A stretch of 64,000 bases of DNA from Planctomycetota bacterium. Lineage in GTDB: Bacteria; Planctomycetota; UBA1135; UBA2386. Position 1 is the stretch's first letter; every line of letters starts with the position of its first letter. Of this stretch, positions 1 through 64,000 are shown piece by piece. The position numbers and the translations under genes are program-made. Location: NCBI GenBank assembly GCA_036274315.1, contig DASUFY010000074.1:698-64697 (forward strand), in the 5' to 3' direction. The notes under the pieces were generated by a model, which saw nothing but the letters and a program-made list of their open reading frames with translations, searched no databases and was not told the DNA's origin.

Positions 1-410
1 GGTCGCGGCGATCGAACCGCATCTCGAGCTCGTGTCGGTGCGTTCGGCCGAGTTCCGCGACACGCCCGAGCCGGCGATGGCGTGGATCTGCCTGTCGCGC
101 CGTCGTGCGGTCGCGGCGCAGCCTTCGAGCCGGCACGCCTGACGCCGGCGCGTTCGCGCCGATGTCGTCGGCGACCCGGCTCGGTGCCGATCCTGATCCT
201 CGGCAACAGCGACACGAACTGGCAGGGCGCGCCGCTGCCGCTCGACCTCGGTGCGATCGGGTTGGGGGGGTTGCGACCTGCGGGTCAGCGTCGAACTCGC
301 GTTCCTGCTCGTGAACCTCGGCGGCCAGGCCGACTGGTCGTTCGCCGTGCCGGCCGACCCGATGCTGCCCGGAGCGTCGGCCGGGCGCGCGCACCGCGCG
401 ACCGCCGCCG
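1..410 (+). pseudogene. 3' relic of a secreted-protein gene carrying the recurrent C-terminal module; frame is broken at a G7 run and the module is truncated
   Basis: Frame 1 reads ...PILILGNSDTNWQGAPLPLDLGAIGLGG. Frame 2 continues GCDLRVSVELAFLLVNLGGQADWSFAVPADPMLPGAS. Removing one G from 264-270 gives LGAIGLGGCDL, the LG(F/M)xGCxL core seen in six other proteins here. The expected Q...S..L.L.IG tail is absent in all frames before the convergent gene's stop at 411. The 5' end lies outside the window. Confidence 0.4.
264..270. repeat. G7 homopolymer at the frameshift point of the relic gene
   Basis: The sequence gttgggggggttgc has seven consecutive G. The reading frame of the conserved motif switches exactly here. 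Confidence 0.9.
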
Positions 411-2597
411 TCAGCGGATGCGCAGGTGCAGGCCGTAGGTCGTCAGCGCGCCGCCCGCGTTGCTGCCCGGCGCGAAGTAGAGCCACTGCGCGAACAGGTC
501 GGCGGCCGGCACCGACTCCGGCAGCGGCACCTGGATCTCGGCCGAACCGCCCGCACCCGTGACCGCCGCGATCGCCTCGATCCAGCCGGCACCGAGGTCG
601 ACGAGCAGCGTGCAGCCCGTGAAGCCGAGCGAGTCGAGCGGCAGGGAGCCGCTGCCCAGCGACAGACCGACCAGCGCGAGCTGGTTGCCGGGCGCGTTCT
701 CGAGCCGCAACGACGCGAACTCGTTGCCGCGCAGCCAGCGGCCGCCGACGACCGCCGTGGCGCTGCCGCACGCGGGCGCGCCGTAGTAGCTGACGGCGTC
801 GTTGGGGTGCGTGACGACGCGACCCCAGACGTCGCCGTAGGTGGGCTCCAGCATGACGTAGACGGTCTGGAACCAGCCGTGCTCGGGGTCGTAGGCGACG
901 GCGGCGGGGCCCGGCGTCATCGGCGCGATCGGCCCCTGCACCGACTCGGTGCGCAGCACGCGCCCCGTCATGCCGAGCATGCGCGACCGGAGCTCGCCGG
1001 TAGTGGTGTCCGCCACCAGGCTGAGCCAGTGCGAACGTGTCGCCGGATCGACCGCGAGGTCCCTGGCCAGCAGCACGGGCTGGCTCATGGCGACGAGTTC
1101 CTGCGACGCCAGCGCCTGCGGCGCCGCGGCGAGCACGCCCCAGCTGAACCGGCGCGAACGCACTCGCTGCGCCATGCCGTCGGCGGGCAGGCCGCTCACC
1201 GTGTTCTGATCTCGTTCGCCGTAGGTCAACAGGAACTCGGCGCCGCGCCCGTCGACGAGCGGCGCGACCTCGTGCACCGGCAACGACGAACGGTCGCTGA
1301 GCAGCGACGCGCTCGACACGGTCCCTCCGGTCGTGACGCGCTTGGCGACGATGCGGTACTCGGGCACCAGCGTCGAGCCGCTCTGCCAGGCGACGACCCA
1401 TTGCAGGCCGCCGGCGTCGCGCGACACGCTCGGCGCCTTCGCCGTGGTGAACAGGCCGGCGCCGAACGAGAACTGCGTGGTCACGAAGTGCGTCTGCAGG
1501 TCGTAGATCTGGCCGGCCACCGTCGTGCTCCCGCCGAGCGTACGCTCGCAGACCACGAGCACGCCCGCGGCGACCCCCGAGAGGCTGCCGCCCAGACGCG
1601 GCTTGCGATCGGTTGCGCCAGCCGGCTGCCCGAGCTGCACGAGGTTGTTGTCGTAGCCGAGATCGGTGACGGCCCGCGTGTGCAGGAAGCACGCGTTCGC
1701 GCTCTGGCGCGTGAACGCGACGACCCAGTTCTGGCCGCCGTTGGCGGCGACCACGTCGATGTCGAGGATGTGGTCGTTCACCGCGCCGATGGCGTGCAGG
1801 AACTCGAACGACGACAAGTCCGCGGTGGCGGCGTCGACGATCAGGTCGGTCTCGGCGGTCGACCAGTCCAGCTTCGTGACGATGCACGCCGGGTACTGCA
1901 CGTTCGCCGAGGTGTAGGCGACGCGCACGTCGGTGTACGACCAGGCGAGCACGGTGGTCGGTGCGAGCAGCGGATCGACGGTCAGCGGGTAGCGCGCGTT
2001 CGCGAGCAGCGCCGCGGGCAGTTCGATCGCGATGCGTCCGCCGTCGCTGCTGGTCATGAGCGGCGTGCGCACGCCGTCGGCGTCGATCGCGACCGCGGCG
2101 CCGTAGCGGGCCCGCACCTGCCCCGACGGATCGCGCAGCACGAGCGGGCCGTGTGCGGCGCCGCGCGCCTCCGCGTGCAGCGCGCCGTCGACGGCGCCGA
2201 CGATGCGCAGGTCGCCGCGCACTTGCGGCGGGTTCGCGAACACGAAGCTCTGCTCGAGCCCTTCGGTGCGCACGTCGTAGCGTTCGGTCGCGAAGCCGAG
2301 GTCGATGTCGCAGCCGTAACCGTGCGCCTCGGGCCCGTGCGGCGCGGCGACCAGGCCCTGGCCGTCGGCCGCGAACAGGCCGAGCGTGCGCCAGCGGAAC
2401 GGCAGCGACGGTGTGTCGGCATCGACGTGCGGCGTGAACGTCACGCCGTCGGCGAAGCGCACCTTGTAGTCGTGGCCAGCGGCCCAGAGGCCTTGGGCAT
2501 CGCCGGCGAGCGGCGTGACCGGCACGTGGGGCGGCGGCAGCTGCAGCTGCGCGGCGAGAGGAACGGTGAACAACAGGGGCAGGAGCGAACGGTTCAT
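411..2597 (-). CDS. secreted protein (728 aa), full-length paralog of the 26715..29051 product, ending in the recurrent C-terminal module
   Basis: ORF 411..2921 was trimmed to ATG 2597, giving the signal peptide MNRSLLPLLFTVPLAAQ. Blocks GLWAAGHDYKVRF, ERYDVRTEGLEQSFVF and IAIELPAALLANARYPLTVDPL match GLWAATAAYKVSF, ETWDVRDDGLEQSFVV and VVELRVPAAWLATARFPVVVDPL of the paralog. The C-terminus is LPLDSLGFTGCTLLV...FAQWLYF...GLHLRIR. No named family recognised. Confidence 0.85.
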   Translation of the reverse strand: MNRSLLPLLFTVPLAAQLQLPPPHVPVTPLAGDAQGLWAAGHDYKVRFADGVTFTPHVDADTPSLPFRWRTLGLFAADGQGLVAAPHGPEAHGYGCDIDLGFATERYDVRTEGLEQSFVFANPPQVRGDLRIVGAVDGALHAEARGAAHGPLVLRDPSGQVRARYGAAVAIDADGVRTPLMTSSDGGRIAIELPAALLANARYPLTVDPLLAPTTVLAWSYTDVRVAYTSANVQYPACIVTKLDWSTAETDLIVDAATADLSSFEFLHAIGAVNDHILDIDVVAANGGQNWVVAFTRQSANACFLHTRAVTDLGYDNNLVQLGQPAGATDRKPRLGGSLSGVAAGVLVVCERTLGGSTTVAGQIYDLQTHFVTTQFSFGAGLFTTAKAPSVSRDAGGLQWVVAWQSGSTLVPEYRIVAKRVTTGGTVSSASLLSDRSSLPVHEVAPLVDGRGAEFLLTYGERDQNTVSGLPADGMAQRVRSRRFSWGVLAAAPQALASQELVAMSQPVLLARDLAVDPATRSHWLSLVADTTTGELRSRMLGMTGRVLRTESVQGPIAPMTPGPAAVAYDPEHGWFQTVYVMLEPTYGDVWGRVVTHPNDAVSYYGAPACGSATAVVGGRWLRGNEFASLRLENAPGNQLALVGLSLGSGSLPLDSLGFTGCTLLVDLGAGWIEAIAAVTGAGGSAEIQVPLPESVPAADLFAQWLYFAPGSNAGGALTTYGLHLRIR

Positions 2598-2668
2598 GCC
2601 GTTGCCAGGATCGTGGCCGCGCGTTCGGGACACCGCGGCGCCGGTTTTCCGGAGCGGCGGGCGGGAAC

Positions 2669-3133
2669 TCAACTCCGCCGCGTGACCTTCGCCAGCAACA
2701 ACGCGGCGATCGGCACCACTGCGACGCCCACCCACAACGCCACGAGCGCCCAGGCGAACCCCGCTCCCGGTGACGCGATCTGTGGACGCTCGGGCGACAG
2801 TACGCGCCCGCAGTGGCCGACCAGTGCCACGGCGAAGGCGCCGCTCGACAACGCGCCGGCGACCACGAGCGGGAAGCGCCAGCGACGCAGCGGCACACCG
2901 CGTCCGACCACCGCGAGGCACGCCACCAACACGGACGCCGCCGTTGCGAGCCGACTCCTCTCGATCTGCCCGTCGACGAGCATGACGACCGCCAACACGG
3001 CGACCACGACCGCCGCTGCGCTGACCACGGGCCGCCCCTGGCCGACCGCGGGTCGTCGGCCACCCGCGACGTCGCGTTCGGAGTTCACGGCTGCAGCGTA
3101 TCTCGAGTTGCCGTGAGGCGACGACCTGCGCAT
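2669..3133 (-). CDS. small hypothetical membrane protein (about 154 aa)
   Basis: ORF 2669..3175 was trimmed to ATG 3133, one nt after the upstream gene's stop (3135-3137). It has four hydrophobic stretches, e.g. VVVAVLAVVMLV, VLVACLAVVG and FAWALVALWVGVAVVPIAALLLA. No family recognised, and it could be a GC-frame artefact. Confidence 0.45.
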   Translation of the reverse strand: MRRSSPHGNSRYAAAVNSERDVAGGRRPAVGQGRPVVSAAAVVVAVLAVVMLVDGQIERSRLATAASVLVACLAVVGRGVPLRRWRFPLVVAGALSSGAFAVALVGHCGRVLSPERPQIASPGAGFAWALVALWVGVAVVPIAALLLAKVTRRS

Positions 3134-3134
3134 C

Positions 3135-3950
3135 TCACGCCGCGCGCGCACGTTTGCTGCGGCGCGGACGGCCATTGCCGGCGCCGCCGCCGCCGCCGCG
3201 GCGCCACTGCCGCACGGCCTCGCGCAGCGCTTCGCGCTCGTGCGCGGTCAGCGGCCGCAGCTGCCCCGCGGCGAGTTCGCCGAGCTCGACCGGTCCGACG
3301 GCGATGCGGTGCAGGCGCACGACCGTGCGGCCGATCGCCGCCGCCATCCTGCGGATCTGACGGTTCCGCCCTTCGCGGAGCTCCATGATCACGCGCCGGC
3401 CGCCGGCGCCGGGCACGGGCCGCGCGCGCACCGGCCGCAGCTCGGTGCGATCGGGCAGGCGCATGCCAGCCCGGAACGGCGCCAGCTCGGCGTCGCTGAC
3501 GGCGCGATCGAAGGTCACGTCGTAGACCTTCGCCAGTGCCGAGCCGGTGAGCGCCGCGCCGAGCCCGGTGTCGTTGGTCAGCACCAACAGGCCGCTGCTG
3601 TCGCGGTCGAGGCGACCGACCGGGAACAACCACGGCAGATCGGCGGGCAGCAGGTCGTAGATCGTGCGGCGGCCGCGCTCGTCGGCCCGCGTCGTCACGA
3701 CATCGACGGGCTTGTGGAACGCGAACGCGGCCGGTGCTCGGCGCCGCGCCGGCTCGCCGTCGAGCGCGATGCCGCGGTCGGGATCGACCCAGCGATCCGG
3801 ATCGCGGCAGATCCGTCCGTCGACGGCGACGCGCCCGGCCGCGATCGCGGCCCGCGCCAGGCTCCTCGACAACACGCCGAGCTTGCTCAGCGCGCGCGCG
3901 AGGGTGACGCGGTGCGAGGATGCGGGGACGGGACGACGCGGGGCCGCCAT
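3135..3950 (-). CDS. rRNA pseudouridine synthase, RsuA/RluB/RluE/RluF family
   Basis: 271 aa. It has an N-terminal S4-like RNA-binding segment (RVTLARALSKLGVLSRSLARAAIAAGRVAVDG). The synthase core follows, with the catalytic-Asp motif PVGRLDRDSSGLLVLTND and REGRNRQIRRM. Confidence 0.9.
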   Translation of the reverse strand: MAAPRRPVPASSHRVTLARALSKLGVLSRSLARAAIAAGRVAVDGRICRDPDRWVDPDRGIALDGEPARRRAPAAFAFHKPVDVVTTRADERGRRTIYDLLPADLPWLFPVGRLDRDSSGLLVLTNDTGLGAALTGSALAKVYDVTFDRAVSDAELAPFRAGMRLPDRTELRPVRARPVPGAGGRRVIMELREGRNRQIRRMAAAIGRTVVRLHRIAVGPVELGELAAGQLRPLTAHEREALREAVRQWRRGGGGGAGNGRPRRSKRARAA

Positions 3951-4142
3951 GCGAGCGGAACACTACGCGAACGGCGCCGCAGGTGCGCGGCGAGCGGCCG
4001 TGGATCAACCTGCCCTGACCGATGCACCGGCCGTCGGTTGCAACCGCGGCCGTTTCGAAGGAGCCTTCCAGGGGACGCAAGAGGAAACCGTGCTCCCGCC
4101 TGCATCCGGTCGTCGCGATCGCGGGAAGAGAATGGCACCGCG

Positions 4143-7100
4143 ATGTCCCGCTCGGTCGAACACGAACTGCTGCTGCACACCGCCGCCCTGCGGCGCCTCG
4201 CCCGGCAGCTGGTCGGGGCCCAGCACGCCGACGACCTGGTGCAGGACACGGCCCTGCTCGCGCTGCAGACGACGCCGCGGCGGCCGGGGCCGCTCGGCGG
4301 CTGGCTCCGTGGCATCGTGCGCCACCTGGCCATGCACCACCGCCGCGGCGAACTTCGCCGGCGCGCGCGCGAACTGGCGCAGGCGCGGCCCGAAGAGGTG
4401 CCACCCGACCGTTCGGTCGCCGAACGGGACACGCTGCGGCGCCTGAGCGAGGCCGTGTTGTCGCTGCCGGAGCCGTATGGCCAGGTGCTGCTGCAGCGCT
4501 ACCTGCGCGAACGATCGCCGCAGCAGATCGCGCGCGCGAGCGGCGTGCCGCTGGCGACGGTCAAGAGCCAGCTGCAGCGCGGCCTGCAACTGCTGCGCGA
4601 ACGGCTGCAGCGAGACGGCGGCGACTGGCGCGCGGCGCTGGTGGCCGGGTTCGGCATCGAACACGCGCTGCCGATCGCGGCCGCGACGACCTCGGGAGTG
4701 TTGCTCATGTCGACGATGGCCAAGTGGGCCGCCGCGGCCGCGGTGCTGCTGGCGGCGTCGGGTGGACTGTGGTGGGCGCTGCGACCACCGATGCCGGCGG
4801 TGCGCGAGCCGGTCGACGCGATGTCCGTTGCCGCGGCCGGCACCGAAGCGGGAGCGGCGAGGCCGACCGCGGGCACGATCGGGCCGGTGCCGGCCGCGTT
4901 GCAGCGCGTTGCGGCGCCGCCCGCGCCGGCGCGAGGCAACGGCGCCGTGCTGCGCGGCCGTTGCGTCGATGACCATGGGCCGCTGGCCGGCGTCGCCGTC
5001 GAACTGCACGGCGCCCGCGCCGAGGGCACGGCCGACGAGTCGATCGACCTGCACGCGGCCACCGGCGCCGATGGCAGCTTCGCCTTCACGTTCGCTCCCG
5101 TGACCGGACAGTCCTTCCGCCTGCAGCTCCAGGCCGAGGAAATGGCGGACTCGGAGGCCACGTGGAACCACATCGCGGCCGATGCCACCATCGATCTCGG
5201 CGACGTGCTGCTGCTGCGTGCGGTCGCCGTGCGCGGCAGGGTCTTCGACGAACAGGGTGCGCCCGTGCCGGGCACGTCGGTGCACCTGCGCCGCGGCGAC
5301 CGCGACGACGGACCGGCGCGGCCGCGCCCCTACCAATCGGCGACGACCCGCGACGACGGCACGTTCGCGTGCGGGTTCGGCCTGGCGAGCGGAAGCTGGC
5401 AAGCCGACGTGCAGGCGCGCGAACTGGTGGCCGATGGCACTGTGCTGCTGCAGGCTCCGGCCGCCGATCTGCGACTCGTCGTGCGCACCGTGAGCGCATC
5501 GCACACGATCGCCGGCGTCGCCACGGACGAAACGGGGGCGCCGCTGGCCAGAGTGGCGATCCGAACCGTCCCGACCCGCGATGGGGCGCTGCACAGGACG
5601 CGGCGCGACGGCAGCTTCGAGCTGATCCGCGGGCGGGACGCCGGCGACGAGCCCGTCCGGCTCGCGTTCGAGAAGCCCGGCTACGAGACCGAAGAGACCG
5701 AAGCGGTCGCCTGGGGCAGCCGCGACCTGCGCGTCGTGCTGCACGCCAACGGCGGGCAGATCGTGCACGTCGTTCGCCTCGACGACGGCGCGCCGGTCGA
5801 GCACTGCACGCTGCACGCGCTGTGGCTCGCGCAACCGGGCGCCGCCCACAGCAACGAGAACCACGCGACCGTGCGCGGACCCTTTGCTCGAGGCCGCGCG
5901 GTCCTGCACCTGCGCAGCGGCGAGTACCGGCTGCTCGTCGAGCCCGACGACGCGCAGCTCGACTGCAGCGAGCTGTTGCCGTTCACCGTCGCGGGAGCCG
6001 ATGCCTCGACCGTCGTGCGGTTGCCGCCGCGGCTCGAACGGCGCGTCCGCGTGCAGTACCGGGACGGCTCACCGGTCGCCGGCGCACTCGTGCAGCGCTG
6101 CCTGCCACCGCTGCGGCCCGAACGCTTCCTCGATGTGTGCATGCCCCTGGACCCGTGGCTGCTCCAGGCCAACTGGGACAACGTGTCGCTGCGGCTCGAA
6201 GCCGGCATCACGGACGATCGAGGCGAGCTGCTGCTGCACGGCAGCTGCGGTCGCAGCGACACCCTGGTGCTGCCGGGCCCGGGACACGCGCCGTGCGGGG
6301 TGCCGTTCGGAGTCGAGGGCGACGGGCCGCAAGTGATCACCGTCGCCGCCGGCGCGCACCTGCGCGGCCGATGCACGCCGCCCGCCAGCGTGGCGGCGCT
6401 GCGCGCGCCGGCGCTGCGGCTGCGCGGCGATGGGGCGGCCAGATTCCCCGATCTGGATCGACCGCCGATCGCGATCGATGCCGAAGGTCGCTTCGACGTC
6501 GAGGGAGCACCGCCCGGCGCGTGGCGCATCGAACTGCGGCTGACGACGGTCAACGACGGTGGCGGCACGTTCACGTCCGGAGTGCCGGTCGGTCGCGTCG
6601 ATCTGCGCGAGGGCGAGACGGCGTTCGCGACGGTCGACCTGGCGCCGCTGCAGTGCGAGGAGGGCACGCTCGACGTCATGGTGCTGCACAACGGCGAGCC
6701 GTTGCGCAACGCCTTCGTGATGCCCATGGCGGTCGCGGCACCGGACAGCGTCAGCCTCGCCGGCCGCGCATCGTGGACGAGCCGCATCGACGCCGAGGGA
6801 CACATGCACAGCGAGCGCTGGCAGGGTCGCTACCGGTTGCTGTGGAGTCCGAAAGGCGTGCAAGGGCCAGACGCGCGCAGCCTGCGCGCGGACGAGATCC
6901 TGGAGGTCGTGCCGGGGCAGACGACGAAGGGCACGGTGCACTTCCGCAGCGGCACGCTGCGCGTGCACGTTCGCGATGCCGCGCAACGACCGCTGCCCGG
7001 CATCGCGGTCGAGCTCGTCGATGCGACCGGCGAGTGGTGCGCGACGCTGCCGCCAACCGACCGCGACGGCGCGGCCGAGCAGCTCGTCGAAGCCGGAACG

Positions 7101-7283
7101 TTCACGTGCCGCGCGCTGCCGGCGGAGCTGCTGGCGCAGAATCCGCAGCGCGCATCGCAACGCCCGCGGCAGCACGGCGAGGACCCACTGGCGCCGTCGC
7201 TGCTGCCCCTCGGCGAGGTGCTCGTGCAGCAGGGGGCCACGACGCAGGTGGTGTTGCAGCTGCCGCCGGCGAAGCCGCACTGA
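4143..7283 (+). CDS. ECF sigma-70 domain fused to a TM helix and a roughly 800-aa repeat ectodomain (1046 aa)
   Basis: ORF 3240..7283 was trimmed to ATG 4143 (MSRSVEHELLL). It has sigma region 2 (ADDLVQDTALLAL) and the region 4 HTH (SPQQIARASGVPLATVKSQLQRGLQLLRERL). A hydrophobic helix WAAAAAVLLAASGGLWWAL follows. After that come repeated units such as LRGRCVDDHGPLAGVAVEL...GADGSFAFTF and VRGRVFDEQGAPVPGTSVHL...RDDGTFACGF, a carboxypeptidase-regulatory-like beta-sandwich pattern. Confidence 0.85.
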   Translation: MSRSVEHELLLHTAALRRLARQLVGAQHADDLVQDTALLALQTTPRRPGPLGGWLRGIVRHLAMHHRRGELRRRARELAQARPEEVPPDRSVAERDTLRRLSEAVLSLPEPYGQVLLQRYLRERSPQQIARASGVPLATVKSQLQRGLQLLRERLQRDGGDWRAALVAGFGIEHALPIAAATTSGVLLMSTMAKWAAAAAVLLAASGGLWWALRPPMPAVREPVDAMSVAAAGTEAGAARPTAGTIGPVPAALQRVAAPPAPARGNGAVLRGRCVDDHGPLAGVAVELHGARAEGTADESIDLHAATGADGSFAFTFAPVTGQSFRLQLQAEEMADSEATWNHIAADATIDLGDVLLLRAVAVRGRVFDEQGAPVPGTSVHLRRGDRDDGPARPRPYQSATTRDDGTFACGFGLASGSWQADVQARELVADGTVLLQAPAADLRLVVRTVSASHTIAGVATDETGAPLARVAIRTVPTRDGALHRTRRDGSFELIRGRDAGDEPVRLAFEKPGYETEETEAVAWGSRDLRVVLHANGGQIVHVVRLDDGAPVEHCTLHALWLAQPGAAHSNENHATVRGPFARGRAVLHLRSGEYRLLVEPDDAQLDCSELLPFTVAGADASTVVRLPPRLERRVRVQYRDGSPVAGALVQRCLPPLRPERFLDVCMPLDPWLLQANWDNVSLRLEAGITDDRGELLLHGSCGRSDTLVLPGPGHAPCGVPFGVEGDGPQVITVAAGAHLRGRCTPPASVAALRAPALRLRGDGAARFPDLDRPPIAIDAEGRFDVEGAPPGAWRIELRLTTVNDGGGTFTSGVPVGRVDLREGETAFATVDLAPLQCEEGTLDVMVLHNGEPLRNAFVMPMAVAAPDSVSLAGRASWTSRIDAEGHMHSERWQGRYRLLWSPKGVQGPDARSLRADEILEVVPGQTTKGTVHFRSGTLRVHVRDAAQRPLPGIAVELVDATGEWCATLPPTDRDGAAEQLVEAGTFTCRALPAELLAQNPQRASQRPRQHGEDPLAPSLLPLGEVLVQQGATTQVVLQLPPAKPH

Positions 7284-7413
7284 CCGCGCGTCGTCGGGGC
7301 TCGGGGAGACATGTTCCCGCGCCTCGACGCAAAGCGGATCCGCGGTTGCAACGCCGACGACGCAGGTCGACACTGGGCTCGTTCGATGTCCTCCGTATCG
7401 AGGAGCCGGTGAC

Positions 7414-8163
7414 GTGAAGCTGAGCCGCTGCTGTCGGGGCGCCGTGCTCCTGTGTGGTGTCGTTGCATGGACCGCGTGCGCCGCGCCGCGCACGGCGTCT
7501 GCCCCGCCCGTTGCGCGGCGAGCTGCGCCTGCCGAACCGCCCCGATGGCAATTCGAGGTCGAACCGTACGTGTGGCTGCCCAGCACGGCGGGCACCGGTT
7601 CGACCGACACGACGCCACCGCTGCAGATCGACCTGGTCGGAGAACTCGACGCGGCCTTCCCTCTGGCGGTCGGTGCCAGGTCCCCCGACGGCAGGTTCGA
7701 GGTGCTCGCCGACGGCTTCTACGTGCGACTGAAGGACGACGAGGGCCCGCTGCGCACGACCACCCAGGCGGCGATGGTCGAGAGCGGAGTCGCCGTCGCG
7801 CTCGACGAGGCAAGGCACTTCAGTGCCTTGGTCGGCGTGCGGTACGTGGACGTCAGCTACGACGTGAGCCTGGGCGCGCTCGCCGGGAGCGCGGGCGCGG
7901 ATTGGGTCGATCCATGGATCGGGGCCCGCGCGGTCTTCGCGCTCGACGACACATGGTCCGTCCGCGCGCGCGGCGATGTCGGCGGCTTCGGCGTCGGGAC
8001 CGAGTTCAGCTGGCAGGCGATGGCCTTCGTGGGCGTCGCCGTCTCGAAGAGCGTCGCGTTCGACTTCGGCTACCGCGCCATCGGGATCGACTACCAGGGC
8101 AGCGGCCTGGACTACGAAGTCGTGTTCCACGGCCCGATCATCGGCCTCGTCGTGTCGTTCTGA
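7414..8163 (+). CDS. outer-membrane beta-barrel protein (249 aa), possibly a lipoprotein
   Basis: GTG 7414 is preceded by AGGAG at 7401-7405. The signal is KLSRCCRGAVLLCGVVAWTAC. Alternating beta-strand pattern is present (WSVRARGDVGGFGVGTEFSWQAMAFVGVAVSKSVAFDFGYRAIGIDY). The C-terminus GLVVSF ends in Phe. Confidence 0.7.
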   Translation: MKLSRCCRGAVLLCGVVAWTACAAPRTASAPPVARRAAPAEPPRWQFEVEPYVWLPSTAGTGSTDTTPPLQIDLVGELDAAFPLAVGARSPDGRFEVLADGFYVRLKDDEGPLRTTTQAAMVESGVAVALDEARHFSALVGVRYVDVSYDVSLGALAGSAGADWVDPWIGARAVFALDDTWSVRARGDVGGFGVGTEFSWQAMAFVGVAVSKSVAFDFGYRAIGIDYQGSGLDYEVVFHGPIIGLVVSF

Positions 8164-8281
8164 CGCCGCGCCCGCGGGGCCCGCGGCATGGTCGTGGCGC
8201 GAGGGGAACACACAGGTTCCGCGCCGTGGCGGCGGACCGGTGATCGCGCGGCGCTCCTCCGCGCGGCCCGCTGCTTGCACG

Positions 8282-8518
8282 GTGAATCTTGTCCCGAAGA
8301 CCCTGTCGAGTCCTCTCATCTCACGCTCCGTTCGCTCGAGCCTCGGCTCGCTGTCCGTTGTCTGCCTGCTCGCCGCCTCCGCCCGCGCGCAGTGCTCGCC
8401 ACAGTGGCTGCCCGGCGGCGGCACGCCGGGCACCGACCAGACCGTGCGCGCGTTGACGGTCTGGGATCCCGAGTTCAGCAGCACCAACGCGCTGACGCTG
8501 ACGGTCGGCACCTGGTGA
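8282..8518 (+). pseudogene. orphan N-terminal stub: signal peptide plus about 40 mature residues, ended by TGA
   Basis: GTG 8282 gives ...SLGSLSVVCLLAASARAQCSPQWLPGGGTPGTDQTVRALTVWDPEFSSTNALTLTVGTW*. This is protein-like and signal-bearing but only 78 codons long. Sequence after the stop is nonsense in this frame, and the next gene brings its own signal peptide. Confidence 0.3.
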
Positions 8519-8574
8519 GCGCGGGCGCGGCCCGAGGGTGGGGTCCGATCCCTACCCAGGCGACGAGCAACCGT

Positions 8575-9942
8575 ATGATCCGGCGATCGAGGTGCCCCAT
8601 GCGCGTGCTGCTCTGTGCGACTCTCTTGACCCACTCCATCGCGGCCCAGGTCGGCATCTGGGCTGCCGCGCCCGCGACCGTGATGCCGCCGCACCAAGAA
8701 CAGCAGCTCGTCTTCGATCCGGTGCGGCAGGTCATCAGCATGGTCGGCGGGCAGACGATCGGCAACAACTCGTCCCCGTTGGCCCTGTGGGACTACGTCG
8801 GCGGCACGTGGGTGGACCGCACGCCCTCCGGCGCGCCGGTCGTCGAAGGCGTGCGCGCGACGTTCCACGGTGGGCTCGGCAAGGTCGTCGCGCTCGTCGA
8901 ACGAAGCCAGAGCTTCCTCGAGCTGTACGCCTGGACCGGTTCGACCTGGAGCCTGCTGCCGGGCGCGCCGCCGCTGTTGCGCACGCGCTTCGGGTTCACG
9001 TACGACGCGATGCGCGACCGGCTCGTCGTGTTCGGCGGGATCCGCGCTGGTCAGGTCGTGTCCGAGACCTGGGAGTGGGACGGCGCTGTCTGGCAGCAGC
9101 TGTCGTCAGGCGGACCGCCCGGGAGGATCGATCCCGCGATGCAGTTCGACAGCGTGCGCCACGTGTGCGTCCTGTTCGGCGGCAATCGCGAACCGTCGAC
9201 GCTGAACTACGGCGACACCTGGGAATGGAACGGTTTCTACTGGCTCGAGCACTTCGGCATCCCGGGCCCGTCGCCGCGCACCCGGGCGATGTCGACGTTC
9301 GACCAGGACCGCGGCCGCATGGTCCTCTATGGCGGCGTCGCCGCGGCCAATCCGACAGACACGTGGGAGTGGGACGGCTCGGTATGGGCGCAGATGCAGA
9401 CGACCATGAATCCCGGTCACGTCATCGGCGCGATGGCGTACGACCCGACCACCGCCAGTGTGCTGCTGCTGTGGCAGAATGGGACCTGGCAATACGCGCC
9501 CGTGCCGCCGGCACCTTCCACGTTCACCGCGTTCGGCGACGGTTGCGGCGGCACGCTGGGTGTGCCGGTGCTGGCGGCCGCGGGCACGTCTCTGCCGATG
9601 CTTGGCACGACGTTCCATGCCGAACTGACCAACATTCCCGGGTCGGTGTTCAACGTGCCGATCGGCTTCGCCGCTTTCGACGCGACGACGTGGAACGGGG
9701 TGCCGCTGCCGATTCCGCTCGATCCGTTGGGCTTCACGGGCTGCGAGGTGTGGATCGCGCCCGCCGTCTCGCAGCCGCTACCGAACAACGCCGGCGTCGC
9801 CCCGTGGGACATCGCGATCCCGCTCCACTTCAACCTGGTCGGGCTCGATCTCTACCTCCAAGGTGCGGTGCTGGCACCGGGCGCCAACCCGGGCGGCTTC
9901 CTGTTCAGCAACGCGGGCCACGTCGTCGTCGGCACACCGTAG
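8575..9942 (+). CDS. secreted Kelch-repeat beta-propeller protein with the recurrent C-terminal module (455 aa)
   Basis: ATG 8575 (alternative 8599) gives the signal MRVLLCATLLTHSIAAQ. The propeller signature repeats: LALWDYVGGTW, ETWEWDGAVWQQL, DTWEWNGFYWLEH, DTWEWDGSVWAQM. The tail is FGDGCGG...IPLDPLGFTGCEVWI...YLQGAVLAPGANPGGFLFSNAGHVVVGTP. Confidence 0.85.
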   Translation: MIRRSRCPMRVLLCATLLTHSIAAQVGIWAAAPATVMPPHQEQQLVFDPVRQVISMVGGQTIGNNSSPLALWDYVGGTWVDRTPSGAPVVEGVRATFHGGLGKVVALVERSQSFLELYAWTGSTWSLLPGAPPLLRTRFGFTYDAMRDRLVVFGGIRAGQVVSETWEWDGAVWQQLSSGGPPGRIDPAMQFDSVRHVCVLFGGNREPSTLNYGDTWEWNGFYWLEHFGIPGPSPRTRAMSTFDQDRGRMVLYGGVAAANPTDTWEWDGSVWAQMQTTMNPGHVIGAMAYDPTTASVLLLWQNGTWQYAPVPPAPSTFTAFGDGCGGTLGVPVLAAAGTSLPMLGTTFHAELTNIPGSVFNVPIGFAAFDATTWNGVPLPIPLDPLGFTGCEVWIAPAVSQPLPNNAGVAPWDIAIPLHFNLVGLDLYLQGAVLAPGANPGGFLFSNAGHVVVGTP

Positions 9943-9977
9943 GTCGCGGCGAGGACCGCGGTGGCGATCGAGCGGTC

Positions 9978-10376
9978 TCAACTGTCGACGCGCACGTGCA
10001 GGTAGAGCAGCACGTCCGCGATGCCATCGCCCTCGGGGATGATGGGGTAGTTCAGGGCCGCGGTCGGCCCGTAGTCCCACTTGCCCGTGTTCTGGTTGTA
10101 GCGGGATGTCGAGCGACGCGTCTCGTCGATGTCGACCTTGTTGTCCGCCTCCCAGCGCTTGAATGCAGCGGTCTTGGCGAAGGTCGTGAAGTGGTCGTGC
10201 AGGATCTCCGTTTGCAGGATGAGATCGGAATCGCCGTCGACCTCGGCCTTGGTGTCCAGTGCGAAGAGTCTGGTGTACTTCGCAGCCGGCGGATCCAGGA
10301 GATCGAAGGTCATCGTCTTGTTCTTGGCGACGACTCTGCGTTCGTAGATTTCGTAAACGACAGGGATCTTGGGCAT
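9978..10376 (-). CDS. hypothetical protein (132 aa), last gene of the sigma/kinase operon
   Basis: ORF 9978..10652 was trimmed to ATG 10376 (MPKIPVVYEIYERRVVAKNK...). A GAGG motif sits 8 nt upstream and overlaps the TAG of the preceding gene (5-nt gap). The protein is acidic and soluble-looking, with no Cys and no signal peptide. GC is visibly lower than in the neighbours. No family recognised. Confidence 0.7.
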   Translation of the reverse strand: MPKIPVVYEIYERRVVAKNKTMTFDLLDPPAAKYTRLFALDTKAEVDGDSDLILQTEILHDHFTTFAKTAAFKRWEADNKVDIDETRRSTSRYNQNTGKWDYGPTAALNYPIIPEGDGIADVLLYLHVRVDS

Positions 10377-10381
10377 GGCCT

Positions 10382-11245
10382 CTACCTCAGGACAAAGGAC
10401 TCGGGAATGCCAGGCTTCGGGGGTACGGGCTTCTCGGGTGCAGCCCCCGTGGGTGGAGTTGGCGGTTCGAATTGAGGCTTCTCCGCGCGGTCGCGCAGCG
10501 CCGCCGCCACGCCGACCGAGAACGTCGCGATCGTGAAGATCGGTCTGCGCTTCTCGTAGGTGGCGAACAGCTCGCGCCAGTACGTGTTGCCGGCGCGGAA
10601 GAAGTGGTTCGAGTAGGCGCTCTCGAGGCGGCTCCTGCCGTTCCAGTAGCAACTCGGGAAGATCTCGGCCATGCAGACGAAGGTCGGCAGCAGCCCGAGC
10701 CAGAAGGCCCGCTTGCCGTTGACGTTCCAGGCGGCGAAGTAGAGTGCCGCTTCGGCGAACGAGAAGAACTGCACGCCGTCGGGAATGCCCGCGCTCGCCA
10801 GGTCGTCCTTCGGGGTCGCACCGGTCAGCGTCATCTCGCCGCAGGTGAACGCGCCGAGGATCTCGGTGAACTCGACGTGTGCGCGGTCGCGTTGGCGCAG
10901 GAAGCCCTGCTCGAGCAGCCCTCGCACGTGCTTTTCAACGATGGCAGCTGCCTCCAGCCAACGCTCGTCTTCGGCGGGCAGGCAGAAGGGCTGGCCGCGC
11001 AGGGCGGCGGCCGCGCGGCGCGTCGTGCGGAAGGACAGGTGATTGCGCAGGAAGTCGATGGCGTCGCCGGCGTCCCTGGCCTTCGCGCCGCTCGGGAGCG
11101 GCTTGTCGCCCATTCCCCAGAGCACCTCGGGATCGGTCATCTTGTCGAAGTGGGCCAGCGCGAGCATGCGCCGTCGGCGCACGGGATCCTTCTCCTTCCT
11201 GGTGAGTTCGCGGCGGCGGTCGTGATAGGGCTGAACAGTGGTCAT
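10382..11245 (-). CDS. hypothetical protein (287 aa) with a Pro-rich C-terminal tail
   Basis: ATG 11245 has GAGG 5 nt upstream, overlapping the kinase TGA (6-nt gap). The composition is protein-like (FFSFAEAALYFAAWNVNGKRAFWLGLLPTFVCMAEIFPSCYWNGRSRLESAYSNHFFRAGNTYWRELF). A late hydrophobic stretch IFTIATFSVGVAAAL is followed by the tail PQFEPPTPPTGAAPEKPVPPKPGIP. No family recognised. Confidence 0.7.
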   Translation of the reverse strand: MTTVQPYHDRRRELTRKEKDPVRRRRMLALAHFDKMTDPEVLWGMGDKPLPSGAKARDAGDAIDFLRNHLSFRTTRRAAAALRGQPFCLPAEDERWLEAAAIVEKHVRGLLEQGFLRQRDRAHVEFTEILGAFTCGEMTLTGATPKDDLASAGIPDGVQFFSFAEAALYFAAWNVNGKRAFWLGLLPTFVCMAEIFPSCYWNGRSRLESAYSNHFFRAGNTYWRELFATYEKRRPIFTIATFSVGVAAALRDRAEKPQFEPPTPPTGAAPEKPVPPKPGIPESFVLR

Positions 11246-11251
11246 GGAACC

Positions 11252-13819
11252 TCAGGGTTGGTCGCTGCGCGCGCAGCGGAAGCCGCAGGCGCAGCGCACG
11301 TGGTCGTGGATGCCATCGGTGCGCACGTTGAACGGCAGGCCCCGCTTGCGCGTGTCCCACCAGGTCCCTCCTTGGATGAACCGTTCGTTCGCCCAGTAGC
11401 GCAGACTGTCGCCGGTGCGGCTGACCCCGACGCTCTCGACCCACTCCTCGACGTTGCCGAGCATGTGGTGCACGCCTTCGGGCGTCGCGGCGTCGGGCAT
11501 CGAGCGCACGGGGGTCGCGAGCCGGACGAAGGCGCTGACCTGTGCCGGCCAGCCGAGGTCGGCCGCGTGCGGATCCTCGCGCTCGAGTGCGCCGCGAACC
11601 TCCGCGTCCTCGGTGGGGGCATACGGCAGCCAGCGATTCTGTTTGCCCCTCGCCGCCCACAGCCACTCGGCGCGCGTCGGCAAGCGCTTGCCGCGCCATT
11701 CCGCATAGGCGCGCGCATCCTCCCAGCTGACGAACACGGCCGGCAACTCCGCGACCTCGGGATGCTCGCTGGCGTGCGCGTCGAGCAGCGACCACGCCAC
11801 GTTCATCGGCCGTTGCGTGCGCTGCACGAACTCGCGGAACTCGCCGATGCTGACCTCGTACCGATCGAGCCAGAACGCGGCCACCGTCGCGACCCGGCCA
11901 CTGCCCGGTCCGGGCGGCGCCAGCGGTTCGGGCTGCAGCAGGTCGCCGCCCTGGATGCGGACCATGTCCGAGCCCGGTTCGGTCGGGCTCGCCGTGCCCG
12001 CGACCACGCACTGCACGACGTGGTTCCAGCGGCCGACGTCGAGCATCCGGGTCAGCTCTCGCAGGCCGCCTGGCAGGTGGAACTGCAAGCGCCAGTAGCC
12101 GGCTGGCAACGCGTGCTGCTCGACCGGCAACGCGCCGAGTTCCACGGTTGGACCGAGCTCGTCGGTGAAGGGGTCGATCCTGCGGGCGGTCGCCGTGCCG
12201 GCGAGCGCGGCGTCGTCGGGGCCGCGCGCGGTCAGCGACACGCGCGCATCGAAGGGCCGGTCCGGAAACGCAGTCTGCACTTCGCGGTCGGTCGGGAACA
12301 GGTGGCGCGCGCGCCCGAGCCGGTGGGTGCTCTCGAACAAGGTCTGGAAGCGCGCCGGATCGTCCGCCACTTCGTCGGTGGGGTTGGTGGCCGAGTGCAA
12401 CAGCGCAAGCCCGCTCTGCAACAGGTCGCGGCGCATTGAGTCGAAGCGCGCGGCCGCCCGATGGACCGGACTCGAGTCGAGCAAGTCGGGGTCTCGCATC
12501 GCCTGCTCGAGTTGCTCGAGCCCGGCCTGCAGTTCGCGATCCGTCAGCGGTTGCCAGTCGGCGATCGCCAGCAGTCGTTCGAGCGCGGCCACGGTCTGTC
12601 GCCGGCCTTGGGCTCGCGTCACCGAACTCGTGGCGAAGCTCGCGCCGGTGGCCGCGACCAGGACCAGCGCGGCGGCACTCAGCGGGCGCCAATGCCGCCG
12701 GCTCCAGTTCTGGAGTCGGCGCCAGACCGGAGTCGGTCGCGCGTGGATGGCGTCGTGCGCGAGGAAGCGCTCGAGGTCGTCGCGCAGCGCCGCCGCGGTC
12801 GGGTATCGATCGGCGACGTCCTTCGCCATCGCCACGCTGCAGATCGTCTCCAGATCGCGCGGTACGCGCTTGTTCCGCTTGCGCACCGGCGGTGCCACAC
12901 TCTGCTGGATCTGGCTGAGGACCTCGTGGTCCGTCAGGCCCTCGAACGGCCGCGTCAGCGTCAGCAGCTCGTAGAGCACCACACCGAGCGAGTACACGTC
13001 CGTGCGATGATCGACGCGATCCTTGCCGCGGAGGCGGGCCTGCTCGGGGCTCATGTAGTAGAGCGAGCCCGGCGCCTCACCGGTGCGCGTGAGCGTGCCG
13101 TAGCGCGCGGTCCGGGCGATGCCGAAGTCGGCCACCTTGACGTGACAGTGGCGGTCGAGCAGCAGGTTCTGCGGCTTGACGTCGCGGTGCACGATGCCGG
13201 CCCGATGGGCGCAGTCGAGTGCGTCGGCCGCATCGGCGCAGATGCGGGCGACGGCCGTGACGTAGCCCGAGTTCGCGAAGGCCGGCAGCAGCGGCGCGGG
13301 ATCGTTCGGCAAACGATCTCTCTGCAGGTCGATCTCGCGCCCCATGTCGTGGCCGTCCACGTACTCCATCGCGAACCAGTGCGTGGCGCCCTCGCTGCCG
13401 TCGGTGAAGACCTGCACGATGTGCGGATGGTTCAACTGCGCGGCGGCGCGCGGCTCGCGGTGGAAGCGCTCGATCTGGCGCTCGGAAGTCGCCAGCGACT
13501 CCGTCAGCACCTTGAGCGCGACCTTGCGGTCGAGCGACCGCTGCGTCGCCAGGTACACGGGCAGGTTGCCGCGCCCCAGTTCGCGTTCGATCACGAAGTC
13601 CTGCAGGCCCGGCGGCTCGGCCTTGGCCGCCGCGGCATGCAGGTCCACGGGCCTCAGGAAGTCGTCGCTGGGATTGGCCGCGAGCAGCGCCATCGCCTCG
13701 GCCCGCATGGCCGCGTCCTCGCCGCAAGCGTCCGCGACGAACGCCGCGCGTTGCTCGACCGGCAGGCCAAGGGCCTGGCCGATGATCTCCTGCATGCGTT
13801 GGAAGCGTGGATCGCTCAC
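11252..13819 (-). CDS. Ser/Thr protein kinase, single TM, with a C-terminal FGE-sulfatase (SUMF1-like) ectodomain
   Basis: GTG 13819 overlaps the sigma gene's TGA (GTGA); the alternative start is ATG 13795. Kinase motifs are ALKVL, HRDVKPQNLLL, DFGIAR and SPEQ. The TM segment is LSAAALVLVAATGASFA. The C-terminus carries FGE-type blocks FWLDRYEVSIGEFREFV, VSWEDARAYAEWRGKRLPTRAEW, HMLGNVEEWV and CGFRCA. Confidence 0.9.
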   Translation of the reverse strand: MSDPRFQRMQEIIGQALGLPVEQRAAFVADACGEDAAMRAEAMALLAANPSDDFLRPVDLHAAAAKAEPPGLQDFVIERELGRGNLPVYLATQRSLDRKVALKVLTESLATSERQIERFHREPRAAAQLNHPHIVQVFTDGSEGATHWFAMEYVDGHDMGREIDLQRDRLPNDPAPLLPAFANSGYVTAVARICADAADALDCAHRAGIVHRDVKPQNLLLDRHCHVKVADFGIARTARYGTLTRTGEAPGSLYYMSPEQARLRGKDRVDHRTDVYSLGVVLYELLTLTRPFEGLTDHEVLSQIQQSVAPPVRKRNKRVPRDLETICSVAMAKDVADRYPTAAALRDDLERFLAHDAIHARPTPVWRRLQNWSRRHWRPLSAAALVLVAATGASFATSSVTRAQGRRQTVAALERLLAIADWQPLTDRELQAGLEQLEQAMRDPDLLDSSPVHRAAARFDSMRRDLLQSGLALLHSATNPTDEVADDPARFQTLFESTHRLGRARHLFPTDREVQTAFPDRPFDARVSLTARGPDDAALAGTATARRIDPFTDELGPTVELGALPVEQHALPAGYWRLQFHLPGGLRELTRMLDVGRWNHVVQCVVAGTASPTEPGSDMVRIQGGDLLQPEPLAPPGPGSGRVATVAAFWLDRYEVSIGEFREFVQRTQRPMNVAWSLLDAHASEHPEVAELPAVFVSWEDARAYAEWRGKRLPTRAEWLWAARGKQNRWLPYAPTEDAEVRGALEREDPHAADLGWPAQVSAFVRLATPVRSMPDAATPEGVHHMLGNVEEWVESVGVSRTGDSLRYWANERFIQGGTWWDTRKRGLPFNVRTDGIHDHVRCACGFRCARSDQP

Positions 13820-14412
13820 GACAGTTCGCGCTTGAGCCACGCGCGCGCCGCGCGCAGTCGGCGTTCGGTGGTGCTCACGCTGAGTTCGAGGTTGTGCGCG
13901 CACTGCGTGACCGTCAGGCCGAGGAAGAAGTGCAGATCGACGATCTGCGCGCCTTCGTGGTCCAGCGCGTAGAGCCGCTCGAGCGACTCGTGCAGCGCGA
14001 CGCAGTCGCTGCCGTCGGTGTGACGTTGCACGGCGTCGGCGACCTCGTCGAGATAGAGCCGCCGGCCCGGCGGCCGGCGTTTCCCGGAGTGCTTGCGCCG
14101 GATGTGATCGACGAGGATCTGGCGCATGGCGCGGGCGGCGACGCGCAGGAAGTGCTCGTGGTTGTTCCAGACCTTGCCCTCGGCGCCGCACAGCTTGATC
14201 CACGCCTCGTGCACGAGCGCCGTCGGCTGCATCGTCGCGGGCCGTCCGCGGGCAACGAGACAGCCGGCGATTGTCCGCAGCTCCAGGTAGATGTCGTGGA
14301 ACAACTCCGCCTGACGGTCGGGGTCGCCAGCTCGCGGGTCGAAGGCACCCGGATCAGGGTCGTGCGTCGGCATCGGCTGGCGTCTCCGGGCGGCCAAGCA
14401 GGCAACGGTCAT
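13816..14412 (-). CDS. ECF sigma factor of the kinase-associated type (Sigma70_ECF / TIGR02999-like; ECF43-like)
   Basis: LFHDIYLELRTIAGCLVARGRPATMQPTALVHEAWIKL...WNNHEHFLRVAARAMRQILVDHIRRKHSGKR matches my memory of this family. Region 4 is IVDLHFFLGLTVTQCAHNLELSVSTTERRLRAARAWL. The start may be ATG 14412 or ATG 14373 (GGAG lies 10 nt upstream of the latter). Confidence 0.9.
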   Translation of the reverse strand: MTVACLAARRRQPMPTHDPDPGAFDPRAGDPDRQAELFHDIYLELRTIAGCLVARGRPATMQPTALVHEAWIKLCGAEGKVWNNHEHFLRVAARAMRQILVDHIRRKHSGKRRPPGRRLYLDEVADAVQRHTDGSDCVALHESLERLYALDHEGAQIVDLHFFLGLTVTQCAHNLELSVSTTERRLRAARAWLKRELS

Positions 14413-14460
14413 TGTAGTCAGCGAGTCTCCTCGACGCAGTTTCGGATGGTGGAAATGACC

Positions 14461-14486
14461 CGCGGTGCGGCGGTTACCGCACCGCG
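14461..14486 (-). terminator. perfect 10-bp inverted repeat (CGCGGTGCGG-N6-CCGCACCGCG) between the MBOAT gene end and the sigma gene
   Basis: The repeat is read directly from the sequence. It lies about 170 nt downstream of the MBOAT stop, and only a weak T-tract (TCATTTCC) follows on the minus strand. It may be a terminator or an operator; function is unproven. Confidence 0.25.
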
Positions 14487-14654
14487 GGCCGTCTTCCTCG
14501 CCTGTTTCCCGCGGGAGAACGCAAACGACCCGACCAGTCCGTCAGGTTTCTTCGGGTCGTCGGTCCGGCGCGCCGCCACGGTGCCACGGTGCGCGATCGC
14601 CGCGGCCGCGATACCGCGACGCTGCATTCACGAGAACGCGCGGGGCAACCTCGC

Positions 14655-16094
14655 TCAGAAACGGAAGTAGATGAACGGATTGTAGGAGGAGTTCACGACG
14701 GCGAGGCAGCCGATCACGAGACCGAGCCAGACCACGACGGCGAACACCGGTGCGCCGAGCCGTGTGCGCGCCCAGGCGAGGAACCGCTGTTCGAGGGCCA
14801 GGTAGCGCTGCGACCAGGGCAGGAACGCGACGAGCGCGGCGACCGCGAACAGGACCAACGTGTACGTGTCGAGCGGGACGAGCGAGTTGAGGCTCGGTTC
14901 GGTCCAGTCCGGTCCGCTGCCGCGGAACATGCGGGCGAGGAAGCTGCCGGCGTGGGTGAGGTCCCTCGTGTTGAAGATCACCCAGCTCACCAGCACCAGG
15001 AACACCATCATCGGGCGCAGCACCAGAGCGGGCAGTCGCGCGGCGATGCGTTGCCAACCCAGCTTGTCGACCGTGAGGAAGACGCCCTGGTAGGCGCCCC
15101 AGACGACGAAGTTCCACGCGGCGCCGTGCCAGAACCCGGAGATCAGGAACACGACCCAGAGGTTCAGATAGCCTCGCAGCGTGCCGACGCGGTTGCCGCC
15201 CAGCGGGATGTAGATGTACTCCCGCATGAAGTTCGACAGCGAGATGTGCCAGCGACGCCAGAACTCGGTGAACGTGCGTGCGACGTAGGGGCGGTCGAAG
15301 TTCTCGAGGAACTCGAACCCCATCATGCGGCCGAGGCCGATCGCCATGTCCGAGTAGCCGGAGAAGTCGAAGTAGATCTGGAAGTAGTAGGCGAAGGCCG
15401 CCATCCACGCGAAGCCCTGGGAAACGACCCCGATCGGGCGGTTGAAGACCGGATCGCAGACGGCCGCCATGCCGTTGGCGAGCAGCGCCTTCTTGCACAG
15501 CCCGAGCACGAACCGTTCGACGCCGCGCCAGAACCGGTCCGCGGTGTGTTGGCGGCTGCGGATCTGGAGATCGACGTCGTGGTAGCGCACGATCGGCCCG
15601 GCGATCAGCTGCGGGAACAACACGACGTACAGCAGGCAGTCGGCGAAGCTGCGCGCCGGTTGCGCGGTTCCGCGGTAGACGTCGATGACGTAGCTGAGCT
15701 TCTGGAACGTGAAGAAGCTGATGCCGATGGGCAGCGCGACCGCGGTCCAGGTCAGCTCGCGATGGCCCATCGATGCGAGCGCCGAGTCGAGTTGCGCGAC
15801 GAAGAAGTTCGCGTACTTGAAGTAGCTGAGCACGCCGATGTTGCCGACGACGCTCAACCAGACCCAGAGTTTGCGTCGTCGCCCGTGCGGGCTGCGGACG
15901 ACCGCGTGCGACAGCAGGTAGTCGACGAGAGTGCCGCCGAGCAGCACGTAGACGAACTCCGGTGCTCCCCAGGCGTAGAACGCGAGCGAGGCGAACAGGG
16001 CGACCGCGTTCTTCGCGACCCGCGGCGCCAGGTGGTACAGGACCAGGAACGCCGGCAGGAAGTAGAAGAGGAAGAGGCTCGAGGTGAAGACCAC
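14655..16094 (-). CDS. MBOAT family O-acyltransferase (AlgI/DltB-like), 479 aa
   Basis: ORF 14655..16454 was trimmed to GTG 16094 (VVFTSSLFLFYFLP, a typical MBOAT N-terminus). Family blocks are ISFFTFQKLSYVIDVYRG, FPQLIAGPIVRY, FWRRWHISLSNFMREYIYIPLGGNR and SGFWHGAAWNFVVWG, the last containing the conserved His. Confidence 0.9.
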   Translation of the reverse strand: MVFTSSLFLFYFLPAFLVLYHLAPRVAKNAVALFASLAFYAWGAPEFVYVLLGGTLVDYLLSHAVVRSPHGRRRKLWVWLSVVGNIGVLSYFKYANFFVAQLDSALASMGHRELTWTAVALPIGISFFTFQKLSYVIDVYRGTAQPARSFADCLLYVVLFPQLIAGPIVRYHDVDLQIRSRQHTADRFWRGVERFVLGLCKKALLANGMAAVCDPVFNRPIGVVSQGFAWMAAFAYYFQIYFDFSGYSDMAIGLGRMMGFEFLENFDRPYVARTFTEFWRRWHISLSNFMREYIYIPLGGNRVGTLRGYLNLWVVFLISGFWHGAAWNFVVWGAYQGVFLTVDKLGWQRIAARLPALVLRPMMVFLVLVSWVIFNTRDLTHAGSFLARMFRGSGPDWTEPSLNSLVPLDTYTLVLFAVAALVAFLPWSQRYLALEQRFLAWARTRLGAPVFAVVVWLGLVIGCLAVVNSSYNPFIYFRF

Positions 16095-16176
16095 GGACGA
16101 GGGCGAGGCGCGCGGCGACTGGTCGTACCGCGGGCGTTGTGTTCTACTGAGCAGGCGCGTTCTGCACCATCGCCCG

Positions 16177-17415
16177 ATGTCTCTCTTGCCGCGTCTTTGC
16201 AGGTTGGTGTCATCGATCGCCTTCGTGCTCGTGCTGTCCTTGCCGTTGTTGCAGACGGCGTTCGGGTTCGCGCCGACGTTTCGACTCAGCGGTGTCGTCC
16301 CCGCTGCCGAGGAAGCGCCGGTGTCGTTGGAGTCCTGGCACAGTGGCGCTCTGCAGGAATCCATCGAGGCGCAGATCGAGAAGAGTCTCGGCCTGCGAGA
16401 CTGGATGGTCCGGTTGGACAACCAGTGGAAGTTCTGGTTGCTCGGCGTCACCAAACGGCCGGTCGTCGCCGGACCGGGGGGCTGGCTCGTCGAAGACGGC
16501 TATCTGACGTCCCGCACGCACCTGCGGGGGAACCAGGGCACGAGCATCATCGGCAGCGTCTACGCGTTGACGCAGGCCCAGCTCGTGCTCGCCGAACATG
16601 GCGTGACGATGCTGTTGCTCGTGACGCCGAGCAAGACCGAGACGCTGCCGGAGCACCTGCCGCTGCCCTACCGCCTCGTCGACGAAGCCAACCACGTGCG
16701 GCACATCGACCTGCTGCGCGCGATCCTCGACAGCGGGTGTTGCAACCATCTCGACGCGCAGAGGCTGTTCGAGCAGTGGCGCGACAGCGAGCCCGACTTC
16801 GTGCTCTTCCCGCGGTCGGGTACCCATTGGAGCAACGTGGCTGCGGCGCGCGTGGCCGTCGACCTGCTCGACGAACTCGAACGACTGTCCGGCATCGACC
16901 TCGTCAACCTGGACCTGGCGCCGAGGGTGATGGGGAAGGGGCCCGCCGCGAGCGAAGACGACATGGCGGTGCTCGCCAACCTGGTCGACCACAGCTGCCT
17001 CCGCGACCCGATGCCTATTGCCCGCACGCAGCGTCGGCCCGGGGATCACGGCGCCGCGCAAGGCCTCCTGCTCGTGAGTTCGAGCTTCGCCTGGCGGCTC
17101 GCCGAAGCGATGCAGTCGCCGGACGTGGTTTCGCCGCTCACGGTCTACTACTACTTCAAGTCGGCGTACGACTATCGCGACGGGCGCGTCGGCGAGAAGC
17201 GTGCGATCGACTTCGACCCGGCCGCCCTGCGCGCCGAGATCCTCCGCTACCGCTTCGTGGTCGTCGAATGCAACGTGTCGAAGATCCCCGAGCTCGGGTT
17301 CGGCTTCCCGAAGGCCGTGCTCGAGGCGTTCGGGCCGCCGAAGACCGGGTTCCCGGTGATCGCACGGGACAAGCTGGACAGGATCCAGAGAATGTCGGTG
17401 CCGGGTCGCCGGTGA
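16177..17415 (+). CDS. AlgJ/AlgX-like SGNH-type O-acetylation partner protein (412 aa)
   Basis: ORF 16084..17415 was trimmed to ATG 16177 (MSLLPRLCRLVSSIAFVLVLSLPLL, a signal anchor). FPRSGTHWSNVAAARVA resembles the D/G-T-H-W block of AlgJ/AlgX proteins. The gene is divergently paired with the MBOAT gene (82-bp spacer), which is the usual partnership. Confidence 0.65.
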   Translation: MSLLPRLCRLVSSIAFVLVLSLPLLQTAFGFAPTFRLSGVVPAAEEAPVSLESWHSGALQESIEAQIEKSLGLRDWMVRLDNQWKFWLLGVTKRPVVAGPGGWLVEDGYLTSRTHLRGNQGTSIIGSVYALTQAQLVLAEHGVTMLLLVTPSKTETLPEHLPLPYRLVDEANHVRHIDLLRAILDSGCCNHLDAQRLFEQWRDSEPDFVLFPRSGTHWSNVAAARVAVDLLDELERLSGIDLVNLDLAPRVMGKGPAASEDDMAVLANLVDHSCLRDPMPIARTQRRPGDHGAAQGLLLVSSSFAWRLAEAMQSPDVVSPLTVYYYFKSAYDYRDGRVGEKRAIDFDPAALRAEILRYRFVVVECNVSKIPELGFGFPKAVLEAFGPPKTGFPVIARDKLDRIQRMSVPGRR

Positions 17416-17597
17416 GACGGTGGTGACATGGCGTCAGCCTGTGCGATCGCGCTGGCCGCGAAGCAACGGGCGGCGGCGATGGGCAACGGCGGATCGACGC
17501 ACCCGGGATCAACGCCCGAGCTGTTCGCGCGCGTGCGCCGCCGATTCCTGCTAGCCTCTCCGGCTCGCCCCCGATCACCCCTGACGCCCACTACCCC

Positions 17598-19832
17598 ATG
17601 CTCAGGAATTCGCTCGTTTTCGCAGTTCTCGCGGTGCCCGTGCTCGCCCAGGCCAACGCCGTGCCGGGCCTCGACATCCGCATGTACGAAGTCACCGACC
17701 TCGGCTACACCGGTCGCCGCGGCGCCGCCTACCCGAACGGCGAAGCCGGCTTCATGGTCGGCCATTCGTGGTGCAACGGCGGCACCGTCAACCTGCCGTG
17801 GATCTCGCAGAGCGGCGGCGTCATGGTCGACATGTACCCGCGCATCGCGTTCCTGCTGGCGCGCGAGAGCGGCGGGCGCATGGTCCAGATCTCGGGCCGC
17901 AGCTTCTGCAAGCACTCGCCGACCGCGTTCAACTTCTCGTCGGGCCCGTGCGCGCCGTGCACGAGCGGCGGCGGCTCGTTCTTCTTCGTCGGCTGCTCCG
18001 ACACGTACGGCAGCGGCATCAACCAGAGCCAGTACGCACTCGGGCCGACGGAGGAGATCGATCCGTGGCTCGGCACCTGGAACCCGCAGGGCAGCTACTT
18101 CGACCGCGGCGATCCGGCGGTCACCGGCCCCGCGGCGATGGACTCGGTGCGCTCGCTGACGTCGGCGCAGATCGCGGCGTTCGATGCGGTCAAGAACCGC
18201 ATGACCGTGCGCGAGCCCGAGCTGCTCGCGGGCGCGACCTACTACGGGCAGGTGCACGCGATGGTGCAGGGCGAGCCGGGCTCGGCGCGCGGCAACAACA
18301 CCGCGAACCGCGAGTTCTCGATCACGGGCACCGGCAGCGCTTGGTCGGCGGGAACGGTCGGCCCGACGATGATCGGCTCCGTGCTGACCCGCTGGTCGGG
18401 CGCGACGTGGGAGGTCGGCGGCAACGGCAACGACGACGGCCGCTTCCTGGTCGCGGCCAGGGTCACGGGCCCCACGGGCGGCATGTGGCACTACGAGTAC
18501 GCGATCCACAACCTCGACAACAACCGCGGCGGCGCGTCGTTCCGCATCCCGGTCGCGCCCGGCGCGATCGTGCAGAACCCGGGCTTCCGCGACCTCGACA
18601 CGGACCCGCTCGACGACTGGACCTTCTCGCAGTCGAGCACCGAGATCGCGTTCATGGCGGTCGGCACGAACTCGCTGCAGTGGAACACGATCTACAACTG
18701 CTGGTTCGACTGCTCGGTCGAACCCGGCGCCGGCTCGATGACGATCGACGAAGCGCTGCCGGGCCCCGGCGGCCTCAGTGTGATGGTCAGCAGCCACGTG
18801 CCGTCGGGGCTCGCGTTCGCCTACAAGAACGCGGTCGGTTCGTCGTGCGGCAACTGCACGGGCACGTTCTACGAGCTGTTCCCCAGCAGCGGCGCGTTCG
18901 ACCTCACGGGCCGTTCGATGACCGCGACGCTCGGCGGCGGCGCCTACACGGTCGTCGAGACCCCCGTGACGTTCCTGCCCGTGGCGGGCACGAACCTGAA
19001 CTTCGGTCTCAACACGCAGACCGTGGTCAACCTGCCGTTCTCGTTCCCGTACCCGGGCGGCACCACGACGCAGCTGCAGGTGCACTCGAGCGGTTTCGTC
19101 TCACCGGGCGCCCCGAACCTCGCGCAGGCGGTGGGATCGGCGTCGGCGCTGCTGCAGGGCAACCCGCGGTGGGCGCCGGCCTGGAGCCTCTACAACCCGT
19201 CGCCGGGATCGGGCAACAACGTGTACTTCGACGCCAACGCGAGCCGCGCGGTGCTGACGTGGAACAACATCGCCATGGTCAGCGGCTCGACGGGCTGCAG
19301 CTTCCAGATCCAGTTCTATCCGAACGGCACCGTCAGCGTGGTGTGGGGCAACATGGCCTCGTCGCTGTTCTCGGTGCTCGTCGGTTGGTCGCCCGGCGGC
19401 GGCCACGGTGATCCCGGCGGCCGCGACCTGTCGGCGACGCTGTCGACGCCGCTGAGTCTGTGCGCCAACCCGTTCGACGGCATGACGCTCGACAGCAGCG
19501 AGCTGCCGGTGCTCGGCACCACGCTGCAGTGGCAGCTCGGCGGCATCCCGGGCTCGACTCCTTGGGGCGCCCTGATGCGTTCGTTGCAGCAGGCGACGCC
19601 GCCGATCGACCTCACCGCGGCGGGCATGCCGGGCTGCTTCGCGCACGTCATCGACCCGATCGCGACCGTGTTCGTCTCGCCGGGCGCGAGCCATCAGCTG
19701 GCCGAGTCGATCCCGAACATCACCGGGCTGATCGGTCTGACGCTCGTCGGCCAGGCGGTGGTCTACGATCCACCGCTGACCCCGCTGGGCCTCGTGGCGT
19801 CCAACGGCCTCGTGCTCACGCTCGGGCTGTAG
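17598..19832 (+). CDS. secreted Cys-rich protein (744 aa) with the recurrent C-terminal module
   Basis: The signal is MLRNSLVFAVLAVPVLAQANA. The N-terminal roughly 600 aa have no recognised family (…GHSWCNGGTVNLPW…, …GPCAPCTSGGGSFFFVGCSDTYGSG…). The tail is LSLCANPFDG...IDLTAAGMPGCFAHV...LVGQAVVYDPPLTPLGLVASNGLVLTLGL. Confidence 0.85.
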   Translation: MLRNSLVFAVLAVPVLAQANAVPGLDIRMYEVTDLGYTGRRGAAYPNGEAGFMVGHSWCNGGTVNLPWISQSGGVMVDMYPRIAFLLARESGGRMVQISGRSFCKHSPTAFNFSSGPCAPCTSGGGSFFFVGCSDTYGSGINQSQYALGPTEEIDPWLGTWNPQGSYFDRGDPAVTGPAAMDSVRSLTSAQIAAFDAVKNRMTVREPELLAGATYYGQVHAMVQGEPGSARGNNTANREFSITGTGSAWSAGTVGPTMIGSVLTRWSGATWEVGGNGNDDGRFLVAARVTGPTGGMWHYEYAIHNLDNNRGGASFRIPVAPGAIVQNPGFRDLDTDPLDDWTFSQSSTEIAFMAVGTNSLQWNTIYNCWFDCSVEPGAGSMTIDEALPGPGGLSVMVSSHVPSGLAFAYKNAVGSSCGNCTGTFYELFPSSGAFDLTGRSMTATLGGGAYTVVETPVTFLPVAGTNLNFGLNTQTVVNLPFSFPYPGGTTTQLQVHSSGFVSPGAPNLAQAVGSASALLQGNPRWAPAWSLYNPSPGSGNNVYFDANASRAVLTWNNIAMVSGSTGCSFQIQFYPNGTVSVVWGNMASSLFSVLVGWSPGGGHGDPGGRDLSATLSTPLSLCANPFDGMTLDSSELPVLGTTLQWQLGGIPGSTPWGALMRSLQQATPPIDLTAAGMPGCFAHVIDPIATVFVSPGASHQLAESIPNITGLIGLTLVGQAVVYDPPLTPLGLVASNGLVLTLGL

Positions 19833-20100
19833 GCGGCAGGGGGCCGGCGCCGCGATTCCAGGTCGATGCTCGTCCCGTGCGTGCTCGCCGCCGCGGCGCT
19901 CGCGCAGCAAGCCCCCACCGACCACACCGACGTGCTGAGCGAATGGATCGAGAGCCGGGGGTTCGAACGGTGGTCCCGTTCGCCGGCTGCGTCCGCCGCA
20001 GCACTGGCCGCCGCGCCGAACACTGACCGGCAGTGCCCGTCGAGCCATGGGTTTCGAAGGCGATTGTCATGCTCGCGGCTCGCCGCTCCCGGCCGACCCG

Positions 20101-23064
20101 TCAAAGCTCGACCACGATCGGCTCGGCCAGTTCGCCGGCGAACACCACGCGCCGCCGCCGCCGCGCCTCACCGCGTTCGAGTTCTTCGCGCGTGCCGACC
20201 CGCAGTTCCCACGTGCCGATCGGGACGTTGCTCAGGGCGAAGTAGCCGGGGCTGCTCGCCGCCAGCACCGTCTCCCAGACGTCGTCGTGATCCGGCGCGC
20301 TGATCATCAGCAGTCGACCGCCGTCGTCGGCCAGCGCGACGCAGGCCGCGAAGTGCTCGGAGTGCTCGCCGAACCGGATGCGGCCGCGACACGTCGCTGT
20401 GTTCGACAGCGTGAGCGGCAGTTCGACCTCGTCGCCGGCGACCGTCACCGGTCCTGTCGTGACGCGCGAGAGCGGCTCGCCGTCTGGCCCACGTGCGCTG
20501 ACGGAGATCCAGGCGGGGCCGCGGTCGAGCAGCAGTTCGACGACGCCGCGCGCATCGGCGTCGGTGCGCGGCGATCGGCGGTGCACCTCGAGGCGCCAGA
20601 TCCCTTCGGGGCGCCGGATGCGCTGGGGCACGGGCAGCGTGCACAGCGCGTGCAGTGCCGCGTGCGACCAGGCGGTGGTCGGGCCGAGCGCGGGCCACGC
20701 CGGGTCGACGCCGTCGTCGGCTTCGAGGTGGCCGACGCGAACTTCGACCTCGCCGATCGCCGTCGCCGAAGCACTCGCGAGGAGTCGCAACCGGGTGCGC
20801 TTCGCCGGCTCGAGCACCACTTCGATCGGCTCGCCGGGGCGAACGTCGTCCCGGACCGCCGTGGTGAAGCCGTCGCCGGCGACTTCGAGCCTCTGCACCG
20901 CGCCGGCGATGCTCGGCACACGGAACGCGCCGTGCTCGTCGGTCCGCCACGCTCCGCTGTGCTCGATCCAGTCGCCTTCCCCCGGGAACCTGAGCAGGCG
21001 ACGGACCTGCGCCGCGACGGCACGCCCGCTCGCATCGTGCACGCGACCGACGAGGCTCTGTGCCGGCGCGAGCCGGAGCTCGACGAACATCGGCTCCGCA
21101 CCATCGATCTGCAACCGCCGCACCGCGCGGGGTCCCTCGCTGTCTCCCGACTTGCGGGCGGTGATCAGCAGGAGCTGGTCCCTCCAGGCTCCGGACAGCG
21201 GCAGCTCGAATCGGCCAGACGCATCCGTGGTCGCCATGCGGATCGACTCGAGGTACCCGCCGTGCACCATCTCGAACCAGAGGTCGGCGCCGCTCGCCGA
21301 CTGCCCGTCGGGGTCGACGACGGTCACGTGCACTGAGAGGTCGGTGCCGAGCACGAGGCGCAAACGCCGTCGCTCGCCGGCGCCGACCGAGATCGGTCGC
21401 CCGGTCGGGGATCCCGGCGCCACGCCCTGCCCGTCCTGTTCGTGCACGAACATGCTCTCACCGGCCAGCAGCACGAGGTCCAACCCGGCGGGAACGCACA
21501 GCGTCGCGGCGCCCTGCGCAGTCGGCGCCCTCGCGAGCAGCGGCGTGCGCGGCCTGCAGTCCGTGGCCGCGAACAGACCGGTCTCGGTGCTGCCGACCGC
21601 CACGCCGACTCCGTCGACGTGGAGCGCGGGTCGGCCCGAGGCATCGACGATCTCGACGGTCAGGGTGCCGGCCGGTGCCAGCAGGATGCGCGCCGGCTGC
21701 CAGCCGCCGCGCGGCAGCGCACGAAGCTCGGACGTCCCGACCTGGATGAAGCCCTCGCGCTCGGCCGCCAGCCACGACCCGGCGTCGGCCGTCGCGAACA
21801 CGAAGTGTCCGTCCTGGTCGGCGGAGGTCTCGATCGCGACGCGCTCTCCGTCCTGCCGATGGGTGAGCGTGACACGGGCGCCAGCGACCGCGGTGCCCGA
21901 GGGTTCGGTCACGATGCCCTCGAGTCGACCCTGTGGATAGCGGGTCAGCACGAGCTGTTCGGGTGGTCGGTCCACGCCCTTCGCGGCGGACCAACGCGCG
22001 GCGCGCAGGACCTCGGTGCCGTCCGCCTTGGCCGCGACGAGCACGGCGTCGTCAGGCAGTTCGATCTGGAAGTGCCCCTGCGCGTCCGTCGTGACCTCGA
22101 CCTCGACCGTGCTCGCGGTGGGCACGGTGAGCACTTCCGGGGTCTTCGCGTCTGCTGCGCGCGCGGCGCCGTGCGAACTCGCGGACCCGCCCGGTTGCCG
22201 CAGCCGGCAGCGCACGGTGACGTTCGCCGCTGGCTGGCCGTGGCCCGGTGCCGCGCCGATCGCGGCGTCTTCGACGAGGCCGTGCACGAGCGTCGCCGGC
22301 GATGCGGTTGCGAGCGGATCGCGCTGCACGCGCGGGTCGACCGTCGTTCGTGAGAGCGCGGTGCCGCGGCTGGCGGTGGTCGACTGCGCCGGGGCCGGGT
22401 CGTTCGCGTGCCAGGACAGCGACGTGACCGCGACGGTGGTGATGAGCACGAGGCCGGCCGCGTTGCGCAGCAGGCGCAACACCGGCGCGCGTGTCGTCAC
22501 CGCACCAGCGCCCGGCGGCATGCCGAGCGTGCCCGGGTCGAGTCCGCCGATCGCGCAGAGCGCGGGCAGCCAGTTCTGCCGGCCTGCCGGATGGTCAGCG
22601 TCGAGGCGTTCGCGGAGTCGGGCCAGCGCGCGGGCCAGGCGCGTCTTGACCGTGCCGAGCGGGACGTCGAGTCGCGCCGCGATCTGCTGCGGCTTCAGGT
22701 TCTCGTAGTAACGCAGGAAGATGGCGTCGCGACCGGGGGCGTCGAGCGCCTCGACGTGCTGCAGCAGGCGGCGCGCGACGTCGAGTTTGACGGCGACGTC
22801 GGCGGTGTCGGCGGAGATGGGGGCACGCGCGGCGGTGCGCTCGCGGGCGCGCCGGCGCGTGCCGGTGCGCATGTGGCGCGCGGCGCGCTTGCGCAGCACG
22901 GCAGCCAACCACGGGACGAGGCCGTGGGGGCGCGGGGCGCCGGTCAGCGCGGCGACGCAGGTCTCCTGGACGAGGTCGTCGGCGGTGTGCTCGTCGGTGG
23001 CGAGGCGGCGGGCCAGGGCGCGCAGGAACGGGGCGTGGGCGGTGAACTCGGCTTCGAACGTCAT
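20101..23064 (-). CDS. ECF sigma-70 domain fused to a TM helix and a roughly 750-aa repeat ectodomain (987 aa); same architecture as 4143..7283
   Basis: ORF 20101..23445 was trimmed to ATG 23064 (MTFEAEFTAHAPFL). Region 2 is ADDLVQETCVAAL. Region 4 is KPQQIAARLDVPLGTVKTRLARALARLRERL. The TM segment is AAGLVLITTVAVTSLSW. Repeats follow, such as LEGIVTEPSGTAVAGARVTL...DQDGHFVF, VHVTVVDPDGQSASGADLWF...DASGRFELPL and LVGRVHDASGRAVAAQV...DEHGAFRVPS. Confidence 0.85.
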   Translation of the reverse strand: MTFEAEFTAHAPFLRALARRLATDEHTADDLVQETCVAALTGAPRPHGLVPWLAAVLRKRAARHMRTGTRRRARERTAARAPISADTADVAVKLDVARRLLQHVEALDAPGRDAIFLRYYENLKPQQIAARLDVPLGTVKTRLARALARLRERLDADHPAGRQNWLPALCAIGGLDPGTLGMPPGAGAVTTRAPVLRLLRNAAGLVLITTVAVTSLSWHANDPAPAQSTTASRGTALSRTTVDPRVQRDPLATASPATLVHGLVEDAAIGAAPGHGQPAANVTVRCRLRQPGGSASSHGAARAADAKTPEVLTVPTASTVEVEVTTDAQGHFQIELPDDAVLVAAKADGTEVLRAARWSAAKGVDRPPEQLVLTRYPQGRLEGIVTEPSGTAVAGARVTLTHRQDGERVAIETSADQDGHFVFATADAGSWLAAEREGFIQVGTSELRALPRGGWQPARILLAPAGTLTVEIVDASGRPALHVDGVGVAVGSTETGLFAATDCRPRTPLLARAPTAQGAATLCVPAGLDLVLLAGESMFVHEQDGQGVAPGSPTGRPISVGAGERRRLRLVLGTDLSVHVTVVDPDGQSASGADLWFEMVHGGYLESIRMATTDASGRFELPLSGAWRDQLLLITARKSGDSEGPRAVRRLQIDGAEPMFVELRLAPAQSLVGRVHDASGRAVAAQVRRLLRFPGEGDWIEHSGAWRTDEHGAFRVPSIAGAVQRLEVAGDGFTTAVRDDVRPGEPIEVVLEPAKRTRLRLLASASATAIGEVEVRVGHLEADDGVDPAWPALGPTTAWSHAALHALCTLPVPQRIRRPEGIWRLEVHRRSPRTDADARGVVELLLDRGPAWISVSARGPDGEPLSRVTTGPVTVAGDEVELPLTLSNTATCRGRIRFGEHSEHFAACVALADDGGRLLMISAPDHDDVWETVLAASSPGYFALSNVPIGTWELRVGTREELERGEARRRRRVVFAGELAEPIVVEL

Positions 23065-23333
23065 GGCGGATCGCGCGGGTCTCGGTGTACCCGTTCTGTT
23101 CCCGCGGTGCCGAAAGCGATGTCCGGGCGCGTGGAAACTTCGTGCGCGCGACGTGCGGTCCCATCGCCGAACTCGTGTAACGGCGGACGCGTTGCGCGGC
23201 TTGCTCGGCAGGTCCACCCGGAATCCGAACCACCGCGTCCGTGCCTTCGGCTGCCGCCTTCCGGCGCACGCCGGAGCTCCGGCCCCGTGTACGCCCGCGG
23301 CGCGGCGCCGCGCAGCCCGATACCATCCTCCCG

Positions 23334-26051
23334 ATGTCCGCCTCCCCTGCCGATCAGGACGACGTGCGCACGTTGCTCGAGCAGTGCGTGACGGCGTGGC
23401 ACGAGCAGGGGCCGCGCGCTGCCGAAGCGTTGCTCGAGCAGGCACCGGAGCTCGCGTCGCCCGTGCGCGACGGCCTCGCCGCGCTCGCGCGTGCAGGGCT
23501 GCTCGACGCCGAGGACGCGCCCGAGCTGCCCGAACGCATCGGTGGCTATCGGGTGCTGGCGTTGCTCGGCCGCGGCGGCATGGGTGCCGTGTTCCACGCG
23601 CGCGACGACGCCGCCGGGCGCGACGTCGCGGTAAAGGTCGTGCACCCGCAGCTGCTGTGGTACGGGCGGGCGCGCGAACGCTTCGAACGCGAGATCCGGG
23701 CGCTGGCGCGACTGCGACACCGCGGCGCCGTGCCCGTGTTCCACTTCGGCGACGACGCCGGCGTGCCGTACTTCGTGATGGAGTACGTGCCGGGCCGATC
23801 GCTCGCCCAGGTGCTCGCCGGGTTGTCCGGACGGGCTCCGGGCAGCCTGCGCGGCGCCGACCTGCACGACGGAGCCGACGCGGCGCAGCCGTGGTGGCGC
23901 GCCGTCGTCGGCGTGATGCTGCAGGTCGCCGACACGCTGCACCACGCGCATCAGCTCGGCATCGTGCACCGCGACGTCAAGCCGTCGAACGTGCTCGTGA
24001 CGTCTTCGGGTGAAGCGCGCCTCGTCGACTTCGGGCTCGCGCGCGTCGACGGCGACCCCTCGCTGACGCGCCTGCCGACGACGATCGGTTCGGAACCGTA
24101 CCTCGCGCCCGAACAGTGCACCGAGCACGGTGGCCGCGCCGACGCACGCAGCGACGTGTTCTCGCTCGGCGCGACGTTGTACGAGGCGCTGACCCTGCGC
24201 CCGCCGTTCGGCACCGGCGGGCCGCGCACGCGCGAGCGCATCCTCGCCGGCGACCACGTGCCGCTGCGCAGCGCCGTGCCCGGGTTGGCGCGCGACCTCG
24301 CCGCGGTCGTCGCGGTGGCGATCGACCCGGAGCCGGCGCGCCGGCACGCGACCGCGGGCGCGTTCGCCGACGACCTGCGCGCGGTGCTGGCGGGCCGCCC
24401 GGTCGCAGCGCGACCGATCGGATGGTGCGCACGGCTGCTGCGTCTCGCGCTGCGGCACCGCATCGCTTCGGCCGCGGTCGTGACGGCACTGCTGCTCGTG
24501 GTCGCGGCGCCGACCGCCTTCGCGTGGCAGCAGTACGAGTCGTCGCGGCAGACGCAGGCCGCATTGCAGCGCGCGGTACAGAACCGCGACCGGGCGCTCG
24601 AGGCGATCGACCGCCTGTTGGCCCGCGTCGCGCAAGAACGGCTGTTCGACCTGCCCGAGGCCGAAGGTGCGCGCCGGCGGCTGCTGCTCGACGCGATCGA
24701 GGTCCAGGAGGCGATGTTGCGGGAGTCGCCCGACGACGCGCAGGTCGTGTTGGACGTCGCGGTCGGCAAGCGACGGCTCAGCGAGTTGCACGGTTGGCTC
24801 GGCGACGAGCCTGCCGCGGCGCGCTGCATCGACGAGGCGCTGGTGCTGCTGCGCGGCACGCCCGGCATGTCGGCGATCGAACTCGCGCGCGCGCTGGCGA
24901 TCCACTCGCGCGGCAACGTCACGCGCGGCGACACGGCGGGGGCCGAGGCCGACCTGCGCGAGGCGCTCGGGGCGCTCGAGCGCGAACGCTCGGCGCCGGC
25001 CGCGGCGGACCGCAGCGCGCGGCTCGAGCGCACGATCGCCGAACGTCGCATCGACCTGGCGATCGTCGAGGGCATGCGTGGCAAGGTCGCCGATGCCGAA
25101 CGTGGCCTCGCCGAGGCTCTCGCGACGTTGCGCGCGCTGCCCGAGAACCGCAACACGCTGCAGGCGGTGGGTCGCGCGCTGCTCCAGGGCGCGCTGCCTG
25201 CCGTGCAACGCAACGACAATCAGCTCGCCGCGAGCCTGGCGGCCGGCGCATTCGACGCCTACGGCCGGGCGCTGGAGCTCGATCCGGGCGACTGGGAGCT
25301 GCGCGCGCTGCAGGCACACGCGCAGACCGACCTGGCGAAGATCTGCCATGCCTCGGGCGATGCGGCGCGCGGACTCGAACACGGCGAAGCCGCGCATGCG
25401 ACGCTGGTGACGCTGCACGCCGCACACCCGCAGGTCGCCTGGCTCACGCACCAACTCGCCCAGTGCGGCCTCGCGCTCGCCGACGCCTACCAGGACCACG
25501 GGCGCGAACAGGACGCCCGCGTCGCGCTCGACGACTCGATCGGCATGTTGCGCGAGCTGCTGCGCGCCGAGCCGCGCAAGGTGCAGCTGCGGGAGTCGCT
25601 GGGCCTGGCGCTCGGCATGCGTTCGCTGCTGACGACGTACGTGCACGAGGCGCAGCCGCTGCTCGACGAGGCGCAGCAGTTGTTCGAGGACCTGCAGCGC
25701 GAGGACGCGGGCAACGCGCTGGCCTGGCGCCAGCTCGTGGTCGTCTACGCGAGCCAGGCGAGCCTGCGGCGCACCGCCGAGGACCTCGAGGGCGAGGCGA
25801 AGTGGCTCGACGACGCGATCGCAACGACGCGGCCGTGGGTCGAGAGCAACGTCGCGCCGGCGACCGAGATCCTCGCCGCGCTCTTGCTCGACCGGGCCGA
25901 CTGCGCCGCGCGCGGCGCCGATGCCGAGCTCGCCCGCGAGTTCGTGCGCGAGTCGCTGGCGCTGCGCCGGGCCGGGCGCTCGCAGCTCCAACGGCGTCCC
26001 GGTCTCGCACCGCTGCTGGCGACGCCGGCGTTCGCGGAGCTGCTGAAATGA
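23334..26051 (+). CDS. Ser/Thr protein kinase, single TM, with a long helical-repeat (TPR-like) C-terminal domain (905 aa)
   Basis: ORF 23241..26051 was trimmed to ATG 23334. Kinase motifs are GRGGMGAVF, VAVKVV, HRDVKPSNVLV, DFGLAR and APEQ. The TM segment is IASAAVVTALLLVVAAPTAFA. About 480 aa of Ala/Leu/Arg-rich helical repeats follow. Confidence 0.9.
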   Translation: MSASPADQDDVRTLLEQCVTAWHEQGPRAAEALLEQAPELASPVRDGLAALARAGLLDAEDAPELPERIGGYRVLALLGRGGMGAVFHARDDAAGRDVAVKVVHPQLLWYGRARERFEREIRALARLRHRGAVPVFHFGDDAGVPYFVMEYVPGRSLAQVLAGLSGRAPGSLRGADLHDGADAAQPWWRAVVGVMLQVADTLHHAHQLGIVHRDVKPSNVLVTSSGEARLVDFGLARVDGDPSLTRLPTTIGSEPYLAPEQCTEHGGRADARSDVFSLGATLYEALTLRPPFGTGGPRTRERILAGDHVPLRSAVPGLARDLAAVVAVAIDPEPARRHATAGAFADDLRAVLAGRPVAARPIGWCARLLRLALRHRIASAAVVTALLLVVAAPTAFAWQQYESSRQTQAALQRAVQNRDRALEAIDRLLARVAQERLFDLPEAEGARRRLLLDAIEVQEAMLRESPDDAQVVLDVAVGKRRLSELHGWLGDEPAAARCIDEALVLLRGTPGMSAIELARALAIHSRGNVTRGDTAGAEADLREALGALERERSAPAAADRSARLERTIAERRIDLAIVEGMRGKVADAERGLAEALATLRALPENRNTLQAVGRALLQGALPAVQRNDNQLAASLAAGAFDAYGRALELDPGDWELRALQAHAQTDLAKICHASGDAARGLEHGEAAHATLVTLHAAHPQVAWLTHQLAQCGLALADAYQDHGREQDARVALDDSIGMLRELLRAEPRKVQLRESLGLALGMRSLLTTYVHEAQPLLDEAQQLFEDLQREDAGNALAWRQLVVVYASQASLRRTAEDLEGEAKWLDDAIATTRPWVESNVAPATEILAALLLDRADCAARGADAELAREFVRESLALRRAGRSQLQRRPGLAPLLATPAFAELLK

Positions 26052-26656
26052 CCGCCTCCGACCAGCCGCCGCTCGAGGGGCTCGTCGCCGCCGCTGCGGG
26101 CGGCGACGAATCGGCGATGCACATGCTGCTGCAGGAGTACCTGCCGCGCATCCGCGCCTACGTGCGGCTGCGCACCGGCGCCGGGCTGCTCACGCACGAG
26201 TCGCGCTCGGACCTCGTGCAGTCGATCTGCCGCGATCTGCTCGAGAACGCGCGCCGCCTGCACAGCACCGATGTCGAAGGCTTCCAGGCGTGGCTGTTCA
26301 CGACCGCGCGCCGCAAGCTCGCCGACCGCGCCGAGCGCTGGAGCGCGCAGAAGCGCGCGGGCGGTCGTGAGGTCGAAGCACCGGCCGACGGCGAGCTGCT
26401 GGCCGCCTGCCGCGGCTTCTTCACGCCGAGCCAGCAGGCCGGTGCGCGCGAGGAACTCGCGCGCGTCGAACGCGCGCTCGGCGAGCTGCCCGCGGAACGC
26501 CGCGAAGTGATCCTGCTCGCCAAGGTGCTCGGCCTGTCGCGGCAGGAGATCGGCGCGCGGCTCGGCCGCAGCGAGGGCGCGGTGCGCGTGCTGCTGACCC
26601 GGGCGCTCGCCGACCTCGCGCTGCGCATCGCGACGGCCGACCGCCCCAAGCCATGA
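26048..26656 (+). CDS. ECF sigma factor (202 aa), translationally coupled to the upstream kinase
   Basis: ATG 26048 overlaps the kinase TGA (ATGA). Motifs are YLPRIRAYVRLRTG...ESRSDLVQSICRDLL (region 2) and REVILLAKVLGLSRQEIGARLGRSEGAVRVLLTRAL (region 4). It is a paralog of the 29300..29890 product. Confidence 0.9.
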   Translation: MTASDQPPLEGLVAAAAGGDESAMHMLLQEYLPRIRAYVRLRTGAGLLTHESRSDLVQSICRDLLENARRLHSTDVEGFQAWLFTTARRKLADRAERWSAQKRAGGREVEAPADGELLAACRGFFTPSQQAGAREELARVERALGELPAERREVILLAKVLGLSRQEIGARLGRSEGAVRVLLTRALADLALRIATADRPKP

Positions 26657-26714
26657 AACGTCCGGCCGCGTTCGCGGCTGCCTCCGTCATCCACCCAACC
26701 GACGGAGGTAACCG

Positions 26715-29051
26715 ATGCAAGCTGTTCATGTCCCGTTGGCAGTGCTCACGACTGCCGTGCTCGCGGTCGCCCAGGCCGCCACCCCCGATCTGTCCGCGTC
26801 CACCGAGGTCCACGCGCTCGCGGCGTCGCTGCGCGTGCCGATCCACGGCGGCGCGCCCGACGGCGGCAAGCCGTACGGTCTGTGGGCGGCGACGGCGGCC
26901 TACAAGGTCTCGTTCGACGGCGACGCCACGTTCGTCCCGTACCTCGGCGCCGCCTGGCCCGAGAACCAGCCGGTCGCCTGGCGCTCGCTGTCGGTGCGCA
27001 TCGGCGAAGTCGAGCTGATCACCGCCGCGCCGCCGCACCGCCGGAACGGCGACTGGCGCTGCGAACTCGACCACGGCGGCGTGGTCGAGACCTGGGACGT
27101 GCGCGACGACGGCCTCGAGCAGTCGTTCGTCGTCGCCGGGCGCCCTGCGGCCGCGGGCGACCTCGTGGTGCGCGGCCGCCTGACCACACCGCTGCACGCC
27201 GAGCCGTGCGCACCGGCGCACCAGGCGCTCGTGTTCGCAGCGGCCGACGGCACGCCCGTCGTGCGCTACGGCGAAGCGTTCGCCGTCGACGCGACCGGCG
27301 CGCGTGTCGCAGCGAGCACGGCGTTCGCGGAAGGAGTCGTCGAGCTGCGGGTGCCTGCCGCGTGGCTCGCCACCGCCAGGTTCCCGGTGGTCGTCGACCC
27401 GCTGGTGACGGCGGTCACGGTCAGCACGGGGCTCGCGCCCGAATCGATCGACGTCGCGCGCGACGACACCGGCAACGGGCTGATGACCGTGTTCACGCGC
27501 AGCGCCTCGGCGGGCGACTACGACGCGGTCGGCATCATGACGAACAACGGCTTTGGCGCCGCCGCGACGGTGTTCAGCGACATCACTTCGTCGTGGAGCA
27601 CACCGAACGCGCGCGTCGCCACCGCGGCCGACCCGCAGGTCTACTGCATCGCGATCGAACGCATCCTGCCCGACCACCGCATCCGCGCCCATCTGCACGC
27701 GAGCGGCGACACGACGTTGTCGACGAGCGTGCTGTTCGTGAGCAGCGGCGCCGCGGGTATCCACGACTGGCGGCCCGACATCGGCGGCCAGACGCTGTCG
27801 ACGAGCGCGTTAACGTCGACCGGTTCGCGGTTCCTGATCGTGTTCCAGCGCGAAGCGCCCGCTGGCGGCGTGTTCCAGAACACGAACAACAGCTCGATCT
27901 TCGGCGTCACGCTCGACGCCAATGGCACGCTCGGCACCGAGTTCCCGATCGCGCTCGGCATCCTCTCCACCGAGGACGACGAGTTCCCGAGCGTGAACCA
28001 GCAGGCGCAACGCGTCGGCTCGCTGACGCAGCGCACCGACTGGATGGTCGTCTACCAACGCTACGTCGGCACCGGTGCGACGTGGCGCGTGTTGGGCCGC
28101 TCGGTCGCCGACACGGGTGCGTTGAACTCGGGCCTGTGGACATCGACCGGCAGCGGCCCGACCGCACACCGGCTGACGCCGCAGGTCGCGGGCCAGGTCG
28201 GCCGCTACGTCGTCGCCTACGTCGAGACACCGTTCTCGGCGGCCCCGTTCCAGACCACGGCGCAGCGCGGCCACTCGCTCGTCGCCGAACGCGTCGATTG
28301 GACGCCCGGTTCGTCGCCGGTCAACCACGCGCCCGTGGTGCTCGAGGGCCCGAACGCGCAGGCCTGGCTGCGCACGGGGGCGATCGCCTACGACACGGCG
28401 ACGTTGTCGCACTGGGCGCTGATGGGGCAGAGCGACGCGTCGGCCGGCGGCTCGGGCGACTCGTTCGTGGTGCGCACCGGCTTCCAGGGCATGCAGACCG
28501 AACGGCGCACGCTCTACGCGCAGGGTGCCTCGGTCGAGCAGGGCCTGGTCGGCGGCATCACGTTCGACGAGGACGGCAGCAACTTCGTGGTCGCCTACGG
28601 CCGCGACGCGGGCTCGGTCGGCAGCGTGTACGGCCGCCGCTTCACCTACGTCACGCCGGCGGCGCTGCTCGCCTCGGGCGTGGCGTGCTCGAGCGGCTCG
28701 ATCGCGTGGAACGGTTCCCAGCAGATCGGCGCCGCGTTCTCGTCGATCGCGCTGACTGGCGCGCCGGCCAGCCTGCCGGCGATCGCGGCCGTGTCGCTCG
28801 CGACGCTGGACCTCAACCTGACGTCGATCGGCATGACCGGCTGCCGGCTGCTGATCGACTCGACGGCGCCGAACTTCATCACGTCGTTCGCGACGCTGAC
28901 CTCCGCGAGTGGCTCGGCGTCGATCGGGATCCAGCTGCCCGAGACGCTGCCGTCCGCGACGCTGTGGTTCCAGTGGTTCCACTTCGACCCGGGCGCCAAC
29001 CCGCTCGACCTCGTCAGCACGCAGCGCCTGCGGGTGGCGATCGTGAAGTGA
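26715..29051 (+). CDS. secreted protein (778 aa), paralog of the 411..2597 product, with the recurrent C-terminal module
   Basis: ATG 26715 has GGAGG 6 nt upstream. The signal is VPLAVLTTAVLAVAQA. Paralogy blocks are as listed for 411..2597. The tail is GVACSSGS...LNLTSIGMTGCRLLI...WFQWFHFDPGANPLDLVSTQRLRVAIVK. Confidence 0.9.
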   Translation: MQAVHVPLAVLTTAVLAVAQAATPDLSASTEVHALAASLRVPIHGGAPDGGKPYGLWAATAAYKVSFDGDATFVPYLGAAWPENQPVAWRSLSVRIGEVELITAAPPHRRNGDWRCELDHGGVVETWDVRDDGLEQSFVVAGRPAAAGDLVVRGRLTTPLHAEPCAPAHQALVFAAADGTPVVRYGEAFAVDATGARVAASTAFAEGVVELRVPAAWLATARFPVVVDPLVTAVTVSTGLAPESIDVARDDTGNGLMTVFTRSASAGDYDAVGIMTNNGFGAAATVFSDITSSWSTPNARVATAADPQVYCIAIERILPDHRIRAHLHASGDTTLSTSVLFVSSGAAGIHDWRPDIGGQTLSTSALTSTGSRFLIVFQREAPAGGVFQNTNNSSIFGVTLDANGTLGTEFPIALGILSTEDDEFPSVNQQAQRVGSLTQRTDWMVVYQRYVGTGATWRVLGRSVADTGALNSGLWTSTGSGPTAHRLTPQVAGQVGRYVVAYVETPFSAAPFQTTAQRGHSLVAERVDWTPGSSPVNHAPVVLEGPNAQAWLRTGAIAYDTATLSHWALMGQSDASAGGSGDSFVVRTGFQGMQTERRTLYAQGASVEQGLVGGITFDEDGSNFVVAYGRDAGSVGSVYGRRFTYVTPAALLASGVACSSGSIAWNGSQQIGAAFSSIALTGAPASLPAIAAVSLATLDLNLTSIGMTGCRLLIDSTAPNFITSFATLTSASGSASIGIQLPETLPSATLWFQWFHFDPGANPLDLVSTQRLRVAIVK

Positions 29052-29299
29052 CGGTGCGCGGCGCCGGCCTCTGTGGCCGCGCGCCGTCAGCACGACCGGC
29101 GGTTCCGGGTGCGTCGGGATGCATCCTGGTACTCGACCCGGCCGCCGGCAATGCGTTCGGCGCCATCATGACGAACGCCGGCATGACCGTGATCGGCCAC
29201 TAGTCCGGGCCGGCCGGCACACGCGGACCGCCGGCGTCGCCGCGGTCCGCGGGATCAGAGGCTGCCGAGACCGAGCCCGACGGGCTACGATCCGCGCCC

Positions 29300-29890
29300 G
29301 TGCACACTCGCGACCACGAGTGGTTCGAACAGGCTCGGCGCGGCGACAGCGGCGCGCTCGAACGGCTCGTCGAGAGCTACCTGCCGCAGCTGCACGCGTT
29401 CGTGCGCGTGCGCCTGGGCGGCGTCGTGCGGGCGCGCGAATCGAGCATGGACATCGTGCAGTCGGCCTGCCGCGAGCTGCTCGCCGACCCGAGCCGGCAC
29501 GAGTTCCGCGGCGAGGCCCGCTTCCGCGGCTGGTTGTTCACGATCGCGCTCAACAAGCTGCGCGAGAAGCACCGCTTCCACGGCCGCGAGATGCGCAGCC
29601 CCGTGCGTGAGAACGACGCCGGCGTCGACGACCTGCTGCCCGCGGCGAGCCTGCTGACGCCGAGTGTCGACGCGATCGGCCGTGAGACCGCGGCGGCGCT
29701 CGACGCCGCGATGCAGGCTCTGAGCGAGGAGCACCGCGAGGTCATCACGATGGCGCGCATCGCCCAGCTGCCGTACGAGGTCATCGCCGAGCTCATGGGC
29801 CGCAGCGAGCAGGCCGTGCGGCAGTTGCTCGTGCGTGCGTTGCGCCGGCTCGCCGAGGAGCTGCGGGCCCGGGGCGTCGCTTCGGACTGA
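29300..29890 (+). CDS. ECF sigma factor (196 aa), paralog of the 26048..26656 product
   Basis: The start is GTG 29300. Motifs are YLPQLHAFVRVRLG...ESSMDIVQSACRELL (region 2), FRGWLFTIALNKL, and REVITMARIAQLPYEVIAELMGRSEQAVRQLLVRAL (region 4). Confidence 0.9.
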   Translation: MHTRDHEWFEQARRGDSGALERLVESYLPQLHAFVRVRLGGVVRARESSMDIVQSACRELLADPSRHEFRGEARFRGWLFTIALNKLREKHRFHGREMRSPVRENDAGVDDLLPAASLLTPSVDAIGRETAAALDAAMQALSEEHREVITMARIAQLPYEVIAELMGRSEQAVRQLLVRALRRLAEELRARGVASD

Positions 29891-30022
29891 CGGGATTCCG
29901 CGTCACAGCGTGCGCCCCAGGTCATCGAGGCAGTGCCGCTGCCGACGAGTCCCGCCGCAGCGGCCGCGACCAAGGCGAAGGCTCGCCGTCGCGCAGCTCG
30001 GACTCCATCGATCGAAACCCGC

Positions 30023-31063
30023 ATGAACCGGTCTCCCTCGACCTCGCTCTGGACACGGCTGCCCGCACGTGCCGCCGCGGCCGTCGTACTGCTCGGCGCC
30101 GCGGCGCCCGTCGCGGCCCAGTCCGTGATCTACACCACGCGCACCGGCGGCAACATCGTCGCCTGCGGCCCGCTCACCGGCGGACCGCTCGTTCATCACA
30201 CCTTCGGCACGCCGATCGCCACCAACGACTCGATCGCCGTCAGCGATCCCGGCACCGCGACCCTGCCCGCGAGCGCCGCCGCGGCGCAGTTGGACGCGAT
30301 CGCGACCTCGACCACGTTCTCGCTCTCGATGGCCGGCACGGCCACGCGCACGGCACCCGCGGGCACGTTCATCACCGCGCTCGCCGACGGCCGCGACGTC
30401 TGGGAGTTCACGCTCGCCGCACCGGTGCGCTTCACGCTGACCGCGTCGCTGAACGCGTCGAGCACCGACGCCACGGTGCCGCCGCAGCACTTCACGTTCG
30501 CGGGTGCGATCGTGCCCGACCCGGGTGCCCCGCCGCTGCCGTACCAGCAGACGATCCAGGCCCCGGGGTCGTTCACGCTCGCGGCGACCGGCACGCTGCT
30601 GCCGGGCCAGTACTTCGTGAGTGTGTTCGGACGCGTCGAGAGCACGTCGTCGCCGTTCACCAGCTCGTACTCCAACTCGCTGACGCTGACGTTCCAGCCG
30701 GCCGCGAACGCGACCGCGCGACAGGCGTTCGGCAACACGAACTCGTACACGTGCAGCCTGCCGGTGCTCGGCCAGACGTGGAACGCGACCGTCGACGTCG
30801 GGCTCACGGGTCACTCGTTCGCGATCGTCTTCGCGTCGCTGCTGCCGGGCCAGGTGACGCTCGGTCCCGGCTTCACCGTGCTGCTCGGCGGTGCGCCGGT
30901 GGAGTTCCTGCCGATCGCGCCGGGCCCGCACGCGACCTACGCGGTGGTGATGCCGTCCGACCCGACGCTGGCGGGCTTCCAGCTGTCGACGCAGGCATTG
31001 CACTTCGGCGTCCTGCCGTCGCTCGCGCTGTCGAACGCGCAGGACCTGACGCTCGGGTTCTGA
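30023..31063 (+). CDS. secreted protein (346 aa) with a divergent copy of the recurrent C-terminal module
   Basis: ORF 29933..31063 was trimmed to ATG 30023 (MNRSPSTSLWTRLPARAAAAVVLLGAAAPVAAQ). The tail is SYTCSLPVLGQTW...ATYAVVMPSDPTLAGFQLSTQALHFGVLPSLALSNAQDLTLGF. The central GC motif is missing. The gene lies directly downstream of the sigma gene. Confidence 0.8.
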   Translation: MNRSPSTSLWTRLPARAAAAVVLLGAAAPVAAQSVIYTTRTGGNIVACGPLTGGPLVHHTFGTPIATNDSIAVSDPGTATLPASAAAAQLDAIATSTTFSLSMAGTATRTAPAGTFITALADGRDVWEFTLAAPVRFTLTASLNASSTDATVPPQHFTFAGAIVPDPGAPPLPYQQTIQAPGSFTLAATGTLLPGQYFVSVFGRVESTSSPFTSSYSNSLTLTFQPAANATARQAFGNTNSYTCSLPVLGQTWNATVDVGLTGHSFAIVFASLLPGQVTLGPGFTVLLGGAPVEFLPIAPGPHATYAVVMPSDPTLAGFQLSTQALHFGVLPSLALSNAQDLTLGF

Positions 31064-31177
31064 TCGCCGCGACCGACGACGGCGCCCGGGTACTTCCCCG
31101 CGTTCGGAGCGCCAGCCATCATCGCGACCGCCGAGGGCGTTCTGCGGCAACCGTCTGTTGCGTGCGATCGATCGCGT

Positions 31178-32077
31178 TCAACGGAGCCCTTGGTCGCGGA
31201 GGTTGCGTTGCCCGCCGCTGGTCGTTGCCGAGGCGTGCCGGGACCCGCTCGGGGTCATGGCACGGCCCGCCAAGGGCAATCGCACCACCACGACCGTGAC
31301 GTCGCCTGTGGCACCTGCTGCCCTGGCTGCCAGCACGAGCCACTCGCAAGCCTCCTCCGCGGAAGACGCGGCCATCATCGCATTGCGCATCTGGTCGCTG
31401 CGCACCTTCGTCGTCAGGCCGTGCGTGCACAGGAGCAGCGCGTCGCCCGGGCACAGGCCCAGGGTGAACACCTCAGGCGTCGCGCCCGCCATGCCGCCGA
31501 GCGCCCGGCGGCCATCGCCGATCTCGAACGTGTGGTCGGTCGTGAGTTGCATCAGGTCGGCGTTGCGCAGCAGGTAGCAGCGGCTGGTTCCGACATGCCC
31601 CACGCACAGATTCGGCCAGAGCAGGTGCGCAGCGGTCAGCATCGACCACGCCGGCGCAGATCCGGGGCCATGCGCGCTCGTTCGCCTCGATTCCGTCTGG
31701 CAATGCTGCATCGCGGCGCGCATCTGGCGTTCGACATCCGGGACGCGCGCATGGTGCGTGGACAGCAACACCGGCACCGAATCCGCGACGTGGCGAAACA
31801 TCACCTCCGCCGCCAGCAGGCTCGCCCGCTGACCGCCGAGGGCGGCACCGACCCCATGCGCGACGAGGAACACCTGGCTCTGCGCGTCGACAAACGGCGG
31901 GATGTCGTCCGCAGGCACGTTCGATTCCGTGACCAGAACGGACTTCTCCATGTCCGCCAACAGGAAGTGGTCGTCGTTCGTCGGACGGCCGCGGTCGCAG
32001 ATGCCGAACCCCTCGATGACGATCCACGTGCCTTCGGGATCGCCATTGCGATGCGCGCTGTTGGCGTACGACATCAT
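31178..32077 (-). CDS. PP2C-fold protein (299 aa) with non-canonical metal-site motifs
   Basis: PP2C order is preserved: RGRPTNDDHFLL (R-x-x-N-E-D block), FLVAHGVGAALGGQRAS (normally DG-x-GG), CVGHVGTSRCYLL (normally GDSR), LLLCTHGLT (normally S/T-DG-L), GDVTVVVVRL (normally D-N/D-x-T). The His codons are at 31856-31858 and 31421-31423. Confidence 0.8.
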   Translation of the reverse strand: MMSYANSAHRNGDPEGTWIVIEGFGICDRGRPTNDDHFLLADMEKSVLVTESNVPADDIPPFVDAQSQVFLVAHGVGAALGGQRASLLAAEVMFRHVADSVPVLLSTHHARVPDVERQMRAAMQHCQTESRRTSAHGPGSAPAWSMLTAAHLLWPNLCVGHVGTSRCYLLRNADLMQLTTDHTFEIGDGRRALGGMAGATPEVFTLGLCPGDALLLCTHGLTTKVRSDQMRNAMMAASSAEEACEWLVLAARAAGATGDVTVVVVRLPLAGRAMTPSGSRHASATTSGGQRNLRDQGLR

Positions 32078-32331
32078 CCTCTCATGCGCTCCCGGGTCCG
32101 CATGTCCTCGAGGTCACGCTCGTGCTGTCGGGCGCGCTCGAGCCGCTGGCCCAGAATCTCGATCGCGGAGGACCACCGGCTCAGTCGGCGTCTCTCGATG
32201 CGGTTGCACGTACCCGCCTGCCCCGCGATCAGGACCATGGTCCGGATCCACAGCATGCGCACGCGTGCCAGCATCTGCGCGATCGTCTTGGCAGTCGACG
32301 CCCGGTCCATGCTCGACGTGACCCGCACCAT
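32074..32331 (-). CDS. small hypothetical protein (85 aa) coupled to the PP2C-like gene
   Basis: ATG 32331 has GAGG 7 nt upstream. Its TGA overlaps the ATG of the PP2C-like gene (ATGA). The C-terminal half is Arg/Glu-rich and helical-looking (ILGQRLERARQHERDLEDMRTRERMRG). No family recognised. Confidence 0.5.
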   Translation of the reverse strand: MVRVTSSMDRASTAKTIAQMLARVRMLWIRTMVLIAGQAGTCNRIERRRLSRWSSAIEILGQRLERARQHERDLEDMRTRERMRG

Positions 32332-32424
32332 GTCGTCACCTCGGCTGTCCAGACCCCGGCCGCGGCGTCGCCGTTAGCGGCGTCCCGGTCCGTTCAGGCA
32401 AGGTCCAACTGCGCGCAGCGGGCG

Positions 32425-33465
32425 CTACTTCGGGCGCTTGCCTGCGCCGGCCTCGAGCTTGACGACGAACAGGTGGCGCTTGCCGGCCAGCGGCGGCGGG
32501 GCCAGCACGACGATCGAACCCGGCTGCAGCTCGAACGCGGCTTCGAGCTGCGTCGACTGCACGTTGGGCAGCTGGATCGTCACGGGCACCGTCGATCCGC
32601 CGAGCGATGTCGTGAACGTCGGGATCGGCTTGATCAGATCGGCGACGCGGACTTCGATCGACAGGCCGAGCTTGCTGTCGGCCAGCGGGGCGACCGAGGC
32701 CTCGATCGTGATGCCGTCCTGGACCACGTCGATGATCGGGTTGGCGATGAACGCCGCCTGTGCGACCTCGACGTCGAAGTCGCGCACATAGGCCGTCTGG
32801 TTGACGACGGCGACGTGGCCGGTGGTCAACGGCCAGACCACGAGCCCTTGGCCCTGCCCGGTCGTGACCTCCTTCAGTGCTGGCAGCGCCTTCAGGAACG
32901 CGTCGGTGTTCGGGCCAGGGGCCAGCACCTGCGAGACGAACTTCGGCGGTGCGGCCTCGGGTTCGTCGGCGCCGTTGCCGGTGCCGCCCTTGGGCACGAG
33001 CGCATCGCGGATGTCGCGCAGGAACACCAGTTCGGGCGCCGAATAGTACGAACACTCGAGCTGGAAGGTCTGCGCGTCGCTGCCGCGCGTGGCCTGCAGG
33101 AAGCGCTCGATCCAGGCGTGCTGTTCGGGGCGCGCGAGTACGACGATCCAGCGTTCGCCGAGGGCGCGGATCTCTTCGTTGGCCGCCAGCGGCGGCTTCA
33201 CGAACGCCTGCAGCAGGCGCACGATCGCACCGGGACGTGGCGCAGGGCCCTCGGTCTCCGTCCACTGCATGGTGTCCCGGTCGCCGGCCTGCTTCAGCTC
33301 CGTTCCGGTGAAGTGCAGGTCCGGGCCGGGTGGGCTCTTGTCGACGAGATCGCCGACTTCGTAGATCTTGGCGACGCGGCCGCCGGTCGCCGGCGCGGCC
33401 TGCGCGAGCGCCACCGTGCACGGCAGCGACACGGCGAACAGCAGGTGGAGAGCGTGTTTCGTCAT
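32425..33465 (-). CDS. secreted protein (346 aa) with secretin-like sequence character
   Basis: ORF 32425..34188 was trimmed to ATG 33465, which overlaps the anti-sigma TGA (ATGA). The signal is MTKHALHLLFAVSLPCTVALAQA. RVAKIYEVGDLV and the C-terminal ...IIDVVQDGITIEASVAPLADSKLGLSIEVRV...QLEAAFELQPGSIVVL resemble secretin N- and C-domain patterns. The assignment is tentative. Confidence 0.7.
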   Translation of the reverse strand: MTKHALHLLFAVSLPCTVALAQAAPATGGRVAKIYEVGDLVDKSPPGPDLHFTGTELKQAGDRDTMQWTETEGPAPRPGAIVRLLQAFVKPPLAANEEIRALGERWIVVLARPEQHAWIERFLQATRGSDAQTFQLECSYYSAPELVFLRDIRDALVPKGGTGNGADEPEAAPPKFVSQVLAPGPNTDAFLKALPALKEVTTGQGQGLVVWPLTTGHVAVVNQTAYVRDFDVEVAQAAFIANPIIDVVQDGITIEASVAPLADSKLGLSIEVRVADLIKPIPTFTTSLGGSTVPVTIQLPNVQSTQLEAAFELQPGSIVVLAPPPLAGKRHLFVVKLEAGAGKRPK

Positions 33466-33923
33466 GGTTCCAGGACTCGTTGTTCGACGACGCGCGCTGC
33501 GATGTGGCGCGCGGTGGCTGTCGGGGCAGAGACGTAGTGTTCGGCGGTTTGCAACACGTTGCCGGTCAGCACGCGTTCGCGCGCGCTCCCGCCGCCGATC
33601 TCGCTGGTGCTCACGCGGCACGACACGAGCGTCATCGCCGCGAAGTCGGGCCTCGGCAGCGGTCGCGGTGCCGCGTTCGCGTCGCTGCGTCCGCGCAGCA
33701 CCGCGGCCGCGATCGCGGCAGCGGCGATCACGCCGACCCACGGCACTGCCCGGCGCCACGGTCGTGCGATCGGCGGCAGGGTCCGCAGGTCGCCGAGCAC
33801 GCGCCGCGTCGCCGCGAACGCCTCGAGTGCTTCGGGGTGCGCCAGCAGCCACTGCTGCGAGCGCTCGTCGGCGAGCGGATCGTGGCCTCGGTCCAACAGA
33901 TCCTGCACGAACGGCGGAAGCAT
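33462..33923 (-). CDS. putative single-pass anti-sigma factor (about 153 aa)
   Basis: ATG 33923 (or GTG 33929) abuts or overlaps the sigma gene's TGA at 33926-33928. The short cytoplasmic N-terminus is VQDLLDRGHDPLADERSQQWLLAHPEALEAF, resembling an anti-sigma N-domain but without the CxxC. The TM segment is VPWVGVIAAAAIAAAVL. The call rests mainly on position. Confidence 0.6.
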   Translation of the reverse strand: MLPPFVQDLLDRGHDPLADERSQQWLLAHPEALEAFAATRRVLGDLRTLPPIARPWRRAVPWVGVIAAAAIAAAVLRGRSDANAAPRPLPRPDFAAMTLVSCRVSTSEIGGGSARERVLTGNVLQTAEHYVSAPTATARHIAARVVEQRVLEP

Positions 33924-33925
33924 GC

Positions 33926-34441
33926 TCACGGCGTGCCCCCGCGTTGCGTCTCGCAGCTGAGCATGCGGTTGCGCGCCCGGTGCAGGTGCGACTTGACCGT
34001 GCCGGCCGGCAGCCGCGTCGCGCGCGCGATCTCTTCGATCGACTCGCCGTCGCGATGGAAGCGCAGCAGGATCTCGCGTTCGCGGATGGACAGCTGCGCC
34101 AGCAGCGCCGCCGTGTGCTCGCGCAGCGCCGCGTGCCGCAGCGGATCGCAGCCACCGTCGACCGGTTCGCTCGCCGGCGCGCCGGCATCGCCGCCGCCGT
34201 GCTTCGGCCGATCGAGGAACGCCCGGAACGCGACGCGCAGCAGCCACGCGTCGGCGGTGCCGCGCGCCGGATCGAACGTCTGCCGCGAGCGCCAGGCCCT
34301 GGTCAGCGTCTCCTGCACGAGGTCGTCGACCTCGGCGCGCGCGAGATTGCGCAGGAAGGCGCGGATGCGCGGCTGCATGCTGGCCAGGATCTGGCTCATC
34401 GCGGCGTCAGCCGTGCGATCGGCGGCGCGGTCGGCGGTCAT
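33926..34441 (-). CDS. ECF sigma factor (about 171 aa)
   Basis: This is the tail of ORF 33926..36517, with start ATG 34441 (alternatives 34453 and 34468). Region 2 is VDDLVQETLTRAWRSRQTFDP...AWLLRVAFRAFLD. Region 4 is REREILLRFHRDGESIEEIARATRLPAGTVKSHLHRARNRM. Confidence 0.85.
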   Translation of the reverse strand: MTADRAADRTADAAMSQILASMQPRIRAFLRNLARAEVDDLVQETLTRAWRSRQTFDPARGTADAWLLRVAFRAFLDRPKHGGGDAGAPASEPVDGGCDPLRHAALREHTAALLAQLSIREREILLRFHRDGESIEEIARATRLPAGTVKSHLHRARNRMLSCETQRGGTP

Positions 34442-34545
34442 CGGGTGGGGCATGCGGACATCAGGCATACCGCCGATCGGGTCGGCAGGTTGCACGAGAT
34501 CCGATCGGCGCCGATCGCGCGCGGTTGCGGCCGATCGCGCGCCCC

Positions 34546-35358
34546 TCAGCCGCCGGCCGCGGGCGCCGGGAAGCGCGCTGTGAGCCACGGCGCCAGGTGC
34601 TGGCGGACGAGCGCAGCACTGCGTTCGGCATCGCTGCCGTACATGTAGGCGGACACCTGCACCATCGTGCCGCCGCACGCGTAGGCGCCGGCGAGCATCG
34701 TGCCGGACGTCGGCTGCTCGAGCAGCACCTCGACGTTGAAGCCGTGGCCGAGATCGTCGACGCGGTCGACCTTGCCGGCCAGCACGGTGTTCGGCGCGAT
34801 CGCCAGCGACAGGCGCTGACCGGGCCGCGGCTGGCCGCCCATCGCGGTGAGAAGCGCCGGCCACGCCGTGCCGACCGGTGCCTGCGTCGTCGCCGAGGCC
34901 TGCACGAGCGCACTGGGCTGTCCGGCGAAGTGGCGCAGGTAGCGCACCAGCACGCGGAAGAACGACGGCCAGCCGCTCTCCGTGCCCTCGAGCTGTTGGT
35001 CCCAGTCGTCGGTGCTCGCGAACAGACTGTGCACGACGCGCACGACGCAGGTGCCGCCGCGCCGCGCCTCGACCGTCCATTCGGTGGCCATCGTCGGCAT
35101 GCCGGGCGTCCAGCCCGGGGCCTCGGCCGCGAGCCGGAACGGCGGTTCGTAGGCCGTGATCTTCGCGGTCGAGATCATGCCGCCGCCGAAGTCGCTGACC
35201 ACTTCGCCGCCTTCGCGTCCGTCGACCTTCGTCGGCACGAACCACGCCGAGATGCCGGGGCCGGTGGCGATCGCCTGCCAGACCTGTTCGGGAGTGCCGG
35301 GGACTTCGACTTCGACGCGGACGCTGCGGCGGCCGTCGGGATCGCGTTGCATGCTCAT
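34546..35358 (-). CDS. SRPBCC (AHSA1/START-like) family protein, two-domain (270 aa)
   Basis: ORF 34546..35802 was trimmed to ATG 35358, which overlaps the ArsR gene's stop (ATGA). RSVRVEVEVPGTPEQVWQAIATGPGISAWFVP is a typical SRPBCC opening. An ArsR-SRPBCC pair is a common arrangement. Confidence 0.8.
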   Translation of the reverse strand: MSMQRDPDGRRSVRVEVEVPGTPEQVWQAIATGPGISAWFVPTKVDGREGGEVVSDFGGGMISTAKITAYEPPFRLAAEAPGWTPGMPTMATEWTVEARRGGTCVVRVVHSLFASTDDWDQQLEGTESGWPSFFRVLVRYLRHFAGQPSALVQASATTQAPVGTAWPALLTAMGGQPRPGQRLSLAIAPNTVLAGKVDRVDDLGHGFNVEVLLEQPTSGTMLAGAYACGGTMVQVSAYMYGSDAERSAALVRQHLAPWLTARFPAPAAGG

Positions 35359-35972
35359 GACTGCGTGGTGGGGGTTGTGGAAACGGAAGACGGGCCATCG
35401 CCGATCGGATGGGCGACGGCGACGAGTCGGTGCAATCGGCCACCGGGCGCCGAAGGATCGTGGTAGCGGGCCGCGAGCGACGCGATGCCCGCCGCGAGTT
35501 CCTCGCTGAACGCGGCGCGTTCCTCGGCGCTGCGGAAGCGGATCTCGGTGTCGATCGAGAGCGTCGCGAGCCGTTGGTTCGAACTCGCGGCGCGGCGCAG
35601 CAGCGCGCCGACTTCGCGCACGACGCGCGCGGCCAGCGCGAGCAGGTAGCTCGCGGACAGGCGATCGCACGCGCGGCCCGGATCGGCGGCCGCCGGACCG
35701 AGCGCGGCGGGCGACACCAGGTACGAAGCCGCCGTCGCCACCATGTGCCGCTCGGTGATGCCGCCCCACTTGCGCCGCCCGGCTTCGCGCACGAGGCCGC
35801 ACTGCTCGAGCGTGCGCAGGTGGTAGTTGACCTTCTGGCGCGCGATGCCGAAGCGTTCGGCGAGCACCGCGGCACTCGCGGGCTCGGTGAGGCCCGCGAG
35901 CAGTCGCGCGCGCGCGGGATCGAGCGCCGCCGCGGCGACGCCCGGGTCGTCGATGACTTCGACCTCCAGCAT
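35355..35972 (-). CDS. ArsR-family winged-helix transcriptional regulator (205 aa)
   Basis: The wHTH block is DPARARLLAGLTEPASAAVLAERFGIARQKVNYHLRTLEQCGLV. The gene is directly coupled to the SRPBCC gene. Confidence 0.85.
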   Translation of the reverse strand: MLEVEVIDDPGVAAAALDPARARLLAGLTEPASAAVLAERFGIARQKVNYHLRTLEQCGLVREAGRRKWGGITERHMVATAASYLVSPAALGPAAADPGRACDRLSASYLLALAARVVREVGALLRRAASSNQRLATLSIDTEIRFRSAEERAAFSEELAAGIASLAARYHDPSAPGGRLHRLVAVAHPIGDGPSSVSTTPTTQS

Positions 35973-36203
35973 GCGCGCATCGAAGCCTTGACGAGTATTC
36001 TTGTCAATAGGCTGGAGGTCGGTGACAAGCGACGGCTTGCAGGCAGGTTACGACCGTTCCTTGCACAACCGTGCATGCCGGGCGGCCCACGCCCCGGCGC
36101 GCGACGCTGCCGTGGTGGTCGGCCTCGCGGGGCTGCGCACATCTCGTCCCGCCGGCGCACGGTTCGCCCCCGCCGCCGCGCGAGCGCGGGCCGCCATGGG
36201 TAG

Positions 36204-36443
36204 AGGTCCTCGGGCGCGCAGGCTCGCCTCGTGCGCACGACGCTGCAGCAGTGCGAGGCCGACCTCGACCGTGCGCCGTTCGTGCGCGTGCACCGCTCGG
36301 CGATCGTCAACCTCGACGCCGTGGTCGACCGCCGCCGCCTGCCCGGCGGCGACTTCCGCCTGCGCACGCGGCATTGCGGCGAGCTGCTGCTGAGCCGCAC
36401 GCGCCGCCGTGCGTTCGACGCGGCGCTGGCGCGGCGGCGCTGA
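36204..36443 (+). pseudogene. remnant of a LytTR DNA-binding domain (C-terminal half only)
   Basis: The frame opens after TAG 36201-36203. It reads ...RTTLQQCEADLDRAPFVRVHRSAIVNLDAVVDRRRLPGGDFRLRTRHCGELLLSRTRRRAF, which fits the LytTR pattern L..LE..L....F.R.HRS.IVN......g...l.l..g..l.vSR. The N-terminal half of the domain and any receiver domain are not readable in any frame upstream. Confidence 0.45.
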
Positions 36444-36550
36444 CCGGCGATGCGGCGAAGGACTCCGGGATCCACGCGATGCAGGGCGTTGGCCGGCTCG
36501 TTCGGCGGCTGCACCACCGACAGACTGCTTCGCGGCGGCCCCGCACGGCG

Positions 36551-37531
36551 TCAGCCGCGGGCCGGGCGCCAGCGCGCCCCGCGGTGCAGCAGCACCGAAT
36601 CCAGCACCGAGACCGCCGCGGCGGCGACGAGCAGCCACATGCCGGCGAGCGGCGTCGGGCTCGCGAGGGCGTCGAGTTTCGTGAACACGACCAGCAGCGC
36701 CAGGACGAAGACGTCGAGCATCGACAGGCCGTCGAGCAGGAGCAGACGCTCGCGCCACTTGGCGTGCTGCGGGCGCACGAGCCGCAGCACGAACAGCGCG
36801 AGCAGACGCAGTGTCGGCAGCACCACGACGAACAGGAGCAGCGTGCTGCCGAGCACCCAATCGCCGCGTTGCAGCAGCTGGCCGACACCCCGCAGGAGCG
36901 AGTAGCGATTCCCCCAGAAGAAGCCCTTTTCGACGTCGAGCAGCGGCAACGACAGGCCGGCGCCGTACAGGACCGCGGCCGGCACGGTCAGCCAGAGTCC
37001 CCGTCGCGTGAACGGGCGTCGCGGTTGGCGCCGTCGGCTGCGCACGATCGCGCTCAGCAGCAGGATCGCCACGAGCGACAGCAGGATCGACGCGAGGTAG
37101 ACGTACGCGCCGGGCAGCGCGGCCGCCTGGCTCAGCAGGCCGAGCTGCACCGTGCCGACGAGCACGGCGATGACGAACGCGTCGAGCAGCGACCATTTGC
37201 CCAGTAGCTCGAGCCAGTCGACGATCTCGACTCGCGTCGGCTCGCGCGTGGGCACGAACCACAGCACGAGGATGCCGCCGAGCTTGATCGCCGGGAACGC
37301 GACCGAGAAACCGAACAGCAGCAGCGCCAACAGGATGTTGCCCGAGGTTGCGAAGCTCCAGATGCCGGAAACCACCGAGAACGTCTCGTCGCCGACCAGG
37401 AACAAGTTGTCGAAAGTGAGCGCCGGCCGCGTCACCCCGAATACGAGCAACGCAAGCGCGAGACCCGCGACGATCGGCACGTCGACGCGGCGCGGGGACT
37501 CCAGGCGAAGGGATCGGAGGTCGTTCACCAT
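36551..37531 (-). CDS. PqiA-family integral membrane protein (326 aa)
   Basis: ORF 36551..37738 was trimmed to ATG 37531. It has multiple TM segments in two similar halves (…GNILLALLLFGFSVAFPAIKL… and …GSTLLLFVVVLPTLRLLALFVL…, each followed by LLD.F/LDVFV). No MCE (PqiB-like) partner is adjacent. Confidence 0.65.
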   Translation of the reverse strand: MVNDLRSLRLESPRRVDVPIVAGLALALLVFGVTRPALTFDNLFLVGDETFSVVSGIWSFATSGNILLALLLFGFSVAFPAIKLGGILVLWFVPTREPTRVEIVDWLELLGKWSLLDAFVIAVLVGTVQLGLLSQAAALPGAYVYLASILLSLVAILLLSAIVRSRRRQPRRPFTRRGLWLTVPAAVLYGAGLSLPLLDVEKGFFWGNRYSLLRGVGQLLQRGDWVLGSTLLLFVVVLPTLRLLALFVLRLVRPQHAKWRERLLLLDGLSMLDVFVLALLVVFTKLDALASPTPLAGMWLLVAAAAVSVLDSVLLHRGARWRPARG

Positions 37532-37626
37532 GCCGCGGCCCCATGGTAATCGACTCGGGGCCGTGCGCCGATGTCGATCCCGAACCGCGCGAGCATCGCG
37601 CGACGCGGCCCTCGACCGCGGGTCGG

Positions 37627-38280
37627 ATGGCGATCCACGGGCCCACGTTCGCCGACTTCCTCGCGAGGTTCGCGGCCGCCGCCGCCGACTACGCCGGCAT
37701 GTATCTTCGCACGAAGGGTGTCGACGCGACGCCGGCACAGCGCGAACAGGCGATCGCCGACCTCGAGAAGGTGCTCGGCATGACCGAGGACGACTCCATC
37801 GTCGAACGCATCCACCGCGCGATCTGGGAGGAGCAGCACCTCGGCATCGGCAAGGCGGCGCCCGACATCGAGGGCGAGGACCTCGACGGCGTGGCGTTCA
37901 AGCTCAGCGACCATCGCGGCAAGGTGGTCATGCTCACCTTCTGGGGCGATTGGTGAGGCCCCTGCCGGGCCATGTACCCGCACGAGCGGTCGCTCGTGCA
38001 CGATCTCGCCGACGAGCCGTTCGTCCTGATCGGCGTCAACAGCGACGAGGACAAGGATGCGCTGAAGCCGCGGCTCGCCGAGGAGCGCATCTCGTGGCGC
38101 AGCTCCAGGAACGGTCCCGAGGGCACCGAGGGGCCGATCGCCAAGGCCTGGAACGTGACCGGCTGGCCCATGGTCTACGTCATCGACCACGACGGAGTGA
38201 TCCGGCACAAGAGCCACGGCGGCGAGGCCATGGACGCGGCGCTGAGGAAGTGCATCGAGCTGGCCAACATGAATCGCTGA
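37627..38280 (+). CDS. thioredoxin-fold thiol:disulfide oxidoreductase (TlpA/redoxin-like) with an in-frame TGA at the CxxC position; candidate selenoprotein (motif W-U-G-P-C)
   Basis: Track ORFs 37543..37956 and 37972..38280 are in the same frame and are separated only by TGA 37954-37956. Read-through gives GKAAPDIEGEDLDGVAFKLSDHRGKVVMLTFWGDW-[TGA]-GPCRAMYPHERSLVHDLADEPFVLIGVNSD...GWPMVYVIDHDGVIRH. This is the canonical redoxin layout with TGA where the first Cys of WCxPC sits. The start is ATG 37627 (alternative 37543). No signal peptide is seen. Confidence 0.7.
37980..37999 (+). promoter_or_regulatory. candidate bacterial SECIS-type hairpin (8-bp stem, GGUC tetraloop) downstream of the in-frame UGA
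   Basis: G-CACGAGC-GGUC-GCUCGUG-C was read directly from the sequence. The stem starts 24 nt after the UGA and the loop starts 31 nt after it. The GGUC loop matches my recollection of the apical loop of the E. coli fdhF SECIS. Confidence 0.5.
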
Positions 38281-38541
38281 CAGGCGCGACGCTGTGAATG
38301 GCGCCCCGGAGCCACTGGCTGAACCCGCTGATGGCGCTGCTTGGTGCCGCCGGCCACGTGCGGTCCAGCGGTAGTCGGGTGGAGTGGCGAGCGCGCCTCG
38401 AGCGCCCGCTTGACGCGCAATCGCCGCTTGGGGAACGTGCCCTCGCGGCCGGGTACCGGGACACGAGTTGGAGTCGGCTCGCTCTCCGGTGCACCCATCG
38501 TGGCGCCGCGCCCGGTCCAGGCAGCGGTCCCCTCCACCCAC

Positions 38542-39642
38542 ATGCCGCGACACCTCCCCGTTCTCGACGGTCTGCGCGGCGTCGCCGTGCTGCTCGTCAT
38601 GTGGTGTCACGTGCCGGCCCACACGCCGGGCTACCCGAGCTGGCTCAACGCGGCGCTCATGCTCGTCGGACCCGGTTCGCTCGGCGTCGAGATCTTCTTC
38701 GTGCTGAGCGGCTTCCTCATCACGCGCATCCTGCTCGCCGAGCGCGCCGCCGGCACGCCGCTGCGCTGGTTCCTGCTGCGGCGCGCGTTCCGCATCTTCC
38801 CGGCCTACTACGTGCTGCTGTTGCTGCTGCTGCCGACGCGGCCGCTCGACGAGATCGCCTGGTGCGCGATCTACCTGCACAACCTCGATGCGATCCTGCG
38901 GCCGCACGCGACTCCGCTGGGCCACACGTGGTCGCTCTGCGTCGAGGAGCACTTCTACCTGATGTGGCCGCCGCTCGTCGCGTTCGCGGCCGCGGCGACG
39001 GCCGCGCGCGTGCTCGCGTGGGCCGTGCTGCCGCTCGCGTTCGCGGGCGCGGTGCTCGTCGGCTGCACGGTGCACTCCGACTACGTGATGAACGCGGTGC
39101 AGCACGGCTCGCCGTTCCGCTTCTTCAGCCTGGGCGCCGGCTGCCTGCTGGCATTCCACGAACGACCGCTGCTCGAGCGCTCGCGCGCGCGCGCGCTCGT
39201 CGTCGCGGGCTGCCTCGCGGTCGCGCTCGCGATGCACCCGCTGCTGCTCTATGTGCTGGGTCCGTGGTGGAGCGGCCGCCTCTGGCTGCCGCTCGAACTC
39301 CAGCAGGCGACATGGCTCCTGCACAGCACGTCGCTCGCCACGGCGATCGTGCTGCTCGGCATCGGCACGCGCGCGACGGGCCGCTCGCCGCTGCGGCTGC
39401 TGACCTGGTCGCCGCTGCGCGGCGTCGGCCGCATCAGCTACGGCCTCTACCTGTACCACTTCCCGATCTACTGGGCGCTGCTGCTCCACGCGCCGACACC
39501 GGCGCTCGCGGCCGCCGCGATCGTGCTCACGTTCGTCGCCGCCATCGTCTCCTACTGGATGCTCGAGCGGCCGCTCCTGCGCTACGCGGGCCGCTTCCGC
39601 GGCGCGCCGCCGCCGAGCGCCATCGTGGGCGCCTCGGCGTGA
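38542..39642 (+). CDS. acyltransferase family 3 (OafA/YrhL-like) membrane protein (366 aa)
   Basis: ORF 38341..39642 was trimmed to ATG 38542. Family motifs are HLPVLDGLRGVAVLLVMWCH, LGVEIFFVLSGFLITRIL and RRAFRIFPAYY, plus many TM segments. Confidence 0.85.
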   Translation: MPRHLPVLDGLRGVAVLLVMWCHVPAHTPGYPSWLNAALMLVGPGSLGVEIFFVLSGFLITRILLAERAAGTPLRWFLLRRAFRIFPAYYVLLLLLLPTRPLDEIAWCAIYLHNLDAILRPHATPLGHTWSLCVEEHFYLMWPPLVAFAAAATAARVLAWAVLPLAFAGAVLVGCTVHSDYVMNAVQHGSPFRFFSLGAGCLLAFHERPLLERSRARALVVAGCLAVALAMHPLLLYVLGPWWSGRLWLPLELQQATWLLHSTSLATAIVLLGIGTRATGRSPLRLLTWSPLRGVGRISYGLYLYHFPIYWALLLHAPTPALAAAAIVLTFVAAIVSYWMLERPLLRYAGRFRGAPPPSAIVGASA

Positions 39643-39705
39643 GATCGCCGTGCGCCGGCGCCGCTGCCGATTCCACCGACCGCTGGCGCCCGGTGGCGAC
39701 GTAGG

Positions 39706-40740
39706 GTGTCGCATGACGAGCCGCAGCAGGAAGCGATGGGAGTGATGCGGTGGCTGGTCGACCGCCTCGGCGCGCGGCAGGGGTTCGGCTCGCGCGGTCC
39801 CGGCGGGCAGCTGATCGCGCACGAAGTGCCGCGCATCTTCCACCACTGGGAACACACGCACGTGCAACCGCTGCTGCACGAACTCGGTGTCTGGGACGCC
39901 GCGACGCTGTTCGGGCACCACCTGCGCGACGGTGCTGCGCGCACCGGCAACGCGACACCGCGCTTCCTGAGCCTCGGCGCCGGTGACTGCCAGCTCGAGC
40001 TGACGCTGGCGAAGGCGTTCGTGAAGGGCGGCCTGCGCACGTTCACGATCGACTGCGTCGAACCCGACCTCCTGCTGCGCGGGCGGGCGCGGGCGTCCGC
40101 GCTGGCGCAGGGGCTCGAGCAGCACGTGGTCGGCGTCGCCGCCGATCTGAACACCTGGTCGGCGCGGCATCGCTACGACGGCGTGATGGCGAACGGTTCG
40201 TTGCACCGCGTCGTGCGGCTCGAGCGGCTGCTCGACGGTGTGCAGAAGGTCATGGCCGACGGCGCCTGGTTCGTCGTGCGCGCGCGCATCGGCAGGAACG
40301 GCCACCTGCGTTGGCCCGAGGCGCTCGCCGAAGTGCATCAACTCTGGCAGGACCTGCCGCCGAGCCATCGTTGGGACCACCACCTGCGGCGCAGCCAGCA
40401 GACGTTCACCGACTGGGACAACTCGCGCATCGGCGACGACGGAGTGCGCGCGCAGGACGTGCTGCCCGAACTGCTCGAGCGCTTCTCGATGCCGTTGTTC
40501 GCCGGCTTCGGCAACCTGATCGACGTGTTCGTCGGCACGGCGTTCGGCCCCAACTTCTCGCCGGAGAGTGCTTGGGATCGCGACTTCATCGCGAGCGTGC
40601 ACGAACGCGACGAGGAGTTGCTGACAGCGGGCAGGTTGACGCCCACGCACATGTTCGCGGTGATGGCGCGCGGCGCCGAACCCGTGCGGGCGCAGGCACG
40701 CGGCCTGCGGCCCGAGCAGTGCGTCCGGCAACGTCGGTAG
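39706..40740 (+). CDS. class I SAM-dependent methyltransferase-like protein (344 aa)
   Basis: The start is GTG 39706 (alternative ATG 39736). PRFLSLGAGDCQLELTLA fits SAM-binding motif I, with DGVMANGSLHRV as a post-I/II block. The substrate is unknown. Confidence 0.65.
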   Translation: MSHDEPQQEAMGVMRWLVDRLGARQGFGSRGPGGQLIAHEVPRIFHHWEHTHVQPLLHELGVWDAATLFGHHLRDGAARTGNATPRFLSLGAGDCQLELTLAKAFVKGGLRTFTIDCVEPDLLLRGRARASALAQGLEQHVVGVAADLNTWSARHRYDGVMANGSLHRVVRLERLLDGVQKVMADGAWFVVRARIGRNGHLRWPEALAEVHQLWQDLPPSHRWDHHLRRSQQTFTDWDNSRIGDDGVRAQDVLPELLERFSMPLFAGFGNLIDVFVGTAFGPNFSPESAWDRDFIASVHERDEELLTAGRLTPTHMFAVMARGAEPVRAQARGLRPEQCVRQRR

Positions 40741-40795
40741 GCCGGGCCTCTCGTCGGCGCTGCGCCCGGTCCCTGCCTGCGGCCGCCGCCGGGGG

Positions 40796-41896
40796 TCAGA
40801 ACCCGATGCGGATCTCGGCGCCGCTGGAGAACGACAGGTTGCCTGGCACCAGTTCGAACACGACGTGCTGCGCGTAGAAGAACTGGCCGCCGAAGCCGGG
40901 CGGGATCGGGATCGGCGTGACGAAGATGCCGCTGTTGTCGACGGTGCCGCCGAGCATCACGTCCGGGCTGACCAGCAGGCGGCAGCCCGAGGTGCCGAAG
41001 ATCGGGTCGACGTTCAAGGGCAGGCTCGCGCCGCCGCTGCTCGTGCGCGAGGCGCCGAAGCACAGGATGCCGAAGCTGTTGTGCAGGTGGAACGTCGACA
41101 GCAGCTGGTAACCGGTGCCCGGGTACGGCAGGAAGGTGTGGCTGATGGCCGGGGTGCCATTGGTGCCGGCGCAGCCGGTCCCGAACGGCGTGGTCGAGCC
41201 GAAGCGTTCCTCGCAGCCGCGCAGGTCGGTCCAACCGGGGCTGCTGCCGATCAGGGTCAGGCTGCCGTTGACCGTGTTGACCTCGTAGAGTTCGTTGCGC
41301 CCGGCGAGCACGCGGCCGTCGCTCATCGTCGTCAGGAACTGCACGTCGACGCCGCCGCTGCCCATGAACGGATGCAGGTCGCTGGCGGCCCCGTTCGTCG
41401 GGTTGACGTTGATCAGGCCGTTGGTGGCGTTCCAGGCCAGCAGCGTGGCGCCGTGCCGCGTCAGCGCCTGCACGCCGGTGAAGCCGAGGCTGCCGATGGT
41501 CGTGAACGCGCCGGTCGTCGTGTCGATGCGCATCAGCACGTCGCTGGTGCTGCCGGGCACGACCGCCAACAGGTCGCCGCTCGCCGTCGTCGCCATGCCG
41601 CGCACGTCGAAGCCGGTGTTGAAGAACACGCGCGTGCCGGCGTTGGTGCGTTCGTCGAAGGTGGCGATGTGGAACAGAGGGGCGAACACGGTGCCCGTCC
41701 GTTCACTCGTCCAGATCGTGCCGCCGAAGCGCGCCATGGCGTTGCAGCCGGTGAGGCCGGAAGACGCCGAGAAGCCCGAGATGCCCGAAGTGGAGTGGAT
41801 GGCGGTGGCGGTGCCGTTGAACGACAGCGCGATCAGATCCTGGGCCGGAGCCGGCGCGATGCCCTAGAGCGCCGCGAACAGGAAGCGGGTGTTCAT
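40796..41896 (-). pseudogene. secreted protein with the recurrent C-terminal module, interrupted by an in-frame TAG in the signal peptide (codon 11)
   Basis: Track ORF 40796..41737 starts at an internal Met with no signal peptide. The same frame extended upstream reads ATG 41896 MNTRFLFAAL-TAG(41864-41866)-GIAPAPAQDLIALSFNGTATAIHSTSG...NAMARFGG. That is a normal signal peptide and mature N-terminus broken by one stop. The tail is FGTGCAG...VDPIFGTSGCRLLV...FYAQHVVFELVPGNLSFSSGAEIRIGF. Confidence 0.65.
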
Positions 41897-42034
41897 GCCC
41901 TGCAAGAGGTCCCGGTGCGACGTTTCCTTACCGAGGATGCGGAAGATCGTGGCGGGCGAGCGAACGGCGGCCGGCGCCCCTGTCGGCCACGGCTGGCCTG
42001 CCGGGCGCGGCTTCCTAGAATCGAGGGCGGTTCC

Positions 42035-42970
42035 ATGCGCGGCCCAACCTCACGACGACTCGGCACCTCGCTGCCGGTGATCGCTGCGCTCGCAGCAGGC
42101 GCCGCGCTGCTCCCGGCACAGCGCGGCCCCGACGCGGCGCCCCGGGCACGCGCGTCGGCCGTTTCCGAGCTCCGCGACCTCGCCTATCGCGACGGCGCCG
42201 ATGCCGATCCCAAGAAGCACCGGCTCGATCTGTTCCTGCCGACCGGCGCGACGAACGTGCCGGTGCTGATGTGGATCCACGGCGGCGGCTGGCAGATGGG
42301 GGACCGGTGGCTCTATGCGTCGGTCGGCCGCCGCTTCGCCGAGGCCGGCATCGGCTTCGCGGCGATCAGCTACCGCCTGTCGCCGCAGGTCCGGCATCCC
42401 GCGCACGTCGAGGATTGCGCGAGCGCCTTCGCCTGGCTGCACGCGCACGTCGCCGAGCACGGCGGCGACCCCGAACGGCTGTTCGTCGCCGGCCAGTCCG
42501 CCGGTGGTCATCTGGCGGCGCTGCTCGCGTGCGATCCCCGCTACCTGCGTGCCGCCGGGTTGCCCGATGGCGCGCTCAAGGGCGCGATTCCGATGAGCGG
42601 CGTGTACGAGATTCCGGCGCTGCCGGCGGACACGAATCGGCTCCTGAAGATGTTCCCGGTCTGTTTCGGCAGCGACCCGGAGGTCTGCCGGAACGCGTCG
42701 CCGACCACCCACGTCGGCACGCTCACCTGCCCGATGCTCGTGATCACCGAGAGCGAGGACATCGGGATGATCCGGTCCAACATGGAGCTGCTGCGCGCGG
42801 CCGCGCGGGCCGCCGGCGTGCAGGGTGTGCGGTTCCTCGACGCCGAACACCGCAACCACATCACGATCGTGACCCATCTCGCGCAGCTGCGCGACGAGCC
42901 GGTGCGCAACTCGATGCTCGAGTTCGTGCGCCAGCGGTGCCGCGAACTGGCCGCGAAGCCGCCGCGGTGA
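42035..42970 (+). CDS. secreted alpha/beta hydrolase (carboxylesterase-like, 311 aa)
   Basis: This is the tail of ORF 40865..42970, starting at ATG 42035. The signal is LPVIAALAAGAALLPAQ. The oxyanion motif is WIHGGGW. The nucleophile elbow is GQSAGGH. Confidence 0.85.
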   Translation: MRGPTSRRLGTSLPVIAALAAGAALLPAQRGPDAAPRARASAVSELRDLAYRDGADADPKKHRLDLFLPTGATNVPVLMWIHGGGWQMGDRWLYASVGRRFAEAGIGFAAISYRLSPQVRHPAHVEDCASAFAWLHAHVAEHGGDPERLFVAGQSAGGHLAALLACDPRYLRAAGLPDGALKGAIPMSGVYEIPALPADTNRLLKMFPVCFGSDPEVCRNASPTTHVGTLTCPMLVITESEDIGMIRSNMELLRAAARAAGVQGVRFLDAEHRNHITIVTHLAQLRDEPVRNSMLEFVRQRCRELAAKPPR

Positions 42971-43012
42971 CCGGGGCGCTCGTCCAGCGGTGCGAGCACC
43001 CTGACGGCTACG

Positions 43013-44011
43013 TCACCGCGCGCGTGCTTCGATCACGTCGATCGGTCCCGGCGTGGTGTGGATCGCGTGGAGCTGCATGCCCGCGCCGCGCAGCAGTTCT
43101 CTGTATTGCGTCTCGGTGCGCTCCTTGCCGCCGATGGCCATCATGTTGAGGTCGAGCAGCTTGGCGAAGCTGGGATCGTTGCCGGGCGTGATGACCTTCT
43201 CGACGATCAGCAGACTGCCGCCGCCGGCCAACGCCGTGCGGCAGTTCGCGAGAATGCGTGCGCAGTCCGCGTCGTTCCAGTCGTGCAGGATGTGCCGCAT
43301 GACGATGCAGTCCGCTTCGCCGGCGACCCGCTCGAAGAAGTCGCCGCCGTGGATCTCGACGCGCCCGGTGAGGCCGGCCCGTTCGATCGGCTCGCGCGCG
43401 TTCTCGACCACGTGGGGCAGGTCGAAGATCTGTCCGCGCAGCCGAGGATGCGCCGCGAGGATCCCGCACAGCGTGGAACCGTTGCCGCCGCCGACGTCGA
43501 GCACGGTCGCAAAGCGCGAGAAGTCGAAGTGCTCGAGCATCAGGGCCGTCTCGCCGCCGTGGACCTCCTGCATGGCGCGGTCGAACAGGTGGGACTTCTG
43601 CAGGTCCTTGGCGATCCTGGCGAAGAAGTCGCGGCCGAAGCGCTTGTGCACGGCGCTCCCTCCGGTCTCGACGGCGTGGTAGATGTCGCACCAGGCTTCG
43701 AACAGGTCGTCGCCGACCATCAATGCGAAGTGCTTCATGGTCTGTGCATGGTCCGCGCGCAGGTACTGCGCCTTCTCGGTGAGGCCGAAGACGAACGGTT
43801 CGGTCTCCTCGAAGATGCCGACGCTGGCGAGCGCGCGCAGGATGCGGTGCAGGCTCTCGGCGTGCACGCCGGCGGTCCTGGCGATCTGGTCGACGTGCCG
43901 GGGTCCGTCCTTCAGCTGATCCGCGGCGCCGACCTTGGCCGCGCAGAACAGCGCCTTCGACAACCAGTAGCCGATGGCGGTCTGCATCATCTCCGTTCTG
44001 GGTTCGTCCAT
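43013..44011 (-). CDS. class I SAM-dependent O-methyltransferase (family 2, COMT-like, 332 aa)
   Basis: ORF 43013..44239 was trimmed to ATG 44011. It has an N-terminal dimerisation/wHTH region (VDQIARTAGVHAESLHRILRALASVGIF). SAM motif I is VLDVGGGNGS, and HILHDW is present. Confidence 0.9.
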   Translation of the reverse strand: MDEPRTEMMQTAIGYWLSKALFCAAKVGAADQLKDGPRHVDQIARTAGVHAESLHRILRALASVGIFEETEPFVFGLTEKAQYLRADHAQTMKHFALMVGDDLFEAWCDIYHAVETGGSAVHKRFGRDFFARIAKDLQKSHLFDRAMQEVHGGETALMLEHFDFSRFATVLDVGGGNGSTLCGILAAHPRLRGQIFDLPHVVENAREPIERAGLTGRVEIHGGDFFERVAGEADCIVMRHILHDWNDADCARILANCRTALAGGGSLLIVEKVITPGNDPSFAKLLDLNMMAIGGKERTETQYRELLRGAGMQLHAIHTTPGPIDVIEARAR

Positions 44012-44123
44012 CTCGTGCTCCTCGATGCCGGGCGGTGTCCGTGACTGGAAGGTGCTGGAGCATAGCGGCATGGTGTCGTGCACCGGCACGCAGCATGCCT
44101 CGCCGATCGGCGGGCCGGCTACC

Positions 44124-45335
44124 ATGCACGCTGTGCAACCCCTCCGCTCGTTGCTGGCCGCCCTCGGCGCGGTCGGGCTCCTGGCCGCGCAGGCTCCGAC
44201 GACCGTGACCACCGATGAACCCACCGGCTTCCTCGACAAGACGCTGACCGTCGGCGGCGAAGAACATCGCTACGTCGTCTACGTGCCGCCGGGCTACACG
44301 AAGACGAAGCCCTGGCCGCTGCTCGTGTTCTTGAACGGCATGGGCGAGTGCGGCACCGATGGCCGCAAGCACGTCGAGGTCGGACTCGGGCCGGCGATGG
44401 CCAAGGACCCGCAGCGCTGGCCGTTCGTGGTCGTGTTCCCGCAGAAGCCGGACCCGCTGTCGCAGTGGATCGACCACGAGGAGATGGTGATGGCGATGCT
44501 GGCGGCGACCGAGCAGGACTACGCGATCGACGGCAGGCGCCGCTTCCTCACGGGGCTGTCGCAGGGCGGGGCGGGCACCTGGGCGCTCGGTGCGAAGCAC
44601 GAGGACGTGTGGGCCGCGATCGCGCCCGTGTGCGGCTACGGCAAGCCGGCCGAGGTGGCGGCGGCCCTGAAGCACATGCCGATCTGGGCCTTCCACGGTC
44701 TCGACGACAAGACGGTGCCGGCGCGGCAGTCGAAGGACCTCGTCGCCGCGGTCGAGGCGGCGGGTGGCACGCCGCTGCTGACGCTCTACGAGAACACCGC
44801 GCACAACTCGTGGGACCGGGCCTACCGCGAGTCGGGGTTGGCGGAGTGGCTGTGTATGGTCGCCGACGAGCCGGTCGCGGCGCGATACTTCGCCGACCCG
44901 AGGTCGCTCGCGACGGTGCGCATCGAGATCCGCCGGCACTCGGCACCCGCCGGCAAGGAGCCCGCCACGCGGACCGCGTGCATCGAGGCCGAGGACAAGC
45001 GCGTGTCGCTGTCGTGCAGCGGTGGGTCCGAGCACTCGTCGGAACCGTCCGCGGTGGGCCAGGCCTTGCCAGCGGAGTCCTGGCATGACGCCGCCGCGGC
45101 GCAGCGGTTCGTCTACGAGCCCCTGCGGGATCTGCAGCGCAGCGGCGTGTTCCGGCGGGGAGCGCAGCCCACGGCCGAACCAGCGGCGCTCGGAGACGAC
45201 CTCGAGGTCGTACTGACTGGTCTGTCCGGAGCGTGGCGTTTTCGCACGCATGTGCCGTCGACGGACGCGGCCGTGGATCGGGCGCGGGCCGCGCTCGGTC
45301 GCGTCTTCGATCTCGCCGTGTCCGAAGTCCGCTGA
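44124..45335 (+). CDS. secreted alpha/beta-fold esterase (PHB-depolymerase/carboxylesterase-like) with a roughly 160-aa C-terminal extension (403 aa)
   Basis: ORF 43974..45335 was trimmed to ATG 44124. The signal is LLAALGAVGLLAAQA. Motifs are PLLVFLNGMGECG, the elbow GLSQGGAG, and FHGLDDKTVP...AHNSW (the Asp/His region). Confidence 0.8.
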   Translation: MHAVQPLRSLLAALGAVGLLAAQAPTTVTTDEPTGFLDKTLTVGGEEHRYVVYVPPGYTKTKPWPLLVFLNGMGECGTDGRKHVEVGLGPAMAKDPQRWPFVVVFPQKPDPLSQWIDHEEMVMAMLAATEQDYAIDGRRRFLTGLSQGGAGTWALGAKHEDVWAAIAPVCGYGKPAEVAAALKHMPIWAFHGLDDKTVPARQSKDLVAAVEAAGGTPLLTLYENTAHNSWDRAYRESGLAEWLCMVADEPVAARYFADPRSLATVRIEIRRHSAPAGKEPATRTACIEAEDKRVSLSCSGGSEHSSEPSAVGQALPAESWHDAAAAQRFVYEPLRDLQRSGVFRRGAQPTAEPAALGDDLEVVLTGLSGAWRFRTHVPSTDAAVDRARAALGRVFDLAVSEVR

Positions 45336-45352
45336 CCCCGCACGCGTTGCCC

Positions 45353-45664
45353 ATGCTGCATGATCCTGCGGTCGCCGGGTTCGTCGCGAGCCTGACGCAG
45401 CCGGCACCGCCCGCCGGTGCGAGCCCGGCGCTGCGTGGCGTCTGGCACGCGCTGCGCGGCGAATGGGATGCGGCCCACGACGCCGTGCAGCCGGATGCGC
45501 CGGAGTGCGCGTGGGTGCACGCGGCGCTGCACCGCGAAGAGGGGGACATGGAGAACGCCGGCTACTGGTACCGGCTGGCGCGTCAGGCGGTCGCGTGCGG
45601 TCCGCATCGCGACGAGTACCTGGCGATCGCGCAGGTGCTGCTCGCCCGCAGCGACGATGGGTAG
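45353..45664 (+). CDS. small conserved hypothetical protein (103 aa)
   Basis: ORF 45233..45664 was trimmed to ATG 45353. WVHAALHREEGDMENAGYWYRLA is a motif I recall from small uncharacterised proteobacterial proteins. No function is known. Confidence 0.55.
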   Translation: MLHDPAVAGFVASLTQPAPPAGASPALRGVWHALRGEWDAAHDAVQPDAPECAWVHAALHREEGDMENAGYWYRLARQAVACGPHRDEYLAIAQVLLARSDDG

Positions 45665-45728
45665 CGATCTGACGGAGGAACCATCGCGTGCCGGAGCATG
45701 CCACCCACGTCGGCGGCAACACAGCGCA

Positions 45729-46913
45729 CTACCCGCACCCGATCACGCGCCGGGTGTGGCGGGCGATCATCAGCTCCTCGTTCGTCGCGATGACGTAGGC
45801 GCGGGCGCGGCTCGCCGCCGTGGTGATGCACGGCCCGCCCGCCGCGTTGGCAGCGGGGTCGAGTTCGACACCGAGCCACGCGGCGTCGCGGCACACGCGT
45901 TCGCGGATCGCCGCCGCGTGCTGCCCGATGCCGCCCGTGAATACCAGGGCGTCGAGACCGCCGAGCGCCGCCGCGAGCGAACCGAGTTCGCGCCCGATGC
46001 GATAGACGAACAGGTCGACGGCCAGGCGCGCACCGGGCTCCTTGCTCGCGAGCAGCGCGCGCATGTCGCTCGAGATCCCCGACACGCCGAGCAGTCCCGA
46101 CTGCTTGTAGATCAGCGTCTCGATCGCGCGCGCGTCCATCTGCAGCTCGTCCATGAGGTAGAGCATCACGCCGGGATCGAGCGAGCCCGAACGCGTGCCC
46201 ATCGGCAGGCCCTCGACCGCGGAGAAGCCCATGGTGCTCGCCACGCTCCTGCCGGCGGCGATCGCGCACATGCTGGCGCCGTTGCCGAGGTGTGCAGCCA
46301 CGACGCGGCCGGCCGCCGCCTTCGCATCCACGGCCGGCAACGCGCCCGTGAGGAACTCGTAGGACAGGCCGTGGAAGCCGTAGCGCCGCACACCGCGATC
46401 GGTGATCGAGCGCGGCAGCGCGAAGGCCCTGGCGAGATCCGGCAGCGTGTGATGGAACGCCGTGTCGAAGCACGCCACCTGCGGCACCGGCGGGCGGCGT
46501 GCCATGAGGATGCGGATCGGCGCCAGGTTGTGGGGTTGGTGCAGCGGCGCCAGTGGAACGTACTGGGCCAGCGTCTCCAGCACGTGTGCGTCGACACGCG
46601 TGGGCCCCGAGAAGTCCGGTCCCCCGTGCACGACGCGGTGGCCGACCGCGACCAGCGTGTGGTCGCCGCGGTGACCGCGCAGGAAGTCGGTCAGGAACGC
46701 GATCGCGCCGTCGTGGCCGAGGCGCGTGCCCTGGCCCCACTCGTGCGCGCCGATGCTCGTGCCCGCGTCATCCTCGGCCGTGAACACCGGCGCCGTGTAG
46801 AGCCCTTCGATCTGGCCGCACAGCAAGAGCTCGGGCTCCGCGGCGCGGTCAGCATAGGCCGAGAACTTGATGCTCGAGGAGCCGGCGTTCAGGACGAGCA
46901 GCAGGTCGGCCAT
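45729..46913 (-). CDS. ackA: acetate kinase
   Basis: 394 aa carrying the full signature set: LVLNAGSSSIKF, GHRVVHGG, CFDTAFH, YGFHGLSY, HLGNGASMCA, MGTRSGSLDPG and VFTGGIG. Confidence 0.95.
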   Translation of the reverse strand: MADLLLVLNAGSSSIKFSAYADRAAEPELLLCGQIEGLYTAPVFTAEDDAGTSIGAHEWGQGTRLGHDGAIAFLTDFLRGHRGDHTLVAVGHRVVHGGPDFSGPTRVDAHVLETLAQYVPLAPLHQPHNLAPIRILMARRPPVPQVACFDTAFHHTLPDLARAFALPRSITDRGVRRYGFHGLSYEFLTGALPAVDAKAAAGRVVAAHLGNGASMCAIAAGRSVASTMGFSAVEGLPMGTRSGSLDPGVMLYLMDELQMDARAIETLIYKQSGLLGVSGISSDMRALLASKEPGARLAVDLFVYRIGRELGSLAAALGGLDALVFTGGIGQHAAAIRERVCRDAAWLGVELDPAANAAGGPCITTAASRARAYVIATNEELMIARHTRRVIGCG

Positions 46914-47019
46914 GGCTTCACCCCAGTGTCCTGCCAGCGCCCTCCCGGCGGGCCTTGGCGACGAGCGCGGGCGGAGGGGCCTCGCAGCGCGCCTGCAGGC
47001 CTCGCGGAGCCGACATGCT

Positions 47020-47811
47020 TCAGAAGTGCGAGAAGGTCAGCATGACCATCAGCCCGTCGACCTGCAGGTCGCCGAGGTTGTTGTCCACGTCGATCTCTGC
47101 CTGCGACCAACGCACGCCCAGGCCGACGAACGAACCGCGGCCGACGACGAACTCGAGTCCGGTGCGCGCGTAGTAGCCCAGTCCGAAGCCGCTGCCGTCG
47201 CCGTTGCCGCGCTCGTCGTAGGTGGCCCACTGCATCAGCGGCCCGGCCGAGACGTAGACGCGTGCGCCCGAACCGAGGAACGCGCTCGCAAACGGGCCGC
47301 CATAGAGATCGAACAGGAAGAGGTCGGTGTCGACCGCGACCGCGGCGCCACCGCCGCCGACTGCGATCGCCGTGGAACTGGCGCGCCAGTTGAACCCGAG
47401 GAACGCCTCGAGGCCCAGGTCGATTCCGTCGCCGCCGAGCTTGAGCTGCGCACCGCCGCCGAGCGAGGGGATCGTCACGTCGTCCGAGGTGACCGTGACC
47501 GGGCCGCGTTTGGCCTCGATGTTGTCGTAGACCGTGGCGCCGAAGTAGCCGCTCAGCAACGCGCCGCCATTGCGCCAGGTCGGCCGGCGCCCCGCCGGGG
47601 GCCCCTGCGGCGTCGTGACGTCCGATTCCTCCGAGCCGACGAACGCGGTTGCGGCCGGCACGGGCGGCACGGCCGGTGCCTCGTCCGCTGGCGAAGAGGG
47701 CGAGGTGGCGCGCGGCAGCCCAGGCGACAGCGGTGCGGCGTTTCGGCCCGGCGAGGCGCAGGCTGCCAGCACGAGAGCGGTTGCTAGAGAACACGTGTAC
47801 GTCTTGTTCAT
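47020..47811 (-). CDS. outer-membrane beta-barrel lipoprotein (263 aa)
   Basis: ORF 47020..48291 was trimmed to ATG 47811. The lipobox-like signal is LATALVLAACAS. A Pro/Ala-rich linker follows, then Gly-rich alternating strands. The C-terminus VMLTFSHF ends in Phe. Confidence 0.75.
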   Translation of the reverse strand: MNKTYTCSLATALVLAACASPGRNAAPLSPGLPRATSPSSPADEAPAVPPVPAATAFVGSEESDVTTPQGPPAGRRPTWRNGGALLSGYFGATVYDNIEAKRGPVTVTSDDVTIPSLGGGAQLKLGGDGIDLGLEAFLGFNWRASSTAIAVGGGGAAVAVDTDLFLFDLYGGPFASAFLGSGARVYVSAGPLMQWATYDERGNGDGSGFGLGYYARTGLEFVVGRGSFVGLGVRWSQAEIDVDNNLGDLQVDGLMVMLTFSHF

Positions 47812-47909
47812 GGGGTCCCGCGGCATTCTGGCCTGGGCCTGCCGCAGAATCATCTGACTTCGGGCGCGCCGCGGGCGAACCGCAGGGCGACGCCGTCTGG
47901 AGTCGCGGG

Positions 47910-48764
47910 CTACACGCCGGTGCGGCGCCGGCGTTCGAGGCCCACGACGAACACGGTGACCACGAGCGTCGCGCCCAGTGCGTAGCCGAACACCGCCGCC
48001 GTCACGCTCGCCGGCGTGCGGTTGACCGCCGCGATGAGCAGGGCGAGCCCCGGATTGCGCATCGCGACCGCGACCGCCGCGGTCGGTCTCGCCGCGGCAT
48101 CGCGGCCGGCGAACAGCGCCCCGGTCGCCAGCGCCGCGGTGGTCAGCACGACGCCGGCTGCGGGCGGCACCCAGCCGTTCTCGCGCAGCAGCGGCCACAA
48201 CACGACGAGGCACGCGACCACGAGCGCGAGCAGCAGCACGTTGGCGACGCGAGCCAGACGGGGCTGCAGGCGCTGCGCCGAGCCGGGCCACAGGCAGCGA
48301 CAGGTTGCTCCCAGGGCGAGCGGCAGCAGCTGCGCGAAGAACAACTGGCGGGCGACCTGCAGCGGCGTGACCGTGAACTCCTTGTCGAAGATCACGTCGA
48401 GCACCAGGACGCTGAGCGGCAGCGTGACCACGGCGAGCAGCACGATCGCGAGGTGGAGTGCCGGCGCGAACTTCGCGGTGCCGCCGACTTCGATCGCGCG
48501 CCGCAGCGCCACCGGCGCACCGGGTGCGATCGCCATGAGCACGATGCCGGCGGCGGCGGGTCCACGCAGGCCCAGAGCGAACACGTACAGCACCGCGAGC
48601 ACGGGCAGCGGCACGGCCACCGCGAATGCGATCGCGACGAGCAACAGGCGGCGCTGCATGCCAGCCGCGAACGACTCGCGGCCGAGCAGCAGCCCGAGCG
48701 ACAGCATCACCACGAAGACGGTGACCGTGGCAGCCAACGTCAGCCAGGCGGGCAGTGCGTTCAC
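47910..48764 (-). CDS. bile acid:sodium symporter (BASS/SBF-like) family transporter (284 aa)
   Basis: Polytopic membrane protein with family-like blocks LMAIAPGAPV and AVAMRNPGLALLIA. Confidence 0.8.
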   Translation of the reverse strand: MNALPAWLTLAATVTVFVVMLSLGLLLGRESFAAGMQRRLLLVAIAFAVAVPLPVLAVLYVFALGLRGPAAAGIVLMAIAPGAPVALRRAIEVGGTAKFAPALHLAIVLLAVVTLPLSVLVLDVIFDKEFTVTPLQVARQLFFAQLLPLALGATCRCLWPGSAQRLQPRLARVANVLLLALVVACLVVLWPLLRENGWVPPAAGVVLTTAALATGALFAGRDAAARPTAAVAVAMRNPGLALLIAAVNRTPASVTAAVFGYALGATLVVTVFVVGLERRRRTGV

Positions 48765-48821
48765 GCGTGTCGGTCGGCGTCTCGGGCCATGATCATCGTG
48801 CGAACGTGTGCCGCGCCGCGG

Positions 48822-49913
48822 TCACGGCGCCGCCGCGACGGGCGCGGCGTCGTTCGTCGGTTCGCCCTCGCCGATCCACGTCAGCAGCAGGGCGTGGCCG
48901 ACCGCCAGCACGACCGGCCCGACGAACAGACCGATGGGCCCGTAGGCGACCAGGCCGCCGATCACGCCGGCGAAGATCAGCATCAGGGGCAGCTCGACGC
49001 CCTTGCGGATCAGCAGCGGCCGGATGACGTTGTCGATGCTGCCGACGAAGACGGCCCAGACGAGCAGCGCGATGCCCCAACCGGTGGCGTCGGTACAGAA
49101 CAGCCAGATGGCTGCCAACACGAGCACGGGCGCCGCACCGATCTGCGCGATCGACGCCACGAACATCAGTGCGGTCAGCATGCCGACTGCCGGCACCCCG
49201 GCGATCAGCAGGCCGAACCCGCCCGCGATGGACTGCACGAGGGCCGTGACGACGACGCCGATGGCGACCGCGCGCACGCTCTTGGCCGCGAGCACGGCGG
49301 CGCGCTCGCCGCGTTCGCCGGCGAGCCGGCGCGCGAACTGCAGCACCTGGGCCGCGAATGCTTCGCCCCGCGCGAAGAACACGCCGGTGAGCAGCAGCGT
49401 CAGCAGGAACTGCAGCACCAGCAGGCCGACGCCGCCGGCCTGTCGCACGAACCATGCCGCCAGGATCTCGGCGTAGGGTGTGATGTGCGCCGTCAGCCCG
49501 TCCGGACCCGCGGCCGCGAGTTCGGACCATTTGGTCGCGATCCTCTTGCCGACGCCGGGGATCTCGGCGACCCACGCGGGCATCGCGGGCAGCCCCTGCT
49601 GCAGCGTCTGCCGCACCCAGGCCACGGCGTCGGGAGCCTGTTCGATCAGCACACCGAGCATGAGCACGAACGGGATGATGAACACGAGCAGCACGAGCCC
49701 GATCATCACGGCGATCGCGGTGCGGCGGCGGTTGCCGAGCCACGCTTCGATGCGGTGCATCGCCGGCCAGCTCGCGATCACGAGCAGCGCCGCCCAGACC
49801 AGCGGCGCCAGGAACGGCCGCAGCACCCACAGGCTGGACGCGATCAAGGCACCCAGGAACAGCACGGCGAGGACGGTGCGCGGCAGATCGTTCGGCGAGG
49901 CGGCTTTGATCAT
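48822..49913 (-). CDS. AI-2E family transporter (PerM/UPF0118, 363 aa)
   Basis: ORF 48822..50000 was trimmed to ATG 49913. The family pattern is LRPFLAPLVWAALLVIASWP ... VFVGSIDNVIRPLLIRKGVELPLMLIFAGVIGGL. Confidence 0.9.
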   Translation of the reverse strand: MIKAASPNDLPRTVLAVLFLGALIASSLWVLRPFLAPLVWAALLVIASWPAMHRIEAWLGNRRRTAIAVMIGLVLLVFIIPFVLMLGVLIEQAPDAVAWVRQTLQQGLPAMPAWVAEIPGVGKRIATKWSELAAAGPDGLTAHITPYAEILAAWFVRQAGGVGLLVLQFLLTLLLTGVFFARGEAFAAQVLQFARRLAGERGERAAVLAAKSVRAVAIGVVVTALVQSIAGGFGLLIAGVPAVGMLTALMFVASIAQIGAAPVLVLAAIWLFCTDATGWGIALLVWAVFVGSIDNVIRPLLIRKGVELPLMLIFAGVIGGLVAYGPIGLFVGPVVLAVGHALLLTWIGEGEPTNDAAPVAAAP

Positions 49914-49996
49914 GGCGCCGCCGATCGTAGCCAGGCCCGACGTCGAACTCGCCAGGAAGGTCGGCGCCGGTGTCGTCGGGCGCGTGGAGCAGCCGG

Positions 49997-51739
49997 TCAC
50001 CGACCGGTGGCGCCGCCGGTGAACGCGCTGACGGCCTCGGCCAGCGATGCGCGGCGGCTGATCGGCCCCATGCGCGCTTCGAGACCCTCGCGACGCAGCA
50101 TGTCGCGCACCCTCGCGCGCGCCTCGACGACCTGGAACTGGATGTTCTTCGCGGCGAGTTCGCCGTGCAGGTCGGCGAGCATCTCGGCGCCCGCCATGTC
50201 GACGTGCGGCGACGTCGACAGGTCGCAGACGACGAGCCGCGGCGGCGCCGTGCCGGCGTGCAGCCGCGCCGAGACCGCCTCGTGCACCGACTCGACGTTG
50301 AAGTAGAGCAGCGACGCCTCGACGCGGAACAGCAGCATGCCGGGCACGACCTCGTTGTCGGGATGGAAGGCGAGATCGGAGAAGCGCTGCATGCCGGGGA
50401 TGCGGCCGAGGAAGGCGACGTGCGGCCGCGCCGCGCGGCGCAACAACAGCACGAGCGAGATGACCGCGCCGATCATGATGCCGCGCAGGATGCCGGAGCC
50501 GAGCACGCCGAGCACCGCGGCCAAGGCGATCAGGAACTCGCCGCGATGCGCCCGCCAGAGCCGCTTCAGCGCGTCGACCTTGATGAGGCTCGTGACCGCC
50601 ATGAGGATGATCGCAGCGAGCACGGGTTGCGGCAGATCGGCCAACAGGCCCGAGAACCAGAGCCCCACCGCCAGCATCAGCACCGCGGCGACGAGACCCG
50701 ACAGCGGCGTGCGTGCACCGCCGCTCTCGTTGACGAGCGACTGCGACATGCCGCCGCTGACCGGCAGGCCGCCGCCGAGACCCGCGGCGAGGTTGGCGGC
50801 GCCGATGGCGAGGAACTCACGGTCGGAATCGAGCCGGTAGCCGTGCTTCTTCGCGAACATGCGGCCGATCGCCGCGGTCTCGACGGCCGCCAGCAGGAAG
50901 CACGCGAACGCCAACGGCAGCAGATCGTTGAGGTCCTGCCAGCCGATCGCCGGCAGCTGCAGCGGCGGCAGGCCCTGCGGCACGCTGCCGATGGTCTTGA
51001 CGCCACTCTGGCCGAGGTCGAACAGCCGGGAGCCGAGCACGCCGCCGACCACGACGACGATCGCCACTGGCTTGCCGGGCAGCCAGCGCTTGCCGGCCAA
51101 CAGCACCGCCAGCGACGCGAGGCCGATCGTGAGCGCCACGGTGTTGGTCTCCGCCGCGTGCGCGGCGAAGTGGTGCATGCGTGCCCAGAAGCTGCCGCCG
51201 TGGGCGCCGCCGAAGCCGAACAGCTTCGGCAGCTGCGTGCTGGCCAGCACGAGCGCGATGCCGGCCTTGAAGCCGATCATCACCGTCTCCGAGATGAAGT
51301 GCACGACGCTGCCGGCCCTGACGAGCCAGGCGATCACGCCGAGCAGTCCGACCAGCAGCGCGGTGCCGGCCGCGAGCGCACCGAACCGTGTGGCGTCGCC
51401 GCCCGCCAGTTGGCCCAACGACGAGCCGAGCAGCAGCGAGATGGCGGAGGTGACGGTGATCGTGGTCTGGCGCGAGCTGCAGAACAGCCAGAACAGGAAG
51501 CCGGCGCACGTGCAGGCGTAGATGCCCGCCTCGGCGGGCAGGTTGGCCAGCGATGCGTCGCCGATCGCGGCGGGCAGCAGGTAGGCCGTGAGCGTGACGC
51601 CGGCGACGAGGTCGGCGCGCAGCCAGGCCGGCTGGTAACCGCGCAGCCACTCGGTTGCGCCCAGGAACCGGCGCGCCGGCGACCGTTCGTGCGGCGGGTC
51701 GGGCTCGCCCGCGCTGGCCGGTGCGTCAGGCGGCTGCAT
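49997..51739 (-). CDS. SulP-family anion permease with a C-terminal STAS domain (580 aa)
   Basis: Motifs are DLVAGVTLTAYLLPAAIGDASLA, ETVMIGFKAGIAL and NLAAGLGGGLPVSGGMSQSLVN. The STAS-like tail is MLLFRVEASLLYFNVESV...VVCDLSTSPHVDMAGAEML. The ATG lies 6 nt after the decarboxylase stop. Confidence 0.95.
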   Translation of the reverse strand: MQPPDAPASAGEPDPPHERSPARRFLGATEWLRGYQPAWLRADLVAGVTLTAYLLPAAIGDASLANLPAEAGIYACTCAGFLFWLFCSSRQTTITVTSAISLLLGSSLGQLAGGDATRFGALAAGTALLVGLLGVIAWLVRAGSVVHFISETVMIGFKAGIALVLASTQLPKLFGFGGAHGGSFWARMHHFAAHAAETNTVALTIGLASLAVLLAGKRWLPGKPVAIVVVVGGVLGSRLFDLGQSGVKTIGSVPQGLPPLQLPAIGWQDLNDLLPLAFACFLLAAVETAAIGRMFAKKHGYRLDSDREFLAIGAANLAAGLGGGLPVSGGMSQSLVNESGGARTPLSGLVAAVLMLAVGLWFSGLLADLPQPVLAAIILMAVTSLIKVDALKRLWRAHRGEFLIALAAVLGVLGSGILRGIMIGAVISLVLLLRRAARPHVAFLGRIPGMQRFSDLAFHPDNEVVPGMLLFRVEASLLYFNVESVHEAVSARLHAGTAPPRLVVCDLSTSPHVDMAGAEMLADLHGELAAKNIQFQVVEARARVRDMLRREGLEARMGPISRRASLAEAVSAFTGGATGR

Positions 51740-51745
51740 GGCGAC

Positions 51746-54595
51746 TCATCCTCGCTTGCGGGACACGGGGGCACGGCGCGCGGCGGTCTTCGCCTTGGCG
51801 GCGGCCTTGATGACGGCGACCTTGGCGGTGGCTCTCGTGGGGGCCTTGCCGGCCTTCTCGCCGAGCGCGGCGGGCGAGATCAGCTTGAGGCCGGCGTTGT
51901 TGTCGTAGCCGTGGATCTCCTTCACGTCGAGCTTGCGCATGAACTCGATCGTGTCGGCGGCGATGACCTGGCCCGGCACCATGATCGGGAAGCCCGGCGG
52001 GTAGGGGATCACGAAGTTGGCCGCCACCATGGTCGGCCCGCTGCGCAGGCGCTTGTCGACCTCCGGGCTGCCGAGCTTCACGTACTCGCATTCGTCCTCG
52101 CGGTAGGCCTTGTAGAAGGCCGTGCGCATGTCGCCCTCGAGCGTGTCGCCCTTGGGGTCCTCGCGGAAGCAGTCGTGGAAGCGGCTGAAGTTCGGCAAGT
52201 TCGGCACGTCCTCCATCAGCGACTTGACGCGCGCCGCGAACGCCTTCTGCGCCGGCTCGCCACCGTTGCCGAGCTTCGCCTCGATGCCGTTGGCGATCTC
52301 GACGAGCACGCCGAGCAGGTTGGCGATGTCGCTGCGCGTGTTGTTGATGTTGGTCTGGAACAGCACCGAGTTGCGCGAGGTCTTGTTGAGCTGGATCTCG
52401 TGGTCGGCGGCCAGCAGGCCCTTGAACTGCGTGCCGTCGAAGCCGGCCGTGCCACACACGAGCGTCAGGCGCGTCGGGTCGAGCACGAACTCGTCCTTCT
52501 GGAACGACGCGAGCACGTCGGCCCAGCTGACGCCTTCGGTCAGGTAGTCCGTGAAGCCCGAGGCCCGGAACTCGGCCGGGATCATCTCGGCCGGCGTCAG
52601 GATCCTGAAGTACTTGGACAGCAGCGGGTGCGTGTTGACGTCGCGGCGCAGCTCGATCGCGAGCGCGATCGCGCGCGTGACGAGGTCGTAGCCCTCGAGC
52701 TCCATCTGCCGGCGCGCGACGTCGAGCGAGGCGATGATCTGCAGGTTGGGCGACGTCGACGCGTGCGTGAACACGGCCTCCTTGAACGGCTGGATGTGCT
52801 TGTTGAAGTCCTGGTCGCCGACCAGCACCATCGAGCCCTGTCGCAGCGACGACATCGACTTGTGCGTCGAGTTCGTCTGGTAGACGCGCAGGCGGACCTG
52901 GCGCGGATCCGGGACCAGCCGCCGCTGCAGCACGCGCTTGTCCTTCGGATCGAGGTCCTTGCCGAGGTCCTTCTCCTGGGCCAGGTAGCGCTGCAGGCAC
53001 GCGGGGTCGGCGAACTCCTGCTGCAGCATGGCGCGCGCGCCCATCGCCGTGCGCCGCCGGTACATCCACGACCAGCGCGCGAAGCCGAACCACGCCTCGT
53101 CCCAGAGGAAGATCAGGTCCGGCTTGATGGCGAGGCACTCCTCCATCACGCGCTTCGTGTCGTACATGTGGCCGTCGAAGGTCACGTTGGTCAGCGCGAG
53201 CATCTTGACGCGATGCAGGCGACCCGCGGCCTTGAGGTCGAGCAGCGCCTGCTTGACTGCGCGCAGCGGCACGCTGCCGTACATCGAGTAGGCGACCAGC
53301 GGGAACGCTTCGACGTAGTAGGGCTGGGCGCCGGCGAGCACGCAGCCGTAGTGGTGCGACTTGTGGCAGTTGCGGTCGACGATCACGATGTCGCCCGGCT
53401 CGCACAGGGCCTGGTAGACCATCTTGTTCGACGTCGACGTGCCGTTCGTGACGAAGAACACGTGGTCGGCGCCGAACGCGCGCGCCGCCAGGTCCTGGGC
53501 CTTCTTGATGTTGCCCGTGGGCTCGAGCAGGCTGTCGAGGCCGCCCGTCGTCGCCGACGACTCGGCCAGGAACAGCGTCGGGCCGTAGAACTCGCCCATG
53601 TCGCGGATCCACTCCGAACGGAACACCGACTTGCCGCGCGCGATGGGCAGCGCGTGGAACGTGCCGACCGGCTTCTGCGCGTAGCGCTTCAGGTTGTCGA
53701 AGAACGGCGTCTCGAAGCGATCGGCGATGCCGGCGATCAGCGACAGGTGCAGTTCGAGCGGCTCCTCGACCTCGTAGAACACGCGGCGGATGCCGACCTC
53801 GGTGGCGCTGGCGGCGAGTTCCTCGGGACGCCGGTCGGCGAGCAGGAAGATGTCGACCTCCGGCCGCAGCGCCTTGATGACGCGCGCCAGCGTCAGGCCG
53901 AGCTCGCCGGGCATCACCTCCTCGGGCCGCACCTCGAGTGCCTGCGCCAGCACGTCGCGCAGCAGCGGGACCTGCTTGTCCGTCGCGTAGGCGAATCCTT
54001 CGTACAGCACCACCGACTGCACGCTCGCGTTCAGCAGGATCGCGAGCACGGCATCCTCGAAGCTGCCGACGAAGACCGGTTCGTAGACGAACTGGTCCTG
54101 ATGCCGGCGCACCTTGCGCACCTGTTGGCCGTGCGTCGCCCAGCGACTCGACGGGGTCGGCGTCACGAACAGCACTTCGAAGTAGGGCCGGCCGCCCGCG
54201 TCACCGCCGACGGTCGGCATCGACGGCGCCGTGCCGGTGGGCTCTTCGTCGAGATCCCACTCCGCGGGGTCGCGGCGGTAGCTGCGGTTCATCAGCGCCG
54301 TGGCGATGCGCTGCACGAGCCGCGACGTGCCGACCGCGTCGCCGTTGCGCGCGCGGTCCTGCAGCGCTCCGAGCAGGCGTTGGCCCGGGTAGGCGTAGTA
54401 GTCCTCGAGCGGCCGCAGGTCCTCGAGCGCGGCGGCGCACTTCGCCTGCAGCTGGCGCACGTCCTTGCCCGAGGCCTTGGCCGCCCACACGCGGCTCTGG
54501 TTGTTGAGGTCCGCCCAGCGATCGGTGCGGGCGAGCACGGCGGAGAACAGGTAGTCGACGCGGAGGGATGCAGCCGGGCTGGAGGTGGGGGACAT
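51746..54595 (-). CDS. large Orn/Lys/Arg decarboxylase-family PLP enzyme (949 aa)
   Basis: ORF 51746..55123 was trimmed to ATG 54595. The major-domain blocks are FHALPIARGKS, LLEPTGNIKKAQDLAARAFGADHVFFVTNGTSTSNK, DRNCHKSHHYG and the PLP-Lys motif NSTHKSMSSLRQGS. About 300 aa of N-terminal extension and a Lys/Ala-rich tail are also present. Confidence 0.9.
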   Translation of the reverse strand: MSPTSSPAASLRVDYLFSAVLARTDRWADLNNQSRVWAAKASGKDVRQLQAKCAAALEDLRPLEDYYAYPGQRLLGALQDRARNGDAVGTSRLVQRIATALMNRSYRRDPAEWDLDEEPTGTAPSMPTVGGDAGGRPYFEVLFVTPTPSSRWATHGQQVRKVRRHQDQFVYEPVFVGSFEDAVLAILLNASVQSVVLYEGFAYATDKQVPLLRDVLAQALEVRPEEVMPGELGLTLARVIKALRPEVDIFLLADRRPEELAASATEVGIRRVFYEVEEPLELHLSLIAGIADRFETPFFDNLKRYAQKPVGTFHALPIARGKSVFRSEWIRDMGEFYGPTLFLAESSATTGGLDSLLEPTGNIKKAQDLAARAFGADHVFFVTNGTSTSNKMVYQALCEPGDIVIVDRNCHKSHHYGCVLAGAQPYYVEAFPLVAYSMYGSVPLRAVKQALLDLKAAGRLHRVKMLALTNVTFDGHMYDTKRVMEECLAIKPDLIFLWDEAWFGFARWSWMYRRRTAMGARAMLQQEFADPACLQRYLAQEKDLGKDLDPKDKRVLQRRLVPDPRQVRLRVYQTNSTHKSMSSLRQGSMVLVGDQDFNKHIQPFKEAVFTHASTSPNLQIIASLDVARRQMELEGYDLVTRAIALAIELRRDVNTHPLLSKYFRILTPAEMIPAEFRASGFTDYLTEGVSWADVLASFQKDEFVLDPTRLTLVCGTAGFDGTQFKGLLAADHEIQLNKTSRNSVLFQTNINNTRSDIANLLGVLVEIANGIEAKLGNGGEPAQKAFAARVKSLMEDVPNLPNFSRFHDCFREDPKGDTLEGDMRTAFYKAYREDECEYVKLGSPEVDKRLRSGPTMVAANFVIPYPPGFPIMVPGQVIAADTIEFMRKLDVKEIHGYDNNAGLKLISPAALGEKAGKAPTRATAKVAVIKAAAKAKTAARRAPVSRKRG

Positions 54596-54711
54596 GTTCT
54601 GCTCAGGGGTCTGGACTTGCGATTGGGGTCGACGGGACGAACTCGCCGCGAGTACGTCCCGCCGCGCGACGGCGAAGGCGCGGTCGGAGGAGTCGCTTCG
54701 CCGAGGATGGC

Positions 54712-55914
54712 TCAGATGTCGAAGCGGATGGAGAACTGTATGCGGTTGGCTTCGCCGCGGGTGCCGTCCTGGTTCTCGCGCGCGCCGAACAGGTATTCGA
54801 CGCCGGTCCAGGCCCGGTCGGAGAACTGCCAGATCAGGTTGGCCGCGCCGTACTCGAGGTGCTCGACGCTCGTCGGCGGCACGCCGTTGGGCAGGTCCCC
54901 ATCGCCCCAGCTGTAGGTCACGGTGCTGCGCCACTCCGCCGACCAGTGGTGTTCGAAGCCGATCATGCCGCCGAACACGTCGATGGCCTCGAGGTTGCCC
55001 GAGCTGTCGGGTGCCGCCGTGATGCCGCCGCGGTAGCGGCCGACGCCCGGTCCGTAGGTGCCCTGCAGGAACACCTTGTCGCTCTCGCCGATGTCCTGCT
55101 TCACCGACAGGTTGGTGCCCCACAGGAACACCGTGTCGGCAGGTGACGTGGTCGGGTCGTAGCGGGCGCTGCCGGCGAACAGGCTGAGCTGCACGTGGCC
55201 ATCGCCGTGTTCCCAGCGCAGCCGTCCGGTCAGGTCGGGCGTGGCCTCTTCCATCTCACCGGGCACCGCGGGTGTGATCAGCTTCGAGGCGGGATCCTCG
55301 ACGGCCACGGCCCAGTAGCTGCCACCGTCGCCGATCTTGCTCGTGTAGCGGACCTGCGCCTGGCGGATCAGCGGGAAGGCGATCGGCGATTCGAAGTCGA
55401 GGGTCTCGGGCATGCAGTCCTCGTCCATGAACGTGGTCCAGGTCTGGCCGCCGAGCACGCCGGCGATCGTGCCGTAGGCATGGCGCAGCCGGAACGCGTT
55501 GCCGTCGCCGAAGAAGTCACCCTCGATGTAGATGCGGACGTCGCCGGCCGTGGTCGGACCGCGCACGTCGAGGTTCAATCGCGTCTCGCGCGCATGGATG
55601 CGCGTGTTGACGCCCGGATCGGACTCGTCGTTGGTGGGGATCGTGCGCGGATCGAAGCTGTCGGTGGAGCCGATCTCGTTGAAGTCGTGGATGACGTCGA
55701 CCTTGACGCGCCCGCCGAACTTGACCTTGAAGTCACCGATCTGCGTCTCGATGCCCTTGGGGCGAGCCGCCGGCTTCTCGGTCGGGGCCGGCTGCTGGGC
55801 CGGGGCCGGCGGTTCCTGGGGCGTCGCCGACGATCCGGCACCAGGACCCTGGGCCGGCAGGTGGGAGAGGGCGAGTGCGGAGACGGCCGTGGCGATGCGT
55901 TGCAGGTTCCACAT
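54712..55914 (-). CDS. outer-membrane porin (DcaP-like pattern, 400 aa)
   Basis: ORF 54712..55992 was trimmed to ATG 55914. The signal is IATAVSALALSHLPAQG. A Pro/Ala/Gln linker follows, then the barrel (FKVKFGGRVKVDVIHDF, TRLNLDVRG, AFRLRHAYG). The specific family name is tentative. Confidence 0.7.
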   Translation of the reverse strand: MWNLQRIATAVSALALSHLPAQGPGAGSSATPQEPPAPAQQPAPTEKPAARPKGIETQIGDFKVKFGGRVKVDVIHDFNEIGSTDSFDPRTIPTNDESDPGVNTRIHARETRLNLDVRGPTTAGDVRIYIEGDFFGDGNAFRLRHAYGTIAGVLGGQTWTTFMDEDCMPETLDFESPIAFPLIRQAQVRYTSKIGDGGSYWAVAVEDPASKLITPAVPGEMEEATPDLTGRLRWEHGDGHVQLSLFAGSARYDPTTSPADTVFLWGTNLSVKQDIGESDKVFLQGTYGPGVGRYRGGITAAPDSSGNLEAIDVFGGMIGFEHHWSAEWRSTVTYSWGDGDLPNGVPPTSVEHLEYGAANLIWQFSDRAWTGVEYLFGARENQDGTRGEANRIQFSIRFDI

Positions 55915-56269
55915 GATGACTCCTGTCCGTGGCGGGGGGGACGTCGAGCCGGGCGTCTGCAGGCACGGGAGAGGTGGCTCATCCCGGTCCAATCGGTCGC
56001 GATGCTAGCCAGCACATCGGCCGCTCGCCACAGAACGAGTGGCAGTTCCGGTCCCGCATGGTGCGCAGGAGAGGAGGTCCCGATCCTTGCCGTGCGCCGC
56101 GAGACCGAGCCGGCGCCCTGCTCCGCGTCGCCAGCCTCGATCACCGGGCTGCGTGACGCAGGCGGTGCACAAAGCCCGATCGGCGGGTGACCGGGGCGTC
56201 TATGGTTGGCCGGGCGGCGTTCACAGTGGGCGCTGCTTCGCCCCCCATCCTTCCCCGGCTGTCTCACCC

Positions 56270-56548
56270 ATGAAGAAGAACGCCCTCGTCGCACTCGCTC
56301 TCGCCTGCTGCCTCAGCTCGACCTCCTGCGTCGGACCGAACCACATGTACAACGGGCTTGCCTCGTGGAACACGCGTGTCTCGGATTCGAAGTGGATCAA
56401 CGAGGTGCTCTACGTCTGCCTCTGGGCCATCCCCGTCTACCCGATCACGTTCACTCTGGATGCTCTGATCTTCAACGCCTTCGAGTTCTGGGGCGGTGAG
56501 AATCCGATCGGCGAGCCGGCCGACTTCGAGACACAGGCGAAGAAGTAG
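56270..56548 (+). CDS. small lipoprotein (92 aa), DUF3332-like
   Basis: This is the tail of ORF 56039..56548, starting at ATG 56270. The lipobox is LALACCLSSTSC. WNTRVSDSKWINEVLYVCLWAIPVYPITFTLDALIFNAFEFWGGENP resembles DUF3332 as I recall it. Confidence 0.7.
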   Translation: MKKNALVALALACCLSSTSCVGPNHMYNGLASWNTRVSDSKWINEVLYVCLWAIPVYPITFTLDALIFNAFEFWGGENPIGEPADFETQAKK

Positions 56549-56626
56549 CAAGCAGCGCGGCCTGCCGCGGCCGACAGCCTCGACTCGCTGCACCGACGTC
56601 GACGCCAGGCGTCGTTGTCACGTAGA

Positions 56627-57337
56627 TCAGTTCTTGTCGTCGCCTGGCGGCGGCTCGGCGCCGGGGGGCGCGGCCCGCCGTCGCCGCCACTCGGTGACCG
56701 GTCGCGTGCGCCAGTTGTAGGCGATCGCCAGCACGCGGAACGTGAAGGTCAGGCCGATCGCCGCCCATGCAGCGTGCGCCGTGCTCAGCGGCGTGTGCAG
56801 CACCAGCAGGATGAAGACGATGCAGCCCATCATCGACGCGAGCACGTAGAGCTGGCCCGGCTTCAGCAGCAGCGGCTCCTCGCGCGTGATCAGGTCGCGC
56901 AGCAGGCCGCCGCCGCTGGCATTGACGACGCCGACGAGCACGGCCGCCGGATACGAGAGGCCGGCGGCGAGCGACAGGCAGGTGCCGAAGACCCCGTAGG
57001 CGCCGAGCCCGACCGCGTCGATCAGCGCGATCACGCGCTGGAACCGCTCGAGGCGCAGGCCGAGGATCCAGCCGACGCCGGCACCGGCCAGCACGGCGGC
57101 GAGGTAGCGCCAGTCGCGGGTCAGCGCCGGCGGGCCGTTCTGCAGGAAGATGCCGTCGCGGATCAGGGCACCACCGAGGCCGCTGATCAACGACATCGCG
57201 AACAGGCCGACCAGATCGTAGCCGCGCTTCACCGCGACGACCGCGCCGGTCACGGCGAAGAAGAACACCGCACCGATGTCGAACGCCGGCGGCAGCTGGA
57301 ACAGGTACCGCTGCAGGCTGTCTTGCGCGCTGATCAT
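56627..57337 (-). CDS. trimeric intracellular cation channel (TRIC/UPF0126, YadS-like) family protein (236 aa)
   Basis: Two internal repeats each carry the Gly-rich signature: ISGLGGALIRD and ASGGGLLRD. There are about 7 TM segments. Confidence 0.85.
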   Translation of the reverse strand: MISAQDSLQRYLFQLPPAFDIGAVFFFAVTGAVVAVKRGYDLVGLFAMSLISGLGGALIRDGIFLQNGPPALTRDWRYLAAVLAGAGVGWILGLRLERFQRVIALIDAVGLGAYGVFGTCLSLAAGLSYPAAVLVGVVNASGGGLLRDLITREEPLLLKPGQLYVLASMMGCIVFILLVLHTPLSTAHAAWAAIGLTFTFRVLAIAYNWRTRPVTEWRRRRAAPPGAEPPPGDDKN

Positions 57338-57431
57338 CGAGGGTGATGCCTCGCGTGGAACGATGCGTGTTCGTCAGCGGCCGCCGGGGTCAGCCCGACG
57401 GCCCACGCGGCGCCATGCCCTCGGCGCGTGG

Positions 57432-58331
57432 CTAGCCGCCGGTGACGGTCGGACGCCACGACTCGTCGGGGTCGTAGCTGTCGATCTTCTTCGCGGCCGA
57501 CGCCGTGTCGGCCCCGAGATCGCGTTCGAAGACGATGCCCTGCTGGTTGACGAGGAACGTCATCACGCCGGAGTTGCCGTACGTCGCGGGCCAGGCCAGG
57601 AACGCGAACCCGAAGCGCAGCGCGCCGTCCTTGTCCTCGTAGTCGCGCGCGCCACCGGGCGCGTCGGCGCCCTGGCGCGTGAGGATGCGGTAGTAGTAGC
57701 CCTGGTACGGGGCTGGCTCGCTCGCCTCGGTGCGATCGTAGCCCTGCGTGGCAGCTTCGGCGACCAGCGGGCCGAGCGGGCTCGGCGTCTCGCCTTCGCC
57801 GACCGGCCAGTAGAGGCCATCCTTCTTGCCAGGGCTGCTGAGGACCTTGGCGGCGTACATGGAGCCCTTCGCGTCGGAGGTCAGCGCGGCGTACTCACGT
57901 TCGGCCTCGACGCAGGCGCGCAGCGTCTCGATGGTCGACAGCTCGTTGCGACCGACCCGGCGGCTCAGGATCTCGTCGAGGCCCGCCTCGACGTCGAAGC
58001 GCCAGCGATCGCCCACCTTGACCAGCGGCAGCGGCAGCGGCCAGCCGTCGTTGCCGAGCAGCGCCGTGCACACGTCGCCATCGGTCGCGAAGGCGACCTT
58101 CTCGCGGATCAGGCCGCGCACGGTGTCGATGTCCTCGTGGTCGGCGACCTCGTCGCCGGAACGCAGCGCCTCGAAGCCGCCGGGGCCGAGCAGCTCCTCG
58201 GCGCGCGCCTTGTCCTCGGCGCTGTCGACGAGCGCCTGCACGGCGGCTTCGGGAGACTCGAACGTGAGGGGCGCGGACGCGCACGCGGGCACGAACAACG
58301 CCAGCAAGATCGGAAGGTGGATCCGTGTCAT
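57432..58331 (-). CDS. DUF2950 family secreted protein (299 aa)
   Basis: ORF 57432..58613 was trimmed to ATG 58331. The signal is ILLALFVPACASA. Family blocks are SSPGKKDGLYWP, PYQGYYYRILTRQG..APGGA, FAFLAWPATYGNSGVMTFLVNQQG. It follows the DUF3300 gene, which is its usual partner. Confidence 0.85.
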   Translation of the reverse strand: MTRIHLPILLALFVPACASAPLTFESPEAAVQALVDSAEDKARAEELLGPGGFEALRSGDEVADHEDIDTVRGLIREKVAFATDGDVCTALLGNDGWPLPLPLVKVGDRWRFDVEAGLDEILSRRVGRNELSTIETLRACVEAEREYAALTSDAKGSMYAAKVLSSPGKKDGLYWPVGEGETPSPLGPLVAEAATQGYDRTEASEPAPYQGYYYRILTRQGADAPGGARDYEDKDGALRFGFAFLAWPATYGNSGVMTFLVNQQGIVFERDLGADTASAAKKIDSYDPDESWRPTVTGG

Positions 58332-58356
58332 GGGGTCTCTCCTGTGGGCTTGGGCA

Positions 58357-59691
58357 TCAGCGACCGCGACCGCCGCCGCGACCGCCGCCGCCACGCGAAC
58401 CGCCGCTGCGCGAACCGCTCGAACGCGTGCCGCGCGAACTGGCGCCCCGGCTGCTCGAGGCGCGCGCGGTGCTCGCGCTCTTGCTGCCGCTGAAGCTGCC
58501 GCTGCGTTGGCCCGTCGACTTGTTGGTGCGCGACGTCGAACCCGCGGTGCCCGTGCTCGGGCGCGTCGATGGAGTCGTGCGGGGCGTCGTGCCCGCACTC
58601 GGGCGGGCCGCATTCCCGGCGCCGCCGCGGTTCGCCGGCTGCGTGCCCGCGGAGGGTCCGTAGCCGCGCGCCTGGTCGCGGCTCACGCGGTTCGACGTGC
58701 CGGCACCGCCGAACTGTTTGGCCGTCGCGTTGTCGCGATAGCCGACGCCCTTGCGGTGCGATGGGTCGTGCTGCCACTTGTTGTTGCCGCCGCCGCCCGA
58801 CGGGCGGTTCGAGGGCCGGTTGCCGCCGAAGTTGTTGTCCGTGCGGCCGCCGAAGTTGTTCTGGCGGTCGATGTCGATGTTGACGTTGTTGTTGCCGCCG
58901 TGGCCCCAGTGGCAACCGCCCCAGATCGCCGCGCCCCAGGCGACGCCGACGGCGAACGAGAACGCGGCGTAGCCGGGCGGGTAGGCCGGGTACATCGCCG
59001 GGTAGTAGTAGGACGGGTAGCCCCAGCCGGGGTAGACGGCCGTCGGGTAGTACGTGGGCACGTAGACGACCTCGGGGCTCGTCGACTCGATCACGATCAC
59101 CTTGTCCTCGCGTTGCTCGACCTTCTGCTCCTTGGAGGTCTTCAGGTTGCCGGACTCGTACGCCTTGCGCCGCATGACCTGGACGGCGTCCATGAGCGCG
59201 GACTGGTCGGCGAGGAAGGCGTCACCGAGATCCTGCGTCCACTCGAGGTTGTCGTTCATGCGCTTCAGCACGCTCTGCAGGCCGCAGATCGACTTGACGC
59301 TCGGGTCCCAGTCCTTGTCCTTGAGCGCCTTCTCGAGCGCCTCGCCCTGCAGCGACGGGTTCTTCTGCTGCCAGCGCGCGGCCTCGACGATCTCGAGCGG
59401 GTACGTGGAAGCCATCAACACCTGCGCCAGCAGGCCGTCGTCGTAGAGTGCGATCGGCGCGACGAGCTGCTCGAGCTTCTCCTTGGGGATCGGCGCGGCC
59501 TTGGCCGCGTCCTGTGCGCCTTCCTTCGGCGGGGTCTTCGCCGGTTCCTGCGGCTTGGCGTCCGCGGGGGCGGGATTCTGGGCCGCGGCGGCCGGCGGCT
59601 TCGCGGCCGCTGCCGGCGGCTTCGGTTCCTGGGCTGGAACGGCCGCACCGAACAGCAGCAGTGCGGCGACGTGGGAGGTTCGGGTCAGCAT
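58357..59691 (-). CDS. DUF3300 family secreted protein with a long Gly/Ser/Arg low-complexity tail (444 aa)
   Basis: The signal is VAALLLFGAAVPAQ. Family blocks are LVAPIALYDDGLLAQVLMASTYPLEIVEAARW, WDPSVKSICGLQSVLKRM, and VVYVPTYYP. The last roughly 180 aa are N/G/S/T/R-rich and end in GGSRGGGGRGGGRGR. Confidence 0.85.
   Translation of the reverse strand: MLTRTSHVAALLLFGAAVPAQEPKPPAAAAKPPAAAAQNPAPADAKPQEPAKTPPKEGAQDAAKAAPIPKEKLEQLVAPIALYDDGLLAQVLMASTYPLEIVEAARWQQKNPSLQGEALEKALKDKDWDPSVKSICGLQSVLKRMNDNLEWTQDLGDAFLADQSALMDAVQVMRRKAYESGNLKTSKEQKVEQREDKVIVIESTSPEVVYVPTYYPTAVYPGWGYPSYYYPAMYPAYPPGYAAFSFAVGVAWGAAIWGGCHWGHGGNNNVNIDIDRQNNFGGRTDNNFGGNRPSNRPSGGGGNNKWQHDPSHRKGVGYRDNATAKQFGGAGTSNRVSRDQARGYGPSAGTQPANRGGAGNAARPSAGTTPRTTPSTRPSTGTAGSTSRTNKSTGQRSGSFSGSKSASTARASSSRGASSRGTRSSGSRSGGSRGGGGRGGGRGR
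58360..58620 (-). repeat. low-complexity coding repeat (Ser/Arg/Gly-rich tail of the DUF3300 protein)
   Basis: Imperfect CGNCCGCCG/CGNGAACC-type periodicity encodes ...SGSKSASTARASSSRGASSRGTRSSGSRSGGSRGGGGRGGGRGR. Confidence 0.6.
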
Positions 59692-59760
59692 GTCGTGTTC
59701 GTCCTGGTCAACATGGTGCGACGTTGGAAGCGTAGGGCGGTGCGGCCGCAGGGCACGCCA

Positions 59761-61209
59761 TCATCCCCCCGCCGGCGGCGGCTCGCCAGTCGGCGGTGCG
59801 GCCGCTGCGGGTTCGGCAGGCCAGCCGCCGCCGAGCGCCTTGTACAGCTGGATCAGCGAGACGTACTGGTCGCGGATCGCCTCGGCCTCGCTGAGCTCCG
59901 AATCGAGCAGCGAACGCTGGGCGTCGAGCACGTCGAGGTAGGGCGCGACGTCGCCGCGGTAGCGGACCTCGGCGAGGGCCAGGACCTGGCGCTCGGCCGC
60001 GACGCGGCTCGACTCCGAACTGCGCCGTTCGCCGAACTTGCGGTACCCGACCAGCGAGTCCTCGACCTCGCGCAGCGCGCGCAGGATCGCCTGCTCGTAG
60101 GCGGCCAGCGTCTGGCGCTCGAGCGACTCGGCGACCTCGACGCGACTCTGCAGCTGGCCCGAGTTGAAGATCGGTTGCAGCAGGTTGGCGCCCAGCGACC
60201 AGGTGCGCGCCGGCGCGGTCGCGAGATCCTGCAGCTCGGTGCTCTCGAACCCGAAGAAGCCGGTCAACGAGATCGACGGGTAGAGCAGCGCCTTCGCTTC
60301 GCCGATGCGCGCGTTGGCCGCGACGAGGTCCTGCTCGGCGGCGGCGAGGTCGGGCCGCCGCTGCAGCAGTTCGGACGGCAGACCGGCCGGGACCTGCGGC
60401 GGCAGCGGCATCGTGGCGACGGCGGCGCCGCGCGGGATCGGACCCGGGTTGCGGCCGAGCAGCAGGTTGAGCTCGTTCTCCTTCTGCGTCACGAGGCGCT
60501 CGAAGTCGTGCATCTGCGCTTCCGTGCGGTGCAGTTCGGCCTCCGCCTGCCGGAAGTCGAGTTCGGAGGTCAGGCCGCCTTCGTAGCGGATGCGCACGAG
60601 CTCGAGGTACTGGCGCCGAGACAGCACCGTCGCGTTTGCGATCTCGAGGCGCCGGTCGAAGTCGCGCAACTCGACGTAGGCCTGCGCGACGTCCCCGACG
60701 AGGGCCAGCACGATCGCGGCGCGCGCATGCTCGGTGCTGAACAGGATCGCCTGCTGCGCCTCGGAGGCGCGCCGGATGCGGCCGAACAGGTCGATCTCCC
60801 AGGACGCCGAGGCCCCGGCGCCGTAGACGCTGCGCTGGATGTCGGCGCCCGTGGGGCCGTTCGGCAGGCTCTCTTCGCTGATGCGTTCGGTCCGGGCGCC
60901 GGCGCCGACGTCGACCTTCGGCCACAGGTCGGCGCGCGTGAAGCCGTAGCGGGCCCGGGCCTCTTCGATGCGTTCGACGGCGATCCTGAGGTCGAGATTG
61001 TGTTCGAGCGCCGTCTTGATCAGGTCGTGCAGCACCGGATCCGGGTAGAGCTCCCACCAGGGCACGTTGGCCAGCGACTCACCCTGCTTGCCCTCGAGTT
61101 CGCGCCAGCCCTGCGGCATCGCGATCTCGGGCGGCGCGTAGTCGGGGCCGACGGTGCAGCCGTTCGGCGCGAGCCCCAGGAGACAGACCACGAGCAGTCG
61201 GCGGTTCAT
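59761..61209 (-). CDS. RND efflux outer-membrane factor lipoprotein (NodT family, 482 aa)
   Basis: The lipobox and family opening is LLGLAPNGCTVGPDYAPP. Two OEP repeats are present. The ATG lies 1 nt after the RND permease stop. Confidence 0.95.
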   Translation of the reverse strand: MNRRLLVVCLLGLAPNGCTVGPDYAPPEIAMPQGWRELEGKQGESLANVPWWELYPDPVLHDLIKTALEHNLDLRIAVERIEEARARYGFTRADLWPKVDVGAGARTERISEESLPNGPTGADIQRSVYGAGASASWEIDLFGRIRRASEAQQAILFSTEHARAAIVLALVGDVAQAYVELRDFDRRLEIANATVLSRRQYLELVRIRYEGGLTSELDFRQAEAELHRTEAQMHDFERLVTQKENELNLLLGRNPGPIPRGAAVATMPLPPQVPAGLPSELLQRRPDLAAAEQDLVAANARIGEAKALLYPSISLTGFFGFESTELQDLATAPARTWSLGANLLQPIFNSGQLQSRVEVAESLERQTLAAYEQAILRALREVEDSLVGYRKFGERRSSESSRVAAERQVLALAEVRYRGDVAPYLDVLDAQRSLLDSELSEAEAIRDQYVSLIQLYKALGGGWPAEPAAAAPPTGEPPPAGG

Positions 61210-61210
61210 G

Positions 61211-64000
61211 TCAGTGTCCTCCGGTGGTGGCCGGCTCGCCCGGCGCCTCTGGCTCGCCCGGCTCGCTCGGCGGCGCCGGCGGGGCCTTGGTCTTGCCGCG
61301 ACGGCCCAACGACTCGACGAACACGTAGTTGCCGGGGATCAGGAAGACGCCGAGGAAGGTCGCGACGAGCATGCCCCAGAACACCGCGGTGCCCATCACG
61401 TTCTGCGCGCCGGCGCCGGCGCCCGACGCGATCATCAGCGGCACGACGCCGAGGATGAACGCGAACGCCGTCATCAGGATCGGCCGGAAGCGCAGCCGCG
61501 CCGACTCGAGCGCGGCCTCCATGAGCGGCATGCCCTCGTCGTGCTTGGCCTTGGCGAATTCGACGATCAGGATCGCGTTCTTCGCCGCCAGTCCGATCAG
61601 CATGATCAGGCCGATCTGCACGTAGACGTTGTTGTCGAAGCCAGCCAGCCAGACGCCGAAGAACGCCCCGAGCGCCACGAGCGGCGAGCCGAGCAGCACG
61701 GCCCAGGGCAGGCGCCAGCTCTCGTACATCGCGGCCAGCAGCAGGAACACGCACAGGATCGCCATCAGCAGCGTCGGCCCGGCCGGCGGTGCCACCTTCT
61801 CCTGGTACGACAGCGACGAGTACGCGAACCCCATCTCCGGGGGCATCTTCTCCTTGAACACCTCCTCGAGGGCGGCGAGCGCCTGGCCCGACGAGTAGCC
61901 GCGGCCCGGCACGCCCTGGATCTCGGCGGAGCGGAACAGGTTGAACCGGTTGGTGATCTCGGTGCCCGACTGCGCGGAGACGTTCGCGATCGTCGACAGC
62001 GGCACCATGTCCCCGCTGCTGCTGCGCACGTGGATGCGACCGATGTCCTCGGGCTTCTGCCGGTCCTCGCCTTCGGCCTGCAGGTAGACGCGGAACAGGC
62101 GGCCGAAGCGGTTGAAGTCGTTGACGTAGGAGCTGCCCAACGCCGCGGACATCGCCTGGTAGGCTTCGTTGAGCGCGATGCCGAGCTTGCGCGCCTTGTC
62201 GCGGTCGATGTCGACCTTGACCTGCGGGTAGGTCGGGTCGAACGACGTGAACAGGTTGCCGAGCTCGGGACGCGCCCGCGCCGCGTCGAGGAACGTGGCG
62301 ACGTGCGTGCCGAGTTCGGCCACGCTCAGCGAACCGCTGCGGTCCTGCACGAGGAAGTTGAAACCGGCCGACGCGCCGAACCCGGAGATGGTCGGGATGT
62401 TGAACGGGAAGATGACCGCATCGGGGATGCGCCGCAGCTCCTGCTGCAGCTTCGCCATCAGGCCCTTCACGTGCAGATCGGGCCCCTTGCGTTCCGCCCA
62501 CGGCCTGAGGCGCGCGAACACCGTGCCGAAGTTGGGTTGGTAGGTGCTCGTGACGGCACCGAAGCCGCCGATCGTCTGCGACGCCTCGACGCCGTCGAGT
62601 TGCGCCAGCAGCGCCTCGACCTTGCCCAGCACGTCGCTCGTGCGCTGCAGCGACGCACCGGGCGGCAGCTGCACGTTGACGCCGAACACGCCGAGGTCCT
62701 CGTCGGGGATGAAGCCCTGCGACAGGCGCCCGCCGAACACGCCGGCGCCGTAGACGACGCCGCCGATGATCACGAGCGTCAGGATCGAACGACGCGCCAG
62801 CAGGCGCGTGACGCCGACGTAGCCCTTGGTGGTGGTGTCGAACGTCTTGTTGAACAGCTTGAAGAACCAGCCCAGCGGGCCGCGCATCGGCTTCGCCGGT
62901 TTCAGCAGCATCGCCGACAACGCGGGCGACAACGACAGCGCGCTGAACGCCGACAGCAGCACCGAGATCGCGATCGTCAGCGCGAACTGCTGGAACATCT
63001 GGCCGGTCAGGCCGCCGAGCATCGCGACGGGCACGAACACCGCGGACAGGATCAGCGCGATGCCGATGACCGGCGCCGACACCTCCTTCATCGCCTGTTC
63101 GGTCGCCTCCCGCGGGCTCTTGCCGTGCTCGATGTGGTGCATCACGGCCTCGACGACGACGATCGCGTCGTCGACGACGATGCCGATGGCGAGCACGAGG
63201 CCGAACATCGACAGCGTGTTGACCGAGAACCCGAGCATCGGGAAGAACAGGAACGTGCCGATCAGCGAGACCGGCACGGTCAGCAGCGGGATCAGCGTCG
63301 CGCGCAGGTTCTGCAGGAAGAAGAACACGACGAGCGTCACGAGGACGATGGCCTCGAGGAACGTGTGCAGGATCGACTCGATCGACGCCTCGACGGCCGG
63401 CGTCGTGTCGTAGACGATCTTGTAGTCCATGTCGGGCGGGAACAGCTCCTTGGCCCGCGCCATCGTCGTGTAGATCGCCTCCGACGCCTTGAGCTGGTTC
63501 GCGCCCGGCAGCAGGTAGACGGCCATCGCGCCGGCGGGCTTGCCGTCGAGTCGGCCGAACGAGTCGTAGTTCTGCGAGCCGAGTTCGGCGCGGCCGATGT
63601 CGCGGATGCGGATCTGCGCGCCGGTCTCGGTCTCGCGCACGATGATGTCGTCGAACTCGGCGGGCGTGAGCAGGCGGCCCGGCGCGCTGACGGTGTACGT
63701 GAACTGCTGCCCGGGCGGCGTCGGTTCGCCGCCGATCTTGCCGGCCGGCGCCAGCAGGTTCTGTTCCTTGATCACGGCCGCGACGTCCGCCGGCGTGACG
63801 CCGAGCTGCGCCATGCGGTCCGGCTTGAGCCAGATGCGCATGCCGTAGTCGGTGCCGCCGAACAGATCGACCTGGGCGATGCCGGGGATGCGCAGCAGCT
63901 GGTCGCGCAGGTTGATGCCGCAGTAGTTGATGAGGAACTTCGCGTCGTACGCGCCCCCCGGCGAGTACAGCGACAGGATCATCAGGATGCTGGGGCTCTG
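61211..64000 (-). CDS. RND (HAE1, AcrB/MexB-like) efflux permease, 5' end outside the window
   Basis: The frame is open to the window edge (2790 nt = 930 codons). The layout is typical AcrB: porter-domain blocks and TM clusters (...VVDDAIVVVEAVMHHIE..., ...AKNAILIVEFAK...). Confidence 0.95.
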   Translation of the reverse strand, partial: QSPSILMILSLYSPGGAYDAKFLINYCGINLRDQLLRIPGIAQVDLFGGTDYGMRIWLKPDRMAQLGVTPADVAAVIKEQNLLAPAGKIGGEPTPPGQQFTYTVSAPGRLLTPAEFDDIIVRETETGAQIRIRDIGRAELGSQNYDSFGRLDGKPAGAMAVYLLPGANQLKASEAIYTTMARAKELFPPDMDYKIVYDTTPAVEASIESILHTFLEAIVLVTLVVFFFLQNLRATLIPLLTVPVSLIGTFLFFPMLGFSVNTLSMFGLVLAIGIVVDDAIVVVEAVMHHIEHGKSPREATEQAMKEVSAPVIGIALILSAVFVPVAMLGGLTGQMFQQFALTIAISVLLSAFSALSLSPALSAMLLKPAKPMRGPLGWFFKLFNKTFDTTTKGYVGVTRLLARRSILTLVIIGGVVYGAGVFGGRLSQGFIPDEDLGVFGVNVQLPPGASLQRTSDVLGKVEALLAQLDGVEASQTIGGFGAVTSTYQPNFGTVFARLRPWAERKGPDLHVKGLMAKLQQELRRIPDAVIFPFNIPTISGFGASAGFNFLVQDRSGSLSVAELGTHVATFLDAARARPELGNLFTSFDPTYPQVKVDIDRDKARKLGIALNEAYQAMSAALGSSYVNDFNRFGRLFRVYLQAEGEDRQKPEDIGRIHVRSSSGDMVPLSTIANVSAQSGTEITNRFNLFRSAEIQGVPGRGYSSGQALAALEEVFKEKMPPEMGFAYSSLSYQEKVAPPAGPTLLMAILCVFLLLAAMYESWRLPWAVLLGSPLVALGAFFGVWLAGFDNNVYVQIGLIMLIGLAAKNAILIVEFAKAKHDEGMPLMEAALESARLRFRPILMTAFAFILGVVPLMIASGAGAGAQNVMGTAVFWGMLVATFLGVFLIPGNYVFVESLGRRGKTKAPPAPPSEPGEPEAPGEPATTGGH

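Follow-up and report, generated by a model that had tools for sequence, protein, structure and literature searches.

The question raised by this locus is whether the UGA at 37954-37956 ends a gene or encodes selenocysteine (Sec) at the active site of a longer one. Throughout, the window means the whole 64-kb stretch of planctomycete DNA that was analysed.

One reading frame interrupted by a single UGA

A first-pass annotation, made from the letters alone, had described two adjacent ORFs separated only by this codon. This was borne out: ORFs 37543..37956 and 37972..38280 share the same frame with TGA 37954-37956 as the sole separator, and the single frame 37627..38280 on the forward strand is broken by that TGA alone. 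GC3 climbed to 0.9-1.0 at about 37603 and held to about 38260, the TGA included; it was 0.94-0.95 on either side of the codon, and frameshifts and extra stops were absent. When a coding signature was defined as GC3 > 0.85 on both sides without a further stop within 50 codons, no TGA of the 64-kb window other than 37954-37956 had such a signature on both sides. Neither this search nor a search for copies of the hairpin described below revealed a second selenoprotein candidate in the window. The same TGA was found in an independent assembly (Logan assembly of run SRR25158403). TGA also ends 23 of the 30 predicted genes in the window and is thus not globally reassigned.

The limits of the gene were then considered (Table 1). 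ATG 37627 is the likely gene start, and the in-frame extension upstream of it is probably noncoding: its GC3 is only 0.79 and its GC2 0.64, no homology of the segment to family members was found, and it begins at a distance of 10 nt from 37532, where the divergent PqiA gene starts. The NCBI entry is limited to a 137-aa fragment, 'hypothetical protein VFZ65_05315', so the truncation by automated annotation that had been predicted did occur.

Table 1. Features of the candidate selenoprotein locus (window coordinates)
Feature	Position	Strand	Basis
Predicted TlpA/redoxin-like selenoprotein CDS	37627..38280	+	217 codons including the Sec codon; GC3, Pfam, L006 homology
Upstream in-frame extension, probably noncoding	37543..37626	+	Start of the NCBI 137-aa fragment
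Putative remnant of alpha-helical N-terminal domain, last ~50 residues	37696..37845	+	tblastn of L006
Thioredoxin-fold (AhpC-TSA/Redoxin) domain	37846..38208	+	PF00578 at residues 102-222 of the 245-aa translation
In-frame UGA, putative Sec at the nucleophilic position of U-G-P-C	37954..37956	+	Alignment with first Cys of CxxC and with relatives' TGA
Resolving Cys codon TGC of U-x-x-C	37963..37965	+	Direct reading; Cys codon in genome loci from the protein search
Candidate bacterial SECIS hairpin	37980..37999	+	MFE fold; z-score; family conservation
Putative cis-proline, P of G-W-P-M	38167..38169	+	Aligned with the conserved gWPT column
True stop codon TGA	38278..38280	+	Direct reading; hairpin absent after it

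The UGA occupies the nucleophilic position of a thioredoxin fold

To identify the read-through product, its translation was compared with Pfam, where the TlpA/redoxin-type protein named in the first-pass annotation was recovered. The top match was AhpC-TSA (E 3.6e-17, 62.9 bits, cut-off 26), followed by Redoxin (52.3 bits, cut-off 26.6), Thioredoxin_8 (46.6, cut-off 27) and Thioredoxin (35.6, cut-off 23.5); the families taken to define TlpA-like/redoxin membership were PF00578, PF08534 and PF13905 together with CDD cd02966. Sequence matches in the PDB gave 3KCM, ResA, TlpA and DsbE as relatives. In the solved TlpA/ResA-like structures the residue aligned to the TGA was the first Cys of WCxPC, W-U-G-P-C being aligned to WCPPC of 3KCM, so that the stop falls on the nucleophilic Cys of W-C-x-P-C as had been claimed. 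The predicted fold is unambiguous by the Pfam and PDB sequence matches, and the proline of G-W-P-M is presumably the cis-proline known from thioredoxin folds. The NCBIfam equivalogs all scored below cut-off, namely ResA (NF002854, 65.6 against 170), DsbE (TIGR00385, 47.8 against 123), TlpA (NF047696, 46.5 against 230) and the WAxxUGC selenoprotein (NF041054, 37 against 300), which suggests that the protein is only a superfamily relative of these groups.

A hairpin downstream of the UGA

The hairpin G-CACGAGC-GGUC-GCUCGUG-C, reported earlier with its loop about 31 nt past the UGA, was present in the minimum-free-energy fold. Its 8-bp stem pairs 37980-37987 with 37992-37999 and carries the apical loop GGUC at 37988-37991; the loop begins 31 nt past the UGA, and the stem begins at nt 27/28, that is, 23-24 nt from the UGA. 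The isolated hairpin folded at -13.9 kcal/mol with z = -3.95, equalled by 0/200 shuffles; for the 67-nt hairpin context z was only -2.1. The outermost G-C pair of the stem is peculiar to this copy and the remainder is identical to the 100% consensus of the family. The hairpin core occurs a single time in the 64-kb window.

The published model of bacterial SECIS elements has a loop of 3-9 nt, an upper stem of 4-16 bp, an MFE of at most -7.5 kcal/mol, a G in the first two loop positions and 16-37 nt from UGA to loop (PMC13188914). All these features were found here, with a 4-nt loop, 8 bp, a GG start, 31 nt and -13.9 kcal/mol. At gathering score, Rfam release 15 gave 0 matches anywhere in the window, and an e-value scan of 37900-38100 returned chance-level matches alone (E >= 0.4) to unrelated families. 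Terminator-like or sigma-70-like sites were searched for in 37300-38500 and none was found, nor any T-run; the hairpin was ruled out as a terminator or promoter by the absence of such sites in this interval.

The UGA and the hairpin are conserved together

Relatives with TGA at the same codon were found at at least about 120 homologous sites in genomes and metagenomes; they include L006, L001-L003, L016 and at least about 115 metagenome sites. The metagenome sites were retrieved by the pattern TGGGGNSAYTGGTGANNNCCNTGY, which ends 15 nt 5' of the hairpin and does not contain it; the resolving Cys is built into the pattern, and its conservation is independent only in the genome loci from the protein search. 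L006 was the closest relative among the matches listed, with 60% identity over 37696-38274 and 70% in the domain. Synonymous sites are saturated relative to this nearest relative (60-70% identical). L001-L003 each carry two in-frame TGAs. Most homologs have a Cys codon (TGC/TGT) at the aligned position, with 97 matches to the CxxC motif in the 120 hits listed, and so do 16 Gemmatales/Pirellulales-type loci. Cys in most homologs and TGA in the closest relatives is the distribution that the first-pass annotation had proposed to look for.

It is clear from the codon usage that the hairpin segment differs from its surroundings. Codon entropy over 118 sequences was 0-0.14 bits in the hairpin versus 1-2.2 bits in the flanks; codons +9 to +13 (CAC GAG CGG TCG CTC) were near-fixed, with CGG in 118/118, TCG in 116/116 and CTC in 115/117 sequences, and the remaining Arg, Leu, Gly, Pro and Val codons of the segment had entropies of 1.0-2.2 bits. 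Across the alignment 96.4% of the stem cells were paired, as against only 15-43% in slid controls. Two-sided compensatory changes were observed at four of the seven stem pairs, a number reached by 0/500 shuffles, the covariation consisting of single sequences per pair in a mostly invariant alignment. Two of these changes came at an amino-acid cost, L to F in L136 and V to M in L089. In the loop, G35 and G36 were invariant in 119/119 sequences and U37 in 117/119, the other two having GGAC. The family hairpin can be written ACGAGC-GGUC-GCUCGU, starting 24 nt past the UGA. These patterns support RNA-level selection on the hairpin tied to the TGA, and a SECIS-type role, as first suggested for this copy alone, would fit the whole family.

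Cys and Arg forms retain or lose the hairpin

Homologs without Sec were used as controls. In Cys homologs of the PHEREMV type the codons were variable and the hairpin was absent. In those that encode HERSLV, as the Sec forms do, a 'fossil' hairpin was kept in 3/6, and the other 3/6 showed uncompensated or loop-killing synonymous changes. The hairpin was thus intact in 116/119 Sec forms versus 3/6 Cys forms (Fisher p about 0.001; the Cys count has n=6 and leaves out P0016, P0005, P0053 and P0065). The exact hairpin was retained in the Cys forms L207, L208 and L212 and in the Arg form L210, so an intact hairpin alone is no proof of current Sec decoding.

Selenocysteine machinery

The genes for Sec insertion were sought next to the candidate and next to its relatives. 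With ARAGORN, Rfam and Pfam on the 30 predicted ORFs, no selA, selB, selD or tRNA-Sec was found in the 64-kb window, and ARAGORN found no tRNA at all in it. At locus L176 the family gene adjoins a tRNA-SeC gene together with selA, selB and a selD whose product itself contains Sec, the three proteins exceeding their NCBIfam cut-offs; past the UGA of this selD there is a hairpin with a GUC loop that likewise starts at +28. The tRNA-SeC gene lies 1.8 kb from the family gene at L145, and selB adjoins it at L139. L176 comes from a distant organism (60% GC versus 71% here). Sec use has been documented in some Planctomycetes, and thiol-disulfide-isomerase-like candidates are listed for them (PMC4807772). 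The source organism itself may decode Sec, as first suggested, with indirect support from the related contigs on which the gene lies beside selC, selD, selA and selB.

A shortened N-terminus and the possibility of a relic

In most relatives the thioredoxin domain is preceded by a long N-terminal part that is largely missing here. L006 (359 aa, signal peptide MRTSRLPFVAALGLTF...) aligned by tblastn from its residue 158 onward only; compared with L006 and with most relatives, which are of about 360-420 aa, this copy is shorter by the signal peptide and some 150 residues at the N-terminus. An export signal or membrane anchor is present in L006 and most relatives. By eye, no signal peptide or TM segment was seen after ATG 37627 or ATG 37543, and no traces of the missing N-domain were found 5' of 37696 in any frame. 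At conserved columns (>=90%), this copy deviates in 4 of 45, including WPT to WPM and the SFW region, where it has S-R instead of the F/W-W of most relatives (...WRSSRNG vs ...WRSFWNG).

Given the missing signal peptide and about 150 residues, this copy could be a 5'-truncated relic. On such a reading the selenoprotein family is genuine, and either the copy is a non-functional remnant or the lineage has recently lost Sec decoding, the UGA then stopping translation after 109-137 residues. The conserved-column deviations and the absence of Sec genes from the 64-kb window would agree with this, as would the fossil hairpins of the Cys and Arg forms, which indicate that an intact hairpin can outlast function. 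However, this copy has kept its TGA, resolving Cys and WP motif intact, as well as the 100%-consensus hairpin with its extra closing G-C, with 0 frameshifts or extra stops and with coding-level GC3 on both sides of the TGA. The number of deviations, although in the upper approximately 13% of the family, lies inside the family range of 0-7. N-termini that are short and without an obvious signal peptide also occur in L139, which adjoins selB, and in L152, and long contigs carry short Cys forms as well, P0112 (162 aa) among them. We therefore consider a relic unlikely; this N-terminally shortened, leaderless copy is presumably expressed.

Other readings of the UGA and the hairpin

We also considered whether the locus holds two genes or a regulated truncation, the hairpin being an attenuator or terminator, a ribosome-pausing element or an mRNA-stability element, or whether the UGA is read as Cys or Trp. 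The hairpins that some Cys forms keep could point to a role independent of Sec, and Rfam holds no matching SECIS. Yet the hairpin decays preferentially in Cys forms, the family adjoins selC, selD, selA and selB, and the geometry is that found after the UGA of the L176 selD; a T-run or terminator-like site is absent, and a downstream 'gene' would begin inside the thioredoxin fold, 5 codons past the active-site residue. In addition, TGA is the normal stop of 23/30 genes in the window. Taken together, such readings are very improbable. Least probable of all is a pseudogene with a coincidental hairpin, whether a nonsense mutation turned TGC/TGT into TGA or the codon is an artefact of sequencing or assembly: a single base separates TGC from TGA, and hairpins form easily in high-GC sequence (z = -2.1 only for the 67-nt context), but this reading is effectively refuted by the comparative data, with TGA at the same codon of at least about 120 independent homologous sites, a hairpin kept at synonymous sites and covarying, the TGA repeated in an independent assembly, and an isolated hairpin (z = -3.95) that 0/200 shuffles match.

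Proposed decoding and its implications

We thus favour, with considerable confidence, the reading that 37627..38280 is one gene encoding a TlpA/redoxin-type thioredoxin-fold oxidoreductase with a Sec nucleophile (W-U-G-P-C). With the ribosome at UGA 37954-37956, the hairpin at 37980-37999 would be positioned at the mRNA entrance, and its GGUC apical loop would draw in SelB-GTP carrying Sec-tRNA(Sec). Sec would be inserted, termination by release factor 2 avoided, and translation would proceed to the real stop TGA at 38278-38280. In the product, Sec and the Cys three residues later would form a selenenylsulfide/selenol-thiol redox pair, which may reduce disulfides (or peroxide-type substrates) on partner proteins.

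The public record thus holds a 137-aa protein from a doubtful ATG, and the predicted true product is a redox enzyme of about 217 aa with an active-site Sec. The same misannotation was seen at least in the related genes that were recovered, as ORFs ending in ...FWGDW or starting with MYPHERSLV. If the Sec gene is intact, selenium would be used by this high-GC planctomycete.

The class itself is already catalogued: selenoproteins of the thiol-disulfide-isomerase-like UxxC type date back to 2005 in the literature, and the gene adds one member rather than a new class. What may be new is its setting. Family proteins occur in tandem gene arrays and as fused multi-module ORFs with two or more in-frame UGAs. 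To our knowledge, bacterial proteins with several Sec residues are rare. The pattern search matched at least 120 metagenome contigs, soil- and marine-type contig names among them; Rfam has no entry for the family hairpin, and the NCBIfam models all stayed below cut-off. We tentatively propose, as a possibility that falls somewhat short of a favoured reading, a large, undescribed, Planctomycetota-centred expansion of TlpA-like selenoproteins marked by one 'hard-wired' SECIS, tandem arrays and fused multi-Sec modules, of which the window copy would be a leaderless, possibly cytoplasmic offshoot. Judging from how abundant the family is in metagenomes, extracytoplasmic thiol-disulfide chemistry that depends on Sec may well be common in Planctomycetota. 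The family is also an unusually clean natural data set, of about 120 sequences, for a SECIS overlaid on coding sequence, and it displays invariant hairpin codons, compensatory changes paid for by amino-acid substitutions and, in Cys forms, 'fossil' hairpins in decay. These results leave the established view of Sec decoding as it was.

Comparison with known selenoproteins and SECIS elements

The nearest known class is that of the thiol-disulfide-isomerase-like UxxC selenoproteins, first reported from the Sargasso Sea metagenome (PMC1088965), with TlpA-like (cd02966) UxxC selenoproteins also listed in a 2026 review of prokaryotic selenoproteomes (PMC13188914). Set side by side by description, the two share the TlpA/redoxin fold, Sec in place of the first Cys of CxxC, widespread Cys homologs and a SECIS in the coding sequence just past the UGA. 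The review-listed proteins have one Sec each, whereas the relatives L001-L003 and L161 are fused two-module ORFs with two in-frame UGAs. Thiol-disulfide-isomerase-like candidates of the planctomycete P1 (table S9) were recorded as 'SECIS: no' by bSECISearch (PMC4807772), in contrast to the very clear hairpin in this gene's family.

The Prx-like thiol:disulfide oxidoreductases of the UxxC type (PMC1088965, PMC5029168), again compared by description, resemble our protein in that AhpC-TSA is the top Pfam match and the motif is UxxC and not the peroxiredoxin TxxU; their descriptions are without the N-terminal helical domain and the planctomycete expansion seen here. The ResA-like WAxxUGC selenoproteins of NF041054 have a ResA/TlpA-like fold and a redox motif that begins with Sec, but the match was weak (37 bits against a cut-off of 300) and the motif here is FWGDW-U-G-P-C, not WAxxUGC, so the protein is a non-member. 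With the Cys-type TlpA/ResA/CcmG(DsbE) reductases (1JFU, 1ST9, 3KH7; closest 3KCM) it shares the fold, the motif position and the domain length, and most of its relatives, like these enzymes, have a signal peptide or membrane anchor. It differs from them in the putative Sec in place of Cys, in the lack of a signal peptide in this copy and in the helical N-domain of about 200 residues in its relatives.

The SECIS of E. coli fdhF, to which the hairpin had been likened at first, is a 17-nt hairpin at nt 15-31, separated from the UGA by 11 nt and dependent on a bulged U17, and E. coli SelB contacts G23/U24 of its loop (PMC8659212). The likeness was upheld for the loop: both are small hairpins within the coding sequence after the UGA, with a four-base GGUC-type loop containing G-U. 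It did not extend to the spacing, which is 23-24 nt here and not 11, or to the bulged U; the stem starts at nt 27/28 and is perfect without a bulge, and the loop G-U falls at nt 36-37. The SelB/SECIS geometry predicted for this family, with the stem at +28, thus departs from that of E. coli.

Reading frame, start codon and product of the TlpA-like gene

The ORFs 37543..37956 and 37972..38280 were confirmed directly in the sequence to share a single frame, with TGA 37954-37956 as the sole interruption. The assignment of the read-through product to the TlpA/redoxin type was borne out by Pfam matches to AhpC-TSA (E 3.6e-17), Redoxin, Thioredoxin_8 and Thioredoxin, all above thresholds, and when the product was aligned with solved TlpA/ResA-like proteins, e.g. 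with WCPPC of 3KCM, the TGA fell at the first Cys of W-C-x-P-C. The observation as first described in the first-pass annotation is thus confirmed. Between about 37603 and about 38260 the gene frame kept a GC3 of 0.9-1.0, with no drop at the TGA, which is unique in the 64-kb window in having 50 stop-free codons with GC3 > 0.85 on either side. TGA is the usual stop in the window, ending 23 of the 30 predicted genes, the TlpA-like gene among them. The identical TGA was found in run SRR25158403, as assembled independently by Logan. The Logan contig (L206:1412-1438, corresponding to window 37954-37980) stops at ...ATGTACCCG, 1 base short of the hairpin core; if a k-mer were shared by multiple paralogous copies of the SECIS in the sample, a break in the de Bruijn graph would give such an end.

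Homology with the closest relative (L006) begins at its residue 158, corresponding to window 37696, and the window copy lacks its signal peptide and some 150 residues of helical domain. Nothing like the missing N-terminal part was found upstream of the gene. The divergent gene of a PqiA-family membrane protein starts at 37532, which leaves 94 nt to ATG 37627 and only 10 nt to ATG 37543, the annotated start; the missing part would have occupied the region of this PqiA gene. ATG 37627 is most likely the start codon, because the frame has a GC3 of 1.0 from this codon onward and because the 37543-37626 extension has a GC3 of 0.79 and no homology; the predicted product would be leaderless, with about 217 residues. 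Short family members were also found, most of them with a signal peptide directly ahead of the thioredoxin domain (L123, L132, L168), whereas L139 and L152 are without one, like the window copy.

That the window copy is a relic appears improbable. This reading is kept in consideration because the copy deviates at 4 of the 45 columns that are highly conserved, on the high side for the family; the value nevertheless lies within the family range (0-7), and the thioredoxin domain is complete. The selenoprotein interpretation is supported overall: functional Sec decoding of the window copy is predicted with good confidence, and selenoprotein status at the level of the family is close to certain.

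The first-pass annotation had expected automated annotation to split or truncate the gene. The N-terminal fragment is identical to the NCBI entry 'MAG TPA: hypothetical protein VFZ65_05315 [Planctomycetota bacterium]' (137 aa, 65,481-bp contig) and is the only part in the public record, so the gene is truncated by annotation; the C-terminal fragment was not among the matches listed in the protein search. Four database proteins were mis-calls that end in ...FWGDW/HW or start at MYPHERSLV, five codons past the motif, and P0046, P0101 and P0107 show both signs. At the DNA level, the mis-called matches share the TGA at this codon, the 15 nt behind it and the ATG that comes next. The database match P0017 reads FWGNW-RGL-RAMYPHERSLV, 1 residue fewer than W-U-GPC-R, and may represent a Sec gene that is mis-called or has degraded.

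Survey of the family

In most database relatives, which are 360-420 aa long, the thioredoxin domain is C-terminal and carries CGPC; they also have a signal peptide and about 200 residues of helical domain. A CxxC-type motif gave 97 motif matches among the 120 proteins listed, and TGA was present in L006, in agreement with the idea that the aligned codon is Cys in most homologs and TGA in close relatives. Three kinds of locus were recovered in the genome scan: L006 (Planctomycetota HKST-UBA81), with TGA, the identical hairpin and an identity of 60% overall and 70% in the domain; L016, with TGA and another hairpin nearer the UGA; and 16 Gemmatales/Pirellulales-type loci with TGC/TGT and the peptide PHEREMV in varied codons, from which the hairpin was absent. 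A metagenome scan with the pattern TGGGGNSAYTGGTGANNNCCNTGY, whose 3′ end lies 15 nt before the hairpin, retrieved at least 120 contigs, and all matches listed except about 6 were true family sites.

In the more distant TlpA-like gene at L016:10205-10264 the hairpin (GUGUGGG-CGAGUU-CCCACAC) starts 10 nt past the UGA, and another distant TlpA-like gene (L165, match 1943-1966, minus strand) carries TGA at the same codon with a differing downstream hairpin; together they suggest that the superfamily has more than one kind of SECIS or that Cys was converted to Sec independently. In a family member on a 98-kb contig (L097:4723-4779), a CC-to-GG change creates an additional in-frame TAG seven codons past the TGA and also completes the perfect inverted repeat GCGCC-ATGTA-GGCGC, which has the look of a template-switch mutation at a quasi-palindrome, or else of an artefact.

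Multi-Sec proteins are uncommon in bacteria. In L003:653-2935, L001:1152-3055, L002:3-1964 and L161, two modules are fused in one ORF that has two in-frame TGAs and is free of other stops between them, and four single-TGA (single-Sec) genes lie in tandem in L154:1952-5506.

The hairpin and its dependence on the UGA

The hairpin G-CACGAGC-GGUC-GCUCGUG-C, reported at 37980-37999, is present and was recovered in the minimum-free-energy fold, with its loop starting 31 nt past the UGA. Folded in isolation, it reaches -13.9 kcal/mol (z = -3.95; 0 of 200 shuffles as stable). Among 118 unique 120-nt segments, the stem/loop codons were near-fixed (CAC 114/116, GAG 114/115, CGG 118/118, TCG 116/116, CTC 115/117) with an entropy of 0-0.14 bits, and nearby codons for the same amino acids reached 2.16 bits (Arg +16) and 1.99 bits (Leu +17); Gly, Pro, Val and Ala codons outside the hairpin gave 1.3-1.9 bits. 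Only the outermost pair of the stem, at the third base of a Val codon, is free. Across 119 distinct sequences, 96.4% of the cells were paired and 4 of the 7 stem pairs showed double-sided changes; none of 500 shuffles attained any of the five measures, and sliding the 3′ arm lowered pairing to 15-43%. Pairing was retained through G-C to A-U at the price of Leu to Phe (L136), through C-G to U-A at the price of Val to Met (L089) and through a flip of G-C to C-G (L181), while L172 and L184 changed to G-U wobbles only. G35 and G36 of the loop were invariant, and U37 was A in two sequences. These patterns show selection on the hairpin as RNA.

We also compared the DNA of six Cys-type relatives still encoding HERSLV. 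The exact hairpin was kept in three (L207, L208 and L212, all TGC), L207 and L208 being close relatives from one project; the other three had uncompensated synonymous damage (L209, loop G36 to C; L211, G33 to A; L213, C42 to G). The hairpin was thus intact in 116 of 119 Sec forms versus 3 of 6 Cys forms (Fisher p ~0.001), as expected for a SECIS decaying as a 'fossil' once Sec has been converted to Cys, and on this comparison its constraint depends on the UGA. L210 combines CGA (Arg) at the Sec codon with an intact hairpin; either an error or a recent mutation that inactivated the gene could account for the Arg codon. Since some Cys forms and one Arg form retain it, an intact hairpin does not on its own prove that Sec is decoded at present.

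Linkage of family genes to Sec machinery in relatives, and other genes of the window

All recovered loci were searched by tblastn with E. coli SelD, SelA and SelB sequences. A compact Sec-machinery cluster was found beside a family gene in L176:291-7795, where all three proteins scored above NCBIfam equivalog cut-offs. Downstream of the selD UGA is a hairpin likewise starting at nucleotide +28, with the loop GUC; therefore, the geometry of the TlpA-like genes matches the one found after the UGA of an undisputed selenoprotein gene from an organism that carries the family. Furthermore, a tRNA-SeC lies 1.8 kb from the family gene in L145, and selB adjoins it in L139. Elsewhere in the window, the two kinase genes and several ECF sigma-factor regions fit a planctomycete genome.

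Coordinates of the L176 Sec-machinery cluster and of neighbouring and other genes in the window
Feature	Locus	Coordinates	Strand	Remarks
TlpA-like Sec gene	L176	ends ...DFWGDW at 291	minus	adjoins cluster
tRNA-SeC	L176	1927-2023		directly after family gene
selD	L176	~2164-3204		own in-frame UGA (N-terminal SCAG-U-ASK); SelD 349.9/125 bits
HEAT-repeat gene	L176	3238-4335		between selD and selA
selA	L176	4332-5738		SelA 496.7/267.9 bits
selB	L176	5870-7795		SelB 339.3/242.25 bits
PqiA-family membrane protein gene	window	36551-37532	minus	divergent
Ser/Thr protein kinase gene	window	11252-14353	minus	fused to FGE-sulfatase (formylglycine-generating-enzyme-like) domain
Ser/Thr protein kinase gene	window	23181-26051	plus	
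ECF sigma-factor regions	window	3117-7283, 29204-29890		
Region of DUF2950 + DUF3300 gene pair	window	57432-64000	minus	adjoins outer-membrane efflux protein and AcrB-type RND pump

Proposed mechanism

By what is established on Sec decoding in bacteria and on the chemistry of the thioredoxin fold, SelB-GTP-Sec-tRNA(Sec) would sit on the GGUC loop while the UGA occupies the ribosomal A site; Sec would be inserted there and translation would go on to the stop at 38278-80 (TGA). The Sec residue would form a redox pair with the Cys three positions on, cycling between selenol/thiol and selenenylsulfide, by which disulfides of client proteins would be reduced.

Comparison with known SECIS elements and selenoproteins

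The consensus bacterial SECIS has a loop of 3-9 nt with G in its first two positions, a stem of 4-16 bp, a UGA-loop spacing of 16-37 nt and an MFE <= -7.5 kcal/mol (PMC13188914), and the window hairpin agrees with this model on every point. Like the E. coli fdhF SECIS it has a four-base loop of GGUC type containing G-U, but spacing and bulge differ: the fdhF hairpin lies 11 nt from the UGA and requires a bulged U17 (PMC8659212), whereas the stem of the window hairpin is perfectly paired and starts 23-24 nt past the UGA. The hairpin does not belong to the fdhF type, and no family matching it was found in Rfam.

Selenoproteins of the UxxC 'thiol-disulfide isomerase-like' and 'Prx-like' kinds have been on the catalogues from the Sargasso Sea study on (PMC1088965), a 2026 review includes them (cd02966, one Sec per protein; PMC13188914), and Sec-using planctomycetes with such UxxC candidates are on record (PMC4807772). 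The selenoprotein class is therefore already known, and the window gene is a further member of it; what may be undescribed is the size and uniformity of the planctomycete family, its single hard-wired SECIS and its architectures, including the fused two-module ORFs and tandem genes.
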